Translations under genes and position numbers: made by a program
NCBI GenBank assembly: GCA_013335095.1
Contig: JAAXWF010000001.1
Location: forward strand, 292,268 to 356,267
DNA length: 64,000 nucleotides
From: a candidate division WWE3 bacterium
Lineage (GTDB): Bacteria; Patescibacteriota; 4484-211; GCA-002791395
Direction of reading: 5' to 3'
Shown: piece by piece, positions 1-64,000 of the stretch
Position numbering within the stretch: the first letter of the stretch is position 1
Layout: the number at the start of each line of letters is the position of its first letter
Notes under the pieces: model-generated
What the model was told of the DNA's origin: nothing
Database searches by the model: none
The model's input: only the letters and a program-made list of their open reading frames with translations

Positions 1-24
1 TAAAGTCGAGCGACTAAATCGAGC

Positions 25-360
25 TCATCTGCTCGTCACACGACGAATTGAGCTCATTAACCGATCAGTAATTTGGTCTATTTTTTGATTAATGAGCTGA
101 GGCTTGGTAACAATCACAAAATCATATCCTGCAGGTATCTCTTCCAAATACTGAATAATTATATGCCGAAGTCGTCGTACAACCCGATTACGAATAACAG
201 CTCCACCGACTTTTTTGCTGGCGACAAATGCAAACCGAGAATGTTCGAGATTATTCGGGATCGCATTAACCACAAACCACGCATTATGTACAGGCGTTCC
301 AGCTCGATAAATGTATTTAATTCTTGAAGACTGCTTCAGACGGTGTAATTTAGATAACAC
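25..360 (-). CDS. rnpA: Ribonuclease P protein component
   Basis: 111 aa basic protein with the RnpA motifs KLHRLK...FVASKKVGGAVIRNRVVRRLRH; lies immediately downstream of rpmH as in most bacteria. Confidence 0.85.
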   Translation of the reverse strand: MLSKLHRLKQSSRIKYIYRAGTPVHNAWFVVNAIPNNLEHSRFAFVASKKVGGAVIRNRVVRRLRHIIIQYLEEIPAGYDFVIVTKPQLINQKIDQITDRLMSSIRRVTSR

Positions 361-363
361 AGA

Positions 364-534
364 TTATTTGACTCTTTTAGCAGAAACAGCGAGACGCTTA
401 CGCCCTGCCTTACGGCGATTAGCTATTACCGATCCAACTCGTTGTCCTGGTTTGCGCTTTCCTTTTGACATGCGAGATAAGAAACCGAGTTTGCGTCTGC
501 GGGTTCGTCCTGGTTGATTTGTCCTTTTACTCAT
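364..534 (-). CDS. rpmH: 50S ribosomal protein L34
   Basis: Not in the ORF track (56 aa). Manual reverse-complement translation gives MSKRTNQPGRTRRRKLGFLSRMSKGKRKPGQRVGSVIANRRKAGRKRLAVSAKRVK, the L34 signature, just upstream of rnpA. Confidence 0.8.
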   Translation of the reverse strand: MSKRTNQPGRTRRRKLGFLSRMSKGKRKPGQRVGSVIANRRKAGRKRLAVSAKRVK

Positions 535-661
535 GGCGATAGTTTACCATATCATTGCACCTTGTCCAATAACAACGCGTCTGTGTTAAAATGCACGGTT
601 GCCTGAAATATCAAGGTATCCCTTGCAGGGAGTATTCATATTCAGTTAATATAGTATTGTC

Positions 662-1147
662 ATGGCAAGAATGCATAAAATCCCACAAAATGTAACGACC
701 TACGAAGGAAAAGTAATTGGTCGATTTACGGCTAAACAGTTCATATTTCTTGCGATCGGCGCCATTGCTATATTTTTGGTCATTAGTATACCGCTCCCCA
801 AAGTAGTAAAGATTGTATTAGGCATTATTTTTGGTCTTATATCATTAATATTCGCACTGGCAAATTTTCAAGGAAGAACAACTGATGTTTGGATTAGCAG
901 TTTTCTCAAAGGAGTTAACAGCGCAACTCAGCTAATCTGGCGAAAATCTTACTATCCTCCAATGTACCTACTCCCCGATTATCACCCACCTAAAATGGAG
1001 CGAGGTCCACGCAAACGTTCGACTAATGAACTAGAACGATTTATCCAGTTGTATCAGCCGCCACCGGAAAGTTCCGATTACAGCCCCGAAGAAAATGAAG
1101 TACTACAAAGATTGCGCGAGATGAAAAAACAAGGAGGTACAGCATAA
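662..1147 (+). CDS. Small polytopic membrane protein, first gene of the VirB4 operon (PrgI/VirB3-like topology)
   Basis: 161 aa with two hydrophobic helices near the N-terminus; stop/start is tightly coupled to the next gene (1147/1150). T4SS-associated role is inferred from context only. Confidence 0.35.
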   Translation: MARMHKIPQNVTTYEGKVIGRFTAKQFIFLAIGAIAIFLVISIPLPKVVKIVLGIIFGLISLIFALANFQGRTTDVWISSFLKGVNSATQLIWRKSYYPPMYLLPDYHPPKMERGPRKRSTNELERFIQLYQPPPESSDYSPEENEVLQRLREMKKQGGTA

Positions 1148-1149
1148 CC

Positions 1150-2487
1150 ATGGATGACCAAATAAAGCCGACCCCACAACCAAACAGCACCGCTCATCAA
1201 CCGCCTCCGTCAAATAATATTGCATTTAGACCACTCGCTGGAGCGATAAACACGAATAATCAATCCAATTTAAACAAAAGTACCACCCCAGAGTCTTCAG
1301 CAACTCCGGATTCCCCTAATTTTGTTAAAGGCCATACGGTTATTCCGAGCAGTTCACCTCAAATAGTAACACCAGATCAATCTATCCCCCAAAAACAAAT
1401 ACCAACTACGCCCGAAGCCTCGCAGGTTCGGACTGCAAATCCACTTTTTATGTCCAATGAGCCAACAATACCCTACCAACAATCACAACCCACGATATCA
1501 CAGGCTGGGCCTGGACAACCGCAACCAGTACCAACCCAACCGATAGCTCAACAGGCACCCATTGCACAACCGCCGCAGCCGGCACCGATAATTGATCCCA
1601 CGATATTGCAAAAGAAGGCTGTGGAGAGCCAACAGTTAATGAATGCAGCGGCACAGATTGAACAAAAATTAGTCGAAAAACAAGAATTACTGACAAATTT
1701 GCAAAAGGAAAATCAACCACATAAAGACCAGCTACAAACGCTTAATACTGAATCAAAAACTATTGGCGCGGTCATACAGAATCTACGACAACAATTTAAC
1801 AATTTGGACGGAAATTCCCTGCATGTAGAAACAATGGATGAAATTCAAGAAAAAATCAAAGAAAAAGAACAGCAAAGTATCCAGCTCGAAAGCAAGATAA
1901 ATGCCCTTCATCAAAGCATATCGCAAGAACAGCAATTAACTAATGAAGTCGAAAACTATCGCCAACAAATACGTGAATTAGTTCAGCAGCAACAAAAGCT
2001 TCAAGATGTCATTAATGAAGAAGAACAAAAGCTAAATCAAATTACCCAGCAGCTAAACCAGCAAGTCCAAGAAACACAGAGTCGCGCTAATCAAATTAAG
2101 CAGTTGGAAGAATTCTTGAATGAAGCGATATTAAACACCGCACACACTCCTCCAACACCCGAAACAGTAAAGACAGCCCAATTTATGAATCCAAATGAAA
2201 TCCCAGTCTTAACTCAAAAGCCGAATGCAGTGAATGGTGTAGTTAAAGATCAAAATGGAAGACTATTACCTGACATGGTTGTTATGATTAAAGACGCTGC
2301 CAACCATAACTTGCGGGCAATGAAATCAAATAAATTGGGACAATTTGTTGTAACCACGCCTCTTGTCAATGGACAGTATTACATCGAAGTGTCGAAACCG
2401 GGATTTACCTTTGCAGTTGTAGAGGTTAAACTAGATGGTGGCATACTTCCACCTATTGAAGTAATCGGACATGAAACTACTACCTAA
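1150..2487 (+). CDS. Pro/Gln-rich coiled-coil protein with C-terminal carboxypeptidase-regulatory-like beta-sandwich, T4SS-operon member
   Basis: 445 aa. The N-terminal half is low-complexity (P/Q/T-rich), the middle is a heptad-like coiled coil (QQ..L..E..), and the C-terminus (VKDQNGRLLPDMVVMIKDAAN...GQYYIEVSKPGF) matches the CarboxypepD_reg fold pattern. Overlaps the next gene by 17 nt. Confidence 0.45.
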   Translation: MDDQIKPTPQPNSTAHQPPPSNNIAFRPLAGAINTNNQSNLNKSTTPESSATPDSPNFVKGHTVIPSSSPQIVTPDQSIPQKQIPTTPEASQVRTANPLFMSNEPTIPYQQSQPTISQAGPGQPQPVPTQPIAQQAPIAQPPQPAPIIDPTILQKKAVESQQLMNAAAQIEQKLVEKQELLTNLQKENQPHKDQLQTLNTESKTIGAVIQNLRQQFNNLDGNSLHVETMDEIQEKIKEKEQQSIQLESKINALHQSISQEQQLTNEVENYRQQIRELVQQQQKLQDVINEEEQKLNQITQQLNQQVQETQSRANQIKQLEEFLNEAILNTAHTPPTPETVKTAQFMNPNEIPVLTQKPNAVNGVVKDQNGRLLPDMVVMIKDAANHNLRAMKSNKLGQFVVTTPLVNGQYYIEVSKPGFTFAVVEVKLDGGILPPIEVIGHETTT

Positions 2488-3208
2488 AAGCCAAGACTTT
2501 TTAGAAATAATTGATATTAAAGACGGAGTCCTTGTATTAAGCGGAGGTAAGTTCCGTGTGGTTATTGAAGCAACCGCAATCAACTTTGACCTCTTATCCG
2601 AAGATGAACAAAACGCAACTATATTTGCTTATTCTAACTTAGTAAACTCGCTCAACTACCCTATCCAGATTTTAGTCAGAACGCGTCAAGTCGATATCAC
2701 AAATTATTTGAGTTACCTCAAAAAGTATCTTCGGGATCAACCAACCGCAGCATTAAGAGAACAATTACAAGACTACATCGATTTTTGCCAACAGTTGGTT
2801 TTGGAAAATATCGTCTTACAGAAGCGATTCTTTGTTGTTATCCCCTATTGGCAATCATCAACAACAGGACCAAGCACGCCCCAAAAGAAAGCCAAATCCC
2901 CCGGGTTACTTGATGGACTTCCATTAATTGGCAAAAAATCCACCACGCAACCGTTGGTTGATGACACCATTTATTCAGAAGAAGCATTCAAAAAAGCGAA
3001 ACAAAGTTTGAATCAACGGTATGAAGAGGTTCGATGGCAGTTCAAACGTCTCGGGATACAAGTGCGTCTTTTAGGAACCGAAGAGCTAATTCGGTTATAT
3101 TATGAAATACTTAACCCCGAGACTGGTCAAAATAGAGGACTCAAAGACGATTTATATGGATATACCGTACCGATTGTTAACTCGGCACTCGATATCGGAG
3201 AATACTAA
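2471..3208 (+). CDS. Hypothetical protein, T4SS-operon member
   Basis: 245-aa ORF translationally coupled on both sides (its stop TAA is directly followed by the ATG of the VirB4-like gene). Confidence 0.5.
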   Translation: MKLLPKSQDFLEIIDIKDGVLVLSGGKFRVVIEATAINFDLLSEDEQNATIFAYSNLVNSLNYPIQILVRTRQVDITNYLSYLKKYLRDQPTAALREQLQDYIDFCQQLVLENIVLQKRFFVVIPYWQSSTTGPSTPQKKAKSPGLLDGLPLIGKKSTTQPLVDDTIYSEEAFKKAKQSLNQRYEEVRWQFKRLGIQVRLLGTEELIRLYYEILNPETGQNRGLKDDLYGYTVPIVNSALDIGEY

Positions 3209-5454
3209 TGGATAAAATATTAAAACCGCTAAAAGATTTACTATCACCGAAAAAAAACGCCTCAAAAGCGGCTGCTCCAGCTGGCTCTGGGAATGGACCA
3301 AAACCAGCAGTACCAACTTCTGCATCTCTTAAACCAGGTGTGACACCTGCAGCTCCAAATACGCCAGAACTACCAACTCAAACCGATCAGGTTGATCGTC
3401 AACAAATAGTTAAACAAGCCCAATTATTTGCGCGTGGATTAATTGATATTAGAGACATTATCGCGCCAAGTGGTATTGAAGTTGATTTTAATGAGATTAG
3501 AATCGGATCGACCTATTACCGAACATATTTTATCGCAGGATATCCGCGAGAAGTCGGCCCCAACTGGCTTGCTCCGTTAATTAACTTTCCTCAAGCCCTC
3601 GACATTTCGATGTTTTATTACCCAATCGATGCTCGAGACGTGCTCAAAAATTTGCGTCGAAAAATTACCGAGATGCAGACCGAGCTAAACATAGAGTATA
3701 AAGAAGGACGTATTTTAGACCCCGAAGTTCAATTAGCTCTTCAGGACGCAAAATCGTTACAGGATGAGCTTGTTGCAGAGCGGGAACGATTCTTCCAGTT
3801 TGCCTTATACATAACAATACCTCACGAAGACGTAAAACAACTCCATCTTATTTGTAAGCAGGTCGAAAGCATATTAGCCGGTATCCTTCTACTGACTCGT
3901 AAAGCGACTTTACAGATGGACGACGGTTTTAGATCAACCTTACCAATTCATAACGATAAACTCCAGGTCTACCGCAACATGGATACGACATCGATAGCAA
4001 GTACGTTTCCCTTTACTTCAAGTAGTTTAACCAGTGATGAAGGTATCCTGTACGGTATCAATGAGCATAACGGAAGTTTAGTTGTATTTGACCGATTTAG
4101 GATGGAAAATGCAAATTCGGTAGTATTTGGAAAATCTGGTTCAGGTAAAAGTTACACGGTTAAACTTGAAGCAATCAGATACCTACTTCTAGGCACAGAA
4201 ATCATTGTTATTGACCCTGAACAGGAATTCAGAACCCTCAGCGATGTTATTGGTGGAGAGTATATTACCTATGACTTCACCTCAAAAACACGTATTAATC
4301 CATTTGATCTATCTCAAGTGTTTGAAGAAGGAGAAGATCAGCTTGAGACGAAGATCTTAGTTCTTCACTCACTCATGAAACTAATGCTTGGAGATATGAC
4401 CGCTAGCCAAGAAGCGGTGTTGGACCGAGCACTTTTGGAGACGTATCGATTAAAAGGAATATCATCAGATCCAAGCACCCAGCGAAAAGAACCACCACTT
4501 ATGGAAGATTTGTATAAGGTATTTCTTGGAATGGAAGATGAAGACGCCAAAGAACTCTCAAAACGATTGGAAAAATTCGTCATGGGATCGGCTAAAGGAC
4601 TCTTTGACCAGCCGACTAACATCGATATAAAAAATACATTTACCGTATTCGGTATTCGCGATCTAGAAGAAACAATCCGACCGATTGGTATGTTCTTAAT
4701 TCTTGATTATATCTGGACCAGAGTCCGTCGTGACCGACGCAAACGTCTACTCTTCGTCGATGAAGCGTGGATCATGATGAAGAATGCCGATTCTGCTAAC
4801 TTCATGCATTCCCTTGCAAAGCGAGCCCGAAAATATTACCTGGGAATAACCACGATCAGTCAGGATATTGAAGATTTCTTCAACCATGAAAAGGGTTTAG
4901 CAATCATTAAAAACAGTTCCATTCAGGTGCTCATGAAACAATCATCAAGTGCTATAGATAAACTGGCGGATGTCTTTATCCTATCTGAAGGTGAGCAAAA
5001 TCTACTCTTGTCGGCAAACGTTGGTGAAGGATTATTCTTCGCCGGACAAAATCACGTCGCGATACAGATGGTAGCCGGTCTCAAAGAACACGAATTAATA
5101 ACAACCAACCCAGCCGAATTACAACAAATCGAACGGATGAAACAACAACAAAACTCCGATGACCGTATCCGTAAGCTACAAGAACAGGGTCGGTTAACAT
5201 TCCAGACACCAACACAGCCGGATGCCCAACCAGCCGAACAACAAATGACGGATATGACATCGGCTCCAACTCCCGATGCATTAGATCAAAACGCCGGAAT
5301 GCCAGCATCTGATTCTTATGAGGCAGCTCCGACCCAGCAAACTGAAACAGAGATGTCACAAGGTGTTGAGATTACTGATTTCTCCCAAGGAGAGTCGACC
5401 CAACCGTCTCAACCCGAAGCAACGACGTTGCCCGATGATCCATCACAGGTCTAA
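3208..5454 (+). CDS. VirB4/TrbE/CagE-family type IV secretion ATPase
   Basis: 748 aa. Walker A VVFGKSGSGKSYTVK, Walker B RLLFVDEAWIMM, then TISQDIEDF, with a size and domain order typical of VirB4-like conjugation/T4SS ATPases. Confidence 0.75.
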   Translation: MDKILKPLKDLLSPKKNASKAAAPAGSGNGPKPAVPTSASLKPGVTPAAPNTPELPTQTDQVDRQQIVKQAQLFARGLIDIRDIIAPSGIEVDFNEIRIGSTYYRTYFIAGYPREVGPNWLAPLINFPQALDISMFYYPIDARDVLKNLRRKITEMQTELNIEYKEGRILDPEVQLALQDAKSLQDELVAERERFFQFALYITIPHEDVKQLHLICKQVESILAGILLLTRKATLQMDDGFRSTLPIHNDKLQVYRNMDTTSIASTFPFTSSSLTSDEGILYGINEHNGSLVVFDRFRMENANSVVFGKSGSGKSYTVKLEAIRYLLLGTEIIVIDPEQEFRTLSDVIGGEYITYDFTSKTRINPFDLSQVFEEGEDQLETKILVLHSLMKLMLGDMTASQEAVLDRALLETYRLKGISSDPSTQRKEPPLMEDLYKVFLGMEDEDAKELSKRLEKFVMGSAKGLFDQPTNIDIKNTFTVFGIRDLEETIRPIGMFLILDYIWTRVRRDRRKRLLFVDEAWIMMKNADSANFMHSLAKRARKYYLGITTISQDIEDFFNHEKGLAIIKNSSIQVLMKQSSSAIDKLADVFILSEGEQNLLLSANVGEGLFFAGQNHVAIQMVAGLKEHELITTNPAELQQIERMKQQQNSDDRIRKLQEQGRLTFQTPTQPDAQPAEQQMTDMTSAPTPDALDQNAGMPASDSYEAAPTQQTETEMSQGVEITDFSQGESTQPSQPEATTLPDDPSQV

Positions 5455-5495
5455 AAATATTTCACACACAAAGAATCTATGTTATATTAATAAAT

Positions 5496-6197
5496 ATGAA
5501 CCAACGTGCTTTTATGGTCGTTGAAACAGGAATAGTAGCAGTTATTCTCCTGATTTTGGCGACAATATGGTTCGTTAGGTATAGTGCTCCGGTTCCGGTT
5601 TCACCATCGCAAGAGACGCCGCATCAATCGCCTACTCCTACCCTAACATCAATAATAACTAGCGCCCCAATACAAGAAGCCCAAACGCTAGATTTTCCTG
5701 AAAATTACCAATCGGCTTCTTGGACAGTGAATAACGTAGACGAGTTATCATTTCAGCTAAATTGCTTTGATACAAAAAGTCAAAAAATAGTTGATTGCAA
5801 TAGCCCTAAAAAAGGTGAAAAGATGTCAACAACGATTCCTAATATACCCAGCATTGAAGAGGCCCGAGACAAAATTGACAAGATTGGTGAATACTATGTT
5901 TCCGAGTTAACAAAACAAGGCTGGAATCATTACCTGTCTTTTAACGACGTCGATGTTTCATTACCTAATGGCGATGGACCAGCCGCGACAGCGTGGGGAA
6001 TGTTGGGCTACAAAGAACATACAGTGCGTTCTGCGTTCTTCTCGCAAAGCATTGAAGGAATAAGTTGGAATGAAGAAACCCTGGAGCCGATTTGTCCATG
6101 TACCGTTAAAGTTGACATTGAACTTAGTGAAAAAGCCCCCTTTTCACTCCCCCCTATTAGTATGAACAAATTCCCGCAAACATTTTCCGCACGATGA
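5496..6197 (+). CDS. Hypothetical membrane-anchored secreted protein
   Basis: 233 aa with an N-terminal transmembrane helix (VVETGIVAVILLILATIWFV), a P/T/S-rich linker and a Cys-containing C-terminal domain. Confidence 0.45.
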   Translation: MNQRAFMVVETGIVAVILLILATIWFVRYSAPVPVSPSQETPHQSPTPTLTSIITSAPIQEAQTLDFPENYQSASWTVNNVDELSFQLNCFDTKSQKIVDCNSPKKGEKMSTTIPNIPSIEEARDKIDKIGEYYVSELTKQGWNHYLSFNDVDVSLPNGDGPAATAWGMLGYKEHTVRSAFFSQSIEGISWNEETLEPICPCTVKVDIELSEKAPFSLPPISMNKFPQTFSAR

Positions 6198-6281
6198 ACA
6201 GGCTTCATGACAGCCTATATATCATTAATCGATACGTTAACCGCACAAATACCCGCATTATTTTCCCGCAATAACCGCATG

Positions 6282-7379
6282 TTACAGTACATTTAATTCC
6301 CGCAAATCAATTCGGGAATCATTCGGGAAATATTCGGGAATCATGTGGTCATTTACCGCTGCGGTAATAAATGTCTGATATGGTGCAATTTCTTGCGAAA
6401 GAACCGCCCGATTTGATTCATCTAACTCTGAAAAAACATCATCAAGAAGCAATATCGGACTATTACCAGTACTCTCAGACAAGATATCCCTCTCCCCCAT
6501 TTTTAACCGCATCATCGCCACCCTTTGTTGCCCACGAGATCCATAAATTCCCGCATCTTTCCATCCTTCAGGAGACGATTGATCAGCTATAAATACCGAA
6601 AAATCATCCCGTTGATTCCCTGTTAAGGTGAATTTTAATAACCTCTCTTTTTCCCGCAATCCCCGCATTTTTTCCCGCAATAATTCCCGCACATTTACCG
6701 AATTATTCTCCGCATTTATTTCCGCAAGATTCCCGCGCAATTCCCGCGGACTTGGTAAATAATTAATTTTGACGTCATATGGGGACAAAAGCCCATTTAA
6801 CCGATCAATTACCGCATTCCTGCGGGAATAAATTACCGCACCTTTTTCACTCATTCGGTCCTCAATAACCTCAAGAACATCCAGATTACCGCTTAATTCC
6901 CGCAGCAAGGCATTCCGCTGATGCAATAACTTTTGATACGTAATTAAATCTGCCAGATATTCAATATCATACTGCCCAATCAATCGATCTAAAAAATTAC
7001 GTCGTATGGCTGGAGAACCCGTCAGTAAATACAAATCGGTCGGTTGAAAATAGACAACACTAAAGTGACCGAAATAACGGCGAAAATCTACTTTTTTACG
7101 ATTAACAAAGAATGTTTTTCTAGTTAACTGAACAGCGACTGACAAAACAAAGTCACTAACGCTCCCCTCTATACGTGCATATGGTTGTTGCCACTGAATT
7201 AATTCCCGCATATGAGAAGTACGCGGAGAACTCCCCGTAGCAAGAAGGTAAATAGCCTCTAAAAGGTTACTTTTCCCGAAACCGTTCCGTTCAATAATGA
7301 CATTCGTAGTGGGATGAAAATTATTAAGGGTAATGCGGGAAATATTGCGGTAATTCTCTAAAATCAAATCTGTAAGCAT
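6282..7379 (-). CDS. recF: DNA replication and repair protein RecF
   Basis: N-terminus MLTDLILENYRNI...NVIIERNGFGKSNLLEAIYLLATG is the RecF Walker A region; length 365 aa; lies downstream of dnaA-dnaN. Its coding sequence carries an unusual TTCCCGCA array (see findings). Confidence 0.8.
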   Translation of the reverse strand: MLTDLILENYRNISRITLNNFHPTTNVIIERNGFGKSNLLEAIYLLATGSSPRTSHMRELIQWQQPYARIEGSVSDFVLSVAVQLTRKTFFVNRKKVDFRRYFGHFSVVYFQPTDLYLLTGSPAIRRNFLDRLIGQYDIEYLADLITYQKLLHQRNALLRELSGNLDVLEVIEDRMSEKGAVIYSRRNAVIDRLNGLLSPYDVKINYLPSPRELRGNLAEINAENNSVNVRELLREKMRGLREKERLLKFTLTGNQRDDFSVFIADQSSPEGWKDAGIYGSRGQQRVAMMRLKMGERDILSESTGNSPILLLDDVFSELDESNRAVLSQEIAPYQTFITAAVNDHMIPEYFPNDSRIDLRELNVL

Positions 7380-7384
7380 ATCAA

Positions 7385-8989
7385 TTACCGCTTTCTCGCA
7401 TACGCACCATTAATCCAACCTTGTTTTCCATCTTGCATTAAGATCAAAATATACCCGTTTTCCTCTCTAATCCAACCAAACTTGTCACCAGGAAATACTG
7501 TTGTAACAAGAGGTGCATTAAGGCCAGCACCTTCTCGGACATTTAAAAATCCTGTTGGTGTGTCTAGTATTGTTAACATATTAGTCTGCTCTCCAACGAC
7601 GTTCACCGATAAAGATATTCCGGAATCGGGAATAACATTCCCCTTTTCATCGCGTAATACAAACCTTTCATTAATCGTATCGGTATAAATAGGAGCTTTA
7701 AAATAAAATTGGAAGGTCGCGATAGAGCCCGGAAGCACCTGATCTTCAACAAAAGTTCCGACTTCATGGGGAGACCTCCAGCTCTCAGGATCATATAAAT
7801 ATGACTGTTCTCCCGTATCCGACGTGGTAAGTATCAACCGATGACTTCCCGACTTTTGCCATACAAATCCACTCATATTCTGCCATTTTAGTTCAGCTTT
7901 TCGCCGCTCCCCTGTCGAATAAGTCAGATTACTAAGTTGAGTTATTGATCTTGCATTTATCTGAGGATCCTTCCCAAGCTGAGAACGAAGCAGAGCAATA
8001 CTATGGCGAACCGCATCATTTAATGGCTTATCTTCGGAATTAACGACCAAAACAGGTGCAACATTGGCCTTATAACCAAGCTCCAAAAATTGAGAAAAAT
8101 CAAAATCAAAGATTCCCAACCCTTCATAAACCCGCCCCTTCTCATCAATTAAATAGGCAAACGGTAATCCAGTTGTCTTATATGTCGTTTCCATTAACGA
8201 TTCATATTCCCGCAAAAAATCCGGAAATAAATCGACATCGTTGTTTAACACCGAACCTTCGAGAGGAATACTCCAAACATCTAAAGAGTTCCAAGGTTTT
8301 ACGATCAATTTAAGATTATTCATAACCACCGATCCGCCCCCCCATTGTGCCCGAGACATTACGGTAAGGTCTCCATTGTCAGAGCCGGTATCTTCAACGT
8401 CCAATTTTTCGAGCTGATTTGTAAGTGAAGGAAGTAAGTCAACATTAATAGTGGTAAGTCGATCATTGGCAAAATCGAATTCGATAGTCTTATCCTGATA
8501 TCCTGGACGTTTAATCAGTATGGCGTGATGACCTGGGGCAACATCTTCTAAGGACAAGGGAGTAGATCCGACATCGGTGCCATCTAACGATATATTCGCA
8601 TTTGCCGGACGAGTTGCGATAACCACTTTACTTGAACCAGAAAATAATACGTGTGCAGGTTCGACACTTAATGAATATCCATAGGCAAACTTTTTATCAC
8701 CGGATATTTGACGTGAAATAATGCTTTCATTTCCAGAACCGATCGAAATTTTCTCTTTCCAAATATCTCCAATTTCGACAAGTTGCTTTCCTGCACTAAC
8801 TTCGACCGATTTCAACGGCGTATTCCCAACAATAACACCATTCACTTTTACTTCTTGAGAATCCATAGTTACATCAACCGAGAGAGTACCTTTTTCAGAA
8901 GTGGATGGACCATTAAAATAACCGAGCGCAAACCAAACGCCTACGATAACAGATACAATCAGAATAAATATTACGATGATACGGCTCAT
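7385..8989 (-). CDS. Cell-envelope protein with N-terminal transmembrane helix, PEGA domain and C-terminal SH3b-like domain
   Basis: 534 aa. PEGA-like segments VKVNGVIVGNTPLKSVEVSAG and ANISLDGTDVGSTPL...HHAILIKRPGYQDK; the C-terminus GFLNVREGAGLNAPLVTTVFPGDKFGWI...GKQGWINGAY resembles a bacterial SH3 domain. The stop overlaps the dnaN stop region, so it is operonic between dnaN and recF. Confidence 0.5.
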   Translation of the reverse strand: MSRIIVIFILIVSVIVGVWFALGYFNGPSTSEKGTLSVDVTMDSQEVKVNGVIVGNTPLKSVEVSAGKQLVEIGDIWKEKISIGSGNESIISRQISGDKKFAYGYSLSVEPAHVLFSGSSKVVIATRPANANISLDGTDVGSTPLSLEDVAPGHHAILIKRPGYQDKTIEFDFANDRLTTINVDLLPSLTNQLEKLDVEDTGSDNGDLTVMSRAQWGGGSVVMNNLKLIVKPWNSLDVWSIPLEGSVLNNDVDLFPDFLREYESLMETTYKTTGLPFAYLIDEKGRVYEGLGIFDFDFSQFLELGYKANVAPVLVVNSEDKPLNDAVRHSIALLRSQLGKDPQINARSITQLSNLTYSTGERRKAELKWQNMSGFVWQKSGSHRLILTTSDTGEQSYLYDPESWRSPHEVGTFVEDQVLPGSIATFQFYFKAPIYTDTINERFVLRDEKGNVIPDSGISLSVNVVGEQTNMLTILDTPTGFLNVREGAGLNAPLVTTVFPGDKFGWIREENGYILILMQDGKQGWINGAYARKR

Positions 8990-10125
8990 GCATTTGTCTC
9001 ATTGAGAGTCATCGGCATAACAATATGTTGATAATCGTGGCGATCATCAATCGCTTCAAGTAGTACGGGCGTACTCATACCGCTAATTTTAAGACGAATC
9101 TGTTCAGCATCAATCGATGAAACACCTTCTAATAAATAACGTGAATTAAATCCGAGTTGGATTGATTCGCCTTCAAGTACTCCGGTAATTTTACCGGTAT
9201 GACTTCCGACCTCTGAACTACGAGCGCTCAATTGCATAGTCTGAGTCTCTTTATCAAATTTTACCGTGATCGCTTGTCCTTCGCGAGAGGCAAACAGTGA
9301 TGTAGCTCGTATAGCTTCAATAAACTGTGATCGATTAAATGTTCCAGTCGTTACAAATTGCGTAGGGAATATTCGCTGATACGGAGGATATTCGGCTTCA
9401 AGAAGACGTGAGATAATCTCGACCTCACCATATTGGAAAAAGATTTGACTATCTTCTCGACTAAAAAATACCCCAACATTATCGGCACTCGTACTTGAAT
9501 CAGCTATCAGGTGATCAACCTCAGCCAGTGCTTGAGCAGGAACGATAATAGATCCATTCATCGCCGCATTGGTCGGTAATTTATATATAGACAAACGAAA
9601 ACTATCTGTCGCGACAACCGAAAGCATGCCCTCTTCAGCCTGAGTTAGTAGCGCACCAGTTAAAACAGGATGAGTCTCTCCTCCGGCAGCTGCAAAGCAC
9701 ACCTTTTTAACCATCCGACGAAATAGTTGAGGATCAAAACTCATATGGTTAGTTTGATTTTGACGACTTGGAAGCTCTGGAAAGTCCGTTGGTGGCATAG
9801 TTACGAACGTTGCTTGATTACTATTTGATTCAACAACTAATTGACGAAGATCACTATGCAACGTGAGTGTTTCGTCAGATAAGAGAGAGAGGAATTCACT
9901 GAATTTTTTTGCAGGTATAGTTATTTGTCCTGGTTCTTCGACTTTTGCCGCTATGGTTAATCGAATTGATAATTCAAGATTTGAAGATTCTATCTTTAAC
10001 AGGTTATCGGGAGTAGCGGTGAGCAGTAAGTTTGAAAGAATCGGTAAATTAGACTTAGTCGTGACTATCTTGGCGGCAAACAATGATCCTTTGTACAAAC
10101 GCTCACGAATTACGCTTAATCTCAT
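8986..10125 (-). CDS. dnaN: DNA polymerase III beta subunit (sliding clamp)
   Basis: MRLSVIRERLYKGSLFAAKIVTTKSNLPILSNLLL aligns with the DnaN N-terminus. The ORF track extends 12 codons further upstream (to 10161) but MRLSV is the likely start. Three-domain length of about 380 aa. Confidence 0.85.
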   Translation of the reverse strand: MRLSVIRERLYKGSLFAAKIVTTKSNLPILSNLLLTATPDNLLKIESSNLELSIRLTIAAKVEEPGQITIPAKKFSEFLSLLSDETLTLHSDLRQLVVESNSNQATFVTMPPTDFPELPSRQNQTNHMSFDPQLFRRMVKKVCFAAAGGETHPVLTGALLTQAEEGMLSVVATDSFRLSIYKLPTNAAMNGSIIVPAQALAEVDHLIADSSTSADNVGVFFSREDSQIFFQYGEVEIISRLLEAEYPPYQRIFPTQFVTTGTFNRSQFIEAIRATSLFASREGQAITVKFDKETQTMQLSARSSEVGSHTGKITGVLEGESIQLGFNSRYLLEGVSSIDAEQIRLKISGMSTPVLLEAIDDRHDYQHIVMPMTLNETNA

Positions 10126-10161
10126 AGTCAATACTTTAACATACACATTCTTTAGTAGCAA

Positions 10162-10404
10162 TTATAGGGGACGTGGATTAGTGGAAAACTACGTTACGCT
10201 ATGTTGATATACGCAAAGTGTTGTGGAAACTGTCGGGAAGAGTTTGGGATAGATTGTGGATTATTCACAATCTATAAATATTTATCCACAAAATAAAAAT
10301 ATAATCTACAAACTATCCACAAAATATAAAAAGTTATCCACAATTACAAACTTTGAGATACATTTATTAAAATTACGCCTATGAAATTATTATCCTAAAG
10401 ATGG
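10162..10404. promoter_or_regulatory. Putative oriC: DnaA-box cluster plus AT-rich unwinding region between dnaA and dnaN
   Basis: Perfect TTATCCACA boxes at 10282-10290 and 10334-10342; near-perfect boxes TTATTCACA (10261), CTATCCACA (10313), TAATCTACA (10302), TTGTGGAAA (10221) and TTGTGGATT (10254), followed by an AT-rich tract (aaaatataaaaag, catttattaaaatt). Further boxes lie upstream of dnaA (TGTGGATAA at 11922-11930, TTGTGGAAA at 11847). Confidence 0.7.
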
Positions 10405-11820
10405 TTATCCGTAGAGTTCCTGACGAATGTGATGAAGGTGGGAGCGTAATAGGGGATTATTATTTTGTTCGATAGCCTGTTTAATTCGATCGCATCCATG
10501 CATAACGGTCGTATGATCTCGTCCACCCAGAACCTCGCCTATTTCTTCGAGGTTCATCCCTAGTTCATTTCGTAAAAGAAACATCGTCATTTGGCGGGGG
10601 AGTACGATCTCCTTTTTTCGTTTTTTTCCGCAGAGGTCTTTTATGCTTGTGTCGAATTGGCGTGTTACTAATTCGAGTATTAGTTCCGGAGTGATACGTT
10701 TTTGAACGGTTTGTACATCGGCTTTGGGTTCTATAACTGATCGGACAAATGCGAGATTGATTGGCTGTGATTGAGTATTGGCCAGTGATTTAACCTGCAG
10801 GAGTGTTCCTTGAATCTCTCGAACGTTTTGACTTGATTGTTCGGCAATGTACTCGTAAATAGCATCGCTTAGATTTATTTGCAATTCTTCAGCTTTTGTT
10901 CGAACGATAGCGAGACGCGTTTCGTAATCCGGCGGGCTTATCTGAACCATTAATCCGCCCTTAAATCGCGAGATTAGTCGATCGGTTAATCCTTGAATTT
11001 GGGATGGTTCGCGGTCTGATACAACGACGATTTGGCTGCCTATTTGTTGCAGTTCATTAAAGCTGTGGTAAAACTCTTCCTGGCTCGACTCCTTTCCTGC
11101 GAGAAACTGGATGTCATCGATTAAAAGGGCATTACAGGTTCTGTAGCGGCTTCTGAACTGTTGCATATCCTTTTTCTGTCTCAGGTGTTCAACCATGTCG
11201 TTAACAAACTTTTCGCTGGTTGTATACATAATTCGATACGAGGAGAAGTTCTCTAATATCCCATTCCCAATCGCATGGAGGAGGTGCGTTTTTCCAACGC
11301 CAGTTGATCCATAAATGAATAGTGGATTATAAATGTGTCCAGGATTTTCCATGACCGATACCGCAGCTGCGTGTACCACCCGATTGCTTGGCCCAACTAC
11401 ATAATTGTCTAGCGTCATCTGGGGATTTAGAAGTCCTACCTCTGGTCTTTGAATAGACATTGTCGAACTTTCTCGTGGGGTGTAGGTGGTTGGGGATGAG
11501 TTTGTGGCCAGTGGAGAGGCTTTTAAGTCTGGGGCTTCGTCAAATAAGGGCCCGTGCACCGGTGTTTGTACGCGAAGAGGCTTCACAATAAAGTCGATGC
11601 TGTATTTACGTTGCTCGATCTGTCGGATGATATCGGCGATTTTATCGGCATAGCGTTTTTGGATAATACTTTTGCTATATGAATCGGTACAAGCGATGAT
11701 TATTTTATCTTCACTTGTTTCATAAAGCTGAGTGTTGCGAAACCACGTAGATACTGCAGCTGGATCTAATTCTATTTCTAATGTTGCTAAGACTTGTTGC
11801 CATAAATTGGGAGAAGCCAT
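10405..11820 (-). CDS. dnaA: Chromosomal replication initiator DnaA
   Basis: 471 aa. AAA+ Walker A NPLFIYGSTGVGKTHLLHAIGN, a C-terminal DNA-binding domain (HTTVMHGCDRI), and DnaA boxes on both flanks. Confidence 0.9.
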   Translation of the reverse strand: MASPNLWQQVLATLEIELDPAAVSTWFRNTQLYETSEDKIIIACTDSYSKSIIQKRYADKIADIIRQIEQRKYSIDFIVKPLRVQTPVHGPLFDEAPDLKASPLATNSSPTTYTPRESSTMSIQRPEVGLLNPQMTLDNYVVGPSNRVVHAAAVSVMENPGHIYNPLFIYGSTGVGKTHLLHAIGNGILENFSSYRIMYTTSEKFVNDMVEHLRQKKDMQQFRSRYRTCNALLIDDIQFLAGKESSQEEFYHSFNELQQIGSQIVVVSDREPSQIQGLTDRLISRFKGGLMVQISPPDYETRLAIVRTKAEELQINLSDAIYEYIAEQSSQNVREIQGTLLQVKSLANTQSQPINLAFVRSVIEPKADVQTVQKRITPELILELVTRQFDTSIKDLCGKKRKKEIVLPRQMTMFLLRNELGMNLEEIGEVLGGRDHTTVMHGCDRIKQAIEQNNNPLLRSHLHHIRQELYG

Positions 11821-11944
11821 GATGTTCTCCTACGATACTTGTTTTTGTGGAAAACTGTCAATTCGATTTTAGGTTGATACGTTAGTGTTTTTAGGTCAAT
11901 GGGAAGTATAGGCTACTGCTATGTGGATAACTCTGGTTTTGTAA

Positions 11945-12856
11945 TTATGCTTTTCTAAAACTGATTACAAAGCCGTAAGCGGTGAGCATAAACAGCAGGG
12001 TAAAGAAGATTAACGTATTTTCGGTCGTACCGCTTTCAGGTAATACCGTGGCAAGTGGAGTTGGAGTGACAGTTGGTCGTGATGTCGGTGTCGGGGTTTT
12101 TGTAGGTGTTGGTGTGCTTGTCGCAATTGGTGCCCCTAGTGCTACTGTGGGGGTATTTGTCGGACGACTGGTAACGCTTGGTGCTTGGGTTGGGGTATTT
12201 GATGGTTTTGCGGTTACAGTTGGGGCTATTGTTGTTCCCGCTGTAGGGGATGCCGCTGGGGTCGTATTTGCGTTTGTTCCTTCGCAGTCAAACGAAGAGC
12301 TGCAATAATTTTGTCCCGGACCAGGAACTTCGACGCATAATCCAAAACGGCATTCCAAATGGGTCTGGGATTGAGCGGTTTCAGAAGGAGTTACCGTTGG
12401 TGTTACTGCTTTAGTTGGCGTGGCAGTTGGTTCGGGTGTTTGGTTATTTGTAGAAGATGGTTTAAAGAAAAAGAACCACGCCGCCGCTCCAAGGCCTACT
12501 ATTAAGATACCAACAATGAGTAAGATGATGCGCATTTTTCCTCCTGAAGATCCTGATTCACCCTCTGTGGTTAGGGCTGGCGCCGGTTGATCTGGTTGTC
12601 CTGCGTTTTCTAGGTAATTTACGCCAAGTTGATCATGGGCATGATCTGGTTCAGGTGCGGCAATCATATCGTTGGGGTGGGGTTGATCAACCGGTGGGGT
12701 TGTGTTGAAGCTATTTGTAGTATCTATTGGCATGGGTGCTTGTGCGATTGGTTGTTCTGGCGCATATCCGGATTGAATAGGTTCAGCTGTTGGTGGGTAA
12801 TTGGTCTCGTTTATTGGAAGATCGTTCTGGGGTAGTGATTGGTCTTGGCTATCCAT
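11945..12856 (-). CDS. Pro/Thr-rich membrane protein, hypothetical
   Basis: 303 aa; central transmembrane helix (IILLIVGILIVGLGAAAWFFFF), a long PT-rich low-complexity segment, a Cys-rich module (CRFGLCVEVPGPGQNYCSSSFDC) and a C-terminal hydrophobic helix. Confidence 0.45.
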   Translation of the reverse strand: MDSQDQSLPQNDLPINETNYPPTAEPIQSGYAPEQPIAQAPMPIDTTNSFNTTPPVDQPHPNDMIAAPEPDHAHDQLGVNYLENAGQPDQPAPALTTEGESGSSGGKMRIILLIVGILIVGLGAAAWFFFFKPSSTNNQTPEPTATPTKAVTPTVTPSETAQSQTHLECRFGLCVEVPGPGQNYCSSSFDCEGTNANTTPAASPTAGTTIAPTVTAKPSNTPTQAPSVTSRPTNTPTVALGAPIATSTPTPTKTPTPTSRPTVTPTPLATVLPESGTTENTLIFFTLLFMLTAYGFVISFRKA

Positions 12857-12923
12857 ACTATAGAATCAGTATCGCTAAGCGCATAAGTCGTGTCAAGTGT
12901 AGTAGGTGTTACAATACGAATAT

Positions 12924-14231
12924 ATGAATAAAAAACCAATTGTAACAACCGAAGGCTATCGTGGGACTCGTGATTTTTACCCATCAGAGATGGCTAAATT
13001 ACGATACATTTTTGACGTTTGGAGTCGAGTATCAAAACGATATGGATTTGAGGAATATTTAGCTCCACTTTTAGAAAATTGGGATTTGTATGCTGCTAAA
13101 AATGTCAGCGGTGAAGAGATTGTTAATGAACAATTGTACTGGTTTGAAGATCGTGGCGGACGAAAAGTAGCCATTCGTCCCGAAATGACGCCGAGTGTAT
13201 CGCGTATGGTTGCAGGTCGGCTGCAGGAGCTCATAAAACCGGTTCGATGGTATTCGATTGCCAACTTTATGAGGTATGAGAAACCACAGCGGGGGAGGGT
13301 GCGGGAATTTTTTCAATTGAACGTTGATTTGTTTGGTGATGACAGTATTTTGGCCGATGCGGAAATTATCGAAATTGCTGCGGCAATTATGCGGGAATTT
13401 AACGCAACCTCGGAGATGTATGCGATCTACGTAAATAATCGAAAATGGATGGATTTTTGGGTAAGTAAAGTGTTGTCATATAAGGGTGAAGTGTCTAAGT
13501 TGAATAGATTGATTGATCGGTTACCTAAGCAGTCTGAGTCTGAGAATGCGGCCCAGTTGAGCCAGTTAGGGCTTTCTACCAAACAGGTGGATATGGTGTT
13601 GCAGCTTCCTTTCATGTCTATTTCAGATGTGGCGAAATATCAACGAGAATCTGAAGGTGCCCGTGAATTAGTGGGTTTGTTTGAGGTCGTTGATAAAAGA
13701 AGCATAGGTGATATTGTTTCTTTTAATTGTTCGATTATGCGCGGGTTGGATTACTATACCGGAATGGTGTTTGAGCAGTTTGATTTAAATCCGGAGAATA
13801 AACGGAGTATGTGTGGCGGTGGTCGATATGAGGGCTTAGTTAGTATGTTTGGAAAAGATAATTTGACTGCGGTCGGATTTGCTCCAGGAGATGTCACGAC
13901 GTTAAACTTTTTAGAAGGATGGAATTTATTACCACAAATAAGTACCAATGCACCTATTTTGGTGTCTGTATTTAATTCGTCTTTGCAGGGTGAATCGTGG
14001 ATGTTGGCGCAAATTTTGAGACAATCGGGTTTGGACGTCGAGCTTTATACAAAGGATGGTATATCTATTTCTGATCAGTTAAAGTACGCCAATAAAAAAG
14101 GGTTTCGGTATGTGTTGATTTTAGGTGAAGATGAATTAGCTAAGGGTGAAGTCTTAGTTAAAGACATGGTATTAGGTAAACAGAATTCTGTTGTGGCTTC
14201 TGAGTTACCATCTCTACTTAAAAACTCCTGA
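12924..14231 (+). CDS. hisS: Histidine--tRNA ligase
   Basis: Class II aaRS motifs RGTRDFYP and ...KRYGFEEY..., HisRS-like length. Start taken at MNKK; the ORF track starts 6 codons earlier at 12906. Confidence 0.8.
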   Translation: MNKKPIVTTEGYRGTRDFYPSEMAKLRYIFDVWSRVSKRYGFEEYLAPLLENWDLYAAKNVSGEEIVNEQLYWFEDRGGRKVAIRPEMTPSVSRMVAGRLQELIKPVRWYSIANFMRYEKPQRGRVREFFQLNVDLFGDDSILADAEIIEIAAAIMREFNATSEMYAIYVNNRKWMDFWVSKVLSYKGEVSKLNRLIDRLPKQSESENAAQLSQLGLSTKQVDMVLQLPFMSISDVAKYQRESEGARELVGLFEVVDKRSIGDIVSFNCSIMRGLDYYTGMVFEQFDLNPENKRSMCGGGRYEGLVSMFGKDNLTAVGFAPGDVTTLNFLEGWNLLPQISTNAPILVSVFNSSLQGESWMLAQILRQSGLDVELYTKDGISISDQLKYANKKGFRYVLILGEDELAKGEVLVKDMVLGKQNSVVASELPSLLKNS

Positions 14232-14309
14232 TTTTAAAGAAAGATAGGGGCTGGATCTCCGAAATTAATCGAAGAACCAGCCCGTGGCCGTTACAAACCT
14301 AGTGGTAGG

Positions 14310-14534
14310 TCAGATCTTGTTCTTCCCGCCGAAGACGGCGAGCATGAGCCCGATCAGAATCATGACGACGCAGACACCGATGCTGCAGATGGCAGCCGAG
14401 ACCTGGTGGTTGCTCACGAAGAGCATCACCAAAGCCGGGAAGCCCGTGTACGGATCATTCTTGAGACCCGCATACGTGCTGACCCCGAGCCCGAACCCAA
14501 CGACCGTCATAACGATACCGATGATCTGTGCCAT
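14310..14534 (-). CDS. Small two-helix membrane protein (GC-rich ORF)
   Basis: AGGAGG RBS 8 nt upstream of ATG (complement of 14534); 74 aa MAQIIGIVMTVVGFGLGV...MILIGLMLAVFGG. About 60 % GC versus the AT-rich flanks. ORF track extends to 14597. Confidence 0.45.
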   Translation of the reverse strand: MAQIIGIVMTVVGFGLGVSTYAGLKNDPYTGFPALVMLFVSNHQVSAAICSIGVCVVMILIGLMLAVFGGKNKI

Positions 14535-14769
14535 GACCTTGAACCTCCTAAATAAGATTGAAACGTGCCAGTGCCTCCGGCAGGGGATAAACCGCACCGT
14601 AGGCTTAATTTAAGTATACCGCTACCATACCCTATAGCAAGTTGCCGATAGTGCGAAATTTGTATTCCTATAGTTATTGCGGTAATTGTGCGGGAAATAT
14701 CATTACCTTGTTCATGCATAACCTTGATCAAATACACAATCAATATGGTTATTATGTTGCGGTTAGGAG

Positions 14770-14979
14770 GTGATAAACATGGATGAAAAAACTGTAAACC
14801 CGATCCAAATTCAGAAGTTTCTTGCCGGTGTCGATTATCCGGCAACAAAGGATGAATTAGTTGACTCTGCGGTAGAGCAAGGAGCTGATGACTCTGTTAT
14901 CGAGTCGCTCCAAAGCCTTCCGGATCAAGAATACCAAAAACCCACGGACGTTAGTGAAGCGCTAGGTAAAAAATCTTAA
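14770..14979 (+). CDS. DUF2795-like small protein
   Basis: KFLAGVDYPATKDELVDSAVEQGADDSVIESLQSLPDQEYQKPTDVSEA matches the DUF2795 pattern; a GGAGGTG RBS precedes it. Confidence 0.5.
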   Translation: MINMDEKTVNPIQIQKFLAGVDYPATKDELVDSAVEQGADDSVIESLQSLPDQEYQKPTDVSEALGKKS

Positions 14980-15249
14980 ATCTTACCTAATTATTACGAA
15001 AATGTTAACAAATATTCATGATATAGTTTTACGATTTCTGTGGTTAAGGTGTTACTGTTATAAAATACAACCGATCAGATGCGTTAGAATGCCGCAGATC
15101 TAGCGTATCTGTATCTGGTTGCTCCCCTACTTATTGAAAAAATTTTTACGAGCAGAGAGAGTCTTGAACGCTGAGTGATCTGAAAAGGAGTGGTCCGTTT
15201 GATATATACTCTAGTAAATCTATTTTATTGTTTCGTAATTATCTTGGAG

Positions 15250-16824
15250 CTATTTTTTAACCGTATCAATGCCAATTACTTGAGAGATATGATTAAAGCC
15301 ATCTCGTTGAAGAAGTTCTTCCAAACCTAGATTTATCGATCCTATTAACTGTGGGCCAACAAAAATCATACCGGTAATAAGTTGTACCAAGCTTGCGCCA
15401 AGTCGTATCTTTGTATATGCATCTTCAGCCGAGAAGATTCCGCCACACCCAATAATGGTGAATCGCTCGTGATACGTGCCGTATGCCCGAGAAATTAATT
15501 CATTTGAGCGATTCCAGGTTGGTTTACCGCTAAAGTTTCCTACCGTAAACTGGTTTACTTCATCAGCTTGCAGTGGTTCGGCGGTCCTGTCTTTTTGCAG
15601 GTTTCCGACAATTATTCCGACAATCAAAGGTTCTTGAGCGAGCGTTTCTAATATGGCATCAAATTGATCATTTGTTACAGATATCGGCATTTTAACCCAA
15701 ATTGGACGGGTGATATTAAGTTTATGTACGCCTTGCAATAGTACCGAGAGATTATCCACGTTATAGAAATCTATTGAGGTTTGTAAATTCGGACAGCTAA
15801 TATTTAGTTCGTAATATGAATGAGAGAGCGTTGAGTGCTCGAACTTCTTAAATGTTTCGGTAATATCGATTACTGCATCCTCTACAGTTTGTATGTCTGA
15901 AGTATTTGTTGTTCCGATACTCACCCCTATTTGCCCAAACATTTCGTGTTTTGCCAGTTTTGTAATTACCGTGTCGGCTCCGGGGTTACGAAAGCCTTTG
16001 TTAACCATGAGCGATTGTGACTGTATCAATCGTCCAAGTTGTGGATCCGGATTACCCTGGCATGGTTTGTTGGTGATTGTTCCGATCGTTTGAAAACCGA
16101 ATCCCATGCTTTCTAGAATTTGAGTTAATTGAGCGTTGTAATCAAATCCGGCAGCTAACCCCACAGGAGAACTAAAGTGAACACCATGATACGCTTGGCA
16201 TAATTTTGAAGAATCATAGTCGTATAACCACGACATAAATGTTCTGGTTATGAGGCATTTTCCAAGTAATTCGCCCACGTTGGTCATACCTATGTGCACT
16301 GTTTGAGGCTTATGAGTAAACAGGAGTGGTTTTAGAACTCTTTGATATCCGATCTTAGTTGCAAAGCTTATTGTATCGACCCGTTCTCGTGTCATTATCA
16401 GCCATATAACCCCAGCGATTACAGTTGATATAAATGCTGATGTGGTGCAGAAAAGGCAGATCGCGCCAATGACAAAAATTTGTAAATACATAAAGTACAG
16501 TGAAGCGAAAAATCCTCCCGCACTGATAGGGTAGAGTAATCGATCGACAAACTTTGTCTTTGGATTTAAGGTTAGTAGCGTTACGGTAAGTATCGTCAGG
16601 TAATAAATAACGCCGATATATGCAAGTGGTATCGAAAATATTTGTGAATAGCTGCTCTGCAGGACACTTCCGCAGTCACTCGCCAAAAATCCGACGCTAC
16701 ATTGTGGTATTGTTCCTGTTGCATGCTCATATGATAGATACCCAGCGTCAAGTAGGCCGAAAGTTGCTAAGCTAAGTATCGAAAGCTTGGCGAAAGATAG
16801 TGAGTTTGATGTAGTGTGAGTCAC
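15250..16824 (-). CDS. Fusion protein: N-terminal VKOR (vitamin K epoxide reductase) membrane domain + C-terminal dihydroorotate dehydrogenase-like flavoenzyme domain
   Basis: VKOR loop Cys pair CSVGFLASDCGSVLQSSYSQ and the TM4 CXXC (ICLFCTT) across five predicted helices. The C-terminal half aligns to family-2 DHODH over its full length (GLAAGFDYN, GFGFQTIGTITNKPCQGNPDPQLGRL, NKGFRN, IIGCGGIFSAEDAYTKIRLGASLVQL), but the catalytic-base position reads NISCPN (Cys, as in family 1) rather than Ser. Confidence 0.7.
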   Translation of the reverse strand: MTHTTSNSLSFAKLSILSLATFGLLDAGYLSYEHATGTIPQCSVGFLASDCGSVLQSSYSQIFSIPLAYIGVIYYLTILTVTLLTLNPKTKFVDRLLYPISAGGFFASLYFMYLQIFVIGAICLFCTTSAFISTVIAGVIWLIMTRERVDTISFATKIGYQRVLKPLLFTHKPQTVHIGMTNVGELLGKCLITRTFMSWLYDYDSSKLCQAYHGVHFSSPVGLAAGFDYNAQLTQILESMGFGFQTIGTITNKPCQGNPDPQLGRLIQSQSLMVNKGFRNPGADTVITKLAKHEMFGQIGVSIGTTNTSDIQTVEDAVIDITETFKKFEHSTLSHSYYELNISCPNLQTSIDFYNVDNLSVLLQGVHKLNITRPIWVKMPISVTNDQFDAILETLAQEPLIVGIIVGNLQKDRTAEPLQADEVNQFTVGNFSGKPTWNRSNELISRAYGTYHERFTIIGCGGIFSAEDAYTKIRLGASLVQLITGMIFVGPQLIGSINLGLEELLQRDGFNHISQVIGIDTVKK

Positions 16825-16928
16825 GAGATTTCCTAATATTTTGTAATACTGAGATTTACTGATATTATAACCCAGTAATGTAGTATCAGTCTTTGCGAAT
16901 GTAGTGATAATATAGTACGTCTTGGCTT

Positions 16929-17576
16929 ATGCAAAAAGATACGTATACTTTTTTGAATAGCTACTTTGAACATAATCCTATGCACCATTTGGATGCAGGG
17001 GATATCTTAGTCCATCCTTCAAACCATTCACCAAATCTTCATTTCTTAGTAAGCGGCACCATTAAACAATATTCTATTGGAAGTAACGGTGAGGAATTAG
17101 TTATAACGGTGTATAAGCCGGGTAGTTTTTTTCCTTTAATGACGGCGCTTGGCGATATTCCTAATCGATATTATTTTAGCGCGCCGGAAGAATCAGAGGT
17201 TCGGATAATCTCGGTGGATGAAGTTAAAGAATTACTTCAAAAAGAACCAACGATTATGTTTGATCTGATAGGACGATTACTCCGAGGTATGCACGGGATA
17301 ATTAGTCGTTTAGAGTCGATCGCATTGGGGGACGCCCATGCACGGGTTGGGACGATGATCGCAATAACAGCTAAGCGTTTTGGCAAAAAAAACGATACCG
17401 GGAGCTTGGAGATTTCTTTAACACATCAAGAGATTGCGGCTGCTACTGGACTTAACCGAGAAACAGTTACCCGAGTACTGCGACATTTTAAAGAGATGGG
17501 GTATATCGATGCCGAGCATGGACATTTATACGTTCGAGATATTTCTATACTCGAATCTTTAGTTGCCGGGGAATAA
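16929..17576 (+). CDS. Crp/Fnr-family transcriptional regulator
   Basis: N-terminal cNMP-binding beta-barrel pattern and C-terminal HTH (SLTHQEIAAATGLNRETVTRVLRHFKEMGYI). Confidence 0.65.
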   Translation: MQKDTYTFLNSYFEHNPMHHLDAGDILVHPSNHSPNLHFLVSGTIKQYSIGSNGEELVITVYKPGSFFPLMTALGDIPNRYYFSAPEESEVRIISVDEVKELLQKEPTIMFDLIGRLLRGMHGIISRLESIALGDAHARVGTMIAITAKRFGKKNDTGSLEISLTHQEIAAATGLNRETVTRVLRHFKEMGYIDAEHGHLYVRDISILESLVAGE

Positions 17577-17597
17577 CTATTTTCACTATATAAAGTA

Positions 17598-17645
17598 AGG
17601 GCCGGCACCTTCTGATCTTGGTGATCAGTTGGTACCGGCCGTGTT
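17598..17645 (-). terminator. Intrinsic terminator downstream of island gene A
   Basis: On the minus strand: GGCCGGTACC...GGTGCCGGCCC stem enclosing an inner TGATC/GATCA palindrome, followed by a T-rich tract. Confidence 0.4.
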
Positions 17646-18221
17646 TTAGCGCGAAGGTCGAAGGACCTCGACCATGATCTGCTCTTTTAGGGCGGTTATC
17701 CCACCCTGCGAGAGCTTCTCGGTGATGAGGTCATGTCCGAGACCTGACCGTGCCGCCGCTGACCTCGCCCTCATCATATCGCCATATTGGCGGATGAGGT
17801 CTTCTACCGGCTCGTAGCCGGTGAAGCACTGGCCGAGCGTCATTGCGAGCAGGTTGGCTGGGATGCCGACCCGACGAGCCTGTATACGAAGGCTTTCCCG
17901 ATACTCACGTTCGGTAAGGTAACCTTCGTCCTCGTCTGGTTTCGGACGATGCCCGTTGAGCCGGTTGGTGCCGGCGAACCAGGCCGCTAGTTGTGCAATC
18001 TCTGGCTCGGTGGCTGCCCGTTTCGGGTCAGTTTTTCGAGTCAAAGCACACAGCTGAGCGGCGAGCTCGATGAACTCCCGGTCAACGATTATCGTGACCG
18101 GCTTGGGCTGGGCGATCGGCCGAGCCGGTCCCGACAACCCTTGACGCTTGAGCAGTTCGAGCGTTTTGGTTTTTCCGCCTCTAGCACCGTTATGTTGGTG
18201 CTTCCGTTGGGTGGTGGTCAA
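17646..18221 (-). CDS. Hypothetical protein (GC-rich island gene A)
   Basis: About 65 % GC. AAGGAGG RBS 5 nt upstream of a TTG start at 18221 (the ORF track extends to 18287). A consensus sigma70 promoter TTGACA-N18-TATAAT lies on the minus strand at 18258-18287. The product is Ala/Arg-rich with no recognised domain. Confidence 0.5.
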   Translation of the reverse strand: MTTTQRKHQHNGARGGKTKTLELLKRQGLSGPARPIAQPKPVTIIVDREFIELAAQLCALTRKTDPKRAATEPEIAQLAAWFAGTNRLNGHRPKPDEDEGYLTEREYRESLRIQARRVGIPANLLAMTLGQCFTGYEPVEDLIRQYGDMMRARSAAARSGLGHDLITEKLSQGGITALKEQIMVEVLRPSR

Positions 18222-18257
18222 GCCGACCTCCTTTGTTTTCAAAGAACTCGTTTTTAT

Positions 18258-18287
18258 ATTATAGGATAAAGATGTGTGTGTTGTCAA
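18258..18287 (-). promoter_or_regulatory. Consensus sigma70 promoter for island gene A (TTGACA N18 TATAAT on minus strand)
   Basis: Reverse complement of 18282-18287 is TTGACA and of 18258-18263 is TATAAT; the RBS and TTG start follow about 35 nt downstream. Confidence 0.5.
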
Positions 18288-18393
18288 AACGAAAAAACCC
18301 GGCCCTTTTTTCGCTCCCGAAGGAGAAAAATAGGTACCGGGTTGTGAAGAAGGGGACTGTGGTTAAGCCCCCTCCCTCTTCCGACTTAGCGAA
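18288..18393 (-). repeat. Structured repeat element copy 1 (UUCG-tetraloop hairpin nested in ACCCGG/CCGGGT stem) directly after stop of island gene B
   Basis: Shares about 90 nt with 19408-19504: ACGAAAAA(A)CCCGGCCCTTTTTTCGCTCC...GGAG...AGGTACCGGGT..GTG...CCGACT.GCGAACTA.GCC. The inner stem loop is CUCC-UUCG-GGAG on the minus-strand RNA. Confidence 0.55.
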
Positions 18394-19059
18394 CTAGGCC
18401 GCGGCCAGCTCGTGCTCGTGGATCACGGGCATCGGGCAGGTGCGCACCGGCTCCGGGGCCTTCTTGGCGGCGATGGCCGCCTCGAGGGCCGAGAAGTCGA
18501 CCTCACACTCCTCCTTGAGGATGCGGGTGACCTCGTTGGTGTCGATGCCAGCATCGGCGGCCTGCTTGCGCAGCTTGGCCAGGAGAGTGTGGCGGTGGTT
18601 GTCCGCCTTCTTCTTGGCCTCGGCCTTTTCGACCTCGAGCTCGGCGCGGCGCTCGATGAGCGCGCGCTTGGCCAGGCGGAACTCGTCGTCCCAGCCTCGG
18701 GCAATGATCTGCCCGAAGTTGGCCTTGCCCATCCCGAGTTCCTCGGCCTGCTTAAGCAGCGACCGCTTGATCTCGATGAGCTTGGTGTGGCGCAGCTTGG
18801 CCTGGTAGCGCTGCTCATAGAGCTTTGCCACCTCGGCGAGGGCTTCGGCGTTCTGCGCCTGGGCGACCTCGTCGACGCGGTACTCGATGCCGCGGTCGTG
18901 GCTCCAGTTGAGTAGCGCCAGCTTAGCCTTGAGCAGCATCAACTCCTCGAACTCCATCTCGCTGCCGTTCTTGCTCGTGAGCCCAGCGCGGCGGGCGCGG
19001 GGGCCGATGTCGGCGCGGAGACGGATGAGCTGGCTCTGCTGGCTGTTGTCGGTAGTCAT
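18394..19059 (-). CDS. Hypothetical coiled-coil protein (GC-rich island gene B)
   Basis: 221 aa at about 68 % GC; GAGGAG RBS 8 nt upstream of ATG. Charged/Ala-rich heptad segments (KRALIERRAELEVEKAEAKKKAD). Confidence 0.5.
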   Translation of the reverse strand: MTTDNSQQSQLIRLRADIGPRARRAGLTSKNGSEMEFEELMLLKAKLALLNWSHDRGIEYRVDEVAQAQNAEALAEVAKLYEQRYQAKLRHTKLIEIKRSLLKQAEELGMGKANFGQIIARGWDDEFRLAKRALIERRAELEVEKAEAKKKADNHRHTLLAKLRKQAADAGIDTNEVTRILKEECEVDFSALEAAIAAKKAPEPVRTCPMPVIHEHELAAA

Positions 19060-19228
19060 GGGAGATTCTCCTCATGCATGTGGGGCATCTGCCCCATATC
19101 TTGACCACTAGGTCTCCATAAGACTGGGCGAGCCCTTTTTAGGGGGCGGCCCATCATTCCGACGGGTTGAGGGCGTGAGCCCTCTCCGAACCCCCGAAGG
19201 GGTCCCAAGTTACCCCGCCAGGCGGGTT

Positions 19229-19282
19229 ACTATGGGTGAACCAACTTGTCGATCTGTATCAACCGGTTAATTCACCCATAGT
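19229..19282. repeat. 12-bp perfect inverted repeat ACTATGGGTGAA...TTCACCCATAGT with 30-nt spacer, upstream of island gene B
   Basis: Read directly from the sequence. A second copy of the same arm sequence with a different spacer lies at 20366-20431 upstream of gene C. Confidence 0.6.
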
Positions 19283-19407
19283 TGTTCGCATTTACTTTGA
19301 AAAGTACGGTGTAATAACGTGTGTGTTATTACGGCAAACGGTTCTTATATTATAGCGAAATAGGGGATAAAAGTCAATTGCTATGGGGTAGTTGTGCGTA
19401 GCGTATA

Positions 19408-19504
19408 ACGAAAAACCCGGCCCTTTTTTCGCTCCTTGCGGAGGAATTAGGTACCGGGTGGTGGTGGGAGTCCCGGAGGACTCCCGCCGATCCGACTGTG
19501 CGAA
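19408..19504 (-). repeat. Structured repeat element copy 2 (GCAA-tetraloop version) directly after stop of island gene C
   Basis: Same element as 18288-18393; the inner hairpin here is CUCC-GCAA-GGAG on the minus strand, a compensatory GNRA loop in place of UUCG. Confidence 0.55.
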
Positions 19505-20179
19505 CTACGCCACCTTCTTGCCCTTCTTGCCACCGCCCTGCTTGTGCAGGGGCTGCTCGTTCGAGGGCCCCTTGGGGTTGGGGTTGCCGACGTTGGTGCG
19601 GCCACCCGGGGCGCGGTGCTGGGCGCTGGTGGCCTGCTTGGCCTCGATCTGGTCGAGCCAGTCGGTGAACAGCGCGTAGTTGCGCTGCGCGACGGCCTCG
19701 GCGAGGCGGGTCTCGCGGGTGCGGGTGTCGATGCCCATCTTCTTGGCGCGGAGGAGCAGGAAGCCGCGGTAGGTGCGGTCCTGCTGCATCTCGCGGATGC
19801 GCTCGTCGCGCTCCGTGGCCTCGGCCTCGAAGGTGCTCTTGGCGACCGCCTGCTGGGCGGCCTTAGCCTCGAGCTGGACAGCCTGCTCGCGCTTGGCGAT
19901 CCGGGCCTTGTAGCCCTTCATGCCGTTGGCGCGCTGGCGGAGCTTCTTGGCGTCCTCGGGGCAGATGCCCACGAGGTCGAAGAAGCTCACGTCGTTCAGG
20001 CCGACCGACGTGGTGAGCTCGAACAGCTCGAACGCCGCGTCGAGCGCGGCCTGGTCGATGCTGTGGAGCCTCATGACGATCTTCGCCCGGTCGGGGTTGC
20101 CGACGTTGGGGACGATCCCGAGCTTGCTGGCGCGGCTGACGTTGCGGGCGCGGAGCTCGAGGGTGCTGTTCGTCGTCAT
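19505..20179 (-). CDS. Hypothetical protein (GC-rich island gene C), distant paralog of gene B
   Basis: Start taken at MTTNSTLELRARN (the ORF track begins 16 codons earlier). Its N-terminus shows limited similarity to gene B (TT.S..L.LRA....RA..G). About 66 % GC. Confidence 0.45.
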   Translation of the reverse strand: MTTNSTLELRARNVSRASKLGIVPNVGNPDRAKIVMRLHSIDQAALDAAFELFELTTSVGLNDVSFFDLVGICPEDAKKLRQRANGMKGYKARIAKREQAVQLEAKAAQQAVAKSTFEAEATERDERIREMQQDRTYRGFLLLRAKKMGIDTRTRETRLAEAVAQRNYALFTDWLDQIEAKQATSAQHRAPGGRTNVGNPNPKGPSNEQPLHKQGGGKKGKKVA

Positions 20180-20365
20180 GGTAGGGCCGTTCCTTTCTGC
20201 GGGGGCGAGAAGCCCCCCTAGAGCCACCTGATGTGGTGGCCTCCTGGGCTAGGGACACAGCGACGCGCTGGTCCCTCCTGGGGTAAATGGTGGGTTTAAC
20301 CCCACCGGTGCGGCAAAGGTTGCCGCTCCACCCAACCGGGCGTGGGTTTCCCACGTGCCGGCCAT

Positions 20366-20431
20366 TTATGGGTGAATAGAGGCGCCTAGGAGGGCCCCAA
20401 TAAAGGGGTAAGCACCTCTGTTCACCCATAA
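20366..20431. repeat. Inverted repeat TTATGGGTGAA...TTCACCCATAA (about 44-nt spacer) upstream of island gene C
   Basis: Same arm sequence as the inverted repeat at 19229-19282; its inner part carries an additional imperfect palindrome (AGAGG.GC / GCACCTCT). Confidence 0.55.
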
Positions 20432-20597
20432 AAGCAGGAAAAAGGAACGAAAGGACTACCAATAAACGTAGTTCTTAAGTCGTGATGAAAATGTGCAAAG
20501 GGTATCTTATAAAAGTACCCCGTAAGCCCTGATAAGAGCTTACGTAATTATTATAGGGCATATTAGTGCCGAAAGTCAAGAGTTATGGGGTATAGAA

Positions 20598-20674
20598 TGG
20601 TACGCCCGGAGGGATTCGAACCCCCGATCTTCAGGACCGGAACCTGACGCTTTATCCAGCTAAGCTACGGGCGC
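20598..20674 (-). tRNA. tRNA-Arg (anticodon CCG), CCA encoded
   Basis: Manual fold of the reverse complement: acceptor GCGCCCG/CGGGCGT (with a G1-U72 pair), D-arm GCTT-AGCTGGATA-AAGC, anticodon stem TCAGG/CCTGA with loop TTCCGGT (anticodon CCG), T-arm GGGGG-TTCGAAT-CCCTC, discriminator A, CCA. Lies at the edge of the GC-rich island. Confidence 0.8.
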
Positions 20675-20739
20675 ATCTATCGTTATTATAACAACACACC
20701 GATTCAATAATAGAAGAAATTGTATGTAAGAGATGGTAA

Positions 20740-21699
20740 TTACTTCTTAACTTGCCCAGAGTTGGCGATTAACTGCGCCTTCTTTGCTCGTCGGCGCCAC
20801 CAAATAAAAGCGGCTAATACAGGAGCCCAGATGATGCTATATACTACAACCCAAATAATAAACTCACCACAATCTCTAAGTGTTCCAAGCATTGATCGCA
20901 CTGCTTGTTTGAAAATAACTGCTGGACGAAAACTCTCGGTAGGAGCATACGGTAATGCCAACTCATCGGTCGAAAGATTTACCGTAACCTTTGAAAGAAG
21001 TGCCGTCTGATCTAAATATTTTTGTTGACCTTTAAGACTATCAATCTGTGTTTGCAGACTGGTAATCTCACGTTGTACTTCGACTAATTGATTTACTTCG
21101 GTTGCTTTTTGTCGAATCTCTTCATAGCGGGTGAGGGTTTGATTCATCGAATCAATTCGTGATTGGAGATCGATATACTGATCGGTAACATCCTGACCAT
21201 ATAAACTCTCATTAGTAACTTTTATCGCCAAAGAACGATAATGTTCAACAACATCTTTAAGAAATTTACTTGGTACTCGAAGCACTATTTGTGCATAGGG
21301 AGATTCTTCAGGATAGGAGAGGGTACTTGAAACCATATACCCACCAACGAGCTCTGCTTTCGCTACCATCTGTTCCTGCGTTTTAGTAACATCTTTAACT
21401 AACAACGAAAGATACGAATCTTGAACAACTTTTCTATCTGTTGTATTGGTTTGGGGTGTAGCTGTTTGACTAACCGGAAGGTACGTTGATTTGGAATTTC
21501 CTAGTGCACTTACTCCATCAAATATACTCTCTGACGCTCCATAATAATTTCCTGATGAGCTCGTGTTAATAGAATAAAGAGTAGCAGAGCCTAATAATTT
21601 ACCACCAATAAACCAAACTCCAATCGCAATTAATGCCGTCTCGGCTTTGTGGTTTTTGACCCATTCAATTGCATTCATATTTCTAAAGATAAACTCCAA
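20740..21699 (-). CDS. Coiled-coil membrane protein (DUF4349-like topology), hypothetical
   Basis: 319 aa with an N-terminal hydrophobic helix, a long coiled-coil middle (QIDSLKGQQKYLDQ...) and two C-terminal transmembrane helices (FIIWVVVYSIIWAPVLAAFIWW). Confidence 0.4.
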   Translation of the reverse strand: MEFIFRNMNAIEWVKNHKAETALIAIGVWFIGGKLLGSATLYSINTSSSGNYYGASESIFDGVSALGNSKSTYLPVSQTATPQTNTTDRKVVQDSYLSLLVKDVTKTQEQMVAKAELVGGYMVSSTLSYPEESPYAQIVLRVPSKFLKDVVEHYRSLAIKVTNESLYGQDVTDQYIDLQSRIDSMNQTLTRYEEIRQKATEVNQLVEVQREITSLQTQIDSLKGQQKYLDQTALLSKVTVNLSTDELALPYAPTESFRPAVIFKQAVRSMLGTLRDCGEFIIWVVVYSIIWAPVLAAFIWWRRRAKKAQLIANSGQVKK

Positions 21700-21753
21700 T
21701 TATTAAAAACACAATAGAGTTGGGAAGACCATTTTGGTGGCCTTCCCTATTTT

Positions 21754-23148
21754 TTAGACTCTTAGCCCTAGCTCTGCGATCCAGTGCTCGGTGATTGCCC
21801 GGGTTCGTTCTACCGCCTGACCCAAGTAGTGTGTGGGGTCGTCAAAAAGCTGAAGCTCGGCCGGTTGGAACTGCCGCAAATACGGCTCGAGCGATGTGGT
21901 CTTTTGCGCAACCATGAGCAGTGTCTCGTTTGGAACAAGCGAACGACGCATCTCGTTGGTTACGAGTCTAACCGCCTCATGTGCATCTGGATGGCCGTAT
22001 TTGGCCAGCAGAATGTATAGCGGTTCGGCCATGGTTAAATCGGCCATGAACGAAACGTTGGCGCTCATTTGGCGTCGGTTTACCGCCAACTTTCGCATCG
22101 CCCGGTTCAGTCGAGTAATCATATTCGCCAGATATGCGACGATCTCGACCATTGTTCGGCCCGACGCCGATCCGGTTAAATCCCGCTGATGCTCGCTGAT
22201 CTGGTCAAGCATCACCGTGACCATTCTTCCTACAAGTACCTTCCATTGGCTCTCGATCTGCTCGAACGTGATCGGGTTCTTTTTGTGCGGCATGGTCGAT
22301 GATCCGACGTCCGCTCGACCCTGAACTTCTCCGACCTCATTGATTTCGGTGCGTTGCAGATGCCTCATATCGCGGGCAATATTGGCCAGGATTCCTCCGG
22401 TAAATGCCAACTCATTCATCAACCGCATCATCGGCTCGGGGGGAGCGATCTGGGTTGAATGAATGTCGCTCGAAAGACCAAGAGCCGACATTACCACCTG
22501 CTCATGGGCGAATCCATCGTCCACAACGAGCTGCATCGCGTTGTACGAACCAACCGCTCCGGAAAACTTACCGACCAATTGTCCGGTAAGCGTCGTGAGC
22601 ATGTTGATCGAATTGCCGAGTCGGTTGATGTATCCACATACGGTGAACCCGAATGTGACCGGTACGGCATGCTGACCATGGGTTCGGCCGATCTGGATGG
22701 TGAGCGCCTCGTTTTTAGCGATAGCGACGAGCGTCTCCAGCAGATCAATAAGCCGAGGGATAATCACATCATCCATCACTTCGGTCATGCGCAGCGCATT
22801 GGCCGTATCGATAATGTCGTATGACGTTGCCCCGAGATGGACGTACTGCCGCATATCTGGGGGGAGTAGCGACGTGAATACATTCACCAGTGCCCGGATG
22901 TCGTGATGGATTCGATCCTCTTCGGCATACACCGCTTCGGTCGTAACCTTTTGGCTTGCCTCAAGTGCCGCCTGGCATACCTCATCGGTGCAGACCCCGG
23001 CATCGCATAATGCGCTTAAGTGAGCAAGTTCGACACGTAGCAGATATCCCGTGAATGCTTCTGCACTAAGTCTCTTTGCGACCTCGCTATCATAGTAGCG
23101 ATAATCGAGCGGCGATATGGCATCAAATCTTCCCGATCTCTGAGTCAT
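21754..23148 (-). CDS. purB: Adenylosuccinate lyase
   Basis: N-terminal ISPLDYRYYD motif and fumarate-lyase signature GSSTMPHKKNPITFE; 464 aa. Confidence 0.75.
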   Translation of the reverse strand: MTQRSGRFDAISPLDYRYYDSEVAKRLSAEAFTGYLLRVELAHLSALCDAGVCTDEVCQAALEASQKVTTEAVYAEEDRIHHDIRALVNVFTSLLPPDMRQYVHLGATSYDIIDTANALRMTEVMDDVIIPRLIDLLETLVAIAKNEALTIQIGRTHGQHAVPVTFGFTVCGYINRLGNSINMLTTLTGQLVGKFSGAVGSYNAMQLVVDDGFAHEQVVMSALGLSSDIHSTQIAPPEPMMRLMNELAFTGGILANIARDMRHLQRTEINEVGEVQGRADVGSSTMPHKKNPITFEQIESQWKVLVGRMVTVMLDQISEHQRDLTGSASGRTMVEIVAYLANMITRLNRAMRKLAVNRRQMSANVSFMADLTMAEPLYILLAKYGHPDAHEAVRLVTNEMRRSLVPNETLLMVAQKTTSLEPYLRQFQPAELQLFDDPTHYLGQAVERTRAITEHWIAELGLRV

Positions 23149-23217
23149 CGGACTCTCCTTTACTAAGGGTGCGAACTGACGAAAACAAAGCTATTGTACA
23201 CCGGGTATAATACACAT

Positions 23218-23760
23218 ATGTCCGGACATTCAAAATGGCACAAAGTAAAAAATGAGAAGGCGCTTAAAGACCCCAAAAAGAGTAAGAATTTTACCCGACT
23301 AAGTAAGCAGATACAAATTGCAGCCCGTCAGGGCGGCCCAGATCCGTCATCAAACCCAACACTTCGTAAAGCGATGGAAGATGCAAAAGCAAGTAATTTA
23401 CCAAAAGAAAATATTCAACGAGCCATTAATAAAGGAGCCGGAATCGGTGATGAAGGTCGACTCGAAAGCGTATCGCTTGAAGGGTACGGACCAGGTGGTG
23501 TTGCAATTATGGTAAGTGGTGAAACTGATAACCGAAATCGAACAATAGCCGAAGTCCGGGCACTATTTAAAGAGTATGGCGGAAGTTTAGGAGAACCAGG
23601 TTCAGCAGCATACGTGTTTGGTGCGGATCCGCATAATCCAACGTTCAAAACGCCCGTCGAGGATGAACATTCTCTAGGCCAGCTCGCATCACTAATCGAA
23701 GAATTAGAGAATCATGACGACGTCATGACCGTATTTCATAATCTCCAGGAAGAAGAATAA
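23218..23760 (+). CDS. YebC/PmpR-family protein (short form)
   Basis: MSGHSKWHKVKNEKALKDPKKSKNFTRLSKQIQIAARQGGPDPSSNPTLRKAMEDAKASNLPKENIQRAINKG matches the YebC N-terminal domain. The start is taken at MSGHSKW (the ORF track starts at 23194). It is shorter than canonical YebC, so the C-terminus may be truncated. Confidence 0.6.
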   Translation: MSGHSKWHKVKNEKALKDPKKSKNFTRLSKQIQIAARQGGPDPSSNPTLRKAMEDAKASNLPKENIQRAINKGAGIGDEGRLESVSLEGYGPGGVAIMVSGETDNRNRTIAEVRALFKEYGGSLGEPGSAAYVFGADPHNPTFKTPVEDEHSLGQLASLIEELENHDDVMTVFHNLQEEE

Positions 23761-23795
23761 AAAAGGTGAGCATCGATTAGACACTCACCGTTATA

Positions 23796-24341
23796 TTATT
23801 TTGTAAAAATCTCACTGTTTGTTGTGGTTGATCGGCCGCGATATATGGTTCGTTCGGTATCATTTCCGAATATGACGAACTGGTTTTCGGCCGCATCGTA
23901 GGGATCGAGCCCTACCAAGCCAATATTCCCAAGAGGCATTCCGGCGGGAACGACAAATGCGACGTTCAGATACTCCGCAGACCGTTCACCTCCCACATAA
24001 TAAATGTCGACGATGACGAGTTCTGTTCCTTTTTCGCTATTAAACACTGAACGCCGTTCGTTTCGCCCTTCGAATTTAGGACGACTCGGGCGCTGGGGTT
24101 TAGTAACCTCCGGCGTTATCTCGGCCGGTTGATCTATCCGATGTACTATGTCCGTCGCTTCATCCGCCTCTGATCCTTTTTGTCGTGTCGCTCGATGAAA
24201 TAGTATTCTGAACAGAATCATTCCGACAGCGAGCAGCAGATCAAAGAGATAACCGAATATGGTTATCAAGCCAGCTAGTAGTCCCAATGCGACTGCCATA
24301 GCAAACAGTACCTCCCATACACCAAACTGGTGTCCAGACAT
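23796..24341 (-). CDS. Membrane protein with two N-terminal TM helices and a C-terminal beta-rich domain, hypothetical
   Basis: 181 aa; its topology is reminiscent of short NfeD-like proteins but with no diagnostic motif. Confidence 0.35.
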   Translation of the reverse strand: MSGHQFGVWEVLFAMAVALGLLAGLITIFGYLFDLLLAVGMILFRILFHRATRQKGSEADEATDIVHRIDQPAEITPEVTKPQRPSRPKFEGRNERRSVFNSEKGTELVIVDIYYVGGERSAEYLNVAFVVPAGMPLGNIGLVGLDPYDAAENQFVIFGNDTERTIYRGRSTTTNSEIFTK

Positions 24342-24418
24342 CTTGCATCCATCCTTTCCAGTAAAGCTAGGGTGTAAAAAGTAGTATAGCTGATCGCGTC
24401 GAGGTGTAAAATGAGTGT

Positions 24419-24655
24419 ATGACGGTAAACGATGTGTACGAAAAATATCCAGATAATAAATGGGTTCTTTTACGGGTAATAAAAGAAAATCAAGAAACTC
24501 ATGAAATAGAAGAGGTCGAACCGTTATTTGTTAGTGATAGCCGTGACGAAATGTATGAGAAGATAAACAATTTGCCCGAAGGCGATCATGTGATGACCTT
24601 GTTTACCGGTCCTATTCTAAAGGAAGGGGAAGCGTTCGCGTTTTCTTTTGTATGA
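24419..24655 (+). CDS. Small acidic hypothetical protein, translationally coupled to aspartic protease gene
   Basis: 78 aa; its stop overlaps the next start (ATGA at 24652-24655). Confidence 0.4.
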   Translation: MTVNDVYEKYPDNKWVLLRVIKENQETHEIEEVEPLFVSDSRDEMYEKINNLPEGDHVMTLFTGPILKEGEAFAFSFV

Positions 24656-25074
24656 GCGAAAAGGAATCACTTCGATTTGATCCGAGCGCTGGGATTATCT
24701 TAATCGATGCAGATTTACACGGACGTGTGATTGAGCGGTCTCGCCTCGTTTTTGATACTGGGGCAACGTACTGCATGCTTCCGTGGAAGTTGGTTACGGC
24801 CCTTGGTATTGAAATCAACCAGAACAATACTATTCAAACAACTACTGCTTCGACTATCGAAACTTCGCCGATTATAACTATTCCGATAATGACCGTACTC
24901 GGATTTTCAGTAAAGAATGTTAGTTGTATTGTGCGAGATTTGCCATCAGTCAGTGGTGTCGATGGTTTACTGGGGCTTAGTTTTTTGAAGCACTTTAAGA
25001 TGAAGGTCGACTTTGCCAAAGGAGAGCTTGAACTGTCCCGGTCTCGCCGTGTTTTTCCTAAAATAATACTCTAG
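24652..25074 (+). CDS. Retropepsin-like (clan AA) aspartic protease
   Basis: 140 aa with the catalytic motif FDTGATYCML (D-T-G-A) and a C-terminal dimerisation-like segment GLLGLSFLKHFKMKVDFAKGELEL. Confidence 0.55.
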   Translation: MSEKESLRFDPSAGIILIDADLHGRVIERSRLVFDTGATYCMLPWKLVTALGIEINQNNTIQTTTASTIETSPIITIPIMTVLGFSVKNVSCIVRDLPSVSGVDGLLGLSFLKHFKMKVDFAKGELELSRSRRVFPKIIL

Positions 25075-25161
25075 ATTCTGGACTCTTGCTGTTTATCCTT
25101 ACCTTTGTTACCATCTTTTAGTCTGTTTTTCGCTTCGGGATACCTTTGTGGAGGTGAGTCT

Positions 25162-25551
25162 ATGTCTCCGTTAGTTCGGACCGGCAGTTTCGCTCTGGTC
25201 GTGGAGCCTGGTGATTCAGGCGTTGTATTCCGTGTGTACGAGTTTGTAACAGCATCTGGAGATTCTCTGGATTCAACGGTGCCGCCGGTTACTCATGTTA
25301 TAGCCATGTGTGATCATGCCGAGGCGCGGGCTTTTGCCCGGGGTTGTACCGTCGACGAGTCTAGGCCTATCGTGGTGGGGGATATCGTAATCTCCCTAGA
25401 AGAGCCCGTCGATATGATGGGTTCGGGTAAATGGGGATTTGCCCATGTCGTCGTCAAAAAAGGGGACCGGGTGTTTCCATTTAATTATCAGGAAGCATAC
25501 AGGTTACAGGCAATGCGCTCGCAGGTTTTGGCGATCTGTGGTCGTGGGTAA
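25162..25551 (+). CDS. Hypothetical protein (GC-rich ORF)
   Basis: GGAGGTG RBS 6 nt upstream of ATG at 25162 (the ORF track starts at 25105). About 56 % GC, in contrast to the neighbouring genes. Confidence 0.45.
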   Translation: MSPLVRTGSFALVVEPGDSGVVFRVYEFVTASGDSLDSTVPPVTHVIAMCDHAEARAFARGCTVDESRPIVVGDIVISLEEPVDMMGSGKWGFAHVVVKKGDRVFPFNYQEAYRLQAMRSQVLAICGRG

Positions 25552-25617
25552 TATTTGATAGTCCACAAATTGTGGCTATACACAACTTTGCGGCGTGTAG
25601 AAATATACGCCGCTTTT

Positions 25618-26868
25618 TTAGCGAAGCATTTGACTTGCTTTTTTCAATGAATCAATTAATTGATCTATTTCGGTCGTTGTGTTGTATACCGCGAGGCTGA
25701 CACGAACGGTCGTTGAGGTTTTAAACACCTCTTTATGCAAGGGAATGGTGCAATGATGGCCACTGCGAACCATAACATTGTCGTCATCGAGATAGTTGCC
25801 GATATCTTCTGCCGCAATATTATCGATGTAAAAGCTCACAATGCCAAGCCGGTTTAATCTTTCTCGTTCGTGTTGTACCTCTGTTTGTCCAATTATGTGT
25901 AATCCTTCAATAGCGCTTTTTTGCAATTCTTCGAGTACATATTTGGTTAACTCAATCTCATGGGACATTATGTGCTCGATTTTTTGGTGATTAATGAAAT
26001 CAATCGCAGCGTATAAGCCAACCGCCCCGGCGACGTTTGGTGTTCCTGCTTCAAGCATTGACGGTATGCGGCGAGTTTTAATTTCTTCTTCCTCGATATC
26101 GTTAATCATTCCACCACCCCATAGAAGCGGGGTGAACTGGTTGAGTAGTTCGCTTTTTCCATAGAGCACGCCTATCCCCATCGGGCCGTACATTTTATGG
26201 CCAGAAAAGAATAGGAAGTCACAATTAAGATGATCAATGTTTACTGGGATATGGCCTACGGCTTGTGATGCATCGACTGCAATCAGCGCATCAGGGCGAT
26301 ATTTTTTTGTTACTTCAGCGATCTTTCGAATCGGGTTAATTGTTCCTAAAACGTTTGAGACATAGGTAATGGATACAAATTTAACCGGAAAAACTGTAAC
26401 GATTTCGATCAGCGAATTGATGTCGAGGGTTCCATCTGGTCTTAATTGAATGTATTCCACTCGAGCACCAGTTTGTTTTGCGACATCTAACCAAGGCAGT
26501 AAATTACTGTGATGCTCTCCTTGAGTTAGCACAATCACATCGTCCGGTTGTAAAAAATGCTGTGCATATCCGTACACGATTAAATTGGCTGATTCAGTCG
26601 CATTATGAGTAAACACGACTTCCGATGAATTTTCGGCGTGGATAAACTTTGCTACGGCTTCTCGCGCCTGTTCGTACATGGCTGTTGATTCTCGGGTTAA
26701 TCGATGATTTCCGCGTCCGACGTTGCCGTTGTGATTTCGATAGTAATCCGTCATTGCAGATAGTACTGATTCGGGTTTTGGGCTGGTACTGGCATTATCA
26801 AGATAAACCGGAGTAGGGGAATTATCTAAGAAACGGAATTGTTCTCGAACCGATTGTGTATCAAGCAT
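25618..26868 (-). CDS. Cysteine desulfurase, SufS/NifS family (class V aminotransferase)
   Basis: PLP-lysine motif FFSGHKMYGPMGIGVLYG and the active-site Cys motif RSGHHCTIPLH; 416 aa. Confidence 0.8.
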   Translation of the reverse strand: MLDTQSVREQFRFLDNSPTPVYLDNASTSPKPESVLSAMTDYYRNHNGNVGRGNHRLTRESTAMYEQAREAVAKFIHAENSSEVVFTHNATESANLIVYGYAQHFLQPDDVIVLTQGEHHSNLLPWLDVAKQTGARVEYIQLRPDGTLDINSLIEIVTVFPVKFVSITYVSNVLGTINPIRKIAEVTKKYRPDALIAVDASQAVGHIPVNIDHLNCDFLFFSGHKMYGPMGIGVLYGKSELLNQFTPLLWGGGMINDIEEEEIKTRRIPSMLEAGTPNVAGAVGLYAAIDFINHQKIEHIMSHEIELTKYVLEELQKSAIEGLHIIGQTEVQHERERLNRLGIVSFYIDNIAAEDIGNYLDDDNVMVRSGHHCTIPLHKEVFKTSTTVRVSLAVYNTTTEIDQLIDSLKKASQMLR

Positions 26869-26874
26869 AGGTAT

Positions 26875-27453
26875 TTATTCGGCAACCGCATGCTCAGACT
26901 TGGCTTGTTTTTCCATTAACTCATCAAGCTCTTCTGTTGATAAGAGTTTTGATTCTAATTTATCGATAAAGAGTACGCCGTCTAAATGATCAATCTCGTG
27001 TTGTAGTAGTCGTGCATAAAAGTCTGCAGCTTTTATCTCGATAGCCTTTCCGTCACGATCGAGTGCTTTTAGTTTAACCGATGTCGATCGGCGAACTAAT
27101 CCCCATTGGTCAGGCGAACCTTCTTCGTTAACAAAACTTAGACACCCTTCCCAATCTAAGTCCGTTTGCTTTGATGCTTCAATGATTTCGGGATTTATTA
27201 AGATTTGTTTTAAGAAAACATCGTCGCTAACCTCTACGTTTATCGCTATAAATCTTTTAATTATGCCGATCTGATTAGCCGCAAGTCCTGCCCCCATCGG
27301 GTATTCATTCTCGAGTGTTTCCATCATATCGTCGAACATTTTTTGTAATGTAGGGTCGGCGAGTTCTGATTTTGTTAGTTTTACCGCCTTTTGACGTAAC
27401 GTCTCGAACGGAAATTGTTTGATGGGTAATAATGCCATGTCGTAATTATACAT
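26875..27453 (-). CDS. def: Peptide deformylase
   Basis: The three PDF motifs GAGLAANQIGI, EGCLS and HEIDHLDG are present. Confidence 0.9.
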   Translation of the reverse strand: MYNYDMALLPIKQFPFETLRQKAVKLTKSELADPTLQKMFDDMMETLENEYPMGAGLAANQIGIIKRFIAINVEVSDDVFLKQILINPEIIEASKQTDLDWEGCLSFVNEEGSPDQWGLVRRSTSVKLKALDRDGKAIEIKAADFYARLLQHEIDHLDGVLFIDKLESKLLSTEELDELMEKQAKSEHAVAE

Positions 27454-27603
27454 AACATTTGTTATTTATGGCGATAGGATAGGGGATGTAGGGCGATTTG
27501 ATCTCGTTTATAAAAACTGTGCGGGAAATATGCGGGAATTAAGTAAGAAATGACCGGAAACTTTATAAAGCTTCCGGTCTTAACTATTGTCAACCTCAAC
27601 ATC

Positions 27604-28254
27604 TTATTGGACCGCGGCAAATGTTCCTCGGGGAACATCGTCCTGTAGCTGAATTGAGAGAATCAGCTGCGGCGGCTGGTTAATAGACGAAACCATCACC
27701 CCATTAATCAACCAGCTTCGTGTGATCATTCGACTATTAGCATCAAGAATGCGAAGCTCCAGCGCTTGTCCCTGCTCCAGCTTATACAGTTCGCTTTTGG
27801 CATCAAATGCTGGCGTTAAGACATCCGCTCGCTGGATCCCGACCTGGTACTTTGAGACACCCCCCCGAAGTCCACTGACCGATTTTACTAGCATCAACCA
27901 TTCAGGATTTTGTCCCTGATGGTTTTCGTACAGACGCCGAAGCGTGCCTTCCATTTGGAAGTACCTGATGGTTGCACCGCTTTGGTCGTCCCTATATACG
28001 ACTATTGGAATTTCGGTCGGAAAAGCCTGTGTTGCCGATGTCGGTTCCAAGGCCTGGGCATTGCCGAAATTAATTTCGACCTCCCGCGAAGTCGTTTGCT
28101 GATATTCATACCGAAATCCTATGTTTGCGCATAGTTGCTGGGCACCTACAATCAAGATCGCGAGTAGCGCAATTAGATATGGACCGAGCGTGACCCAATC
28201 AGTCCTGCGATACCAAGGCGTGTCATTGGGCAGTTCCCCGTCGTGTGTGTGCAT
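27604..28254 (-). CDS. Hypothetical membrane-anchored protein
   Basis: 216 aa with one N-terminal transmembrane helix (LGPYLIALLAILIVGAQQL) and no recognised domain. Confidence 0.4.
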   Translation of the reverse strand: MHTHDGELPNDTPWYRRTDWVTLGPYLIALLAILIVGAQQLCANIGFRYEYQQTTSREVEINFGNAQALEPTSATQAFPTEIPIVVYRDDQSGATIRYFQMEGTLRRLYENHQGQNPEWLMLVKSVSGLRGGVSKYQVGIQRADVLTPAFDAKSELYKLEQGQALELRILDANSRMITRSWLINGVMVSSINQPPQLILSIQLQDDVPRGTFAAVQ

Positions 28255-28793
28255 CGCACCCTCCTGTGCTCATTGTTCCCATTTACACTATCGGACCTCG
28301 TTTACCACTGTCTTGATTATATCTGTCCAATTCTACTAACTTATATTTAAATTTAAGCTTAGTTTTTTAGTTATTGTGTTTTACTGCTGAGTCGGTGTTT
28401 CTGTTTCTATCCCATCCATAGGCTAGGGTTAATAAAGTTTAGTGAATGAGAATAATTATCACTTAATTATCAAATAGTGCCAGTGAGTAAAAAGATTACC
28501 CTTAATATTGGTGCGGGTTGCGATTGAGTTAATAACGAAGATGTTGATTTAACTTTGTCATGTAGGACGTTTTAGCTTTTTTCGAGTACTATTATTTATC
28601 TATGTGTCTATTTTTGTTCTTCAAAAAGCAACCTAGTGAATGTTGTGCTACGTTTTTCAAAATGAGAATTGTACTATGAGTAATATTATGGGCGGCAGAT
28701 CTGTATGCAGAAAAAGTCGTTGAACTATTGGATATGAGAAAGGCCGGGCCCCCTTTCTCGGGAACCCGGCCGTGCTTGTGCAGAAAATTACCT

Positions 28794-29351
28794 TTACGGA
28801 TAGTAGGCCATGTAAACTACGAGTTTGCCGGAGTCACCCGCGCTAAAATCAGCGTAGGTGAGAATCCGGTCGAACGAATCAGGCGGGGTAGTCGTGATGG
28901 CGCCTGCCATCAGATACCCCGTGAACTTGAAGCCACTCCCATTGGGGCCGCTGCCGACGCCGATGAACATGGCGTCGCCGTTGGCGATGAAGAGAGGCGT
29001 GTGGCCGTCGATCGTCTGGTCGACGATGGTTCCGTCACGGTGGATGGTGACCTTGACGTAGGTCACCTCATCGCCGATGGTCCCATTGTCTGAGAAGGTC
29101 GACTTGACCCGCAGGGCGGGGTGTCGATCAAACGCCCCGGTGTCGGTCACGTTGACCGGCAGCTCCAGCTCGCGCTGGATCTCATCGAGGAGGATGTAGC
29201 TGAGCCCGGGAGCCGCGTAGACGGTTTTGAAGTTGTACGCCGGGATCGTTCCCAGCTCGGGCTTCTTGACCTGGCCGGTGTTACCGCCACAGGCCGACAG
29301 GATCCCGAGGGCGACCAAGCTGGCCAGCGCGATCAGGATTTTGCGAAGCAT
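28794..29351 (-). CDS. Lipoprotein, hypothetical (GC-rich islet)
   Basis: Signal peptide with the lipobox LSAC (MLRKILIALASLVALGILSACGG); about 62 % GC versus a 450-bp AT-rich non-coding flank. A GAGGGAG RBS is present, and a hairpin terminator lies at about 28745-28790 on the minus strand. Confidence 0.5.
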   Translation of the reverse strand: MLRKILIALASLVALGILSACGGNTGQVKKPELGTIPAYNFKTVYAAPGLSYILLDEIQRELELPVNVTDTGAFDRHPALRVKSTFSDNGTIGDEVTYVKVTIHRDGTIVDQTIDGHTPLFIANGDAMFIGVGSGPNGSGFKFTGYLMAGAITTTPPDSFDRILTYADFSAGDSGKLVVYMAYYP

Positions 29352-29571
29352 TGGCTTCTCCCTCTAGTAACGGGGCCACCATTAGGCCCCTATCCGTAAG
29401 ACACCCACCATCCCGCGTTGGGAGGGTGCAGACAAGCGGTTACTTATTATAATCACCTGGCTGCACCTTTCCATCGAGAGTAAGTAGGTGTGCTATACAT
29501 ATGTAAAAGTACGATATATCCGCACCATAATGCGTACTTTAATAATACTATAGGTGGATTTGTGGGCAAAT

Positions 29572-31017
29572 TTATAAAATTTTGAGCTTTTGGTCAGATA
29601 GATTCATGATCTTCTCTACGGCAACATTTTTCACAAAATAGCGATCGTGTGACACCAATAATAGAGCTCCCTTATACTCTTGTAGCGCCTCTTCGATTGC
29701 CTGCTTAGTCCAGATATCAAGGTGGTTTGTTGGTTCATCAAGAATCAGAAAATCAAACTCTTTTGTCGTGAAGATCGCGATGGTCAGACGAGCCCGCTCT
29801 CCTGGACTTAATTGTCCTAATGTTCTCTTCATATGATCGTCGGTAAAGTTTAACTTCTGGAGAAAATTTAATGCCTGATAAGGTTGCAGGCTTAATTCTT
29901 TATGAATATACGCATCAACCCGAACATCGGTTGGTAAATGTTTTTGATTCTGTTGGAAATATCCCCAGCGCACATTCAATCCGATCTCGGCTTTTCCGTT
30001 GGTCGGGTGGAGATGTTTCGTGATTATATTTAACAGTGTACTTTTTCCGGCTCCGTTACGTCCAAATAGCCAGACCCGTTCCGTTCCTCTAATCTCAAAG
30101 CTAACCTCTTTAAGCACATCGTGATTTCCATATTGATGAGAAAGATGATCAACACGCAAGATTAATTTGTCTTTATGTGTTTGTCCGGTGAAATCAATTC
30201 CATCGATACCGTATCGTTCGTATTGGTTTATCTCATTGGTTGTAACCTCTCGTTCCATTCTTTTCTCGGCAGCGCGAAGTGCCTTGCCTCTCTTTTTACC
30301 GTCTTTAATCTTTTGTGCATTCTCCATTAATTGTTCGAGTTGCGAGCGTTTTCGTTCTTGGGCTTTATACATTCGGTCTCGATGTTCAATCCACGTTTCC
30401 TTTTGATTGACGTAATCAGAGTAGTTACCGACAAACATATGCAGCTTATATTCATCAATCTCATAAATATGAGTGGCGGTATGATTCATAAACGCCCGGT
30501 CATGTGAAATCATTAATACCGAACCATCAAATTCGTTAATAAACTTTTCGAACCATAATAACCCGTCAATATCGAGATGATTGGTCGGTTCGTCTAAAAG
30601 CAAGATTGTTGGTTGATTAAGAAGTATTTGGGCAAGTTTTAGTTTCATTTTTTGACCTTCACTAGAGCTGTTGATCGGATGATTTCGAGACAGCTGTTGT
30701 AATCCAAGTCGAGATAATATCTTTTCGAGTAGGTGCTGTTTGGTCTTATCGGCAATAAGTGAGTCAAAATAATCACCAACGGTCTTGTATTCGTCAAAAG
30801 AAAATTCTTGCGGAAGATAACCGATGACTTCTTTTTCGAGCATTATTTGCCCGTCATCAATCTCTTCTATCCCGATAATCATTTTCATTAACGTGCTTTT
30901 TCCGCAGCCATTTGGCCCAATCAAGGCTACGCGTTGTTTGTTGCCAATGGTAAACGAGACTTCCTTGAACAGTACGTCGCCCCGAATATATTTTGTTAGA
31001 TTTTTAATTTTTAGCAT
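29572..31017 (-). CDS. ABC-F family ATPase (tandem ABC domains, no transmembrane domain)
   Basis: Two Walker A motifs (GPNGCGKST, GRNGAGKST), two signature and Walker B motifs (LLLDEPTNHLD, LILDEPTNHLD) and a charged inter-domain linker. Confidence 0.75.
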   Translation of the reverse strand: MLKIKNLTKYIRGDVLFKEVSFTIGNKQRVALIGPNGCGKSTLMKMIIGIEEIDDGQIMLEKEVIGYLPQEFSFDEYKTVGDYFDSLIADKTKQHLLEKILSRLGLQQLSRNHPINSSSEGQKMKLKLAQILLNQPTILLLDEPTNHLDIDGLLWFEKFINEFDGSVLMISHDRAFMNHTATHIYEIDEYKLHMFVGNYSDYVNQKETWIEHRDRMYKAQERKRSQLEQLMENAQKIKDGKKRGKALRAAEKRMEREVTTNEINQYERYGIDGIDFTGQTHKDKLILRVDHLSHQYGNHDVLKEVSFEIRGTERVWLFGRNGAGKSTLLNIITKHLHPTNGKAEIGLNVRWGYFQQNQKHLPTDVRVDAYIHKELSLQPYQALNFLQKLNFTDDHMKRTLGQLSPGERARLTIAIFTTKEFDFLILDEPTNHLDIWTKQAIEEALQEYKGALLLVSHDRYFVKNVAVEKIMNLSDQKLKIL

Positions 31018-31123
31018 GCACTACTAAGAATACACGGTGATTGCCACTTTTCACTATTAGGTATGGACGTAACGACATAATTATTAGTTGCGAAGGTAAA
31101 TAGTGTTAGAATGACTTTTTACT

Positions 31124-32932
31124 ATGCCTCGTATTCATCAATTACCAGAGCAACTTGTGAATCAAATCGCCGCCGGCGAGGTGGTTGATCGTCCTTCTTC
31201 TGTGGTTAAAGAACTGGTTGAGAATTCGCTTGATGCTGGTGCTTCTCGAATCGAAATCTATATAGAAAAAGGTGGAAAAAAGTTGATTCGCATTGTTGAT
31301 AACGGAAACGGAATGGAGCGGGAAGATCTAGAAGGTTCTGTAAAACGACATTGGACCTCTAAAATAAATAATCTTGAAGATTTGCATAATATCCAATCGT
31401 TTGGATTTAGGGGTGAAGCATTGGCGAGTATTGCTTCGGTTAGTAAATTTGAAATTCGATCTCGCCAATCAAATTCCGATGAAGGATGGAGTTTAACAAT
31501 GGGTGAGAATGGTGCTCCTATCATTAAGCCAATCGGTATGCCAAGTGGAACCGAGATCATTGTTGCAGAGCTCTTTTATAACGTACCTGCTCGGCTGAAT
31601 TTCTTAAAACAAGATGCAACCGAGGGGTCTCATATCCAAGAATTAGTGTATCAATTGGCATTGATTAACCCGAATGTCATGTTTGTACTGCATAAAGATG
31701 GACGCGCGGTGTTTCGATCACCGGGCGGAAATGAGATTAGACCCTTACTCAATGCGGTTCTCGGCGAATCGTTAGCGGGTCAGATGGTTGCTATTCATAA
31801 CGAGAATCCTCATGTTGAAGTGAGTGGGTGGGTCGGCAAACCTGGAACAGGAAGTGCAAGTCGTGCCCGGCAGTATGCATTCGTTAACGGGCGCATTGTT
31901 GATAATCGGATTATTTGGAGTGCGGTTGCCGAAGGATATGGTTCGGTCTTAGGACGTCATGAAAAACCTCAGTTTGTTATTCGGATTGATATGGCACCTC
32001 ACCTCGTTGATGTGAATGTTCATCCTCAAAAGAAAGAGATAAAGTTTAGTAGCCCTCAGTTGGTTTTTCAACTTATTCGCCAGGCGATTATTAATGCGTT
32101 TTCTCAGTTACGAGAGCAATTACCTGAACCAACGATCACTCCTCAATCAACGTCAGAAGATGCTCAGGCACCCACACCCGTTCCGAAAACCTTTTTCCCA
32201 CCAGTGCCATATCCATCGTATTCAGCAAACTCAAAAGTACGAGAGGTTGCTGATCCAACCCAACCAACCTCTAAACCGATATTTTCTCCGTCAATGATTA
32301 GTGCGTCACAGTCTGTTCCCGAACAATCGTTTGAATTAACGAAGCCACTGCGTGTGTTCCAGTTATTGGATCTTTTTATTTTTGAAGAAAAAGAAGACGG
32401 TATTGTTGTATATGATCAGCATGCAGTTCATGAACGCGTGTTGTATGAAAAGTTTACTAATCAATATTTATCCGAAAAACAAAATCGACTAATTCAACCG
32501 CTGCTCGTACCCACGCTGATTGAAGTGTCGCCACTGGAACTCTCATTGTGGGAGCAAAGTCGTGACCTGTTGTTTGAGTTAGGTTTTGAAACAGAGCTGA
32601 TGGGTGAGGGGACTATTCGGATCAATTCGGTTCCATCGGTTCTTGCCGGAAATATGATCGGTGTTCTTTTAAAAGAATTCCTTCAGGATCTTTCGGATTC
32701 GGATGATGTTGGTGAATCAACCGTAAAGGGAATTGATATGCAGACACATCGACGCTTGGCATATCTGTCGTGTCGAAGCGCGATAAAAGCTGGTGATCGA
32801 TTAAAGCCCGAAGAGATTCAACGTCTTATTCGTGATTTTCATGGAACGACAATTAATTTTACGTGCCCACATGGACGTCCTGTTCGTATAGAGTTTTCCC
32901 GACGCGAGATGGAGAAGTGGTTTAAGCGATGA
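31124..32932 (+). CDS. mutL: DNA mismatch repair protein MutL
   Basis: GHKL ATPase N-terminus (QIAAGEVVDRPSSVVKELVENSLDAGASRIEIYIEKGG...IVDNGNGM); 602 aa; the C-terminal dimerisation domain contains CPHGRP. Confidence 0.85.
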   Translation: MPRIHQLPEQLVNQIAAGEVVDRPSSVVKELVENSLDAGASRIEIYIEKGGKKLIRIVDNGNGMEREDLEGSVKRHWTSKINNLEDLHNIQSFGFRGEALASIASVSKFEIRSRQSNSDEGWSLTMGENGAPIIKPIGMPSGTEIIVAELFYNVPARLNFLKQDATEGSHIQELVYQLALINPNVMFVLHKDGRAVFRSPGGNEIRPLLNAVLGESLAGQMVAIHNENPHVEVSGWVGKPGTGSASRARQYAFVNGRIVDNRIIWSAVAEGYGSVLGRHEKPQFVIRIDMAPHLVDVNVHPQKKEIKFSSPQLVFQLIRQAIINAFSQLREQLPEPTITPQSTSEDAQAPTPVPKTFFPPVPYPSYSANSKVREVADPTQPTSKPIFSPSMISASQSVPEQSFELTKPLRVFQLLDLFIFEEKEDGIVVYDQHAVHERVLYEKFTNQYLSEKQNRLIQPLLVPTLIEVSPLELSLWEQSRDLLFELGFETELMGEGTIRINSVPSVLAGNMIGVLLKEFLQDLSDSDDVGESTVKGIDMQTHRRLAYLSCRSAIKAGDRLKPEEIQRLIRDFHGTTINFTCPHGRPVRIEFSRREMEKWFKR

Positions 32933-33176
32933 CTTATAGTGATTGATGTCTTTGGTGTTTTTTGTTAACATAGTGTATCTATATTGAGTAATTTCCGTCA
33001 CGTGATTCCGAATTAGTTTGACGTTGAGTTGTTAACGATGAGGCTTAACAATTGAGCGTCCCGCTAATCTGGTATTGGGCCAGACAGGGAATCCTGTGAA
33101 TTTTACAGGATCGGAGCCAGGTATCGTGCTTGGTTTTTAATGAACCCTTTTGGGTTACAACGTTAGGAGGAGTCTA

Positions 33177-33653
33177 ATGGACGCCATGCATGAGGTTGGG
33201 GCGTGGAAGTTAGAGGTATTCCACGTAGCGACGGTAGATGGTCAATGTGTAAAGGTTCCTGGTCCGGATTGGGCGGGGCGCATCTGCTTCCCAGATCCGG
33301 TTGGGCAGATTCGCAATGCTGCATTCGGGATGGATGTTCCTGAATGGGCTGGAAGTAGTGTGCCGCTGATCTTCGTTACGGAGGTTATTTGGCGGGCAGC
33401 TCATGTTTTCACCATCGAAGAGATGTTTGCGATTCTTCGGGAGGGGGAATACAAAGAGTTGATTGAGTATCTTTGCCGGGCTTATCGGCCCGAGGGAAGC
33501 GCCTTTACGTTGGAGGACATTCAAAGGCATGGGTTATGGGCCTATGTCGCGGGTGGGCAATACGGGTATAGTCCCGAATTTGCTCGCGTCGGGTGTATAT
33601 TAGGCAAGTTCGTAACATGTTGGGACCTCTTTCGGTTCCGCTATACACAGTAG
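33177..33653 (+). CDS. Hypothetical protein (GC-rich ORF)
   Basis: AGGAGG RBS 7 nt upstream of ATG at 33177. About 57 % GC with no recognised domain. Confidence 0.45.
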   Translation: MDAMHEVGAWKLEVFHVATVDGQCVKVPGPDWAGRICFPDPVGQIRNAAFGMDVPEWAGSSVPLIFVTEVIWRAAHVFTIEEMFAILREGEYKELIEYLCRAYRPEGSAFTLEDIQRHGLWAYVAGGQYGYSPEFARVGCILGKFVTCWDLFRFRYTQ

Positions 33654-33654
33654 G

Positions 33655-33876
33655 CTTCACTCAGCCGTAAATGAGTGAGTACTCTGCACATGCCAGCCTT
33701 TTAGAGCGCCGCTGGGCGTAAATGGCTTTCCGGCTAGTAACCGGAACCGTGAAATAGGCCTAAGAAGCCTTCACGGGCGTAAATCCGCAGCTGCGAATGC
33801 AGGTGCGGAGTACTTTTTGTACGAATCGATTATTTACAGAAGGAGGGTGCGGTGAACGCATCTAACCAAACATGAA
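33655..33876 (+). ncRNA. Candidate structured RNA / 3-prime UTR element with three GCGTAAAT-containing stem-loops
   Basis: Hairpins TCACTCA-gccgtaaa-TGAGTGA, TTCCGG-ctagtaa-CCGGAA and CCGCAGCTGC-gaat-GCAGGTGCGG; the motif (G)CGTAAAT occurs three times (about 33668, 33715 and 33780). It ends at an intrinsic terminator. Confidence 0.35.
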
Positions 33877-33910
33877 GCGGGATGACTTTGTATGTCGCCC
33901 GCTTTTTTTT
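33877..33910 (+). terminator. Rho-independent terminator
   Basis: GCGGG-atgactttgtatgtc-GCCCGC followed by TTTTTTTT. Confidence 0.7.
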
Positions 33911-33940
33911 ATTATTTACCGATCTGTATAATATAAAAAG

Positions 33941-34999
33941 ATGGACAGTGCTTCTTCGATTTATAAAATAATTCAGCAGTATGATAACTTTGTATTACCT
34001 TTGCATGTAAGCCCAGATGGAGACTCTGTTGCTTCAACTTTGGCAATGCGTGAAGCTTTACTATCTTTGGGAAAACGGGTCCGAGTTACGTGCGACGACA
34101 AATTGGGTATCGAGGCTGATATCGATTTTATCTTGTCGCCAGATTCAATAATTCAAAAAGAAACTCCATTACCTCTAGATATCCCGTCTGTGTATATATT
34201 TATGGACGGGAGCGAATTATACCGGTTTACTCAAACATCTATTGATTTAAATCACCCCCATATCCAGCGAGTCATAAATATAGATCACCATCCAAAAGGA
34301 GATATTGCTGATTTTATCGATAAAAGCGGAAAGGGCGCATGGGTAAATCAGGATGGGTTAACCGCAAATACGCAGGTATTGCTAAATCTGTTTAAATCCT
34401 GGGACATTACGATTACTGATCGTATCGCTAAATTATTAATGTATGGAATTTATTCTGATACCGAAGGATTACAAAATTCTGACCTTCAAACTCAAACTTT
34501 TACCGATTTAGCAACATTAACTGAGCTTGGAGCGGATTGGCATGAGTTTGTGGTTAACGTTACGTGGAACGTTAGCCTAGATACGATGATGTTATTAAAG
34601 GAATATCTATCAAGACTTAATCTGGACGAAGAGTACGGGTTTGCGTGGGTCGTATTACCGTATTGGATTCTCGCGCAATATGATGAATCCAATATTGATT
34701 TTGACTACATTAAACATCGATGTTTACGAGTCATAAAAGGAATCCGTTTTGCCGCTGATATCAAAGAAAAAGAAGATGGGCGAATCACTGTTTCTTTGCG
34801 TGCCCGAACACCCGATATCGATCTCGGAGAATTGGCTAAAAAAATAAGCGCAAAAGGTGGGGGGCATCCAGGAGCTGCTGGTGCAATTATTGAAGGTATG
34901 ACATTGGTCGAAGCCGAAGATCATATTGTGGATGCTTCACGCGAATATTTATCTCGAAAAGGCTTTGTAAAAAATCCACAACCCAAATATTTGGTATAA
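33941..34999 (+). CDS. DHH/DHHA1 phosphoesterase (NrnA-like oligoribonuclease/pAp phosphatase)
   Basis: DHH motifs HVSPDGDSVAS and INIDHHP, and the DHHA1 motif GGGHPGAAGA; 352 aa. Confidence 0.7.
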   Translation: MDSASSIYKIIQQYDNFVLPLHVSPDGDSVASTLAMREALLSLGKRVRVTCDDKLGIEADIDFILSPDSIIQKETPLPLDIPSVYIFMDGSELYRFTQTSIDLNHPHIQRVINIDHHPKGDIADFIDKSGKGAWVNQDGLTANTQVLLNLFKSWDITITDRIAKLLMYGIYSDTEGLQNSDLQTQTFTDLATLTELGADWHEFVVNVTWNVSLDTMMLLKEYLSRLNLDEEYGFAWVVLPYWILAQYDESNIDFDYIKHRCLRVIKGIRFAADIKEKEDGRITVSLRARTPDIDLGELAKKISAKGGGHPGAAGAIIEGMTLVEAEDHIVDASREYLSRKGFVKNPQPKYLV

Positions 35000-35054
35000 T
35001 AACGCCGTATCCCCGATTTATAGGATAGTTGTGGGCCTGATAAGGAGGCATCCC

Positions 35055-35465
35055 ATGTCGGATCCAATGCAGAAGCTGGAGCCTTTGGCTCGAGTTAACT
35101 GGTCGGAAGTCCCTGTCGAAGTGGTCGCTGCCTGTGTCAACATGGCGATAACCCGTATCCGGGGGCTCCACCCGGGTTTTAACGAGGGATTCAACGCGAT
35201 CTCTATTCCAGAAGATCCAAAAGATCTTGCGGGGTGGGAAACTGCTGTAGAGCAGCTGACCACCTGGGCAGAATCGCTTAGTCCAGGTCTGGACTTTGCT
35301 GACGCAGTGGGGCTTGTTCTACTAGCCTGCATGGACGTCGCTGCTCAGCGTGGCGGTGTAGCGATGTTTATAAATCTGACCATCGCAGTCGGATCCTGCA
35401 ATGAGGAACAGGCTGGGGTGTTCGCTTCGGCGTGCGTCTCCAAGCTTTTTCTGTACTTGCGGTAG
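35055..35465 (+). CDS. Hypothetical protein (GC-rich ORF)
   Basis: AAGGAGG RBS upstream of ATG at 35055. About 58 % GC. Followed by the terminator GGGAGGGTTT-attaaa-AACCCTCC-TTTTT at 35500-35529. Confidence 0.45.
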   Translation: MSDPMQKLEPLARVNWSEVPVEVVAACVNMAITRIRGLHPGFNEGFNAISIPEDPKDLAGWETAVEQLTTWAESLSPGLDFADAVGLVLLACMDVAAQRGGVAMFINLTIAVGSCNEEQAGVFASACVSKLFLYLR

Positions 35466-35563
35466 CCATTTCGAGTAAGTCGTTCATAATTTAAATTAGC
35501 GGGAGGGTTTATTAAAACCCTCCTTTTTATAAATCATTCTAATGTGACGATGGCACTTTTTCG

Positions 35564-36085
35564 TCACGTGTGTTTGTCGGCGACGCTCGCCGCGCCAAAT
35601 GCTTCTGGTTTAGTCTTAACAATAAACCCACTTCCACGAACCATTCCTACGACTTCATTTATTACTTCACGAGTTTTGCCGGTATGACTTACATCAACGT
35701 GAATCTCTAAATTAAATTTGATAATACCTTCAATTTTGAATTGTTCCATAAAATCATTTGCCAAATCCATTGAGAGTACCGCTTCATGATACATGCGGTC
35801 TCTTAAAACATATTTGCGATGTTCTTCCCGATTTCTTTTCCAGAAGTAAATGCCGCCTTCGCCCCGGCGATGTACGATTATGGCAGAAACAAAATCAACT
35901 CGATCCGAATACACCTGGGAATCACTTCCCAACACCACATCATAAATTGCTGAAGGACGATTGTGCATGAATGTACCTATATGGAAAATAACCTCTTTAA
36001 AGGTGAGATCGCCGTATGTCGGAGAATGAAATAACCGTTGGTCGGCGATATTTTGTTCGACTAATAAGTCAATATCACGACGCAT
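35564..36085 (-). CDS. YkuK/DUF458-like RNase H-fold protein (tentative)
   Basis: 173 aa; its size and conserved acidic/His positions resemble the YkuK family. Low confidence without a search. Confidence 0.3.
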   Translation of the reverse strand: MRRDIDLLVEQNIADQRLFHSPTYGDLTFKEVIFHIGTFMHNRPSAIYDVVLGSDSQVYSDRVDFVSAIIVHRRGEGGIYFWKRNREEHRKYVLRDRMYHEAVLSMDLANDFMEQFKIEGIIKFNLEIHVDVSHTGKTREVINEVVGMVRGSGFIVKTKPEAFGAASVADKHT

Positions 36086-36170
36086 GCTTTAATTATCTCA
36101 AATCTGTAAACTAATGAAAAAGGCCGGAGAGAAAAATCCCTCCGGCTGGCTAACTAGACTGACTTTGGGG

Positions 36171-36443
36171 TTACTGTTGAGCCACTTCAGAAGCGTGGAA
36201 CACCTTCGCCCTCTGGAGATGGTAAAAGATCCCCTGTGTCCGTTCTTCGACCATGACGGGCGTGGTTGCGACGATCGTCCATCCTTGGGATAGAAGGTCG
36301 TTGACTCCTCCGGGCTGGGATAGTTTACAATTATCGACGAACCAGGTCCAATCGCTTGCTGGGTTTTGGCTGTCGACGCGCCTTCTGATTACCGGACAAA
36401 AGATCGACGTATGCTCGAATCCATTTACGAGATGGGCTGCCAT
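36171..36443 (-). CDS. Small hypothetical protein (GC-rich ORF)
   Basis: 90 aa; AAGGAGG RBS upstream. A bidirectional hairpin terminator GCCGGAG-agaaaaatcc-CTCCGGC lies at 36121-36150. Confidence 0.4.
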   Translation of the reverse strand: MAAHLVNGFEHTSIFCPVIRRRVDSQNPASDWTWFVDNCKLSQPGGVNDLLSQGWTIVATTPVMVEERTQGIFYHLQRAKVFHASEVAQQ

Positions 36444-36520
36444 TGGCGCCTCCTTATTGAGCGTGTCCGCTCATTGACCTTATGGTATGTATAGTATTAT
36501 AGGGTATTTAAGCAATCGTT

Positions 36521-37174
36521 TTATTGGCTTAAGATATTTTTTATAAAACTCTGTCGGTGGAAGGGGGACGGACCATACAGTTTAATCATTGTACGATGAT
36601 ATTCAGACGCGTACCCAACGTTTTCATACCATCGATATATATTTAAAGGAAACTTGCTTCCGATCCGTTTCATATATTCATCGCGCCACACTTTGGCAAC
36701 AATACTTGCTGCGGCAATCGAAAAACATGCATCATCACCTTGCATAATTTCTTGGTGATGGAGGTGGGCAAGTCCCTTTTGCAATAACCCTCGGTCAGTC
36801 AGCAGGATTATGTCGTCTTGAATACTTTTGTGAATCGCATTGAGGGTTGCGATCTTTAATGAAGCGGTAATTCCGACTAAATCTACCACCTGAGCGGGGA
36901 CGGCTCCGATACCCCAAAATCGCGCATGTTTTTTGATCAATGGCATTACTTTTACCCTTCTATCATGGGAAAGCTTTTTTGAATCACGGACATCAGCCAG
37001 TTCATCAAATATTTCGCTGTTATCAATATTCGGATTAAACATAACCGCTCCTACTACAAGAGGTCCTGCTAACGCGCCTCGACCGACTTCATCTAAACCT
37101 ATTGGTAATATATTTTTACTCCAATATGGTTTCTCAAAATCACAGGTAAGAGGGGAGCTTTTTAACATGGTCAA
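36521..37174 (-). CDS. rnhB: Ribonuclease HII
   Basis: The GLDEVGRGALAGPLVVGAV motif (DEVGRG) and the remaining RNase HII core; 217 aa. Confidence 0.8.
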   Translation of the reverse strand: MTMLKSSPLTCDFEKPYWSKNILPIGLDEVGRGALAGPLVVGAVMFNPNIDNSEIFDELADVRDSKKLSHDRRVKVMPLIKKHARFWGIGAVPAQVVDLVGITASLKIATLNAIHKSIQDDIILLTDRGLLQKGLAHLHHQEIMQGDDACFSIAAASIVAKVWRDEYMKRIGSKFPLNIYRWYENVGYASEYHRTMIKLYGPSPFHRQSFIKNILSQ

Positions 37175-37297
37175 TAGATAGTAGTCATTCTAATCTATTT
37201 TAATGATTTGTTGAGGTGGAAACGATTTGATACTATACGGGAGCTGTTAATAGGTTCTTCACCATCGGGTGAAGACTATTTGAGTGGAGGTGGCCGT

Positions 37298-38026
37298 ATG
37301 GATACGACAATGTCGTTGCTACCTGTCGGTTTCCCGTTCATTCCCGTATCGGATGGTTCTACCCTGGCCTTGAGTCAATCCGCTCGGCTACAAGCCCTAT
37401 TGGGGGCTGGCGTCGTGGTGCGGTTAGCTGATGATGTATATCAGCACGGCTCTGTTTATCGGATCGATCACCCAGAACTGATCGGATGTGAGGATGATTG
37501 GATCCTCATGGCATGTGTTGAGCAGATGTATATGCCGGGGCGCTTGGCTGCGGCAAACAATCTGTTCATCGTCTCAGCTGGTAGGTCAGGGTATTGTCCT
37601 ACCGATGAGGAGTCGCCTGCCCTTGCGGATGACGAACTGTTTTGTGAGCAGGCTTCGGATGGTACCTGCCGGCGGTTTAAGATCTTGGCCCAGCCCGAAC
37701 ACATGCCCGACTGGCTGGCGACGGCATATCGTCGTCAGCTGAGTGCGTTTACCGTAAGGGGATTTCGTATCTTTGCTCTCTCGTCCAATAATGAGTCTCG
37801 TTTCACGGTCGTGATGCGTTGCGGTACGAAATTCGAACGGGATATGTTCCTGCATGCAATCCGGTATTTTACCGGCATGCTGGATGTTCGGATTGTTAAT
37901 CAGGACTACCTAGAATCGGGTGCGGTGAATATGATCATCGTCTCCCTTTCGGGGTTTGATAATAATCTTCGAATCCTAATTAATAAGATTCGGGATGCGT
38001 TCTTTTACGATATCGTGATAATGTAA
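37298..38026 (+). CDS. GC-rich paralog family A, member 1 (hypothetical)
   Basis: Start at MDTTMSL with a GGAGGTGG RBS (the ORF track starts at 37208). Shares HPEL...W.L.AC.EQ...PGR.AA.N.F.V, MPDWLATAYRRQ, GFRIFA and RDAFFYD motifs with members 2 and 3. About 58 % GC. Terminator at 38051-38085. Confidence 0.55.
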   Translation: MDTTMSLLPVGFPFIPVSDGSTLALSQSARLQALLGAGVVVRLADDVYQHGSVYRIDHPELIGCEDDWILMACVEQMYMPGRLAAANNLFIVSAGRSGYCPTDEESPALADDELFCEQASDGTCRRFKILAQPEHMPDWLATAYRRQLSAFTVRGFRIFALSSNNESRFTVVMRCGTKFERDMFLHAIRYFTGMLDVRIVNQDYLESGAVNMIIVSLSGFDNNLRILINKIRDAFFYDIVIM

Positions 38027-38389
38027 GGATCACGATTCGTTGGTATAAACCCGGCCGTCTACCCTAAAGTAGGCGGCCTTTTTTGTTATACTAGCTTCCT
38101 TCGGGTGCGACGGCGGAGAAACTGTGTGGGAATGGATACTCCTGATGGATCTTACAACGGTATTGCCAGCGGATATTCCATTTGTATTTGTTTGCTCGTG
38201 TATGCCGATCGATCGGGTATTGTGTTTGTGTCGGTATATTTCCGATGCGTACTTTTACAATGTTCGATGGGTGTAACGTACAAATTTTACCGTCTAATTA
38301 ATTTAGACGATACTATGTCCTATAGTTCTGGTATAATTGATTGTGCTAATTGGGCAAGTGGAGATTCGTTGATACGAAAGGGGTTTCGT

Positions 38390-39118
38390 ATGTCGGAGGC
38401 GACTCTGTTGCCAGAAGGGTGTCCGTTTCGGATGACGCTTGGGAATCACGGTTTTACCCGTGAGCAGCTTGAGCAGCTCGATGCCCTTGTTGCGACAAGT
38501 GTTGTTGCCGGCCCATTTGGGGCTATGTCTAGCACCTACCAGTACTACTACGTCGATCATCCTGAGCAGCTCGGGGTGGAACACGAGTGGCTTGTTAAGG
38601 CTTGTATCGATCAGTTCTTTGATCCTGGTCGGCAGGCCGCGACTGATAACTGGTTTGCAGTCGGCCGTGAAAGAGGCCAGTGCCTGCCCACTGCGGAGCA
38701 GTGGCCCGATCTCGAGCGTCCGGAGATTGTGGCCGAACAACGGGACGTCGGCCACAGCACCCTCTATCGGATAGCTGTTGCGCCGGATCTGATGCCGGAG
38801 TGGTTGGCCACGGCATTTCGTGTCCAGGTGAGTGATGGGGAACTCCGAGGGTTTCGGATCTTGGCTACCCAGTCAGATCCTCAGGGGCGTCCCCAGATCA
38901 TCATCTACACGACTTCACCCTATATGAGGAATCTTTTCCTCGCCGCTTGCCGATATTATTCGGCGCAAATGGGGATACCGGGGCCGTTTCTTGTAGGTCA
39001 GGATCAGAACTCTCGTGAATATTATGCGGCGATCCAGTCGCATGAGTCACTGGAGGTCGTCCGGCCGATGTGGGAGAGGGTGCGCGACGCCTTCTTCTTC
39101 GAACTTAAGATGGTGTAG
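38390..39118 (+). CDS. GC-rich paralog family A, member 2 (hypothetical)
   Basis: Start at MSEATLLPEG, preceded by the conserved leader GGGGTTTCGT-ATG-TCGGAGGCGACT (the ORF track starts at 38105). Motifs HPEQLGVEHEWLVKACIDQ, MPEWLATAFRVQ, GFRILA, RDAFFFE. Followed by the terminator GGCCGCC-tgaaatat-GGCGGCC at 39141-39178. Confidence 0.55.
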   Translation: MSEATLLPEGCPFRMTLGNHGFTREQLEQLDALVATSVVAGPFGAMSSTYQYYYVDHPEQLGVEHEWLVKACIDQFFDPGRQAATDNWFAVGRERGQCLPTAEQWPDLERPEIVAEQRDVGHSTLYRIAVAPDLMPEWLATAFRVQVSDGELRGFRILATQSDPQGRPQIIIYTTSPYMRNLFLAACRYYSAQMGIPGPFLVGQDQNSREYYAAIQSHESLEVVRPMWERVRDAFFFELKMV

Positions 39119-39252
39119 TTCGTCGCTGTCGACTAAACACGGCCGCCTGAAATATGGCGGCCCTTTTCTTTTTTTTTTGAAATAACCCATAGTTTTTGAT
39201 ATACTTACCGTACCGTAATTCGGCTTATGGATTATACGGAAGGGGATTTCGT

Positions 39253-40038
39253 ATGACGGAGGCAACTATGTTGCCGGCGCTGCCGGAAGGAATGGTTATT
39301 CGGTTTGCATTGCAGCCGAATGATCCCGAATACCCGGAGCTCTCTGCGGATATGGAAGCGGCGCTTGAAAATCTCTTCAACTGGGATGTCGTCAAGCTCT
39401 CATCCGTTGTGCGGTCAGGGAGTCGGCCGATGCTGTCATGCTATGTGGGCAGATCGGATCTTGGATTCCCGCAATGGTTGTACGAGGAGGCGGTTCGCCA
39501 GCTTGGCCTGATTGGCCGGCGAGTCCAGTTGACAAACTGGTTGTGGGTTGGGCACACCGAAGGGTGTGTCTGGCCCAGCAATGAGCAGTTCGCCGAGCTT
39601 CATCAGTTGCTGGATGGCGGCATCGTCCGAGAGGACCTGCCACTTGAGCATCGTTGGCGCTATCACGTCCGCGATGCAAGCCGACTGCCGGAGTGGTTTA
39701 TCAAAGCCCACCGGCAGCAGTGCTCTCAGGGGCGGGATTTCAGCATTCAGCTTCATCTACCCAGCATCGAGGTTGGGCAGGGTGCCATGCTGACATTTCG
39801 CGGTGGTTTGACCGAAGAGCTCCATGCGATTCTGCGGGTGGTCGAGTACCATTCGCGAAAGGTGGGGCTCAACGCAACTCGAACGCGGTTCGAGATTATG
39901 GAGCGTCCAGGGATGAGTAAGATCATCGTCTGGGAACTCGTGTGTTACGGGTCTGAAGACCTGGTCGCGTCCCTGCGGCAGCTGGCCGAGGCCATCTCGG
40001 TAGCGTTCTACTACGACGTGGTCGTGGTAGAGCCGTAA
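39253..40038 (+). CDS. GC-rich paralog family A, member 3 (hypothetical)
   Basis: Start at MTEATMLPALPEG, preceded by the leader GGGGATTTCGT-ATG-ACGGAGGCAACT (the ORF track starts at 39196). Motifs LPEWFIKAHRQQ and VAFYYDVVVV. An identical terminator copy lies at 40067-40094. Confidence 0.55.
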   Translation: MTEATMLPALPEGMVIRFALQPNDPEYPELSADMEAALENLFNWDVVKLSSVVRSGSRPMLSCYVGRSDLGFPQWLYEEAVRQLGLIGRRVQLTNWLWVGHTEGCVWPSNEQFAELHQLLDGGIVREDLPLEHRWRYHVRDASRLPEWFIKAHRQQCSQGRDFSIQLHLPSIEVGQGAMLTFRGGLTEELHAILRVVEYHSRKVGLNATRTRFEIMERPGMSKIIVWELVCYGSEDLVASLRQLAEAISVAFYYDVVVVEP

Positions 40039-40100
40039 GGATTCTTGTGCGTCTGTGAGTAAACCGGGGCCGCCTGAAATATGGCGGCCCTTTTCATATC

Positions 40101-41147
40101 TTGTTTCCTTGCTACAACTCCGCTAGGATAGTTATTAGAATAAAAATAATGACCAATTTGTCTCCTTTTGCCTGGCTGACAGTACGTTATGTCCGCTTCT
40201 CGTGGAAAGTGTTAGTCATGATTTTTGCCATCCTCTCGGTTAGTGTGTCATTTACCTTCTTTTTTGCCGTTGATGCTAAAGCGTCTGAGCTGACTATTTC
40301 GTATGAACAATCTCAGCGTATTGCCCAAAAACGAATTGTAGCAGTGCGGGATTTGCAGGATAAAAAAATCGCATTAGATATTCAGCTCGCCAAAATTGAA
40401 ACCGATCTACCAGGCATTGTCCCAAATGCGGCGAGTTTATTAGTCGAGCGGTTTGTACTGGACTTGCAGGTTGGGGATTACCTTGATGCTAAAGATACAT
40501 TAGATCAAGCATCAAAGGTCGTATCCGAAATCCTGGCTAGACAAGACGAAATTGCTCAGGCTGAGATCGATCGACTGAATGCGTTGATCGATCAACAAAA
40601 TAAAGAAATGAACGAAATCTTTGCAGATAGATCAAACATATCTACCGAAAAATTAGCATCCGTCAAAGACAAAACTAAGAAGCCAATTGAACGATTAGCT
40701 ACTGCCCGCGAACTTGTTGCAGCGATGGGGGAATCTATTCAACAACGGAAAGTTGAGATGCAGGATGCGGTTAAACAAATCGTCGTCAAAAAACACGAAA
40801 TGAAATTGTATATGTTTGAAAATGGCCGTGAGATATATTCAATGCCGGTATCATTGGGTAGACCAGGGGCAGCAACAAAATCGGGTCAATTCTCAATCCT
40901 CGATAAATTAGGCACTGTATGGAGTTTTTGGCAAATCTGGCTGCCTCAGTGGATGGGGATTTACTTTGCTGGCTCAAGCGAAAACGGCATTCACGGACTA
41001 CCGTTCGATAAAGCTGGTCATACGTATTGGAAAAATGATATTGGGGTTAGAAACATAACATACGGTTGCGTGATGCCAAATGACGAAAATATGACTAAAT
41101 TGTACAATTGGGCCGAGGTCGGTATTCCTGTTACGGTAGTTGAATAG
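40101..41147 (+). CDS. L,D-transpeptidase (YkuD domain) with N-terminal TM helix and coiled coil
   Basis: C-terminal catalytic motif GIHGLPFDKAGHTYWKNDIGVRNITYGCVMP (His...Gly-Cys); hydrophobic helix WKVLVMIFAILSVSVSF. The true start may be an internal Met (MTNLS at about 40150). Confidence 0.55.
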   Translation: MFPCYNSARIVIRIKIMTNLSPFAWLTVRYVRFSWKVLVMIFAILSVSVSFTFFFAVDAKASELTISYEQSQRIAQKRIVAVRDLQDKKIALDIQLAKIETDLPGIVPNAASLLVERFVLDLQVGDYLDAKDTLDQASKVVSEILARQDEIAQAEIDRLNALIDQQNKEMNEIFADRSNISTEKLASVKDKTKKPIERLATARELVAAMGESIQQRKVEMQDAVKQIVVKKHEMKLYMFENGREIYSMPVSLGRPGAATKSGQFSILDKLGTVWSFWQIWLPQWMGIYFAGSSENGIHGLPFDKAGHTYWKNDIGVRNITYGCVMPNDENMTKLYNWAEVGIPVTVVE

Positions 41148-41197
41148 CTAATCTATTTGTTCGCGTTACAAGTTACTATAGTACAATATCTTTACGT

Positions 41198-41794
41198 ATG
41201 CTTCATTCTGGATTGCGAATCTTTGCGTTTGTTATATCACGAATCTTTAGTCCCTTCGTCGCCATACCGTTGCTTCTTTTCTATCTTCTTTTTAATAACA
41301 CCAATCTGAATTCATACCAGCAACTGCATTACTTTCCGGTTATCGTTGGATTTAATTATGTTGCACCGATTGGTTTATTTCTATTTTTCCGATGGAAGCG
41401 ATGGATATCAGACTTAGAAGTCCGAACATGGTCGCAACGATTAATACTGTTGACGTTAGTTTCTTTTGTGAGTTGGATTGGCGTACTCTTCGCCTTTGTT
41501 GTTGGGCTTCCAAGTTTGTTCGTGTCACTTTTAGGGTACGAAGTCCTTGTATTAACGGCGCTAACTTTCTTGTCTCGGTATACCAAGGTTAGCCTTCATA
41601 TTGGTATTAACAGTGCACTGTACTTTATTATCGTACAGATTTTTGGTGCGACTTGGTGGTGGCTCTGTGTTGTCCTTATACTTATCGGATGGGCGAGGTG
41701 GTATCTAAAACATCATACTGTATCTCAGCTCCTTTTGGGCTTTTTCTCAGCTGGAGCGGTTTTCTTGACAGGTGGGTTCGCCATGTTAGAATAA
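41198..41794 (+). CDS. Polytopic integral membrane protein, hypothetical
   Basis: 198 aa with about six hydrophobic helices and no secure family assignment. Confidence 0.4.
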   Translation: MLHSGLRIFAFVISRIFSPFVAIPLLLFYLLFNNTNLNSYQQLHYFPVIVGFNYVAPIGLFLFFRWKRWISDLEVRTWSQRLILLTLVSFVSWIGVLFAFVVGLPSLFVSLLGYEVLVLTALTFLSRYTKVSLHIGINSALYFIIVQIFGATWWWLCVVLILIGWARWYLKHHTVSQLLLGFFSAGAVFLTGGFAMLE

Positions 41795-41798
41795 CGGC

Positions 41799-42041
41799 AT
41801 GAAGCACTATTCGGGCCTTCCCATAGTCGGTCCTGCTTCGGTTAACGGCGTTTATCGGATCGGCGAGGACTTTGAACAAAGTGTTAGTTCAGTATTAACT
41901 CACGATGCCGCGACTAAAATCACTCTCCAAGCACTCAGTCGTAAGTTAATGCAGTCCGAAGGATTGATTAAAGATGAAGTCGATGCCGAAGACACGGTTT
42001 CTCTCCTCTTATTAGATGAAAATTTTGAAGGGGAGGAATAA
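41799..42041 (+). CDS. Small hypothetical protein
   Basis: 80-aa ORF directly after the membrane-protein gene, with an acidic C-terminus. Confidence 0.3.
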   Translation: MKHYSGLPIVGPASVNGVYRIGEDFEQSVSSVLTHDAATKITLQALSRKLMQSEGLIKDEVDAEDTVSLLLLDENFEGEE

Positions 42042-42110
42042 GCTGTATTTTCACCAAGAATACGGTTCTGTTCTTATAGCATTTTCAAACTATTTAGATA
42101 CAATTGGCAT

Positions 42111-42692
42111 ATGAGATTTTCTGAAATTGAGATTTCTGAACTAGCTAAAGCGTGGGTTGCGATATCTTTTGCGTTTGCAATCGCTGGTCGTGGCGGATTC
42201 GATTCCGATTTCGGGTATATCTTTTTAACCACCGCACTGACGGTTGGCGTGGCATTTATATTACATGAACTCGCTCATAAATTTGTTGCACAGCGGTTTG
42301 GCTGCTGGGCAGAATTTCGTTCATATGACACCGGATTAATTCTTGCGATAGTGATGAGCATTTTTACTGGATTTGTATTTGCCGCTCCTGGTGCTGTGAT
42401 GATTTCTGGTCTTGTCACAGCCGATGAAAATGGAAAGATTGCGGCTGCTGGTCCAATTACAAACTTAATTCTCGCTGGGATCTTTTGGATACTTATTTTA
42501 TTTGCTCCATCGACGTTGAATTGGATGGTATTTAGCTTTCTTTATAGTGGGTTTACCGTCAATGCTTGGTTAGCATTATTTAACCTAATTCCGATACCGC
42601 CATTAGATGGTTCCAAAATTTTGCCGTGGTCTCGGCCAGTCTGGATTACCCTTTTGGCGATTGCCGGATATTTGACATTTTTTGTCTTTTAG
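42111..42692 (+). CDS. Site-2-protease-family (M50) zinc metalloprotease
   Basis: Intramembrane HExxH (ILHELAHKFVAQRFG) and the downstream NLIPIPPLDGSKI motif; polytopic. Confidence 0.65.
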   Translation: MRFSEIEISELAKAWVAISFAFAIAGRGGFDSDFGYIFLTTALTVGVAFILHELAHKFVAQRFGCWAEFRSYDTGLILAIVMSIFTGFVFAAPGAVMISGLVTADENGKIAAAGPITNLILAGIFWILILFAPSTLNWMVFSFLYSGFTVNAWLALFNLIPIPPLDGSKILPWSRPVWITLLAIAGYLTFFVF

Positions 42693-42736
42693 CAGATTAT
42701 TGACACGATTGCCAGTTATGTTATTATGTTCACGTC

Positions 42737-45208
42737 ATGGGATTATTTGACCGTAAAAACAAACCAGAATCAGCTGATGAACCAATAAATTCACCCAAAG
42801 AAAATAAAGATCACCAAATACCGAAAGAGCTTCCGGTAATTGCCTTAAAGAATACTGTAATATATCCACACACTGTTGTGCCGGTATTCTTTGAAGATGC
42901 CGCATCGCTATCTGCTCTTGAGGCCGCTCAAAAGCAAGGTGGAATGATCGGCTCATTTGCCCTCAAGGACGATGCTCGTAAGCGAATAGAAACTGAGGAT
43001 AATGACACTGAAGTCGAGGACGATGATACGCCTGTTACCGAAGGTGATAAAACCGAATCTTCTCGAGTAAAACCAGCTGATTTATATCGTATCGGTACCG
43101 CGTGTTTAATCCATCGGGTAATGCCAATATCCGGCCGACAGGGGGCAATGGTGGTTCTCCAGGGATTATCTAAAGTAAACGCCCTCCAAATGTGGCGCGA
43201 GCAACCATATATCACGGCAATGGTTGAAGTTATCGAAGAAGAGTCCAGTGAAAGTAAAGAAATTCGAGCGCTGATGAAAAATGCGCTTTCAACCGCACAG
43301 CGAATTATCCAGAATACCCCGTACCTTCCGCAAGAACTACAGATAGCGCTTGAAGATCTGAGCGATCCTTTAAAGTTTGTGTATCTACTAGCTACATTGG
43401 TTCGATTTGATGCATCTGAAAAACAGATGATCTTAGAAGAGGTTCTGGTCGAAGATAAATTAAAGAAAACCGCTGCGATTCTTTCTCGCGAATTAGAGCA
43501 GATTGAGCTAGGGGGCAAGATCGTCTCAAACGTTAAAAAAGAATTTAACCGGATGAGCCGTGAGGCATTTTTACGCCAGCAATTGAAAGAAATTCAACGT
43601 GAATTAGGCGAAGAAAACGAATCTGCACAAGAAGCTGGCGAGTACCGCCAAAAGCTTGAAAAAGGTAAATTCCCTAAAGAATTCGTCAAAGAGATATCTC
43701 GAGAAATCGACCGGCTCGAAACTATGCATCCGCAATCGTCTGAATATCAGGTCATTCGAACCTATCTTGATTGGGTATTTGATATCCCGTGGACGTTACA
43801 AAGTCGTAAAAAGCCAGGTCTTGCGACTGTCGAAAAAGTTCTTAATGCCGATCATTATGGACTAAAAGAAACGAAAGAACGTATTTTAGAGTACCTGGCA
43901 GTGCGTCAACTGAATAAAAATCACCATGGTCCGATCTTGTGTTTGGTTGGACCTCCGGGTGTCGGTAAAACGTCTCTAGGTAAATCGATCGCTAAAGCAT
44001 TAGGGAAATCGTTTATCCGAATGAGCTTGGGTGGAGTACATGATGAGGCCGAAATCCGAGGCCATCGACGAACATATGTTGGTGCGATGCCCGGTAAGGT
44101 TATTCAAGGTATGCGCCGAGCTGAATCTATTGATCCAGTGTTTATGCTTGATGAGATCGATAAAGTAGGCAATGATTACCGCGGCGATCCTTCTTCGGCA
44201 CTGCTTGAGGTGCTTGATCCAGAACAGAACAATACTTTTAGAGATCATTATTTAGACCTGGATTATGACTTGTCGAACGTCTTTTTTATAGCTACAGCTA
44301 ACGTTCTCGAAACCATTCAGCCAGCACTCCGTGATCGTATGGAGATAATTCAACTCTCAGGATACGTTGATGGGGAGAAGATTGAAATTGCTAAACGCCA
44401 TATTTGGCCAAAAGTGCTTGAACGACATGGGATTGAACCAAAACAGGTTAAAATCACGGATGATATTTTCCCGACGATTATTAATCAATATACCCAAGAA
44501 GCCGGGGTTCGTGGTTTGGAGAAACAGTTATCCAGGCTTGCCCGTAAAATTGCATTCCATATAGTCAAAACGAAAGAGCGGAGAATAACGATAGATGAAG
44601 CTAAGTTAAGAGAATTTCTAGGACCTCAGAGGGTATTTCCGGAAGTTGCTGCACGAACCGCAAATCCAGGTGTTGCAACCGGTTTAGCGTGGACCGCCGC
44701 AGGTGGAGAGATCTTATTTATCGAAGCAAATAAAATGCCAGGGGGAAAGAAATTTGAACTAACCGGTCAGCTTGGAGCTGTGATGAAGGAGTCCGCTAAA
44801 ATTGCATATAGTTTGGTTAGGGCTCGTTCTGAACAGTTGGGCATCGCATCAGACTTTTTTACTAAACACGATATTCATTTACACGTGCCGGCCGGTGCCG
44901 TGCCTAAAGATGGTCCAAGTGCTGGTATCACAATGACTACCGCAATTGCATCACTGGCATTAGGGCGACCTGTTCGGAATGATTTTGCAATGACTGGTGA
45001 AATTACATTAAGTGGTCTGGTTTTACCGATTGGGGGGGTGAAGGAGAAAGTTATTGCGGCCCGTCGGGCAGGTATAAAGACGGTGCTGTTGCCAGAAAAA
45101 AATCGCGCTGATATTAAAGAGGTCGATCCTTCATTAATTGAAGGTCTATCATTTGAATTTGCCGAGACTATCGATCAGGTATTAGATATTGCCTTGTTAA
45201 ACAATTAA
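42737..45208 (+). CDS. lon: ATP-dependent Lon protease
   Basis: AAA+ Walker A GPPGVGKTSLGKS, Walker B VFMLDEIDK and the proteolytic Ser motif KDGPSAGITM; 823 aa. Confidence 0.9.
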   Translation: MGLFDRKNKPESADEPINSPKENKDHQIPKELPVIALKNTVIYPHTVVPVFFEDAASLSALEAAQKQGGMIGSFALKDDARKRIETEDNDTEVEDDDTPVTEGDKTESSRVKPADLYRIGTACLIHRVMPISGRQGAMVVLQGLSKVNALQMWREQPYITAMVEVIEEESSESKEIRALMKNALSTAQRIIQNTPYLPQELQIALEDLSDPLKFVYLLATLVRFDASEKQMILEEVLVEDKLKKTAAILSRELEQIELGGKIVSNVKKEFNRMSREAFLRQQLKEIQRELGEENESAQEAGEYRQKLEKGKFPKEFVKEISREIDRLETMHPQSSEYQVIRTYLDWVFDIPWTLQSRKKPGLATVEKVLNADHYGLKETKERILEYLAVRQLNKNHHGPILCLVGPPGVGKTSLGKSIAKALGKSFIRMSLGGVHDEAEIRGHRRTYVGAMPGKVIQGMRRAESIDPVFMLDEIDKVGNDYRGDPSSALLEVLDPEQNNTFRDHYLDLDYDLSNVFFIATANVLETIQPALRDRMEIIQLSGYVDGEKIEIAKRHIWPKVLERHGIEPKQVKITDDIFPTIINQYTQEAGVRGLEKQLSRLARKIAFHIVKTKERRITIDEAKLREFLGPQRVFPEVAARTANPGVATGLAWTAAGGEILFIEANKMPGGKKFELTGQLGAVMKESAKIAYSLVRARSEQLGIASDFFTKHDIHLHVPAGAVPKDGPSAGITMTTAIASLALGRPVRNDFAMTGEITLSGLVLPIGGVKEKVIAARRAGIKTVLLPEKNRADIKEVDPSLIEGLSFEFAETIDQVLDIALLNN

Positions 45209-45618
45209 TTTGGTAAATCGTTCGAGTGTTCGTTATATTTTCCCTATCTTTCTATTTGAATAAAACAATTTAAATATCATTGTTTTCCATTGTCGTTGAG
45301 TCGGGGATTGTCTCTGTTTTATCCAGTAAACGCCGCGAGTCTTATAGTATGCGGGAATTATTTAGTGCTATGTAAATGTTGTTATAGATTGACCTAACGG
45401 TTAAAAACCGACTATTCCACGTATTTACTAACATCGTGTTGACACATTACAGGATGGTATGTATAATTCTTACATAACGCTGAAATGTACCCAGTTCCCA
45501 GTGTTTGGCTTAGACGGTATTAACCTTGAGTTGATGCATGTTCGAAGCTGGGCACTTGGATCTGGGTATATTTTTATTGGTTAAACTTTTCCCCCAAAAT
45601 TAAAAAGGAAGTACGTGT

Positions 45619-46113
45619 TTACTCTTCAATATCGTTAGTCATGCGGATTATCTCTTCTTCTATTATTTGATCTGTCACTCCTAGGAGTAGGGCATTTTGA
45701 CGAATTTTCATATTAATCTCGTTATTAACAGCCTGAAATTCATCGCGGCATTGGGTTAGCTCATGAACTATCTTGGTTCGGCCTCGATTCGTATTTAATA
45801 GTCCGGCATGTTGCCAGAAATAATGATGGGTTAAATGATTTCGTTGGTTTAGTACATTAAATAACCTTTTGACAAAGCGAGTGTCAGATGTTTGGTATCT
45901 AAATTTGAAAATAAGATTACCGAGTGTTTGTTGCGACAGATCATCAACTACTTCGTCATACGTATCGGGTTGATTGGTCGTTGGTGTTGTATCGTCGAGT
46001 AATGATAGAAGCATGGCCAAATTGCGTTCAATTGATTGTGAGAGGAATAAAACTAACCCGAAAAGTGAATATATTTCTTGCAACTGCGCTTGCTTTACCG
46101 CTTCTTGATTCAT
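45619..46113 (-). CDS. Hypothetical protein
   Basis: 164-aa ORF with an N-terminal hydrophobic segment and no recognised domain. Confidence 0.35.
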   Translation of the reverse strand: MNQEAVKQAQLQEIYSLFGLVLFLSQSIERNLAMLLSLLDDTTPTTNQPDTYDEVVDDLSQQTLGNLIFKFRYQTSDTRFVKRLFNVLNQRNHLTHHYFWQHAGLLNTNRGRTKIVHELTQCRDEFQAVNNEINMKIRQNALLLGVTDQIIEEEIIRMTNDIEE

Positions 46114-46152
46114 TGCTCGATTGTACCCTTAATGTAAATACGCGACTCTAAT

Positions 46153-47091
46153 CTATTTGTCGTAAACCCCAATTAATTTTGCAGTAGTTAGAAACCGGTT
46201 TATTGGATTTCCGGGAGGATCGCATGTCTGAAGTGTTAATGCTGGATAGTCATGTTTGCGTGTTAAAACGGTGGTGTCAAAGCTTGGGACAACTTCTTGT
46301 TGAGTTATTTCGTAATCAAATCTTTTGTTATTGTGAAAAACTGTAATCTTATCGCCTAATGTAAGTTGTTTTGTTTTAGTAAATACCGCAGCATAGCGAG
46401 CGATATTGGCTTCATTTGCAGTTGAATGGGCGAATAAGTAGGTGTTTGTATTTGGTTCATCGGTAGGTAAGCTGGTGCCTTTAGCGTGGGCTACACCTAT
46501 TTCAAGAGCTTTCATGTATGCTTGGCGATCATTGACTGGCGTATCTAGTGCGATCGGGCTGTTTACTCCAATTTTAGGAATGATGATACTGGCTGTTCGA
46601 TTAATTGGCTCAACTCCAATGTTTGGGCCGATTATCTTTATTGTTCCGATATAATCCGTCTCTTCGCTTGTTATGTCTTGATTTTCCTCTTGTTGTGTTT
46701 GTTCTCCTAAGACTTGTTCTTCGGTTATTGTAGTTGATGAATCAGTAAATAAATCAGCCGTTATCCCTCTACTATCTGTTTGAGGAGTATTGGAGTCTTG
46801 GGTCGGTTCAATTATGGGCGTTTCGGTTATTTGAGGTGTTTCAGTAATTGTCGGTATCGTTTCGGCTACGATTGTTCCGGTTTTTCCCGTGAATACCGAT
46901 CCATAAATTTCACGAACATCGATTGGAGAGGGTTCTACGTCAGCCTGAGTCTTGGGTGGAGTTCTAAATGCCTTTAAATCCGGCAGGTAGCTGGTAATGG
47001 TGAATAGTCCTACCGAGATAAAGAATGTTGCGGAAAGGGGCTTGAGTTTTGACACTCTTAATATATAGCACGATTGCGGTGATATAATCAA
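46153..47091 (-). CDS. Sortase-family transpeptidase (membrane anchored)
   Basis: Catalytic Cys motif LTLQTCDPPG with a downstream Arg (NRF), a conserved His (YLFAHS), an N-terminal transmembrane helix and a Thr/Glu-rich linker. Confidence 0.55.
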   Translation of the reverse strand: MIISPQSCYILRVSKLKPLSATFFISVGLFTITSYLPDLKAFRTPPKTQADVEPSPIDVREIYGSVFTGKTGTIVAETIPTITETPQITETPIIEPTQDSNTPQTDSRGITADLFTDSSTTITEEQVLGEQTQQEENQDITSEETDYIGTIKIIGPNIGVEPINRTASIIIPKIGVNSPIALDTPVNDRQAYMKALEIGVAHAKGTSLPTDEPNTNTYLFAHSTANEANIARYAAVFTKTKQLTLGDKITVFHNNKRFDYEITQQEVVPSFDTTVLTRKHDYPALTLQTCDPPGNPINRFLTTAKLIGVYDK

Positions 47092-47176
47092 TCAAAAGCC
47101 GTATTTTAATCTGTCTGAAAGGGGATTAATTTATGTTTTTGAGATTAGGTGTTATATACTTGTTTTGTTGAATTTT

Positions 47177-47253
47177 GGGCGCGTAACTCAGTTGGTTAGA
47201 GTATCAAGCTTATACCTTGAAAGTCCCTGGTTCGAGTCCAGGCGCGCCCACCA
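47177..47253 (+). tRNA. tRNA-Ile with anticodon UAU (ATA-decoding), CCA encoded
   Basis: Manual fold: acceptor GGGCGCG/CGCGCCC, D-arm ACTC-AGTTGGTTA-GAGT, anticodon stem TCAAG/CTTGA with loop CTTATAC (anticodon TAT), T-arm CCTGG-TTCGAGT-CCAGG, discriminator A, CCA. Confidence 0.7.
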
Positions 47254-47622
47254 GTTTTTTAGATTATCGGTTTTATCGTTATTCATTTTGACCATTTTCG
47301 TTTGACTCCTTATTTCTCTCAATGTAAAAGCATAATTTCTAGTTATTAGCTAAAAGTACTATTTTAAATTCATAGTTAACTGCGATCACTGTAAAATCAT
47401 TTCTATAGCGGGTTTCTATTACTATGCGTGTGATTTGGCTATCTTTGACTATTATGTCTTAAGTTGTCTTATTTGGTGAAACATTATGCTGGCTTTTGAC
47501 TAATACATAGGACTAGGGCGTTTTCTAGGCCCTTTTGTTTGTTTTGAAATAGACTAGGGGGTGGTTGAAGTCTGTTAATGTTGGATTTGATAACAAGGTA
47601 TAATAGGATGTGTTTCTGCTTT

Positions 47623-47699
47623 GGGCCTGTAGCTCAGTTGGCTAGAGCGCATGCATCGCACGCATGAGGTCAGGGGTTCGAGTCCCCTCAGGTCCACCA
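47623..47699 (+). tRNA. tRNA-Ala (anticodon CGC), CCA encoded
   Basis: Acceptor GGGCCTG/CAGGTCC with a G3-U70 pair (the Ala identity element), anticodon stem CATGC/GCATG with loop ATCGCAC, T-arm AGGGG-TTCGAGT-CCCCT, discriminator A, CCA. Confidence 0.75.
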
Positions 47700-48447
47700 T
47701 TTATCATTTATTGAGTACGAAGATTATTAGATTATAAAATTCACGGACTCTATCTATATATAACATTGCACCTCCTCCTACAAGAAAGTACGGTGTCGCT
47801 TTGCCTAAATTAATAGCCGCATTCTCTACGTATGGCTCAATTGCATGAACTAAAAACCACTTGAATAATCGGTCTCGTTTGTTTGGGGTTGTGTATTTTT
47901 TCTTCATCATTCTATTCGTATCTTACAAACTAAGTGCCCGTTTCTTATATATTTCAGTTTTTAGCAATTTCTCCGTTGGTGCTCTTACTTCTTATGATTA
48001 AAATTGCTGGGAAGTACTCCATGTTCTATAAGATCACTCTACTTGCCTGAGTTATAAAGATAACGACTTTGCTTTTTGATTCGCGTATAAAAAAAGCCGC
48101 TCCTGTATATCTCAAACTCTTTCGAGTTCCCGGACTAAGTTCTTTTCTTTAGTTCGGTAGATAGACACGAGCGGCGCCTTTTGTTTAGGTAGCCTCCTCT
48201 TGATTTGAATTTATTATACCACCAGTCCGGTTGATTGGTTGAGTCATGTTAGATGTGTTTGTCGATTGCTTGGAGTGTTTGCTAATTGTTGGGTCGGTTA
48301 AATCGCTGCAACTTTATCGTAATTTTCTTTGAAGAATGAACCGTCACCGTAAAACCAGTGGTGCACTCCTATCTTGATGCAAGCTGTTCGCTTATAGATA
48401 TTTATGGTTATTGCAGAGCTTGTATACTCCGACTTGAGGCCTATAGT

Positions 48448-48476
48448 TTGACGATTTTGTGCTTTTCCCGTATACT
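48448..48476 (+). promoter_or_regulatory. Sigma70-type promoter TTGACG-N17-TATACT for family B member 1
   Basis: Preceded by the CCTATAGTT motif; the GCCAC putative +1 follows the -10 hexamer. Confidence 0.55.
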
Positions 48477-48519
48477 AAAGCCACTTCATGTCCGTGGAAT
48501 TAACTAAAGGAGGTAGCCA

Positions 48520-49302
48520 ATGGCTACTATTCGAGGACGGAGTCTTGGACGGCTAAAGTTTGCCGAAGTCGAAGAGCTTTGCCCGATCCGGTGCGTGATT
48601 CACGACCAGCGGGTGACCCGTGATCAGATCGTTCATCCCGCTCCGGCTGAAGGGCGACTGATCAACAACCGAGGCTTCGCGTATGGCGAACTGACGAGCT
48701 CAGTTCAGGGGCCATTTCTGGTTCTGAATCATCCGGGTCTCTACAAGGGTACCAGGATGGTTCATTATGGCATGCACCAACAGCCCCTGAATTTCGAGGC
48801 TATTGAGGGGTATGAGATCCTCGAGGGTGATGTTCCCTCATTCGATCTCGGCATGCTTGAGCCTCGGCCGAATCGTCCCGCCGATGTGCGGGGGTGGAGC
48901 CTGTATGCCTACCTCACCGAGCGGTTCGGCAAGCATGACGCCGTGCTTGTCACCTGGCACAAGCCGGATGGCCGCCTCTACGACAGAGGTTTTTGGCCTA
49001 CCTATTTTCCGGTGACGCCGTCCGGGTTCGATCAGATTGCGGCACGTGAGTTGTTGGGGGAAAGCTATGTGCATAACCCCTACGGCCAAATGCCTGTGTC
49101 TTTGATCGAGCTGCTGATTGGCGGCCAGCTCGAGTACGTTGTACCTGGGAATCCGATCCCAGGAGATGTCCCGGCGACAGTCCAGATCTGGCCCAAAGCC
49201 AGACGGCTGGAGCGCTCGGATGCGTCCGTGATATGGGTGCAAGTCTCGGCCCACGCGCGGATGTTTGATGACATGGCTCCGGGAGCCATTAGTCTCGCCT
49301 AA
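48520..49302 (+). CDS. GC-rich paralog family B, member 1 (hypothetical; no zinc ribbon)
   Basis: AGGAGGTAGCC-A-ATGGCT start context shared with members 2-4. N-terminus MATIRGRSLGRL...ELCP and core LNHPGLYKGTRMVHYG are shared with the other members. About 60 % GC. Terminator at 49321-49350. Confidence 0.55.
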   Translation: MATIRGRSLGRLKFAEVEELCPIRCVIHDQRVTRDQIVHPAPAEGRLINNRGFAYGELTSSVQGPFLVLNHPGLYKGTRMVHYGMHQQPLNFEAIEGYEILEGDVPSFDLGMLEPRPNRPADVRGWSLYAYLTERFGKHDAVLVTWHKPDGRLYDRGFWPTYFPVTPSGFDQIAARELLGESYVHNPYGQMPVSLIELLIGGQLEYVVPGNPIPGDVPATVQIWPKARRLERSDASVIWVQVSAHARMFDDMAPGAISLA

Positions 49303-49364
49303 GTTATTTCGAAAACGGAAAGGCAGGGGAAATTCCTCTGCCTTATTTTTTATTAACCCATAGT

Positions 49365-49393
49365 TTGACTTGTTCATTACTTTTTCTTATACT
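49365..49393 (+). promoter_or_regulatory. Sigma70-type promoter TTGACT-N17-TATACT for family B member 2
   Basis: CCCATAGTTTGACT...TATACTAATGCCAC; the spacing was counted by hand. Confidence 0.55.
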
Positions 49394-49435
49394 AATGCCA
49401 CATTTCGTATCGGAGACTATATAAGGAGGTAGCCA

Positions 49436-50497
49436 ATGGCTGCTGAGTTGGATACGGGAAATTTGTCCGATAAAACCTGGCGCGAGATCGCAGGGTTGTG
49501 TCCGTTGTCTGTTCGACTGATGCAAGGTCCCCTCGATGATTCCGTTTCGATCATACATCCAAACGGGACCGAAGGGGAGTTGACCGTCGTAATCCATGAT
49601 AACGGCTGGATTTTTCGCCATTCTGCCCTGCATAATGGCGAGGTGCAGATACCAGCGGCAGAGGGTGATGCGACACCGGCGGCATCGAGGATATCTCTTC
49701 GGATTTATGAAAATCCGGTGGTGGTGTGCCCAGTGTGTAGGCATCGTAACGACCCGACTTATCGATATTGTGATAACTGTGGGGCTGACCTAAGGTTTGG
49801 TGATGAGCGACGAGGGGCACCACGCGCTAAACCGTGGGTTGATAAACAGCCCTATCTTGCCGAACCGTTCCAGCCTACATTTGTCTCTCAATGTCCGGCA
49901 TGTGGGGCCTCGACTTTCGGGTATGAACAGTTCTGTGATAGTTGTGGGGCTCATCTTCGTCTTGGGAAGGCCACTATTAACCCACAGGGCGATCAGGCAC
50001 TCCCGCTTATTGCTTCCGCACCAGCTTCTTTTCAGTTGGAGCTAAACCCAAGTGTGGTGTTGCATACCACAACTTACAGGGAGCTGAAGCGGCGTTTTGG
50101 TGAGCACCGTGGAGTGTATATCACCTGGCAGGTGAGTTCTGGGGGCGCCCGGTATGGAGGTAATTACCCGTCGATAGTTTTCGCGGTTGACCCTGATGAG
50201 ATGCAGCGCATCGTAGCTCTGTCGGGTTACGGTAGCCGATGTCGGGTTTTGCCATACTCTTCAATGAACGACGCCTTAATTGCGCGTTTGCTCTCGGAAG
50301 AGGTGGTACAAAACCTCCCGATTCCACCCGAAGTTTCAAACATTCGGGCGGGGTTTGACGTCATGAGCGGACTTGCTTTGCTGGTGCAAGATAATGAAGC
50401 TCAGGTGATTGCTGTCGTTGTGGGAACCCATGCACTGCCATCTGAACTTCGTCGGCTGGGGTTGATCTCTGACGAAGAGGGTCCAGCCTCTGCCTAA
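49436..50497 (+). CDS. GC-rich paralog family B, member 2 (two zinc-ribbon modules; hypothetical)
   Basis: Double zinc ribbon CPVCRHRNDPTYRYCDNCGADL and CPACGASTFGYEQFCDSCGAHL. The C-terminal block RCRVLPYSSMNDALIARLL...ELRRLGLISDEEG is shared with member 3. Terminator at 50515-50540. Confidence 0.55.
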   Translation: MAAELDTGNLSDKTWREIAGLCPLSVRLMQGPLDDSVSIIHPNGTEGELTVVIHDNGWIFRHSALHNGEVQIPAAEGDATPAASRISLRIYENPVVVCPVCRHRNDPTYRYCDNCGADLRFGDERRGAPRAKPWVDKQPYLAEPFQPTFVSQCPACGASTFGYEQFCDSCGAHLRLGKATINPQGDQALPLIASAPASFQLELNPSVVLHTTTYRELKRRFGEHRGVYITWQVSSGGARYGGNYPSIVFAVDPDEMQRIVALSGYGSRCRVLPYSSMNDALIARLLSEEVVQNLPIPPEVSNIRAGFDVMSGLALLVQDNEAQVIAVVVGTHALPSELRRLGLISDEEGPASA

Positions 50498-50558
50498 TTC
50501 ATGTGTGCGATGTTGCCGGGGAGAAATCCTCGGCTTTTTTATATCTATACCCCATAGT

Positions 50559-50587
50559 TTGACTTGTCCTTTGTTTTTTCTTATACT
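50559..50587 (+). promoter_or_regulatory. Sigma70-type promoter TTGACT-N17-TATACT for family B member 3
   Basis: CCCCATAGTTTGACT...TATACTAATGCCAC. Confidence 0.55.
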
Positions 50588-50629
50588 AATGCCACTTCGT
50601 ATATCCTGGATTATCTAAGGAGGTAGCCC

Positions 50630-51616
50630 GTGGCTATCAGAGGTCGCTATCTTGGTCATTCCCGCTTGTTCGATCTTGCGGCGTTAACTCCGCTCGAATG
50701 CGAGTTACGCTATGCACTGCCGTCAGACCCGGAAGCCTTGCTTCCATCAGACGCCGACAGTCCTGATCCGTACATTCCGGGAACGTTGACCCTCGATTTT
50801 GAGGGTGAGGGACTGGACATGTTGGTGTTACGCCATCCTGGACTTAAAGGTGGCGAACTGCGTGTTCCATTTGGTGATCGCGAGAATCCGCTGACCCATT
50901 ACGGGGTTCAAGTGTTTGCTTTGATCGAAGGCACTTTCCGCAGCACCTGCCCGATGTGCCATGCTCCCAGTGTGGTCCCTGAACAGCGCTTTTGTGAGGC
51001 GTGCGGTGCGAGCCTCGTGGTCTCATTTGGACGACGACGGCAAACCGCAGTGAGTAGCATCATGCCGTGGGGGACGTCCGACATCGACTATGAAGTGGGT
51101 GCAGGGCGAGTTCTGGGACCGAACATTACTGTTGCCGCTGTTCCCCTCAAGGTTAAAGCATCCCATGGGGATGCGTTACCGCCTGAACTCATCAAATTTG
51201 AGGCTCACCTGGTGTATCGGGCGCTGAAAAAGCGAGTCGGTCACCACCTGGCGATGGGTGTGGTATGGCGAACCGAAAATGGTAGCGATGATGAGGAACT
51301 GTGTTTTCGTCCGTTGCTTTTCGCCATGGATGTGGGCCTGGCAGCGGACCTTGTATCACAAGGTTCTCATGTCGTTCGTCGATATCGGGTGCTACCGTAT
51401 TCCGATATCAATGAGGCGCTCGTTGCTTTGCTGGTTGATGATTCTCGCCAACAGCACCAGCTTGCCAGTGTCGATGGGAGACCAGCCGTGCTGGAAGTGT
51501 TTGAGTCAGTGATTTCGTTGAATTCACAACTGGAATATCCGGTTGTTTCGTTGATTATTTCAGCAAACGCTCACCCAGACGAGCTCGCTCGACTTGGGCT
51601 TTTGTTTGCTGACTAA
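50630..51616 (+). CDS. GC-rich paralog family B, member 3 (one zinc ribbon; hypothetical)
   Basis: GTG start in the same AGGAGGTAGCC context. Motifs MAIRGRYLG, RHPGLKGGELRV, CPMCHAPSVVPEQRFCEACGASL, RYRVLPYSDINEALVALLV...ELARLGLLFAD. Terminator at 51638-51664. Confidence 0.5.
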   Translation: MAIRGRYLGHSRLFDLAALTPLECELRYALPSDPEALLPSDADSPDPYIPGTLTLDFEGEGLDMLVLRHPGLKGGELRVPFGDRENPLTHYGVQVFALIEGTFRSTCPMCHAPSVVPEQRFCEACGASLVVSFGRRRQTAVSSIMPWGTSDIDYEVGAGRVLGPNITVAAVPLKVKASHGDALPPELIKFEAHLVYRALKKRVGHHLAMGVVWRTENGSDDEELCFRPLLFAMDVGLAADLVSQGSHVVRRYRVLPYSDINEALVALLVDDSRQQHQLASVDGRPAVLEVFESVISLNSQLEYPVVSLIISANAHPDELARLGLLFAD

Positions 51617-51676
51617 TCAGTTGTATCGGTAAACCAGGCCGGGGAGAAATCCTCGGCTTTTTATTAATCCTATAGT

Positions 51677-51705
51677 TTGACTTTATCCCGGATTTTCTTT
51701 ATACT
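51677..51705 (+). promoter_or_regulatory. Sigma70-type promoter TTGACT-N17-TATACT for family B member 4
   Basis: CCTATAGTTTGACT...TATACTAAAGCCAC. Confidence 0.55.
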
Positions 51706-51755
51706 AAAGCCACGTCATAAGTCTGGAGCGCTTCGGCGCGTTACGGAGGTAACCG

Positions 51756-52277
51756 ATGGTTATCACTAGTAGGTCGGATTTAAACCGACTGCCAATCGGG
51801 GAGATCGGACGGATGTGTCCTATGTATGTGGAACTCGCACAAATAGGACCAGAGGACTATGCCCCTGGCGTAGATAGTTCGGGGCATCCCTGTCAGAAGG
51901 CCACCTACAACTATGTTAAGGGGTGGCTAACGGCAGAGGAGATCCCGCACTTCTGGGTGTTTCGGCATCCCGGGTTGAAGAACGGAAAGCTTCGGGTCTC
52001 TGCATTCAATTCGGATGTTAAGCCGGGATTCTACAACGTTGCCCTGTATCGCTGTGACGCCCCGGCTGTGGTGGCGTCAACTCCGCCGGCTGAGTGCCCC
52101 AACTGCGGGGCGCCTATTCCGCCGGATCCTGCCGTTCGCTTCTGCGACGTCTGCGGGACATCGCTTGAGCCAATGCCTGAGTCGGCGACGCCGAATGGAC
52201 GATTTCAGATCGGGGTGAATGCCAAGATCACCTGCACCCCATCAGGCATATCAATCGTCTTCAACGTCGACGAGTAA
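51756..52277 (+). CDS. GC-rich paralog family B, member 4 (short form, one zinc ribbon; hypothetical)
   Basis: Motifs RHPGLKNGKLRV and CPNCGAPIPPDPAVRFCDVCGTSL; 173 aa, lacking the C-terminal block of members 2 and 3. Confidence 0.5.
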   Translation: MVITSRSDLNRLPIGEIGRMCPMYVELAQIGPEDYAPGVDSSGHPCQKATYNYVKGWLTAEEIPHFWVFRHPGLKNGKLRVSAFNSDVKPGFYNVALYRCDAPAVVASTPPAECPNCGAPIPPDPAVRFCDVCGTSLEPMPESATPNGRFQIGVNAKITCTPSGISIVFNVDE

Positions 52278-52414
52278 CGTTCACTATTCGCGTCGGTCAA
52301 AACGGGGCAGGGGATGGTTTATCCATCCTCGGCCCTGGGATTATATTTTTCCCGGTTTGTTACAATACATCTGTTGATACACTAGCCCATTAACCATGGC
52401 TTGGAGGTAATTCT

Positions 52415-53185
52415 ATGGAGGCCCAAGGATTTAGCCTGGTCCCATCCTTAGATGGTTCTCAGTCGATGCCGGAGGTATGGTATCGATTTATGGATGGGCA
52501 ACTCGAGCTCCGTTTTACCGGACTTGAGCCGTTTGCTCTGCCGATGCGACTTGTGCTTGGCGGTGGATTTGGTGGCTACCTTTTTACCACTGGACTGCAT
52601 AATCTCATCGACCTGTACTACCTTTGCCACTGGCTTGCAGCCATACAAGGTACTCCGGGCGAGATGATCGCGGCATTCAGTTATGAGTACGACCCTGATA
52701 ACGTCATGGTCCAACGAGTTGCGGCATTGTTTAAACAGTACCGGAGCCAGCTCAAACTGTTGCGTAACCAGATCGATCAGCGCTATGAGCGAATACTCGG
52801 AGCGACTAATCCCGCGACCGATCCGGGCTCGGGGGCGATTGGGATCATCGAAATTGATGGTGAATCATATTTCGAGGTTAATGCCACGCGACTTGAAGGA
52901 TCTGATGCCTTCTCGGCAAGCATCCTGCTACCCGTTGCGGCAATGCCACTGCTCTTGAGTTTAAAAGAGCAGGAAGATCAGGGGCCCTTTGGCTTCTATC
53001 TTCAAACGGTAACGGAACTGATCGGTGATTCGGTGGATATGCTCATCTGGCTATTCCACACGAATATGTTCAATCGTCCTGTATTGGAACTCTTGGAGGT
53101 TCCCACTCCCACCCGCATCTTCCTCGACCTACAGTACCAACTTGTCCAGCAAGTTATGGAGGTGATTAGGTCTTCAAGTCAGTAA
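52415..53185 (+). CDS. Hypothetical protein (GC-rich)
   Basis: 256 aa with a GGAGG RBS, same strand and composition as family B but no shared motifs. Confidence 0.45.
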   Translation: MEAQGFSLVPSLDGSQSMPEVWYRFMDGQLELRFTGLEPFALPMRLVLGGGFGGYLFTTGLHNLIDLYYLCHWLAAIQGTPGEMIAAFSYEYDPDNVMVQRVAALFKQYRSQLKLLRNQIDQRYERILGATNPATDPGSGAIGIIEIDGESYFEVNATRLEGSDAFSASILLPVAAMPLLLSLKEQEDQGPFGFYLQTVTELIGDSVDMLIWLFHTNMFNRPVLELLEVPTPTRIFLDLQYQLVQQVMEVIRSSSQ

Positions 53186-53242
53186 ATTATTGATACTGTG
53201 GCAGGAGCATTATGCTTCTGCCATAATCTTTAAAGAGATAAA

Positions 53243-53545
53243 TTAACTAAATAACACCCCAAAAACGACAAGGGCGTTAGCAATAGTATTCAGGCTGTTG
53301 GCGATGATTAATGGTCTGTTTTGCGTCTGTAATCCGTAAATTGTCCAGCATAGAGCTAGTATGGTGTAGCCCATCCACGATAATACCGAAACTCCTTGGG
53401 TGTTCTGATTTATCCAGATTCCAATAATTTGAGGTACGGCTATTAAAGGTTGGATTATCGCAACGATGTAAATAAAAAAATGATGTGGATGATTACTAGT
53501 CGAAGTATTTTTTTTCGCCACCAATGTAAGAGTAACAGAATTCAT
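53243..53545 (-). CDS. SemiSWEET-type (PQ-loop) sugar transporter half-unit
   Basis: 100 aa with three transmembrane helices. The TM1 PQ motif LIAVPQIIGIW and the ...WTIYGLQTQNRPLIIANSLNTIANALVV block match the canonical SemiSWEET pattern (W..YG....D/N.P.I.AN). Confidence 0.6.
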   Translation of the reverse strand: MNSVTLTLVAKKNTSTSNHPHHFFIYIVAIIQPLIAVPQIIGIWINQNTQGVSVLSWMGYTILALCWTIYGLQTQNRPLIIANSLNTIANALVVFGVLFS

Positions 53546-53654
53546 GTTTGTATTTCAATCCGTATAAACAATATGGTTTTAGAAGAGGGAATAGATCCTA
53601 TGGGGTATAATGATTTCGCGCGTTTTTCGATATCGGACATCATAAGGAGGCTAC

Positions 53655-54671
53655 ATGGCCGCAGGTTCAGAAGTTCGCCAGCTTGCAGTTAAGGCAGCTG
53701 CGATCATTCAGGCCGAACCGGATACCCACATTCAGCACGATCGAATTGCCGAGATCGTCGGTCAGGTTATTGCTGATGCTGGGGTCGTGAATGCAAAGCG
53801 AAGGGGGATCGCTGCTCGGATTTTAACCGAGCTCACGGAGTATTGCGGTTTCTGGCGTTATGCGTCAGTGTGGGTCACCTTACCCAGACGTTCATCTGAT
53901 TGGATGAACCATGGGAAGGGGGACTTTGTCGTTTTTTGGACCTTACATTTCTTTGGTCCACAGAAGCTAGACGCACTCAATGCTCTGTATTTAGTGTGTT
54001 CTGCGTCACCTAAATCCCTACCGGATGGTTTTAAAGACGCTCTTAATTCACTTATGACCAGTAAGTGGATTGGGGTGGATGAAGGCGATGATCTGATCGC
54101 ACTGACTGAATGCGGTGAAATGCTGGTTAAGCTTTCGCTTGCAACTGAGGTCGATCCACAGCTCATCACTCAAGTTGTCCGACTGCGCCACTCACTCGGT
54201 TTTCGATATGGACGCGATACCCAAGATTGGTTTCGCAACTTGGGTGTCGGCGATTGGAAGAGCAAAGGTCCGGGTAAGCCCTCGCAGCTCACGTGGGCAG
54301 ATCATGCCGTGCAGGATATCGTCGTTGAAGAAGCTGGGGGACAGGCCAGGTACTCCGGTACCTCTTTGCTGCATCGATTGCCGCTAGACTCTGCTGCACA
54401 GTTGGTGCTGGGTAAGATCGTCGCGCTGCTCGTTCAATACGGCAGCTGGGCGATCCGCAAGGAGGAGCTCCTCCGTGAGATGTATGGGGGCGGTTGGGGT
54501 ATGTCAGTGTGGACGCCCTCTGAATTCGTCGAAGCAGTAATTGGCTACCTCATCAAGACGGGCCTGATCGTCTGTTACTCTCATAAAGTAACGGGTCAGG
54601 AGTGGTTTTGTTTAGCCCATTGTCAGCTACACGAGACGCTCATCGATCAACTCGATTTGGTTCGTAGCTAA
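53655..54671 (+). CDS. Hypothetical protein (GC-rich), flanked by the two SemiSWEET-like genes
   Basis: 338 aa with an AAGGAGG RBS; Trp/Gly-rich with no recognised domain. Confidence 0.45.
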   Translation: MAAGSEVRQLAVKAAAIIQAEPDTHIQHDRIAEIVGQVIADAGVVNAKRRGIAARILTELTEYCGFWRYASVWVTLPRRSSDWMNHGKGDFVVFWTLHFFGPQKLDALNALYLVCSASPKSLPDGFKDALNSLMTSKWIGVDEGDDLIALTECGEMLVKLSLATEVDPQLITQVVRLRHSLGFRYGRDTQDWFRNLGVGDWKSKGPGKPSQLTWADHAVQDIVVEEAGGQARYSGTSLLHRLPLDSAAQLVLGKIVALLVQYGSWAIRKEELLREMYGGGWGMSVWTPSEFVEAVIGYLIKTGLIVCYSHKVTGQEWFCLAHCQLHETLIDQLDLVRS

Positions 54672-54726
54672 GCCTACCTTGAATAGTTAATTAAACTTGG
54701 CCTGCAATCATATACGATTGCAGGCA

Positions 54727-55056
54727 TTACATAACAAACCCTTTTTGTAAAACCAAACTAATAAATACAATAATTGTTGATAATAAATTCAGAGCATTGA
54801 GGATAATTAATATTTCGTTTCGTGAATAAATTGTGTATATAAACCAACTTAAAGATATTAGTCCATAACCTCCAAACATCACGATCGAGAGTGATTCTAT
54901 CTTATGAAAACCCAACACCTCAACCAGCTGCCAGGTATTCATTATTAATATTCCACTTGTTACTAAATATGGCGAAAGTTGGGAGAATGGTAGTTTTTGA
55001 AGCTTGTGATTAATTTTACTAATAATGCGTTTCATAGGCCATTTATAGAGTATCAA
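54727..55056 (-). CDS. Divergent SemiSWEET-like three-helix membrane protein (PQ replaced by WQ)
   Basis: WFIYTIYSRNEILIILNALNLLSTIIV aligns with the SemiSWEET TM2-TM3 block of the 53243..53545 gene; the TM1 motif reads NTWQLVEV. Confidence 0.45.
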   Translation of the reverse strand: MILYKWPMKRIISKINHKLQKLPFSQLSPYLVTSGILIMNTWQLVEVLGFHKIESLSIVMFGGYGLISLSWFIYTIYSRNEILIILNALNLLSTIIVFISLVLQKGFVM

Positions 55057-55101
55057 AAAAAGATGCCTGGGAGAATTAAATCCCAGGCGTTTACGTAGCT
55101 A

Positions 55102-55755
55102 CTATTCTTCGGGCAAGGGTGGTTCTTTACCTTCCCATTTTTGCCATATCGGATTCGTCTGTTGATCTCGCGGCATGTTGTGGGTTTCAAATTCTGCCCA
55201 CCATGCAGCTGGATCTGGTAGGTGTGTGAGGACGGTTGCTGACCGATCACCATACTCCACAACACGCGAAAAGACCTTTGGCGTCTCGAAATGATTTCGA
55301 CGAGCAAGAGCTCGGTCTCGATCTTTGTTTGTTGGCCAGGTAACTAAGTACCAGGTTAACTGGCGTAGAGTCAAACCATTGACTATTGTTTGAGACAGGC
55401 CTTGTTTTAGCCATCTCATCGTGATGTTGTAAATATCGATTTGACCCATGATCCTACTCGGTATTCGTGGACCAAATAGGCTAATGGCAGCTGTTGCCCC
55501 ATGTGCTGGCTTGGTGATGCGTAAAGATCCTAGTAGTCCACCGACTTCATAGTCGATGATACTATGTTTGCGATATCCGGCAACGGTTTCGGCTAATATC
55601 CGTGCGGTTGCATCATCCAGATCGACCCGTAAATAAGGATCAATCGCCATTCCCGATACGACAACGTATCCCCCCAAAAGGGTGATGGGTCCAACATCTG
55701 GTATGCACACCAGTAATCCTCGGTTGCCGACCTCGATTAGTTGCGATAGACTCAT
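55102..55755 (-). CDS. Hypothetical protein (GC-rich)
   Basis: 217 aa with an AGGAGG RBS upstream; terminator hairpin GCCGGAGAA-agaat-ATTCTCCGGC at about 55828-55855. Confidence 0.45.
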   Translation of the reverse strand: MSLSQLIEVGNRGLLVCIPDVGPITLLGGYVVVSGMAIDPYLRVDLDDATARILAETVAGYRKHSIIDYEVGGLLGSLRITKPAHGATAAISLFGPRIPSRIMGQIDIYNITMRWLKQGLSQTIVNGLTLRQLTWYLVTWPTNKDRDRALARRNHFETPKVFSRVVEYGDRSATVLTHLPDPAAWWAEFETHNMPRDQQTNPIWQKWEGKEPPLPEE

Positions 55756-55883
55756 CGCGCCTCCTTAGGCTTTGTAGTGCCTATTCCTAGTATTCTAATA
55801 CTTGATAATTATAAAGCACATAATCAAAAAGCCGGAGAAAGAATATTCTCCGGCTCGGTGTAAAAATGTTGTAGTGTATTGTT

Positions 55884-56240
55884 TTACGTTAGTTTCGATT
55901 CCTCGTCTAGCCAGATCGAGCTAATCGGTGCATTAACTTGCATCAGTCGAGGGTAGAGCCATCCCCACACTAACGCAATTTGCTGACCTTGGATAAAGAC
56001 ATACCCACTCACTGGCTCCTTTGTATCAGATGAGATTACCTGATAACGAACGCCATCGCTCTCATCTTTGATCACCTGCGAGACTCGTTGAGTCCCTCGG
56101 CAATAATTGATTGTGATTTGATGGATCGTTGGTTCTAGCGCGCTACGTAGGGTTACTTCTACGTTTAAGTCCGGCACACTTCCTTCTTGGAACACTCGTT
56201 CCAGTACCAAACGTGATGGATCCGCAAGGGCGGTTCGCAT
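55884..56240 (-). CDS. Hypothetical protein
   Basis: 118 aa with a GGAGG RBS upstream. Confidence 0.4.
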   Translation of the reverse strand: MRTALADPSRLVLERVFQEGSVPDLNVEVTLRSALEPTIHQITINYCRGTQRVSQVIKDESDGVRYQVISSDTKEPVSGYVFIQGQQIALVWGWLYPRLMQVNAPISSIWLDEESKLT

Positions 56241-56458
56241 GGCAAACCTCCATGGAGTTTGACCGGCGGGAATTGCCCTCTGATTATACCAAAAATGGGT
56301 TTTTATTGTTTTTTCTTTAGATTAGTGTTTGCACTATATGCAATAGGTGTGTTACAGTAGTACATTGACTCTTGCGTTGTGGATCGCCAGAGTGTGTGGA
56401 TAAGCGGGGGCGTTGTAGCGCCCCCGCAGGCTTTTCCCCATAAGAGCAACGAGGCTCT

Positions 56459-56647
56459 CTAGTCTGCAGCCCCATGGCTGCTAGTGAACGCGGTGGGGGA
56501 GGCCGCGCTTCCATTGCCGTTAGGCGGGGCGACATCATCGATATCGCCGGTGAACGAACCCAATGGGGTGAACCCTCTCTGATGGGCAAAAAGCCCTAGG
56601 CCTGCTAGGACTACCCCACCTCCAAAAGCTGCTATTAGAAACAGCAT
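56459..56647 (-). CDS. Small GC-rich membrane peptide
   Basis: 62 aa (MLFLIAAFGGGVVLAGLGLFAH...) with a GGAGGG RBS 5 nt upstream; a perfect 9-bp hairpin GCGGGGGCG-ttgtag-CGCCCCCGC lies downstream at 56402-56425. Confidence 0.35.
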   Translation of the reverse strand: MLFLIAAFGGGVVLAGLGLFAHQRGFTPLGSFTGDIDDVAPPNGNGSAASPTAFTSSHGAAD

Positions 56648-56764
56648 ATCGACCCTCCTTCCGACGTGGATGGTTATAGGCTCTATTATACGCTAGCTGT
56701 GCTAGTTAACTCTAAATATATCAAATTGAAAATAAAATGTACTCTATTTGGATTAAGGATTTCT

Positions 56765-58576
56765 TTAAAAACTTTGCATCCTTCTCATTGCCTGAGACAT
56801 TGGCAGAACTTCAATTCCGCTTGAAGAAGCATAATTTACGATTGTTTGAAAATTACTTTGTAGATATTCAATTGATGAACTTGGTGCAGTCGGTGTAATC
56901 CGGTGGAACGTGAGTATTAACCATTCTTTGTTCGCTATCGCTGAATCAATCCAGCCTTGAACCGTTGCGGTACTATCATAATCATGGACGATTCTAGAAT
57001 GAATGGTCATCGGATTCATATAGGAAATTGGTTGATTCGTGTTAACAATAGTACGGGCAAGTGAATAATACTTTTGAGTAAGTGTCATAATACTAGGATT
57101 AACCCCACCGTTAGGATACGCAAAGATTTCTGCACCTCTATATCCGTGTGATTGTAGATATTGTTTGGTTGAGCTCAAGTTACTTTCTTGATCGGCTGCG
57201 GATAGGGTTGTTAAATTGGTTTCGCCATGGCCGCTAATCTCCCACCCAGAATTATGCATTGTGTCAACTTGGGTTTGTGTCATATAGCCATTGGTACCGA
57301 GATATGATGGGATGATAAACAAGTTGCCTTTATAACCTTTGGATTCCATCACTTGCCGGGCTAGCGTATAGTCCGAGCTGTGGCCATCATCAAATGTTAT
57401 GCTTAGCATGCTTCTTGATGAGTTGCTAATAACCCCATATTCATCAAACCATATCGATGGTGTCGTTCCACTATTACCTATTCCACGTACAATTAATTGA
57501 TTCACGGTGGACCAATTTGGACTACCAACAGAAGTAAAATGGGAAGTTGGAATGATAAATTCTATCCATTGATTATTCCAATCGGTAGGGGTTGTTAGTA
57601 ATGGGCGAATACTGGCTTGAAAATGATCGACAAATTGACCATTTGTCGATACCAGCAGACGAACCTCGTTTATATTCGACCAGTTATCTACTTTGACCCA
57701 GATCTTTATGAATTTACCGCTCCAGTCCTGAGTGCCTGAGAGCGTCTTTCTGGCACCAGAGTTTGTTGCATTATTACTTGTTACTACTTTGACTGATGAT
57801 GTCCCACTCTTATAGTCGCTCGTATCATAAGAGATCGTGCCGTTCCCATAAAAGCTCGACCAACCGGATTCCATTTGATCTATGTATACATAGTTGCGTT
57901 GTATTGGTAATACCGAACTATACCCACCCAAAGCCGTGTTTGATTGAATTTGAGTAGTTGTTTCTGCTTTGGTGTAGTATCGATCATCGTGCGCGTGTGT
58001 TGTATCTGATTTATTAGCAAGCAAGGCAGTTGTTTCGGTCTCGGTAAAATATTTGTCATCGTGGTCGTGGGTTGATGCTGATTTACCAGAGAGCGCAGAA
58101 TCAACTTCCGTTTTAGTGTAATAGTTACTCAGTCCGGTGGTGTTTGCTTTGGTATCTAAAAGCGTATTCGATTCGGTCTTTGAATAATAGAGCGAGTTGT
58201 GATCGTGATTTGTATTTGCTTTTGCACCAAGTAAATTACCCGTTTCTGTTTTGGTATAGTAACTATTTTTTGATGTTGCCCAGAGGGGGTCTGATTCAGC
58301 TCCTGGTTTAATATATCGGCTATCCAAAAGCTTTCCGAGATCCGTTTGTTCAAAATTATTTACCAAATAGGTGATTACATCCATAACTACTGATGAAGGC
58401 GCTGTTTTGGACGATGTATCGGGAAGCTTTGAGGCCCCAAGAGTTGGTGTAATAGATTCATTCGCAGATGGATTCGATGGTTCTATTAAGGTATAACGAA
58501 AAACATAAAAATAATACGCATTAATTGAAATGATTCCCGTAAATAATGCTAAAAAAAATTTCCAACGGATTTTCAT
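56765..58576 (-). CDS. Surface protein: N-terminal TM anchor, phage-tail-fibre-type repeats, C-terminal polysaccharide deacetylase (NodB) domain
   Basis: Repeats of about 20 aa YYTKTE(T/V)..LL..KA.T..H.HD (five or more copies, similar to the Phage_fiber_2 repeat). C-terminal TFDDG motif (LSITFDDGHSSDY) and the His pair expected of the NodB homology domain. Confidence 0.55.
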   Translation of the reverse strand: MKIRWKFFLALFTGIISINAYYFYVFRYTLIEPSNPSANESITPTLGASKLPDTSSKTAPSSVVMDVITYLVNNFEQTDLGKLLDSRYIKPGAESDPLWATSKNSYYTKTETGNLLGAKANTNHDHNSLYYSKTESNTLLDTKANTTGLSNYYTKTEVDSALSGKSASTHDHDDKYFTETETTALLANKSDTTHAHDDRYYTKAETTTQIQSNTALGGYSSVLPIQRNYVYIDQMESGWSSFYGNGTISYDTSDYKSGTSSVKVVTSNNATNSGARKTLSGTQDWSGKFIKIWVKVDNWSNINEVRLLVSTNGQFVDHFQASIRPLLTTPTDWNNQWIEFIIPTSHFTSVGSPNWSTVNQLIVRGIGNSGTTPSIWFDEYGVISNSSRSMLSITFDDGHSSDYTLARQVMESKGYKGNLFIIPSYLGTNGYMTQTQVDTMHNSGWEISGHGETNLTTLSAADQESNLSSTKQYLQSHGYRGAEIFAYPNGGVNPSIMTLTQKYYSLARTIVNTNQPISYMNPMTIHSRIVHDYDSTATVQGWIDSAIANKEWLILTFHRITPTAPSSSIEYLQSNFQTIVNYASSSGIEVLPMSQAMRRMQSF

Positions 58577-58762
58577 AGGCAGGTTTTATTCAATACATAC
58601 TCACAATCATAACCGAAAAGGTTGATTATGATGTTCATACATACTATTTGTATTACGGATTTCAATTTTATGCAATTTTTTCTTTAAAAAAATGATTAAC
58701 TAGAGTTGATGTATAAATAAAAAATGCCAGGTACTCACTTTGGGTGAGCACCTGGCATGGTC

Positions 58763-60439
58763 TTAAGGCGGCGGCATGTTTACTCCCTCTGGGGGAGGTT
58801 GTTCAAGCCGCCTTTCCTCCACGAACTGTTGGAGCGCGTCCCGATTGATTTTACAGACCTCAACGGTGTCTTTAAACCCGTCGAAGACCTGTACCGTCGC
58901 ACAGTAGCGCGCTACATTCCGTCGACCGCCAATCGCCTGTGGAATATCGGCGGTCGTTGAGCGATACAGCCCAAGGTATTCTACTTTCAGAGCAAGTAGC
59001 TCCTCGGGTGAGCTCTGATCGATCCGGGCATATGGCTGGGGAATGAGTACCCCAATATATGGTTCCGTACCGATTATCGCGTCTTGCGGTAGCATTGCCC
59101 CCATGAAGTCGGCAGACCGCTCTACCGCATTTCCTCGTGCAGTCAGAACACGGGTATAGTAGGTCCCCGCATTCATAACTACCACCACTGCTAGTATGAC
59201 CATAGTCGTCTTCGGACGCTTTTTGTAGAGCGTTGTCAGACCAATGGCAAGCAGTGTCAAAAGCGGCAGTTGCCAGAGCATGAAGTAGTGCGGACTTTTA
59301 AGGGCCGCACCGGCTCCAAATACTAAGGCGCCTACCGACCACGCGACGATCACCCAGGTAACCCGCTGCATCTGCAGACTCTCGACGATGCGCTGGACTG
59401 CTTTTGCAGATCTAAAGGTTACTCCAAGGCCTACTCCTACAAGCATCAGATACTGATTGCTAAAAAGAATTCCGATGCTCAGGAGTCCTGCGCCTACTCC
59501 CCAAGTCAGGGCCGTATGCAGGTTTGGTCGTGCCACGATCCGGCGTAGGATTCGTGACGAGTAACCTGCCGCGGCAATTGCTGCTCCTCCAAGGAGTCCC
59601 ACAATCGTCGTCGGGAAGATCCAGTATCGTTCGGTCACCACCTCTATGATGTGACCGATACCGTAATTAAGTCCTCGCGACGGGCGAAGACCAAATGTTC
59701 GGTACACTTGGACCATAGTCGGCTCGAGCCATTCGCCATGCCACCGGACATACATCGCGGTGCCGTAGGCGATCGTAACGAGCGCTACCATAATTCCAAG
59801 GACGATATGTCCTTTCCAGTGACGTCTGTCAATCAACCAGTACGCCACTACTCCGAAGATCAGGTAGACCCCGATATGCTTATAGATAAACGGAAGTGCT
59901 ATTGCCACTCCCGCGATCATGTAGCGTATCAAGGACTCCTTCCCATCCACCGAAATTGCACGGTAATAGAGGATAACCGCGACCACAATTAAGACCATCT
60001 GGATATTCTCCAGATAGACCATACTGTTGGTCACGACCATCCAGCCATCCAGACCGAGCAGCATCAAACAAATGGTCCCTGCCGGTTTATCAACAACTCG
60101 TCGTAGAAAGATGCTCAGCATCGTGATGGCGAGAGTTGACGTTACTGCCGACAGAAGTCGTGCCTGGATTACCCCAAGTCCGAATACCTGCATCCACCCC
60201 CAGATTACGTAGAATCCGAAGAAGGGGTGGAAGTGGTATGCCCGTACTGCTTCATGCAGCTCTCCCCGAAGGGCTGGGTATCCAACTCGACTGATGAACC
60301 GAGCCGCCGTGTAATTGATAGGCTCGTCCACCTCCATACCAACCTGTTGAGCTGCGATGACTCTTAGGGCTAGTACGATCAGCACTAGGCCGATAAATGC
60401 AAATCGGCTTTCCAAAATCCGTTTACTCATCTTCCTCAC
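58763..60439 (-). CDS. GT-C-fold membrane glycosyltransferase (ArnT/PMT-like), GC-rich
   Basis: 558 aa with 12 or more transmembrane helices and a DE motif in the first extracytoplasmic loop (VGMEVDEP); about 58 % GC. Confidence 0.5.
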   Translation of the reverse strand: MRKMSKRILESRFAFIGLVLIVLALRVIAAQQVGMEVDEPINYTAARFISRVGYPALRGELHEAVRAYHFHPFFGFYVIWGWMQVFGLGVIQARLLSAVTSTLAITMLSIFLRRVVDKPAGTICLMLLGLDGWMVVTNSMVYLENIQMVLIVVAVILYYRAISVDGKESLIRYMIAGVAIALPFIYKHIGVYLIFGVVAYWLIDRRHWKGHIVLGIMVALVTIAYGTAMYVRWHGEWLEPTMVQVYRTFGLRPSRGLNYGIGHIIEVVTERYWIFPTTIVGLLGGAAIAAAGYSSRILRRIVARPNLHTALTWGVGAGLLSIGILFSNQYLMLVGVGLGVTFRSAKAVQRIVESLQMQRVTWVIVAWSVGALVFGAGAALKSPHYFMLWQLPLLTLLAIGLTTLYKKRPKTTMVILAVVVVMNAGTYYTRVLTARGNAVERSADFMGAMLPQDAIIGTEPYIGVLIPQPYARIDQSSPEELLALKVEYLGLYRSTTADIPQAIGGRRNVARYCATVQVFDGFKDTVEVCKINRDALQQFVEERRLEQPPPEGVNMPPP

Positions 60440-60440
60440 C

Positions 60441-62120
60441 TCACAGTTGAAACAACCGTAAGCCCCGCAGGAACTCGGCCAGCCACGGAGGTATCTTACC
60501 CCCTCGCGCAGCTGAGTACCAGTACCCGACGAGCCAGACGGTAATCTGGATGAAGGTGAGGATTGGAAACACCATTGCTTTGATGGTCCCGGCCTTTAGG
60601 GCGTTATACACCCCGAGTGTGCCGAATCCACCGAGCGCAAGTGCTCCAACCATCGCAAGACCAAACAGCCATCCAAAATATGCGATGGCGCTCACCGCGA
60701 AAACGACAGCCCCGAGGATTACTCCTGTGGAGACCACCGCCATCCGGTGCCGATTTTTCGCAAACCGGTTGTTCGGGCGAGCGATTAGGAACTGCCGAGC
60801 GGCCATACCTGTTACCAGATGCTTTGCCAGCCGAAGCTTAACCTCATGCATCCGGTGGTTGTACCACTCGTTGGTTGTCCTAATCGTGACCCCTGCGTTC
60901 ACGATCGTTGAGCTTAGCGCAAAGTCCTCCCACCCCGAAAATCCCTGAGTGGGGAAGTCACCTTCGATGGTGACAAATACCTCGCGCGTAAACGCCAAGC
61001 ATGCCGTTACCGGCAGACCAGTTCCTTTACCAAAGTTGGCTTTGGTTAGGATGGTCGCGTTAAACCTGACGTTCTCCGACAGTAGGGCTTCGTCCGACAT
61101 TAGGGCGAGCAGGCGTTTGTCGCCAGGCATACGAGTTGTTACGCCCGCAATAGCGACCTCGCCTTGCCCCCCAAGCTCGCTAGGAGCCATCAGTCGAACG
61201 ATCTTTTCGCACCAATCCTCCGGTACAAGGATCTTCGCATCAGTTAGGGCGAGGATGTCGCCTGTTGCTGCTGCGAGTCCCGCTTTACGCCGGGCATTGG
61301 TGTCTCGACCCACCAGATTTGATGGTCTGGTGAACGGCACAATCCGAACCTTCCCTGAAACAATGTAGTTGTTCAGAAGTGGGATGGTCGGGTCGGCCAG
61401 TTCGGTGACAATGATAATCTCGTGCACCGGGTAGGTCTGGTTTAGCAGCGCATCTACGCAAGCGTGTATGCGCGTCCTTTCAGTACCATCCGGGAACGTG
61501 ATCATCGCCGGCTCGTTTCGGGCCGGGATTATCACCGAGACTTTAATCCCAGGTGGCGCCTCTCCAGTGATATCGGGCTGGCGCGGGGCCGCCTCCTTGC
61601 GGAAGACAAACCGATCCATTCCCAGATATCGCAGAGAAGTGATTATCACCTGGACTGCGGCTACTGCAACCCACCACGGTTGTCCGAGGTTTAGGATCAG
61701 GTTGTATATCACCTGACCAAGCGGTACGGTGAAGGCCGGTATTAGGTGATACCGCCTCCAGTGTGCCCAAAATTGCTGACTGAATGTGCGGCTTAGCCAA
61801 TCCTTTAGGCGACTCCATCGCGGAGCCGTTTTGGGGAAGCGAGCCGGGACCCATTCGGTTCGGTCTTTCCAGGTCACCCACCGATTTATGGCGAAGTTGA
61901 TCTCGACACTTAGGATCGAGACTACTAAATTCGCCAACCGTGGATTAACCCGGATCCATTCGATCAATACGTAGAGAAGTGCTAATCCAAAGACGAGCAC
62001 CCCTACGCCCACTAGTCCAAATCCGGCGATACGCCGTCCGGCATTTTGGTCCGACAACGGAACCTCCTTTACTATTCGGATTCCTTGTCGAATGCGTCTA
62101 TGCACGCTCCTTTTTATCAA
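60441..62120 (-). CDS. Membrane GT2-family glycosyltransferase with N-terminal GtrA-like domain and C-terminal TM bundle, GC-rich
   Basis: GT2 motif VSVIIPARNEP and the DxD region (LALTDAK); a GtrA-like N-terminal membrane segment (...FAINRWVTWKDR); about 60 % GC; tightly linked to the upstream GT-C gene. Confidence 0.5.
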   Translation of the reverse strand: MIKRSVHRRIRQGIRIVKEVPLSDQNAGRRIAGFGLVGVGVLVFGLALLYVLIEWIRVNPRLANLVVSILSVEINFAINRWVTWKDRTEWVPARFPKTAPRWSRLKDWLSRTFSQQFWAHWRRYHLIPAFTVPLGQVIYNLILNLGQPWWVAVAAVQVIITSLRYLGMDRFVFRKEAAPRQPDITGEAPPGIKVSVIIPARNEPAMITFPDGTERTRIHACVDALLNQTYPVHEIIIVTELADPTIPLLNNYIVSGKVRIVPFTRPSNLVGRDTNARRKAGLAAATGDILALTDAKILVPEDWCEKIVRLMAPSELGGQGEVAIAGVTTRMPGDKRLLALMSDEALLSENVRFNATILTKANFGKGTGLPVTACLAFTREVFVTIEGDFPTQGFSGWEDFALSSTIVNAGVTIRTTNEWYNHRMHEVKLRLAKHLVTGMAARQFLIARPNNRFAKNRHRMAVVSTGVILGAVVFAVSAIAYFGWLFGLAMVGALALGGFGTLGVYNALKAGTIKAMVFPILTFIQITVWLVGYWYSAARGGKIPPWLAEFLRGLRLFQL

Positions 62121-62195
62121 TGTGCCTACATATACAGTATGTAGGGCAGCGTGCTGTTATTATACCCTATAATATTGTGATTATCTATGGATTTT

Positions 62196-62840
62196 CTAAT
62201 TTATTAGGCAAGGAGATACCTCAAGTAATTCTGCTGTTACGATTCTTCTATTTATCGGTAATCCAGGAGGATCACATGTTTGGAGTGTTAATGTTGGCAA
62301 CGATTGATCTTGTTGTAGGGGAGTTAGATCAAATGATTTAACGACGCTATTTTCGCTCACCTGATAATGGTATGTGTTTTCTTTATAGCGGATATAAATG
62401 TCATCACCGAGTTCTAGTTTATGTAGTAGGGTGAAGTATGCCGAGTAGTGTTGTATTTCAAAAATATTTTGAGTGGAGTGAGCAAATAAATAGGTATTTC
62501 CGGGTTCCTCCGATGGGAGATTACTGCCTTTTGCTTGGGCTATGCCTTCTTTTAACGCGTCGAAATATTCCTTTTCATTAGAAACAGATACGTCAGTCTT
62601 TATTGGGGCTACGATTCCAATTTTAGGAATTAATAAGTCGTAGTTACCGTTAGATTGAAGGCATTGATCAATTTCTTCATTGATCGCATGAGATTGTGTT
62701 TTTTGATAAACCGTATAGGTTATTTCTGCTTTCAGTAAAGGGTATGCAGCAGCTATAGTATACAAAAAGCCGACAACCATTAGCAGTCTGGGTAATTGTC
62801 TGATTGTGTATGCTAGAAATCCTTTAGTATCGACTTTCAA
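62196..62840 (-). CDS. Sortase-family transpeptidase, paralog of 46153..47091
   Basis: TLTLQTCDPPGLPINRR and NTYLFAHST motifs as in the other sortase-like gene, with an N-terminal transmembrane helix. Confidence 0.5.
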   Translation of the reverse strand: MKVDTKGFLAYTIRQLPRLLMVVGFLYTIAAAYPLLKAEITYTVYQKTQSHAINEEIDQCLQSNGNYDLLIPKIGIVAPIKTDVSVSNEKEYFDALKEGIAQAKGSNLPSEEPGNTYLFAHSTQNIFEIQHYSAYFTLLHKLELGDDIYIRYKENTYHYQVSENSVVKSFDLTPLQQDQSLPTLTLQTCDPPGLPINRRIVTAELLEVSPCLIN

Positions 62841-62847
62841 CGGGAAT

Positions 62848-63726
62848 TTATAGTTCTTCTAGGCTCAGGCTTCGATCGCCATTCATATCGAGGTGTTCAA
62901 GGTATTTTTCTGTAGTGGCTAATCTCTTATGGCCTGCCATTTTTGAAATTGTTACCAAGCTAGTACCTTGTTTTATATGATGAGCGATCCATGTGTGACG
63001 TAAGTCGTTGACTTTAGCATGCTCAATACCAGCTTTTTCATAATAACGGTCAATGCTTGCGCGTATATTACGAACTAAGAGTGATTTACCAGTTCGAGTA
63101 ACAAAGAGGTGCTCATCTTCGGTCTGTGGTCGTTCTTTTAGATAATCTTGAATAGCCTGTGTTGCGGCTTTATTCAACGGTATTTTTCGACCTAGAGTTG
63201 TTCGAGATTCAGGAATATTTAATGTACCGGTACCAGTTTGATCATCTACTTCAAGATCTTGTGTCTTAATTCGTGCTAATTCGCCGATTCGAATACCGGA
63301 TTGGAGTAATAACTCGATGATCGCATATGTTCTTCGATCATCGCGGGCAGCATCTCTGAGGGCTCGATACTCGGTTTTTGTGAGTATACGAGGTGGAGGT
63401 GTTTCAAATTTAGGATGAGGAATAACAACTGATGGATCTTCGACAACCAGTTCATTTAGTTTCAAAAATCTAAAAAACGTTTTGATTGAGTTAATTTTAC
63501 GAGAGATGCTTTTTTTCGTATAGTTTTCGTCATCTAAGCTAGATAAAAACGATTTTATATCGTCTGTCTGGATGTGGTGGACATGTGATTTCTCACTTGT
63601 TTTATTTATATGATGTAGTAACTGCTCAATGTCTTTTCCGTAAGCAAGAATGGTTGATTCTGCACGATCTTTATTCGAGAGAAATGAGACGAACTGGGCA
63701 TGAGCTTCCTCAAATTTTATCATCAA
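62848..63726 (-). CDS. Tyrosine site-specific recombinase (XerC/XerD-like)
   Basis: C-terminal catalytic motifs ...LRHTWIAHHIKQGTSL...GHKRLATTEKYLEH (R-H-R-Y arrangement) and an N-terminal SAM-like core-binding domain. Confidence 0.75.
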   Translation of the reverse strand: MMIKFEEAHAQFVSFLSNKDRAESTILAYGKDIEQLLHHINKTSEKSHVHHIQTDDIKSFLSSLDDENYTKKSISRKINSIKTFFRFLKLNELVVEDPSVVIPHPKFETPPPRILTKTEYRALRDAARDDRRTYAIIELLLQSGIRIGELARIKTQDLEVDDQTGTGTLNIPESRTTLGRKIPLNKAATQAIQDYLKERPQTEDEHLFVTRTGKSLLVRNIRASIDRYYEKAGIEHAKVNDLRHTWIAHHIKQGTSLVTISKMAGHKRLATTEKYLEHLDMNGDRSLSLEEL

Positions 63727-63841
63727 AAAAGTTTATCACTATAAAATAACGCTGTCAATAGCAAACAATATAGGATAAACAGGCGTAGGTAAAGGCTTCT
63801 TTACTGTATTCGGTTAATGATACCATAGTATATATGTATAT

Positions 63842-64000
63842 GAAATCTTTTTTTATACAGTGGTTGCCTTATGTTCTATTTGTATTGTTGGCTATCAGTT
63901 TTGTAAAAACGATGGTTGATACATATAAAGCTACTGAGCAAGTCCTCTCATTACGTCAAGATGTTCAAGTATTAGAAGATGAAAACCACGAGCTCACTCT
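63842..64000 (+). CDS. Partial ORF (5-prime end): TM helix plus coiled coil, FtsB/DivIC-like septation protein (tentative)
   Basis: MKSFFIQWLPYVLFVLLAISFV...LRQDVQVLEDENHEL; runs off the window end. Confidence 0.25.

Follow-up and report, generated by a model that had tools for sequence, protein, structure and literature searches.

A conserved fusion of VKOR to a dihydroorotate dehydrogenase-like flavoenzyme in a candidate division WWE3 bacterium

An intact and conserved fusion gene

The window, the whole 64-kb stretch of candidate division WWE3 DNA that we analyzed, carries on its reverse strand a single open reading frame without interruption that encodes a VKOR module followed by a dihydroorotate dehydrogenase (DHODH)-like flavoenzyme. 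A Crp-family gene lies divergently beside it.

15250..16824, (-) strand: complete VKOR-DHODH-like fusion ORF, 524 aa, GTG start, identical to NCBI entry NTV30672.1
16929..17576, (+) strand: Crp-family regulator with cNMP-binding and HTH domains and no cysteines, divergent from the fusion gene

An AGGAAA Shine-Dalgarno-like motif is located 5 nt 5' of the GTG start, and a promoter and terminator scan around the gene returned sites no commoner than in shuffled sequence. The VKOR and DHO_dh Pfam domains occur together in 120 of the 120 best database homologues, and more than 130 full-length fused homologues of the same architecture, with 48-53% identity, come from WWE3/Microgenomates. An independent Logan assembly (SRR11449211) yields the same protein with identical sequence. 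An earlier note on this DNA, made from the letters alone, had placed both modules in one polypeptide, and the intact ORF, the two Pfam domains and the fused homologues bear this out; the motifs it quoted (CSVGFLASDC, CLFC and NISCPN) all lie in the ORF at the positions given below.

The note had also raised a frameshift or assembly error. On such a reading, adjacent genes have been joined artificially, or a VKOR remnant serves as a mere membrane anchor. At two metagenomic loci (L098 and L100) the fusion is indeed split into two ORFs, so that sequencing errors or pseudogenes do occur in this family. However, the independent assembly, the two-domain homologues at about 50% identity and the invariance of all four VKOR cysteines and Ser57 refute an artefact, and the continuous helix from TM4 into alpha1 in a confident AlphaFold model (pTM 0.92) argues in the same direction. 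The probability of an artefact is negligible.

A complete VKOR module

The N-terminal part of the protein contains the following features.

16408..16779, (-) strand: VKOR domain, Pfam PF07884, aa 16-139, E 2.6e-22
16672..16701, (-) strand: loop Cys pair C42...C51 (CSVGFLASDC, aa 42-51), extracytoplasmic, predicted relay pair, both invariant
16654-16656, (-) strand: conserved Ser57 of the VKOR module, after the loop Cys pair
16447..16458, (-) strand: CXXC active site, C123-L-F-C126 (aa 123-126), at the outer end of TM4 by the VKOR quinone pocket, invariant

The match to PF07884 scores 79.8 bits against a cutoff of 27.5 and covers profile positions 3-132 of 134, and the AlphaFold model has four transmembrane helices in this region (aa 3-36, 67-84, 91-119 and 124-143). 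C42, C51, S57, C123 and C126 are invariant among 120 homologues, and this half of the protein aligns to the Synechococcus VKOR structures (3kp9/4nv2, E 7e-8), its two Cys pairs matching those of the structures. The full VKOR signature read earlier from the sequence is thus confirmed. The accompanying statement that bacterial VKORs are normally fused to a thioredoxin/DsbA-like domain was overstated: the nearest relatives are short VKORs or VKOR-DHODH fusions, some of them truncated. Relatives of "intermediate length", considered as new fusion types, were rejected because they are VKOR-DHODH fusions cut by contig ends.

A DsbA/MdbA-like protein is the expected partner for electron exchange with the relay pair C42/C51; in Mycobacterium and Actinomyces, stand-alone VKORs re-oxidise DsbA/MdbA. 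The 64-kb window contains two sortases and no DsbA/MdbA-like gene. CPR genomes are enriched in VKOR, MdbA-like oxidoreductases and sortases, and VKOR is paired with MdbA-like proteins in them (PMC6744442).

A class 2 scaffold with a class-1-type catalytic loop

The remainder of the protein is the DHODH-like module, with the following features.

16222..16392, (-) strand: DHODH N-terminal helices, aa 145-168, 173-189 and 191-201, the counterpart of the class 2 quinone-tunnel domain
16294-16296, (-) strand: H177 (human H56) of the quinone tunnel, invariant
15310..16203, (-) strand: DHO_dh TIM-barrel FMN domain, Pfam PF01180, aa 208-505, E 2e-49
16138..16146, (-) strand: FDY, aa 227-229, with Tyr229 instead of the FMN/orotate-binding Lys of the class 2 G-F/L-D-K motif (human K100)
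16030-16032, (-) strand: R265 (human R136), kept and invariant
15991..16005, (-) strand: VNKGF, aa 274-278, with Lys276 instead of human Y147, the reciprocal of the K100 to Tyr change
15787..15810, (-) strand: catalytic loop ELNISCPN, aa 339-346, with Cys344 at the class 2 catalytic-Ser position

Comparison with PDB structures gave E 1e-41 for class 2 enzymes against E 1e-13 for class 1A, and class 2 models scored 217-283 bits whereas class 1 models scored 62-76 (cutoffs 269-330). The module passes the class 2 equivalog TIGR01036 (pyrD_sub2) with 216.9 bits against a cutoff of 200, falls just under NF003652 (266.6 against 267) and scores far under the cutoffs of the remaining PRK05286 sub-models; type B relatives pass NF003652 comfortably. 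In alignment, NISCPN stands opposite NVSSPN of the M. tuberculosis and rat class 2 enzymes. The earlier description of a class-2-like flavin module with a class-1-type Cys base therefore stands. A Cys acid/base is the residue of the DHODH classes that reduce fumarate (1A) or orotate (1B).

The FMN- and pyrimidine-binding residues N341, N346, K378 and N408 are kept, and the substrate Asn has moved by one position (V274/N275 compared with human N145/R146). C344, H177 and R265 are invariant in 227 relatives (132 fused and 95 unfused type A), in which every non-canonical class 2 position (Cys base in a class-1-like ELNISCPNL loop, K/Y swap, Asn shift, T218L, T285L and Y356I) is also fixed. Both modules of the fusion look catalytically intact. 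Public pipelines uniformly annotate this DHODH subfamily as "quinone-dependent dihydroorotate dehydrogenase".

Because the TIGR01036 cutoff is passed and the pyrimidine-binding Asn residues are kept, the flavin domain may simply be PyrD. A conventional PyrD would then be tethered to VKOR, with dihydroorotate (DHO) oxidation and partner-thiol oxidation both reducing quinone; fusion or operon would do no more than co-localise and co-regulate the cell's two quinone-dependent enzymes where a scavenged quinone is scarce, the fusion would anchor the DHODH in the membrane, and the quinol would be re-oxidised elsewhere (by O2, a further oxidase or host exchange). Conservation of the FMN-binding and quinone-tunnel residues is consistent with this arrangement, as is the comfortable match of type B relatives to NF003652, and neither module would have to depart from the direction in which all characterised members of its family work. 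It leaves the remodelled active site unexplained, however, with its Cys base, K/Y swap and lost equivalents of Thr218 and Thr285. We hold a conventional PyrD to be less likely than not, but only slightly behind the electron sink that we favour below.

Unfused relatives and the pyrimidine pathway

Unfused forms of the type A DHODH are common, as would be expected of a conventional PyrD, and within 10 kb of them there is usually no VKOR gene. This implies that the flavoenzyme works without a tethered VKOR too, a point against the electron sink considered below. The Cys base is invariant in the 95 unfused type A CPR relatives, and likewise in about 26 unfused ones that have retained the FDK lysine of the canonical enzymes. 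It is therefore no feature of the fusion and should not be taken for an adaptation to VKOR; the distribution indicates that the Cys base is older than the fusion. Cys460 (in GCGG) was examined as a fusion-specific thiol and rejected, being equally conserved in unfused relatives. A search for the unfused protein in cultured Saccharibacteria led to relatives of the L011 locus that are Paceibacterota/Parcubacteria-type MAGs without cultured members.

The note had named a complete pyrimidine pathway as the sign of a conventional PyrD. None of pyrB, pyrC, pyrE, pyrF or carAB was found in the 64-kb window, and a jackhmmer search of CPR loci with Bacillus pyr-operon seeds found none of them in the 10-kb surroundings of about 45 type A loci. 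This speaks against a conventional PyrD only weakly, because in that sample the pyrD genes of canonical class 2 type almost never adjoin pyr genes either (only at L143). PyrK-like matches were generic FAD/NAD reductases not adjacent to the DHODH gene; a Pfam "OMPdecase" 9.6 kb from the fusion at L002 is hexulose-6-phosphate synthase by NCBIfam, and a "PyrB" match at L007 is an ornithine-carbamoyltransferase-like protein by NCBIfam. Published genomes bear on PyrD in both directions: pyrimidine pathways are reported for some CPR, but nucleotide-biosynthesis genes are few in a complete WWE3 genome (PMC3812714).

Membrane topology and probable coupling through quinone

AlphaFold returned a confident model of the fusion (pLDDT 94.1): TM4 (aa 124-143) runs straight into the amphipathic quinone-tunnel helices, and the DHODH helices start after a kink of one residue, at aa 145. 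The flavin half superimposes on full-length M. tuberculosis class 2 DHODH with a TM score of 0.95 and an rmsd of 1.8 Å. The positive-inside rule, applied to 125 fused sequences, puts both Cys pairs on the outer side of the membrane and the flavin domain on the inner side. These models predict a cytoplasmic flavin domain and two extracytoplasmic Cys pairs.

The earlier proposal that electrons might pass directly from VKOR to the flavin is thus unlikely. Because the Cys pairs and the flavin domain lie on opposite faces of the membrane and the tunnel residues H177 and R265 are invariant, a quinone carrier is implied, and we think it likely that coupling between VKOR and the flavoenzyme runs through quinone.

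Linkage of the two genes without fusion

At L088, a separate VKOR gene has a start that overlaps the stop of the unfused type A DHODH gene before it, and at L130 a VKOR-like gene follows 12 nt after the DHODH gene. The order in both of these translationally coupled pairs, DHODH then VKOR, is opposite to that in the fusion. These reverse-order operons support functional coupling independently of the fusion, and repeated independent linkage suggests more than the co-localisation that a conventional PyrD would offer. Together, VKOR and the flavoenzyme very probably constitute a real, conserved and functionally coupled pair.

All-against-all clustering of the neighbours at 20 loci revealed no general conserved neighbourhood. 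MsrA (4 loci) and the Crp-family regulator (3 loci) recur weakly, and NUDIX/DUF998 neighbours are lineage-specific. The Crp family also adjoins the fusion at L086 and lies two genes upstream of the DHODH-VKOR operon at L088. The divergent Crp-family gene of the window may regulate the fusion gene, as a tentative member of the fusion system.

MsrA lies within 10 kb at four type A loci (L016, L084, L086 and L095), and at L089 the unfused gene has an MsrQ/MsrP-like gene 5 kb away. Both fit a relay running in reverse, in which DHO or another cytoplasmic donor would reduce FMN, then the shared quinone, the VKOR CXXC and finally the relay cysteines. Reducing power would thereby be exported to extracytoplasmic thiol proteins for reduction or repair of the DsbD/CcdA or MsrPQ kind, and the DHODH would gain an electron acceptor in a non-respiring cell. 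Such a relay would be self-contained, as is the electron sink considered below, and downhill overall by textbook values, from a donor at about -0.25 V to disulfides at about -0.12 to -0.2 V. However, we know of no member of the VKOR/DsbB family that is reductive in vivo. The MsrA observed (an example sequence from one locus) lacks a signal peptide, and the MsrA linkage is marginal after multiple testing. Dihydroorotate would also have to be supplied, which WWE3-type genomes may be unable to do (PMC3812714), and CPR biology, with its MdbA-like proteins, pilins and sortases, points to a need for disulfide formation (PMC6744442). A reverse relay is accordingly improbable.

A candidate electron sink for disulfide formation

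The reading that we favour, tentatively and at less than even confidence, is that the fusion is an electron sink in which electrons pass from thiols through VKOR, quinone and FMN to fumarate or O2, not orotate. In outline this was the idea of the earlier note. What stands is that the fusion is real, its modules appear intact, a quinone is implied and the host belongs to a group reported to be without a full electron-transport chain; orotate as acceptor and direct transfer do not. The host is a member of candidate division WWE3 (CPR), and CPR genomes are reported to encode no complete electron-transport chain (PMC7507113), as the note had supposed. In such a cell a conventional PyrD tethered to VKOR would be a dead end, with two quinone reducers and no quinol oxidase. 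Quinones are probably scavenged by CPR (PMC6031116).

In this sink, the fusion would be a redox protein of the cytoplasmic membrane with two modules, VKOR and DHODH, coupled through one quinone that both share and that is probably scavenged. A DsbA/MdbA-like partner would oxidise secreted or pilus proteins; VKOR would re-oxidise this partner and reduce the quinone at the outer site, and on the inner face the quinol would give up its electrons again, at the DHODH tunnel. Reduced FMN would then hand electrons to a soluble cytoplasmic acceptor, with Cys344 as general acid. The most plausible acceptors would be O2 and fumarate, which class 1A DHODH uses, rather than orotate. A cell that has no respiratory chain would thereby gain a self-contained sink for the electrons of disulfide-bond formation. 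A more specific form, possible if doubtful, is a minimal electron-transport chain in one polypeptide, with a captive scavenged quinone, a DHODH domain turned quinol oxidase by its Cys acid and relocated Lys, and fumarate or O2 at its end.

Energetics constrain the choice of acceptor. Orotate/DHO lies at about -0.25 V and DsbA-type thiols at about -0.12 V, so that by textbook values orotate as a sink would be uphill. Fumarate or O2 is feasible. The class 1A enzymes of L. lactis and trypanosomatids reduce fumarate at the same site, and a fumarate source, adenylosuccinate lyase, is encoded in the window at 21754-23148. A typical DHODH flavin lies at about -0.25 V and menaquinone at about -0.07 V; transfer from quinol to FMN would be uphill at the typical potential, and the sink therefore needs a retuned flavin.

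Our literature search found no paper on a VKOR-DHODH fusion, and all co-mentions of VKOR and DHODH concerned ferroptosis. The ultra-small CPR/Patescibacteria account for much of bacterial diversity. Respiratory chains, quinone synthesis and most of nucleotide synthesis are reported to be missing from them; even so, VKOR and MdbA-like disulfide-forming proteins are enriched in them, which raises the question of where the electrons from disulfide formation go. A conserved VKOR-flavoenzyme fusion, together with an independent operon link, is a concrete candidate for the missing redox partner. If the electron sink is real, a chain contained in a single polypeptide would explain disulfide bonds in respiration-less CPR and also the persistence of an "orphan PyrD" in genomes unable to make pyrimidines. 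The DHODH subfamily is in its own right large and unstudied. Its scaffold and quinone tunnel are those of class 2 but its catalytic loop is that of class 1, which breaks the textbook rule that class 2 has a Ser base and class 1 a Cys base. Should the domain prove an orphan in genomes without the pathway, the current dihydroorotate dehydrogenase labels would mislead metabolic reconstructions of CPR.

Comparison with known systems

With class 2 DHODH (M. tuberculosis 8OFW, E. coli 1F76 and human 1D3G), the fusion shares the fold including the quinone-tunnel helices, the equivalents of human N212, N217, N284, K255, H56 and R136, and the FMN-binding residues. It differs in having Cys344 where these enzymes have a Ser base (human S215, E. 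coli S175), in the exchange of K100 for Tyr and Y147 for Lys, in the shifted N145 position and in the replacement of T218 and T285 by Leu and Y356 by Ile. It is also joined to an integral membrane redox module and, in the searched loci, lacks a pyrimidine-pathway neighbourhood. With class 1A and 1B DHODH (L. lactis and trypanosomatid enzymes; Bacillus PyrD/PyrK) it has the Cys base in common, and a pattern search found the ELNISCPN motif letter for letter in class 1B. Unlike these soluble enzymes without an N-terminal quinone-tunnel domain, the fusion has the tunnel domain, and overall similarity is low.

The four-TM core is common to the fusion and to other bacterial VKORs, whether the Synechococcus VKOR-thioredoxin (3KP9/4NV2) or the stand-alone proteins of Mycobacterium and Actinomyces. 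The loop Cys pair, conserved Ser and CXXC are in register, and quinone-dependent thiol oxidase chemistry is expected for the fusion too. Unlike the VKOR-thioredoxins of Synechococcus and the plant LTO1 type, it has neither a fifth TM helix nor a periplasmic thioredoxin domain; its C terminus is predicted to be cytoplasmic and bears the DHO_dh flavoenzyme. From what is reported for CPR, its host also has no respiratory chain, the usual means of re-oxidising the quinol.

Anaerobic oxidative folding in E. coli runs from DsbB through menaquinone to fumarate or nitrate reductases. In yeast, Osm1 with Erv1/Ero1 makes fumarate an anaerobic sink of oxidative folding (PMC6242907, PMC5638582). If the electron sink holds, the fusion would follow the same logic as the DsbB route and the yeast route from Erv1/Ero1 to Osm1/Frd1, with thiol electrons passing to a flavoenzyme and on to fumarate. 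It would differ from both in that its flavoenzyme, of putative activity, belongs to the DHODH family and not to the fumarate reductase family, and in that a single polypeptide or operon unites the thiol oxidase with its putative terminal flavoenzyme.

A single reading frame joins VKOR to a class 2 DHODH with a cysteine base

The VKOR–DHODH fusion is encoded by one uninterrupted reading frame, with an AGGAAA ribosome-binding-like motif 5 nt upstream of its start.

15250-16824, minus strand: fusion ORF, 524 aa, GTG start
aa 16-139: VKOR domain, Pfam PF07884, E 2.6e-22
aa 208-505: DHO_dh domain, Pfam PF01180, E 2e-49
aa 42-51: CSVGFLASDC
aa 123-126: CLFC
aa 341-346: NISCPN

Taken by itself, the VKOR half aligns with the Synechococcus VKOR crystal structures 3kp9 and 4nv2 (E 7e-8), its two cysteine pairs falling in register, and none of C42, C51, S57, C123 and C126 varies among 120 homologues. 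HMMER aligned NISCPN against NVSSPN of the M. tuberculosis and rat class 2 enzymes, placing Cys344 at the catalytic base, a Ser in class 2 enzymes. The flavin half scored 210-283 bits against class 2 NCBIfam models and 62-76 bits against class 1 models, reached 216.9 against TIGR01036 (cutoff 200) and matched PDB class 2 chains at E 1e-41 versus E 1e-13 for class 1A; judged by sequence, it is class 2 overall. All three motifs are present as the earlier note quoted them, and the single ORF, Pfam domains and alignments confirm its description of a VKOR fused to a DHODH-like flavoenzyme with Cys at the catalytic-base position.

A frameshift or assembly error joining two genes, which that note had considered, is refuted. 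An independent Logan assembly of SRR11449211 carries the identical protein, as does NCBI record NTV30672.1 ('dihydroorotate dehydrogenase (quinone) [candidate division WWE3 bacterium]', 536-kb contig); both Pfam domains occur in 120 of the 120 best homologues (48-53% identity; Roizmanbacteria, WWE3, 'Patescibacteria group'); and more fused genes turned up when species-representative genomes were scanned, among them the Woesebacteria locus L006.

At two other loci the VKOR–DHODH gene is broken into two ORFs (L098, 1308-2935; L100, 9505-10945, with the quinone-tunnel helices absent at the junction), which points to sequencing errors or else to pseudogenisation. CPR-type fused or unfused genes also occur on CPR-like contigs from MAGs titled 'uncultured Gammaproteobacteria' or 'Pseudomonadales' (L005, L009, L010, L016), and L015 bears the title 'Pacearchaeota archaeon'. 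These MAGs are probably mislabelled taxonomically or misbinned; alternatively, L015 may reflect transfer to DPANN archaea.

The two modules are predicted to face opposite sides of the membrane

Structure prediction, which the earlier note had suggested, gave a very confident four-TM-plus-DHODH model (AlphaFold2 on 120 homologues; mean pLDDT 94.1, pTM 0.92), with a short loop helix behind the first Cys pair.

aa 3-36, 67-84, 91-119 and 124-143: transmembrane helices
aa 145-168, 173-189 and 191-201: DHODH N-terminal helices, starting 1 residue after TM4 and followed by the beta/alpha barrel

Superposed on the full-length class 2 DHODH of M. tuberculosis, N-terminal quinone-tunnel domain included, the modelled flavin half gives a TM-score of 0.95 (rmsd 1.8 Å, 362 columns); structure comparison found no solved structure spanning both halves. 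Across 125 fused sequences, K+R was 2.7 in the TM2-TM3 loop (10 residues) and 2.9 directly after TM4, both predicted cytoplasmic, compared with 1.8 in the Cys-pair loop (30 residues) and 0.5 in the TM3-TM4 turn. This enrichment argues that the relay cysteines and CXXC lie outside and the flavin domain in the cytoplasm. A cytoplasmic C-terminus is expected of a 4-TM VKOR core without a fifth helix; VKOR–thioredoxin fusions use a fifth helix, whereas the core here has four. With the cysteine pairs outside and the flavin inside, the direct transfer from VKOR to flavin entertained in the earlier note would be implausible, and a lipid-soluble carrier would be implied.

We mapped the flavin domain to human DHODH numbering; the landmarks of the human sequence used (Q47, H56, A95-G97, K100, R136, N145, N212/S215/N217, K255, N284/T285 and Y356) fall at their published numbers, so the register is sound. 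The quinone/inhibitor-tunnel residues H177 (human H56) and R265 (human R136) are kept in 135 of 135 sequences, and the equivalents of N212, N217, N284 and K255 and the FMN-phosphate glycines are also retained. Fixed changes (human to fusion) comprise the catalytic base, S215 to C344; a reciprocal swap of K100 to Y229 with Y147 to K276; N145 to V274, with Asn one position on; and T218 to L347, T285 to L409 and Y356 to I483. The catalytic loop ELNISCPN is the class 1B motif letter for letter, and a genome scan with this pattern also retrieved Bacillus-type pyrD genes. As modelled, the fusion consists of two intact redox modules in rigid connection on opposite membrane faces, and the quinone site of each is conserved.

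The cysteine base predates the fusion

Unfused relatives of ~370 aa have the same signature and begin precisely with the first DHODH helix. Across 132 fused and 95 unfused type A proteins (Cys base with FDY), Y229, K276, C344, L347, L409, H177 and R265 show the same invariance. A metagenome sample contained ~21 type A loci, 7 of them fused, 26 type B loci (Cys base with the canonical FDK lysine), every one unfused, and ~28 canonical Ser + FDK genes. In a rough neighbour-joining tree, the unfused Cys forms are basal to the fused clade; the Cys base predates the fusion. Unfused carriers, metagenome counts and tree together indicate that Cys-base enzymes on a class 2 scaffold form a sizeable, apparently unstudied group within which the VKOR fusion arose. 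Type B proteins clear NCBIfam NF003652 and TIGR01036 comfortably and, with a Cys base and the FDK lysine kept, stand between the canonical class 2 enzymes and the fused type.

Type B DHODH loci (unfused, large group): L107, L109-L125, L128-L133, L156, L157, L161, L166 and L169 on metagenome contigs, and L017

The two activities are also linked as separate genes. L088 (1.57-Mb contig) carries an unfused type A DHODH gene (10001-11128) and a separate VKOR gene (11128-11598; 156 aa, both Cys pairs present), the stop codon of the first overlapping the start of the second; at L130 a VKOR-like 4-TM gene follows a type B DHODH gene by 12 nt. This DHODH-to-VKOR order is opposite to that of the fusion, indicating separate linkage events; most unfused DHODH genes lack a VKOR gene at a distance of up to 10 kb. 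In an exhaustive search the closest relatives of the VKOR module were short VKORs and (partly truncated) VKOR–DHODH fusions, not thioredoxin fusions. In protein P0134 (237 aa), a VKOR that is a close relative of the window's VKOR module has a signal peptidase I (Peptidase_S26/S24) domain fused to its N-terminus, which by domain content would link VKOR to secretory-protein processing; the VKOR–DHODH fusion of L084 has a Peptidase_S26 gene 1.5 kb upstream.

Gene neighbourhood

The 64-kb window holds no pyr, thioredoxin/DsbA-like or quinone-biosynthesis genes; it encodes two sortases, and also adenylosuccinate lyase, which can supply fumarate.

16929-17576, divergent from the fusion: Crp-family regulator, Cys-free

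The same Crp family adjoins the fusion gene at L086 and lies near the DHODH–VKOR operon at L088. Profile searches with Bacillus pyr operon seeds, covering the surroundings of all type A and type B loci, found no pyrB, pyrC, pyrE, pyrF or carAB. As evidence this is weak, since the sample's canonical class 2 pyrD genes hardly ever adjoin pyr genes either. Two genes are easily mistaken for pyrimidine-pathway members: the Pfam 'OMPdecase' at L002 (370-1047) is a hexulose-6-phosphate synthase (RuMP pathway), and the PyrB-like match at L007 (2612-3598) is an ornithine-carbamoyltransferase-type protein.

Methionine sulfoxide reductase MsrA is encoded within 10 kb of type A DHODH at L016 (9418-9969, directly upstream on the same strand), L084 (8525-9085), L086 (16128-16667) and L095 (2929-3369), more often than expected for one pre-chosen gene, in a post hoc observation. 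These recurrent neighbours hint weakly at a reverse relay exporting the reducing power of dihydroorotate to extracytoplasmic disulfides, which we consider unlikely. At L089, 5 kb from an unfused type A gene, 15930-17396 encodes a cytochrome b-type membrane domain (Ni_hydr_CYTB) and a molybdopterin oxidoreductase domain; it resembles a fused MsrQ/MsrP and is a possible quinol consumer in a CPR-like genome.

Other features of the window

10405-11820, minus strand: dnaA
8986-10161, minus strand: dnaN
17646-18287, 18394-19059 and 19505-20227: ORFs of a GC-rich island
20598-20674, minus strand: tRNA-Arg(CCG), bounding the island
47177-47253: tRNA-Ile, anticodon UAU
3208-5454: VirB4/TraG-type ATPase (DUF87, AAA_10, P-loop_TraG)

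DnaA-box clusters (TTATCCACA, at most 1 mismatch) lie at 10255-10342 (dnaA-dnaN spacer, 5 boxes) and 11846-11930 (upstream of dnaA), and the cumulative GC skew minimum is near 10 kb; the region looks like a chromosomal replication origin, ~3.5 kb from the fusion gene. The 3-kb island at 17500-20500 (51-72% GC in a ~40% GC genome) directly adjoins the Crp regulator, and Pfam and PHROG gave no match for any of its three ORFs. It is probably an insertion of foreign DNA or a stretch of problematic assembly; the contig of an independent assembly ends close to it, at ~20627. Further patches of 50-55% GC lie at 38000-40100, 48500-54700 and 60000-62000; most of their ORFs are without a Pfam or PHROG match or show zinc-ribbon domains alone (49436-50497, 51756-52277). 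A tRNA-Ile with UAU is uncommon in bacteria, where AUA is usually read by a lysidine-modified CAU tRNA. A type IV secretion or conjugation-like cluster with a PrgI-family protein spans 662-5454.

Electron flow through the fusion

Published work describes few nucleotide-biosynthesis genes in the complete WWE3 genome (PMC3812714), no Patescibacteria genome with a full electron-transport chain (PMC7507113), probable scavenging of quinones (PMC6031116), and a CPR enrichment of VKOR and MdbA-like oxidoreductases, which are tied to pilin folding (PMC6744442). We infer that the VKOR and flavin modules exchange electrons via a shared quinone. Two quinone reducers would lead nowhere in a cell without other quinone enzymes, so one of the modules should oxidise quinol.

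Tentatively, we favour an electron sink, because to our knowledge every characterised VKOR is a thiol oxidase, because CPR bacteria need disulfide formation and are without a sink, because WWE3-type genomes appear to lack pyrimidine synthesis, and because a Cys acid/base is the residue of fumarate- and orotate-reducing DHODHs. Extracytoplasmic thiols would reduce the VKOR module, which would pass electrons to the shared quinone; the quinol would reduce the FMN of the DHODH-like module, and reduced FMN a cytoplasmic acceptor, for which fumarate or O2 would be feasible. The main weakness is that transfer from quinol to FMN is uphill unless the flavin potential is raised. Only slightly less likely is a conventional PyrD that shares scarce quinone with VKOR, some other oxidant taking up the quinol. 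The sink that the earlier note proposed is partly supported: the fusion is real and a quinone-carried route is implied, whereas direct transfer is implausible. Orotate, one of its acceptors, is unlikely, since its textbook potential is ~ -0.25 V and that of thiols of the DsbA type ~ -0.12 V; fumarate has +0.03 V.

Public databases already show the architecture, auto-annotated as 'quinone-dependent DHODH', and full-text searches found no description of the fusion in the literature. Yeast offers a precedent for fumarate as the acceptor, in that the fumarate reductase Osm1 serves Erv1/Ero1 anaerobically. The fusion is built from known families in a new arrangement, with VKOR partnered by a cytoplasmic flavoenzyme and a class 2 scaffold carrying class 1 catalytic chemistry.

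Follow-up and report, generated by a model that had tools for sequence, protein, structure and literature searches.

How does a block of genes with G or C at up to 98 % of third codon positions come to stand in a WWE3 genome whose housekeeping genes have a GC3 of 0.30-0.41, and what holds that composition in place? The block, a cluster of three minus-strand genes (A, B, and C), was confirmed at 17.6-20.6 kb of the window, by which we mean the whole 64-kb stretch of DNA analyzed here; an earlier note had read it as a horizontally acquired island, possibly from a high-GC actinobacterial donor. Our results suggest that selection on heavily folded mRNAs, not a fresh high-GC import, keeps the GC content high. 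Tentatively, and at a little short of an even chance, we read the island as three clustered monocistronic cassettes of WWE3 (Katanobacteria) that are native to the genome and specific to the lineage, are not a recent import, and have their GC3 selected at the RNA level.

Composition and setting of the cluster

In 300-nt windows, GC rises from 0.38-0.45 to 0.55-0.70 over 17.55-20.4 kb, dips to 0.49-0.53 at both promoter/leader regions, and is ~0.44 again at the tRNA, in agreement with the jump at 17.6-20.5 kb and the drop at the tRNA described earlier. The genes themselves are 59-69 % GC (A, GC 0.59 and GC3 0.65; B, GC 0.66, GC3 0.92, and GC2 0.39; C, GC 0.69 and GC1/2/3 of 0.65/0.44/0.98), the flanking genes ~0.40 with a GC3 of 0.30-0.37, and no other gene of the window exceeds a GC3 of 0.82. 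Many other genes in the window that lack a Pfam family have an intermediate GC3 (0.5-0.66). The enrichment tracks codon position and does not extend beyond the ORFs: AT-rich sequence is found in the promoters, in the spacers, and in the first hairpins of the leaders (in leaders and spacers, where they are unpaired), and unconstrained intergenic sites of the island are less GC-rich than third codon positions. The pattern recurs in gene D, which stands alone 9 kb away. Codon usage in the island matches that of a high-GC genome exactly, which counts against the native reading, while a host-like GC2 in B, alongside its extreme GC3, speaks for it.

All three genes are novel, as proposed earlier. 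Gene A (17646..18221, minus strand) has a TTG start at 18221 after the Shine-Dalgarno (SD) sequence AAGGAGG, and NCBI and Logan call the same 191-aa product, an orphan protein with a basic N-terminal tail and a pI of 9.8. Gene B (18394..19059, minus strand; 221 aa) encodes a protein predicted to be helical throughout (AF2 pLDDT 83), for which no fold or family match was found and whose C-terminus, PMPVIHEHELAAA, is kept in its one homologue. Gene C (19505..20179, minus strand; 224 aa) encodes a basic orphan (pI 10.0) predicted to contain helices only (AF2 pLDDT 70), with a disordered tail ending KKGKKVA. The suggested weak paralogy of B and C was not confirmed (BLASTP E=64; hhalign E=0.28); their likeness consists of a short common motif and a similar all-helical layout.

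Upstream of C lies tRNA-Arg(CCG) (20598..20674, minus strand; ARAGORN, and 65.9 bits with the Rfam tRNA model), a neighbor that is not demonstrably part of the island unit and whose 3' end points toward it. On the other side, the convergent neighbor is a conserved gene for a Crp/Fnr-family regulator (16929..17576, plus strand; Pfam cNMP_binding and HTH_Crp_2). An independent Logan assembly covers island-Crp-DHODH-hisS-dnaA-dnaN without a single mismatch over 12,234 nt, and on the Crp side, this assembly and a second organism exclude the chimera that the earlier note had considered. At the tRNA, the overlap between two Logan contigs is exactly 30 nt (20598-20627), and the assembly (de Bruijn) graph of the source sample branches precisely at the tRNA 3' end. 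Since this is the expected site for an integrative element, presence or absence may vary at the population level, and the branch counts against the native reading.

Signals shared from promoter to terminator

A promoter scan found a consensus sigma-70 promoter before each gene, three in all, where 2.5 promoter-like sites of any quality were expected. That of A (TTGACA-N18-TATAAT; 18258..18287, minus strand) matches at 12/12 positions and, together with the SD and TTG start, is as first described. Those of B (upstream CTACCCCATAG, then TTGACT-N17-TATAAT; 19349..19390, minus strand) and C (upstream CTATACCCCATAA, then TTGACT-N18-TATAAT; 20550..20595, minus strand) match at 11/12 positions each. 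Upstream of the -35 box, CTA(T)ACCCCATA(G/A) is common to the B and C promoters and to promoters at 49.35 and 50.55 kb. This sharing with other promoters of the genome indicates that the signals are native.

The leaders of B and C (285-365 nt) are strongly folded and share a conserved stem, UAUGGGUGAA/UUCACCCAUA; with leader fold z-scores of -7.0 to -10.1, the multi-hairpin leaders pointed out earlier are real structured RNAs. In the ~365-nt leader of C (20180..20544, minus strand; MFE -183.6 kcal/mol, z -10.1), the predicted 5' end forms a 10-bp hairpin (20521-20544); next come a long stem with the conserved base (arms 20421-20431 and 20366-20376) and then a GC-rich multi-hairpin domain, and the SD, AAAGGA, is predicted to be paired within a closing helix of 13 bp (20434-20449 with 20188-20200). 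The ~285-nt leader of B (19060..19342, minus strand; MFE -128 kcal/mol, z -7.2) comprises, in order, an AU-rich hairpin, the long stem with the conserved base (19229-19282), and hairpins capped by UUCG and other loops, with its SD and AUG in a local hairpin, CAUGAGGAGAAUCUCCCAUG. In both genes the ribosome-binding site (RBS) is predicted to be largely paired, in favor of the native reading: the probability of its being unpaired is 0.23 in C and 0.28 in B, where the median of the window is ~0.39. That these values are low but not extreme within the window counts against it.

The inverted repeats upstream of B and C (TATGGGTGAA/TTCACCCATA, at 19231-19280 and 20367-20430) had been put forward as a shared operator. 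They are real: none was expected by chance, they recur in the one comparator locus, and the sequence of the arms is kept. Their geometry, however, favors an RNA stem over a DNA operator. Specifically, the arms are separated by anything from 31 to 45 nt, the sequence between the arms always lengthens the stem, and the sense strand folds better than the antisense strand (-32.6 versus -23.4 for the B-leader stem) because of G-U pairs.

B and C share a repeated 3' element, which begins at the stop codon of each gene and is composed of a variable hairpin and a composite terminator (fold z -4.9 to -5.8). In the 105-nt copy of C (19403..19507, minus strand; z -5.1, covariance model 99.9 bits, alignment and consensus structure), the stop codon is followed by a conserved box, UAGUUCGCACAGUCGGA, the variable hairpin, the terminator, and a U-run, and the terminator has a conserved outer stem (ACCCGGUACCU/AGGGCCGGGU) around an inner GCAA hairpin. 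The 112-nt copy of B (18285..18396, minus strand; z -4.9, covariance model 123.6 bits, alignment) shares this architecture with a UUCG inner hairpin, so that both tetraloops noticed earlier are present, and a third copy, in the comparator locus, has a different stem and loop. The data support a composite intrinsic terminator plus a preceding hairpin, free in sequence and kept in pairing in the three copies, in line with the functional RNA structure proposed before. Between the convergent A and crp genes, a terminator hairpin (GGCCGGUACC...GGUGCCGGCC; 17600..17640, minus strand; MFE -30.4, z -8.4) matches the 3'-element model weakly.

Structure in excess also runs through the coding regions. 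Relative to dinucleotide-preserving synonymous shuffles, fold z-scores were -4.8 for A, -2.9 for B, and -2.6 for C, -3.8 for the B gene of the comparator locus, and -4.1 for gene D, against -0.8 to +1.3 for six low-GC genes. The reading of RNA-level selection draws on this excess, on the folds of the untranslated regions, and on hairpins kept through two-sided changes; the excess in B and C is moderate, which counts against it. It is not obvious that RNA structure alone would call for a GC3 of 92-98 %.

Origin of the cluster

The sole comparator is a 2.4-kb locus (L001/L002) from other sequencing runs and a different, WWE3-like organism, on a contig without its promoter and upstream side. It contains a syntenic B homologue (P0003; 44 % identical), whose placement with respect to Crp and VKOR-DHODH is unchanged, and in a two-sequence consensus of the B leaders, 10 of 48 pairs are kept via changes on both sides. 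The two Crp proteins are 56 % identical (pS 0.80), and at identical amino acids of the two B proteins, codons agreed at no more than the chance rate (62 matches observed, 57.3 expected). That the L001 B gene nevertheless has a GC3 of 0.86, beside a Crp gene at 0.34, despite synonymous saturation, indicates that its GC3 has been maintained and is not recent. In the slot of A lies an unrelated 72-aa ORF with no similarity to A, and orthologues of A and C were not found in the visible part of L001, which suggests that some of the cluster is mobile or of recent evolutionary origin.

Beyond this locus, no relatives of A, B, or C were found in 15 billion proteins: A and C matched only themselves in 5.8e9 proteins (word-indexed search), and a B profile run against 1.84e9 representatives of 15e9 proteins recovered only B, P0003, and a weak repeat-motif match. 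The protein searches urged by the earlier note thus returned no relative in any high-GC organism, phage, or plasmid. Viral, plasmid, and phage sets scanned as DNA and as protein likewise gave no match, and nothing resembling the island turned up among 2.9 M viral contigs, 50,697 phage and 72,556 plasmid records, or the metagenome contigs of JGI. The island has no integrase, as stated earlier, and no Pfam, PHROG, or PADLOC family; a search for a mobility gene and for the direct repeat of the tRNA 3' end (att) that the note had suggested found neither. This lack of a donor, integration scars, and mobility genes favors the native reading.

Alternatively, an unsampled mobile element (a plasmid, a phage, or an integrative element) of WWE3 or its partners, with a GC-rich coding style of its own, might repeatedly deliver cassettes downstream of tRNA-Arg, both lineages having gained B-type cassettes independently, with promoter, leader, and 3' element. 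We consider this rather unlikely. The position of the cluster at the tRNA 3' end, with the graph branch exactly there, would fit, as would its modular content (the replaced slot of A, the orphan A and C) and the promoter, leader-stem, and 3' modules common to non-homologous ORFs, as in cassettes; further, islands are common in Patescibacteria (PMC12455944). Yet the element would lack an integrase, an att repeat, element genes, and any match in the viral, phage, plasmid, and metagenome sets, its promoter motif would be shared with chromosomal genes 30 kb away, and the same Crp and VKOR-DHODH flank would recur in both organisms.

Doubtful, too, is a recent, unameliorated transfer from a high-GC (e.g., actinobacterial) donor. 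It would account for a GC3 of 0.92-0.98 with a codon table typical of high-GC genomes and for the tRNA adjacency, and the genes of intermediate GC3 in the window can be read as an amelioration series, but the searches for A, B (exhaustive, by profile), and C recovered no high-GC homologue, the syntenic orthologue is still GC-rich after synonymous saturation, the AT-rich consensus promoters carry the native upstream motif, and integration scars are absent. The host-like GC2 of B and a Lys content of 8-9 % also speak against it; high-GC proteomes are Lys-poor.

It is improbable that the transcripts act mainly as RNAs, either as large structured RNAs or as small RNAs derived from the 3' UTR and seeded by the conserved UUCGCAC-GUCGGA box, with a secondary or dual function left to the ORFs. 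Non-coding modules better kept among B, C, and L001 than the proteins, very strong fold z-scores, structure excess through the ORFs, and a promoter-to-terminator layout like that of ncRNA genes are set against clear codon periodicity (GC1/2/3 of 0.65/0.44/0.98), an annotated frame that alone is open in both B orthologues, with substitutions ordered pos3 > pos1 > pos2, no Rfam match outside the tRNA, and no enrichment of box-complementary sites in the window. A neutral cause acting locally and without selection (GC-biased gene conversion, for instance, or a regional mutational bias) agrees with a high GC that is regional and spans three adjacent genes, but is made very improbable by its codon-position pattern and AT-rich promoters, spacers, and first leader hairpins, by gene D, and by the lack of paralogous copies to convert with. 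Finally, an assembly chimera or a contaminating high-GC fragment, for which the abrupt composition change and the one junction at the graph branch might speak, is hardly credible given the mismatch-free independent assembly, the same B-Crp-VKOR adjacency in a second organism from other runs, and the native promoter motif directly after the tRNA.

Proposed function and known systems

Under the native reading, each cassette would be strongly transcribed from its consensus sigma-70 promoter, and the B and C transcripts would be self-structured end to end, from the 5' hairpins, the UAUGGGUGAA/UUCACCCAUA stem, and the RBS-pairing domain, through a coding region with G or C at nearly every third position that folds better than its synonymous recodings, to the conserved box, variable hairpin, and composite terminator. 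We infer that RNA-level selection holds the extreme GC3, the selected structure protecting against RNases and, where a message is poorly translated, against Rho. The outcome would be long-lived mRNAs with translation gated at the leader, and a shared trans-acting factor, either an RNA-binding protein or an enzyme of the RNase III type, may dock or cleave at the sequence-conserved stems. The products would be fast-evolving, cytoplasmic, helical proteins, and the levels of B and C may be set by gated translation versus rapid turnover.

The tRNA-linked compositional islands of Patescibacteria/CPR (PMC12455944) likewise combine atypical GC, tRNA adjacency, and a cargo of hypothetical genes; unlike them, the cluster has no integrase, att direct repeat, or donor, and it has native-type promoters and the same locus, extreme in GC3, in a diverged relative. 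At the protein level, ClpXP recognizes C-motif-1 (xAA, as in SsrA LAA) and C-motif-2 (YbaQ RAKKVA, PaaA HARKVA; PMC9775585, Table 2). Judged by sequence, the tails of B and its orthologue (ELAAA) and of C (GKKVA) resemble these motifs, over 3-5 residues only and as defined in E. coli.

Structured leaders that stabilize or gate mRNAs are familiar from the 5' UTRs of ompA and cspA, from the leaders of S-layer mRNAs, and from hok mRNA, which is stable and translationally masked. Like these, the cassettes have a strong promoter and a long folded leader with a hairpin at its 5' end or close to it; the RBS is predicted to lie within a helix, and a robust hairpin stands at the 3' end. They differ in that structure and GC enrichment span the whole 190-224-codon ORF, that the stem-base sequence is kept across non-homologous genes, and that no Rfam family matches. 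Their 3' ends, with a GC stem and U-run directly after the ORF and a conserved single-stranded box upstream of the hairpins, are like those of intrinsic terminators and 3'-UTR-derived small RNAs. Unlike those, they are composite, with a conserved outer stem enclosing a second, tetraloop hairpin and a covarying hairpin preceding the terminator.

Composition and gene content of the island

The island at 17.6-20.6 kb departs sharply from the composition of its surroundings. Its genes have a GC content of 0.59-0.69 against a background of about 0.41, with GC3 of up to 0.98, and in 300-nt windows GC rises to 0.55-0.70 between 17.55 and 20.4 kb, with values of ~0.5 at two internal non-coding stretches; by both the GC windows and the per-gene GC3, the GC step claimed by the earlier note is real. 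Specifically, the three minus-strand genes have GC1/GC2/GC3 of 0.65/0.47/0.65 (gene A, 17646-18221, TTG start), 0.68/0.39/0.92 (gene B, 18394-19059), and 0.65/0.44/0.98 (gene C, 19505-20179), and their codon periodicity is unmistakable, while the neighboring genes have GC3 of 0.30-0.37. Since a published closed WWE3 genome has 43 % GC (PMC3812714), the background of the window, which is 45 % GC as a whole, is ordinary for the phylum. Within the window, housekeeping genes have GC3 of 0.29-0.41 and a second, mostly unannotatable gene population has 0.43-0.66; only B, C, and a fourth high-GC gene, D (28794-29351, GC3 0.82), are extreme. The island adjoins tRNA-Arg(CCG) (20598-20674), and dnaA and dnaN lie ~6-10 kb from it. 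Two tRNAs of the window, tRNA-Arg(CCG) included, have C34 and read G-ending codons, and CGG is not enriched in B and C (6/67 Arg codons); tRNA-Ile(TAT) (47177-47253, plus strand) and tRNA-Ala(CGC) (47623-47699, plus strand) lie close together, with no rRNA match nearby.

The A, B, and C proteins, identical to NCBI entries HGA91_01665, HGA91_01670, and HGA91_01675, which a candidate division WWE3 bacterium encodes on a 536-kb contig, match no Pfam, PHROG, NCBIfam, or PADLOC family above noise (D likewise), and structure and profile searches found no fold or family relatives for the three. A word-indexed search of 5.8 billion proteins returned only self matches for A and C. The sole true homologue of B was P0003, which aligns along its entire length at 44 % identity (E 9e-33) and is encoded by another WWE3-like organism; the two short Logan contigs that carry it, L001 and L002, come from sequencing runs other than that of the window and supply one comparator locus. 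An exhaustive HMMER profile search with B, over representatives of 15 billion proteins, yielded nothing beyond B, P0003, and a weak match to a repeat motif. The annotated frame alone is stop-free in both B and the P0003 gene, their substitutions rank third > first > second codon position (0.48/0.41/0.33), and the approximate dN/dS is 0.65, which together argue that B is a translated, fast-evolving gene. Long antisense ORFs are a usual by-product of high GC3; those in B and C were rejected as genes, as each has stops in at least one orthologue, and the other island ORFs are frame artefacts of high GC.

B and C had been taken for weak paralogs, a claim that fails (BLASTP E=64, hhalign E=0.28), and the similarity between B and A (E=0.034) is confined to a 39-residue motif. 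A brief LRxQAxxxGI(D/P)-type motif and a similar all-helical layout are common to all three proteins, which are without signal peptides and have pI values of 8.5-10. Phage scaffolding or tape-measure proteins were considered and rejected (PHROG E only 0.013 and 0.048; best Foldseek E against BFVD 0.28), and no virion genes were found near the island. P0005, a 675-aa protein encoded outside the window, is built of eight 66-residue repeats (…PEVRRELEKRGVDVNRTLRIVQEEETQADFIDNVEKIYKETGRMP…), which we take to resemble helicase-associated-domain repeats; one segment per repeat is weakly similar to the LRKQAADAGIDTNEVTRILKEE motif of B, and as the match covers a 30-residue motif only, P0005 was judged uninformative as a relative of B. 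Separately, gene C contains an internal 21-nt repeat (19576-19596 and 20089-20109, 20/21 identical) that encodes NVGNP(D/N) near both ends of its protein.

Promoters, leaders, and message structure

Scored against TTGACA-N17/18-TATAAT, the promoters of A, B, and C reach 12/12, 11/12, and 11/12, which upholds the textbook promoter previously claimed for A. Just upstream of the -35 hexamers of B and C is the element CTA(T)ACCCCATA(G/A), and the same element stands before TTGACTT in promoters at 49.35 and 50.55 kb, which belong to an unrelated paralogous orphan family. Because it is common to other promoters in the window, the expression signals of B and C are of a type native to this genome. The orphan family itself comprises four tandem paralogous genes (48400-52300, plus strand) at GC3 0.50-0.64, of which two encode zinc ribbons; each has a near-identical promoter and ribosome-binding module, (CTATACC)CCATAGTTTGACTT-N-TATACTAA(A/T)GCCAC ... 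AAGGAGGTAGCC-ATGGC, whose upstream CCCATAG element is that of the B and C promoters.

The transcripts of B and C begin with leaders of ~285 and ~365 nt that fold far more stably than shuffled sequences (z of -7.2 and -10.1, and -7.0 for the L001 leader). The inverted repeats TATGGGTGAA/TTCACCCATA upstream of both genes are exactly as the earlier note described them; it had offered them as a candidate shared operator. Each of the three leaders forms a ~25-bp hairpin in which the basal 10-11 bp are identical in 3/3 copies, the conserved stem carrying UAUGGGUGAA; the arms are 31-45 nt apart, and the upper part, though its sequence and length vary, keeps its pairing. Further, G-U pairs make the stem more stable in the sense than in the antisense strand (for B, -32.6 vs -23.4 kcal/mol). 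The kept pairing of the variable upper stem and this strand asymmetry point to an RNA stem with a sequence-specific reader more than to a DNA operator. Between the B and L001 leaders, 10/48 pairs are changed on both sides with pairing kept, two sequences being too few for statistics. The downstream leader hairpins end in UUCG, GNRA-type, or comparable loops, and the C transcript is predicted to start with a 10-bp hairpin. In the predicted folds, a 13-bp helix (CGUUCCUUU..CUGC with GCAG AAAGGAACG) closes the whole C leader domain and pairs the Shine-Dalgarno sequence (SD), and the SD and AUG of B lie inside a local hairpin; predicted accessibility of the ribosome-binding sites (0.23 and 0.28) falls in the lower part of a distribution whose median in the window is ~0.39.

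The repeated 3' element, whose inner hairpin is capped by UUCG in one copy and by GCAA in the other, also proved to be as first reported. Its first part is a conserved box, UAGUUCGCAC-GUCGGA, within which the stop codon lies; next come a hairpin of free sequence in which pairing is kept and a terminator with an invariant outer stem and a variable inner hairpin (UUCG, GCAA, UAGUAA). In B and C, the stem ACCCGGUACCU...AGGGCCGGGU runs into UUUUU(U), as in an intrinsic terminator, which is its predicted role; in L001, the stem is followed by UUAUUUU. Across the three sequences, again too few for statistics, 6/32 pairs of the element are changed on both sides with pairing kept. A covariance model of the element scores at full strength at the B and C copies only and matches three terminators weakly, those of A, of D, and of the gene at 48.5 kb. 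The tRNA alone matches in Rfam 15, where other best scores are at most 22 bits against gathering scores of 42-70, and targets complementary to the 3' box show no enrichment in the window. The conserved stem bases of the leader, together with the conserved 3' box, suggest a common trans-acting reader.

Structure extends into the coding sequences. Compared with synonymous recodings that keep the protein and codon usage and, in the strictest version, exact dinucleotide counts, the coding sequences fold with z of -4.8 (A), -2.9 (B), -2.6 (C), -3.8 (the L001 B gene), and -4.1 (D) under the strictest version, and of -7.0, -2.9, -2.8, -3.75, and -4.8 under looser shuffles, with block-local shuffles in agreement. 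Six low-GC control genes give z of -0.8 to +1.3 in the dinucleotide-preserving test. Among 20 further genes, those with GC3 of at most 0.41 give z of -1.7 to +1.5, and those with GC3 of at least 0.43 give -1.3 to -6.0. Elevated GC3 thus goes with selected mRNA structure in this genome, and B and C are the extreme end of this class. Window-wide, the genes form two classes: annotatable housekeeping genes at GC3 0.29-0.41, without excess mRNA structure, and mostly family-less genes at GC3 0.43-0.98, with significant excess structure in the coding sequence, of which purB (21754-23148, GC3 0.61) is an annotatable member. Gene D, whose 185-aa product is predicted to be a lipoprotein (MLRKILIALASLVALGILSACGG), forms a stand-alone cassette (28735-29470, minus strand), in which a separate TATAAT promoter is followed by ~100 nt of GC-rich leader and the gene by a GGCCGGG...CCCGGCC terminator.

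Origin of the composition

The L001 locus has the same order as the window: a leader with the same inverted repeat, the B orthologue, the same 3' element, and a promoter, then a small unrelated ORF in the slot of A, a terminator, a convergent Crp gene, and a gene for a fusion of VKOR and dihydroorotate dehydrogenase (DHODH). This fusion, a single 524-aa ORF in the window (15250-16824, minus strand), is thus also kept in the L001 organism. Fast divergence and turnover of slots, such as that of A, are typical of interaction or conflict genes. In L001, a site adjoining the convergent Crp-family gene, TGTGATCCACATCACG (1036-1051), matches the CRP consensus TGTGA-N6-TCACA at 9/10 positions and is centered ~41 nt upstream of the predicted transcript start of the small ORF, whose promoter has no -35; no such site, at up to one mismatch, occurs anywhere in the window.

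The two loci are strongly diverged: their Crp proteins share 56 % identity, with saturation at synonymous sites (pS 0.80). Yet the B orthologue has a GC3 of 0.86, against 0.34 in the adjoining Crp gene. At amino acids shared between B and its orthologue, the same codon is used 62 times, where 57.3 are expected from the codon usage of each gene, so the synonymous sites of B have been randomized while staying G/C. Under a single old transfer followed by drift, amelioration would have taken place long ago. A GC3 of 0.86 after synonymous randomization leaves either active maintenance of GC composition in WWE3 or recent receipt by both lineages of diverged copies from an unseen GC-rich reservoir.

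The second of these could take the form of an unsampled mobile element that delivers cassettes beside tRNA-Arg, for which a branch in the assembly graph furnishes the best remaining argument. An independent Logan assembly, L003 (run SRR11449211), agrees with the window at every one of 12,234 nt, a stretch that begins inside the tRNA and takes in the island, Crp, DHODH, hisS, dnaA, and dnaN; the junction of B and Crp is seen also in L001, from another organism. L003 starts at 20627 and L034, a second contig from that run, ends at 20598, giving an overlap of exactly 30 nt at the 3' end of the tRNA. Logan is a k=31 assembly, and an overlap of this length marks a graph branch at the tRNA end, where other sequence in the sample has the same tRNA end and then diverges. 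That sequence could come from a strain with a different downstream region, and strain-level absence of the island is possible. Signs of such an element were looked for and not found: the confirmed lack of an integrase extends to any mobility gene or domain that Pfam, PHROG, NCBIfam, or PADLOC would recognize. Within 17.0-21.0 kb, the 3' end of the tRNA is not directly repeated over 11 nt or more, and its terminal 30-mer is unique in the window even at 3 mismatches. Neither the island proteins nor the RNA elements were found in IMG/VR contigs, INPHARED phages, PLSDB plasmids, or JGI metagenome contigs; scans of viral and metagenome contigs with DNA patterns of the 3' element and leader repeat gave only chance matches inside high-GC coding DNA, and blastn against phages and plasmids matched the tRNA alone.

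Recent import from a high-GC actinobacterial donor, which had been proposed from the composition and the tRNA, fares less well. Homology searches for donors, phages, and plasmids led from the island proteins only to their own genome and one syntenic WWE3-like contig, and a genome-contig scan anchored on very specific Crp patterns brought up only an unrelated deltaproteobacterial Crp. Absence from the same site in relatives, expected of a tRNA island, fails in the one relative available, where L001 has the B orthologue beside Crp and VKOR-DHODH. Further, B has a GC2 of 0.39 and 8-9 % lysine, in which, given the relationship between GC and amino acid content, it differs from the proteomes of 70 % GC genomes. 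With no donor relatives, mobility gene, or att repeat, and with native-type promoters, a recent actinobacterial origin is unlikely. Integron cassettes were rejected by inspection, as each unit has its own promoter and neither IntI nor R''/R' core sites were seen.

Proposed native expression cassettes and known systems

The most economical account, which we hold tentatively and at slightly less than even confidence, given one comparator locus, is that the island consists of expression cassettes native to the genome, under selection for messages that are compact and protect themselves. In each, a strong promoter would be followed by 5' hairpins and by a folded leader masking the ribosome-binding site; the ORF would be structured and saturated in GC, and two hairpins would close the 3' end. 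Untranslated bacterial RNAs are susceptible to RNases and Rho, and an abundant message that is translated only upon leader opening would need protection from both. One concrete possibility is an RNase III-type cleavage that would free the SD and leave a stabilizing hairpin. Structure alone does not clearly explain third positions that are 98 % G/C.

A far more speculative extension, to which we give little credence, is that WWE3 bacteria possess a class of orphan genes with self-protecting mRNAs (GC-saturated, structured in the ORF, and masked by the leader), stored messages that one common factor, binding or cleaving RNA, would release, for example, upon contact with a partner cell. Still bolder is a variant in which codon usage of the high-GC style would be fitted to a high-GC partner organism that expresses the messages or genes. 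We found nothing in the searchable WWE3 and CPR literature that describes such genes. If the account of native cassettes holds, the conserved RNA modules of the leaders and 3' ends, together with the orphan proteins, would offer a way into post-transcriptional control in an uncultured phylum. Island GC3 of at least 0.9 appears to persist at one locus after full synonymous randomization, amid native signals and excess mRNA structure, and would then be a clear case of synonymous composition held by RNA-level selection in a reduced-genome bacterium.

Two known systems offer points of comparison. First, the C-terminal sequence is PMPV(I/V)xxxELAAA in B and its orthologue and GGGKKGKKVA in C; the ELAAA tail, kept in P0003, and the GKKVA tail resemble the E. 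coli ClpX C-motif-1 (xAA) and C-motif-2 (RAKKVA, HARKVA) of ClpXP substrates (PMC9775585), a likeness of sequence that we treat as a lead only. Second, the island as a whole comes closest to compositional genomic islands (PMC12455944) but lacks several of the features that define them. GC islands are routinely scored as recent horizontal transfer, and that default reading is probably wrong in this case; if so, it calls for caution in reading GC islands in CPR genomes as transfers.

Follow-up and report, generated by a model that had tools for sequence, protein, structure and literature searches.

The 64,000 nt of DNA from a candidate division WWE3 bacterium that were analysed here (the window) carry at 33655-33910 a non-coding region whose structure is biased to the + strand. 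The region ends in a canonical intrinsic terminator, falls outside the known RNA families and is specific to its lineage. We tentatively regard it, with a confidence a little short of even, as the 3' end, dense in hairpins, of a transcription unit specific to its lineage, which would act in cis in termination and insulation and in the protection of the 3' end. Its sequence is new and belongs to a single genome so far, while its kind, be it a terminator-bearing structured 3' UTR or a candidate sRNA, is an ordinary one. WWE3 is a lineage of the CPR (Patescibacteria). To our knowledge, the regulatory RNA biology of CPR bacteria is almost unexplored, and the region, if functional, would join a very small number of candidates for structured RNAs that are confined to a CPR lineage.

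Structure of the region 33655-33910

On the + strand mutL (31124-32932) is followed by a GC-rich ORF, the region 33655-33910, an NrnA-like gene (DHH/DHHA1, 33941-34999; nrnA below) and a second GC-rich orphan ORF, beyond which an RNase H-like gene and RNase HII lie on the minus strand. The first ORF ends with a TAG at 33651-53, in agreement with the stop at 33653 given in an earlier note on this DNA, and the region begins 1 nt past this stop. The same note had called the region structured and non-coding, and had named membership of a longer gene after frameshift correction as a finding that would tell against it. Stop codons were present in all six frames, and no periodicity of GC content with codon position was seen. 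A frameshifted or hidden coding region was rejected on these grounds, tblastn having also revealed no similarity to the ORF that occupies the same place in the related locus L001.

The + strand of the region reached a minimum free energy (MFE) of -106 kcal/mol against -78 +/- 4.7 kcal/mol for 200 dinucleotide shuffles (z -5.9), none of which folded as well, and most of its helices had pair probabilities of 0.8-0.99. The claim that it is structured was thus amply borne out. The minus strand folded less strongly (z -4.4), which is probably due in part to 8 G-U pairs in the + strand fold that become A-C mismatches on the opposite strand. Sliding windows of 200 nt gave z values near 0 for the flanking housekeeping genes mutL and nrnA.

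All stems that had been listed previously were located on the + strand: TCACTCA/TGAGTGA (33657-63 / 33672-78), TTCCGG/CCGGAA (33728-33 / 33741-46), AGGC/GCCT (33756-59 / 33767-70), which is extended by CGTGAA 33748-53 / TTCACG 33770-75, and CCGCAGCTGC / GCAGGTGCGG (33785-94 / 33799-808), which has 1 G.G mismatch. The count of at least four stem-loops held, and was incomplete in that further helices were found, namely a composite one (33695-33727), a weak one (33815-41) and GGGTGCG/CGCATCT (33845-63). The terminator that had been proposed is likewise present at 33877-33910, its stem GCGGG/CCCGC (33877-81 / 33898-902) being followed by T8 at 33903-10.

The resulting + strand hairpins were numbered from the 5' end. 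Hairpin H1 (33656..33679) has an 8-bp stem and the loop GCCGUAAA, a pair probability of 0.91 and, when folded alone, a z of -3.4. The composite hairpin H2 (33695..33727; AGCC/GGCU, UUU/AAA and GCGCC/GGCGU) was by itself no better than shuffles (z -0.9). H3 (33728..33746) consists of UUCCGG/CCGGAA around the loop CUAGUAA (pair probability 0.94) and H4 (33747..33776) of CCGUGA/UCACGG and AGGC/GCCU around the loop CUAAGAA (pair probability 0.92-0.99; z -4.4). H5 (33784..33818; 6+4 bp, -18.8 kcal/mol, z -5.8) is followed by AGUAC and U5; it was picked up by a scan for terminator-like elements, and H5 with its U5 is a candidate for a weak upstream terminator. H7 (33845-63; GGGUGCG/CGCAUCU) gave a z of -4.0 and a pair probability of 0.99. 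The canonical intrinsic terminator (33875..33910) has a 7+4-bp stem at 33875-33904 (-17.5 kcal/mol, z -5.7, pair probability 0.98-0.99) and U8 at 33903-33910. As is typical of a rho-independent terminator, this G+C-rich stem-loop runs straight into the U tract on the + strand after a gene.

Besides these local hairpins an alternative long-range helix was predicted. P1, whose 5' strand GUACUCUGCAC (33679..33689, + strand) pairs with 33803-33813, is an 11-bp helix formed by the inverted repeat I3, GTACTCTGCAC 33679-89 / GTGCGGAGTAC 33803-13. It shares its 3' strand with H5 and competes with the outer stem of that hairpin (33784-33809), so that P1 and H5 are mutually exclusive. P1 closes a multi-helix junction surrounding H2-H4, and the fold that contains it is the MFE structure once the terminator is omitted (-86.7 kcal/mol, z -5.1). 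Further downstream an element at 33841..33875 (+ strand) opens with a Shine-Dalgarno-like AGGAGG (33841-46), which lies partly within H7. A GUG at 33852 starts a mini-ORF of 7 codons, putative as it is read from the sequence, of which the UGA (33873-75) touches the terminator stem.

The proposed transcription unit around the orphan gene

With the stop at 33651-53 and the terminator at 33875-33910 on the same + strand, the region lies directly after a stop codon and before a terminator. This position fits the 3' UTR that the earlier note had offered as one of its options, and the strong Shine-Dalgarno sequence of the gene that ends 1 nt before the region counts for it as well. We infer from this arrangement a unit that would run from a promoter (~32943-71) through a structured leader and a 158-aa orphan gene into 33655-33910. 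In the + strand RNA, H1-H5 and H7 would form a row of stable stem-loops, six or seven hairpins in all. The unit would have tandem ends, H5 with U5 serving as a weak terminator ahead of the strong one with U8 at 33875-33910. These terminators would keep transcription from reaching the separate nrnA promoter, and the stacked hairpins would guard the 3' end of the orphan mRNA against 3'-to-5' exonucleases. The 3' UTR may also give rise to a stable RNA of ~250 nt, which would be either a by-product or a regulator.

Against a plain tail stands the size of the region, which measures 255 nt where a terminator requires about 40 nt. Other orphan genes of the window have a short tail (35466-35530), as has the orphan gene in the same slot of L001 (90 nt only), which also speaks against the cis-acting reading. 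The repeated GTAAAT/ATTTAC described below and the competition between P1 and H5 hint at a role beyond passive stabilisation. Likewise the five copies of this hexamer, the exclusive pairing of P1 and H5 and the mini-ORF with its Shine-Dalgarno-like sequence together hint at a more specific activity.

Two known kinds of 3' element can be set beside the region. The enterobacterial CpxQ, SroC and DapZ are sRNAs that derive from a 3' UTR and share the intrinsic terminator of the parent mRNA. Like these the region contains stable stem-loops and extends from a stop codon to the rho-independent terminator of the gene. Unlike them it is unusually long and hairpin-dense, and it is unrelated in sequence and family. 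We know of no work that has established Hfq-type sRNA biology in CPR bacteria. The REP/BIME extragenic palindromes of Escherichia coli stabilise the upstream mRNA and occur in many copies per genome. The stacked hairpins 3' of the ORF could similarly block 3' exonucleases, whereas neither the 64-kb window nor the related loci contain a further copy of the region.

Upstream of the orphan gene a candidate promoter was found on the + strand at 32943..32971, with TTGATG (32943-48) as the -35 and TAACAT (32966-71) as the -10 element, separated by 17 nt that end in TGT. It was not flagged by a consensus promoter scan. The pattern TTGAYN, 17 nt ending in TGT and TAnnnT could be followed by eye in alignment A1 directly behind the stop codon of mutL in the window, in L168 and in L001. 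Next comes a structured 5' leader (33018..33165, + strand) made up of one long hairpin and two short ones; the segment 33000-33199 that contains it folded with a z of -5.2. L168, in which MutL is 69% identical, is a closer relative than L001 and has a homologue of the leader at 2963-3110. RNAalifold on the leaders of the window and L168 gave 44 pairs, with 5 compensatory and 9 one-sided compatible changes and 0 broken pairs. The leader matched no Rfam family, either in the window or in L168, and occurred in a single copy according to covariance model R1. Its resemblance to a TPP riboswitch (CUAAUCUGG...GCCAG..AGGGAA) was dismissed as no TPP match was obtained in the window or in L168. The leader is a conserved structured RNA and may be a new cis-regulatory leader. 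Since it has been kept with compensatory changes in L168, the unit is apparently a maintained transcript in at least one sister lineage. As a conserved structured RNA the leader is currently better supported than 33655-33910, which is a single-genome candidate in a unit of which the 5' leader shows compensatory changes.

The ORF itself is identical to NCBI protein HGA91_01750, which a candidate division WWE3 bacterium encodes on a contig of 536 kb. In the ORF listing it starts at 33150 (33150-33653). Because an AGGAGG lies 5 nt before the ATG at 33177, this ATG is likely the start, which gives a protein of 158 aa (33177..33653, + strand). The protein retrieved only itself from 5.8 billion clustered proteins and from an exhaustive HMMER search over 1.84 billion representatives, and had no match in Pfam, NCBIfam, PHROGs or PADLOC. 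An AlphaFold model from the single sequence was unusable (mean pLDDT 38). Its coding sequence alone is mildly structured (z -1.9) and the whole unit 32990-33912 has a z of -8.1, from which it follows that most of the structure belongs to the two UTRs.

Type III toxin-antitoxin RNAs (ToxI) offer a further likeness, since the region too is non-coding, contains a recurring short motif, adjoins the gene of a small protein and ends in a terminator. In contrast to ToxI it has no tandem units according to TRF, it lies 3' of the gene and not 5', and the protein matched no toxin or defence model. Direct repeats of ~30-40 nt beside an endoribonuclease toxin, by which such a system is recognised, were absent here, and no PADLOC or Pfam match was obtained.

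Other readings of the region

The GC content between 33100 and 33900 is about 0.51-0.55, against 0.37-0.42 in the flanking genes, and that of the region itself is 0.51, against about 0.38-0.40 in the flanks. This would suit a piece of GC-rich DNA, horizontally acquired or decaying, that arrived with the orphan gene and is a remnant with no function, its hairpins being incidental or relics of terminators or UTRs of the donor. The whole cassette is lineage-specific, the gene is without homologues, L001 lacks the region, and two stretches beside GC-rich orphan ORFs (19060-19504 and 20228-20597) are as rich in hairpins or richer. Decay would not be expected to leave a fold with a z of -5.9, clean helices of 6-10 bp and G-U pairs confined to the transcribed strand. 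Moreover, the region resembled neither the L001 ORF nor any protein fragment; specifically, descent from the 129-aa ORF of L001 was rejected because the local alignment did not exceed shuffles. We consider such a remnant unlikely, though a reading to be reckoned with.

Rather doubtful, too, is an independent sRNA gene of ~250-300 nt, trans-acting or protein-binding, with a promoter of its own in the last part of the orphan ORF, the same terminator and the P1-closed H2-H4 junction as its functional core. The compact junction fold closed by an 11-bp helix would suit such an RNA, as would the similar loops of H3 and H4 (CUAGUAA and CUAAGAA) and the repeated hexamer, which is commoner than in shuffles. 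A weak promoter candidate, TGTATATT at 33594-33601, resembles the candidate nrnA promoter TGTATAAT in its build; it has no -35 element, and TGTATAWT occurs at chance level in the window (4 observed versus 6 expected). The reading also has against it that the searches revealed no homologue, no other copy and no Rfam match.

In these searches an Rfam scan of the 64-kb window at gathering thresholds returned 3 tRNAs only. Permissive Rfam scans of 32900-34000 and 33640-33920 yielded nothing beyond weak terminator look-alikes (12-18 bits, E > 1). The impression from the letters that the region is unlike RNase P RNA, SRP RNA, tmRNA and 6S RNA was therefore upheld, the Rfam scan having matched none of these nor any other family. 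ARAGORN found no tmRNA in the window, again only 3 tRNAs. Short resemblances to 16S rRNA (GGGCGTAAA, GGAGGGTGC, GCGGTGAA.GC and CCGTAAA) were discounted, as the SSU models were silent on this short region even at E <= 10. No second copy was detected in the window (blastn and covariance model) or in L001, and TRF reported no tandem array; a repeat element was rejected on both counts. A phage or plasmid origin was rejected as well, since blastn against phage and plasmid records and a protein scan of viral contigs yielded nothing similar. Scans anchored on the motif gave 8 loci in the viral collection, at least 120 in the metagenomes and 37 in the genome collection, from which the source genome itself is absent. 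None of these loci showed likeness to the region by blastn or nhmmer, and blastn, nhmmer and the covariance model identified them as unrelated repeats or chance matches. With covariance model R2, built on the local hairpins of the region, the best foreign match had 12 bits and an E of 0.24, and none was accepted. One of the viral loci, L003 (IMG/VR 3300009076_000303), has at ~5400-5520 about seven 16-nt units GGGCGTAAATCTKCAA in an iteron-like tandem, an array that shares only a 10-mer with the window and is otherwise unrelated.

The repeated motif was examined in its own right. The region had been described as having three hairpins bearing GCGTAAAT, with three loop-adjacent copies of (G)CGTAAAT. 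Three copies of CGTAAAT are indeed present, but the exact GCGTAAAT occurs in two only (33716 and 33777) and the remaining copy reads CCGTAAAT (33665-72). The copy at 33665 lies inside the H1 loop, whereas the other two are not in loops: copy 2 (GCGTAAAT, 33716-23) forms the 3' side of a small stem in H2, and copy 3 (GCGTAAAT, 33777..33784, + strand) lies in the junction of H4 and H5. As the motif is found in three different structural contexts, the emphasis on GCGTAAAT-bearing hairpins was overstated. Any 7-mer occurring three times or more was found in 0.7% of shuffles of the region versus about 6% of real 256-nt windows; this repetition is only moderately unusual. The shorter GTAAAT or its reverse complement ATTTAC occurs five times (33667, 33718, 33779, 33832 and 33914) in 271 nt, where 0.27 copies are expected. 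Any hexamer was present at least five times in 1/3000 shuffles and in about 2% of real windows. A 12-nt direct repeat (family D4) has its first copy, ATTATTTACAGA, at 33829..33840 on the + strand, where it holds ATTTAC, and its second, ATTATTTAC, at 33911-22 just 3' of the terminator.

The five (S)SGTAAAT sites, three in one orientation (33665-33784) and two inverted (33832 and 33914), could in principle form an array at the level of the DNA, bound by a protein as an operator or nucleoprotein site. The excess of the hexamer over expectation, spacings of 51, 61 and 53 bp, which are near whole helical turns, and the fifth copy past the terminator and outside the predicted RNA are in its favour. 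The last site overlaps the spacer of the nrnA promoter, and for this reason the array could be an operator. Unrelated viral contigs such as L003 bear GGGCGTAAAT in iteron-like tandem arrays. On the other hand, the flanks of the five copies have little in common past the hexamer, some 2% of real windows match the excess, the strand bias of the RNA folding is left unexplained and no candidate binding protein was identified. Such an array we hold to be improbable.

Taken together, the closing helix P1, the three-hairpin junction and CGUAAAU might define a new class of structured RNA that forms a module with the 5' leader and the 158-aa protein in one WWE3 lineage. In such a module the RNA would partner the orphan protein, for example by binding a protein or by sensing a ligand. 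We rate this as a long shot.

It remains to consider nrnA. A candidate promoter of this gene, TGTATAAT (33925-32, + strand), lies 3' of the terminator and ends 8 nt before the ATG at 33941. In L001 (4897-4915) TGTATAAT likewise ends 8 nt upstream of the ATG of the nrnA orthologue, and neither nrnA (33925-33941 in the window) nor the L001 orthologue has a Shine-Dalgarno sequence. This suggests a leaderless nrnA mRNA with a promoter of its own. A local alignment of the promoter stretch with L001 scored 26, against 18.2 +/- 2.3 for shuffles; since the best shuffle scored 29, the likeness is only suggestive. Because TGTATAAT lies 3' of the terminator and is conserved in L001, the region would be outside the predicted nrnA transcript, upstream of it, and is probably not the leader of nrnA. 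The layout of a long structure, a terminator and a gene, with the closing helix and the mutually exclusive pairings of P1 and H5, is reminiscent of riboswitch and attenuator leaders, and the stop of the mini-ORF adjoins the terminator stem. A cis-regulatory leader or attenuator of nrnA, in which a ligand, or else translation of the mini-ORF, would override the terminator 30 nt before the gene, is nevertheless very improbable: the predicted promoter past the terminator is common to L001, no comparable leader precedes the nrnA orthologues in L001 and L171-L174, no potential antiterminator complementary to the 5' arm of the terminator was seen upstream, and no riboswitch family was matched in Rfam.

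The mutL-nrnA slot and other GC-rich orphan genes

The place between mutL and nrnA was compared among relatives, this WWE3 lineage being thinly sampled. In L001/L002, where NrnA is 54% and MutL 60% identical, mutL is followed by an orphan ORF of 129 aa, which is GC-rich and unrelated, and a spacer of 90 nt with a single terminator leads on to nrnA. L001 is the nearest relative that covers the slot, and no counterpart of the 255-nt region was found in it. The L168 contig stops 241 nt past mutL, some 25 nt short of the point where the start codon would be expected. In L174 nrnA directly follows mutL, in L171-L173 a GreA-like gene lies between the two, and in L169, L170 and L175 mutL is followed by other neighbours. 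Descent of the orphan proteins from a diverged GreA was rejected as no similarity was found. Because mutL and nrnA are adjacent or separated by other genes in the relatives, the orphan cassette including the region is an insertion. The variable slot extends over 32933-33940 in the window, 4346-4912 in L001, 5768-6205 in L171 and 5747-5844 in L174, all WWE3-like genomes. The orphan ORFs that occupy it in the window and in L001 are unrelated in sequence. The region thereby points to a small mutL-nrnA insertion slot with a fast turnover.

It also points to GC-rich orphan genes with hairpin-rich flanks in the source genome. The ORFs that have no Pfam match are systematically GC-rich (GC 0.51-0.61, against ~0.38-0.42 in housekeeping genes) and lie in the window at 17646-20462, 33177-33653, 35055-35465, 37208-40038, 48520-49302 and 50630-51616; the same was seen in L001 (4433-4822 and 6034-6342). 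Two stretches, 19060-19504 (z -6.3/-6.0 on the two strands) and 20228-20597 (z -8.1/-9.6), have denser hairpins than 33655-33910. They flank a GC-rich orphan ORF beside a tRNA-Arg, and each contains the inverted pair TATGGGTGAA...TTCACCCATA; they may be the border of a genomic island or the end of a mobile element. Among the intergenic regions that were scored for folding, which covered the window up to about 48 kb (the last at 47254-47622), 10162-10404 on the + strand (z -4.0) and 27454-27603 on the minus strand (z -4.8) also folded strongly. Finally, a tRNA-Ile with the anticodon UAU, an uncommon means among bacteria of reading AUA, is encoded at 47177-47253.
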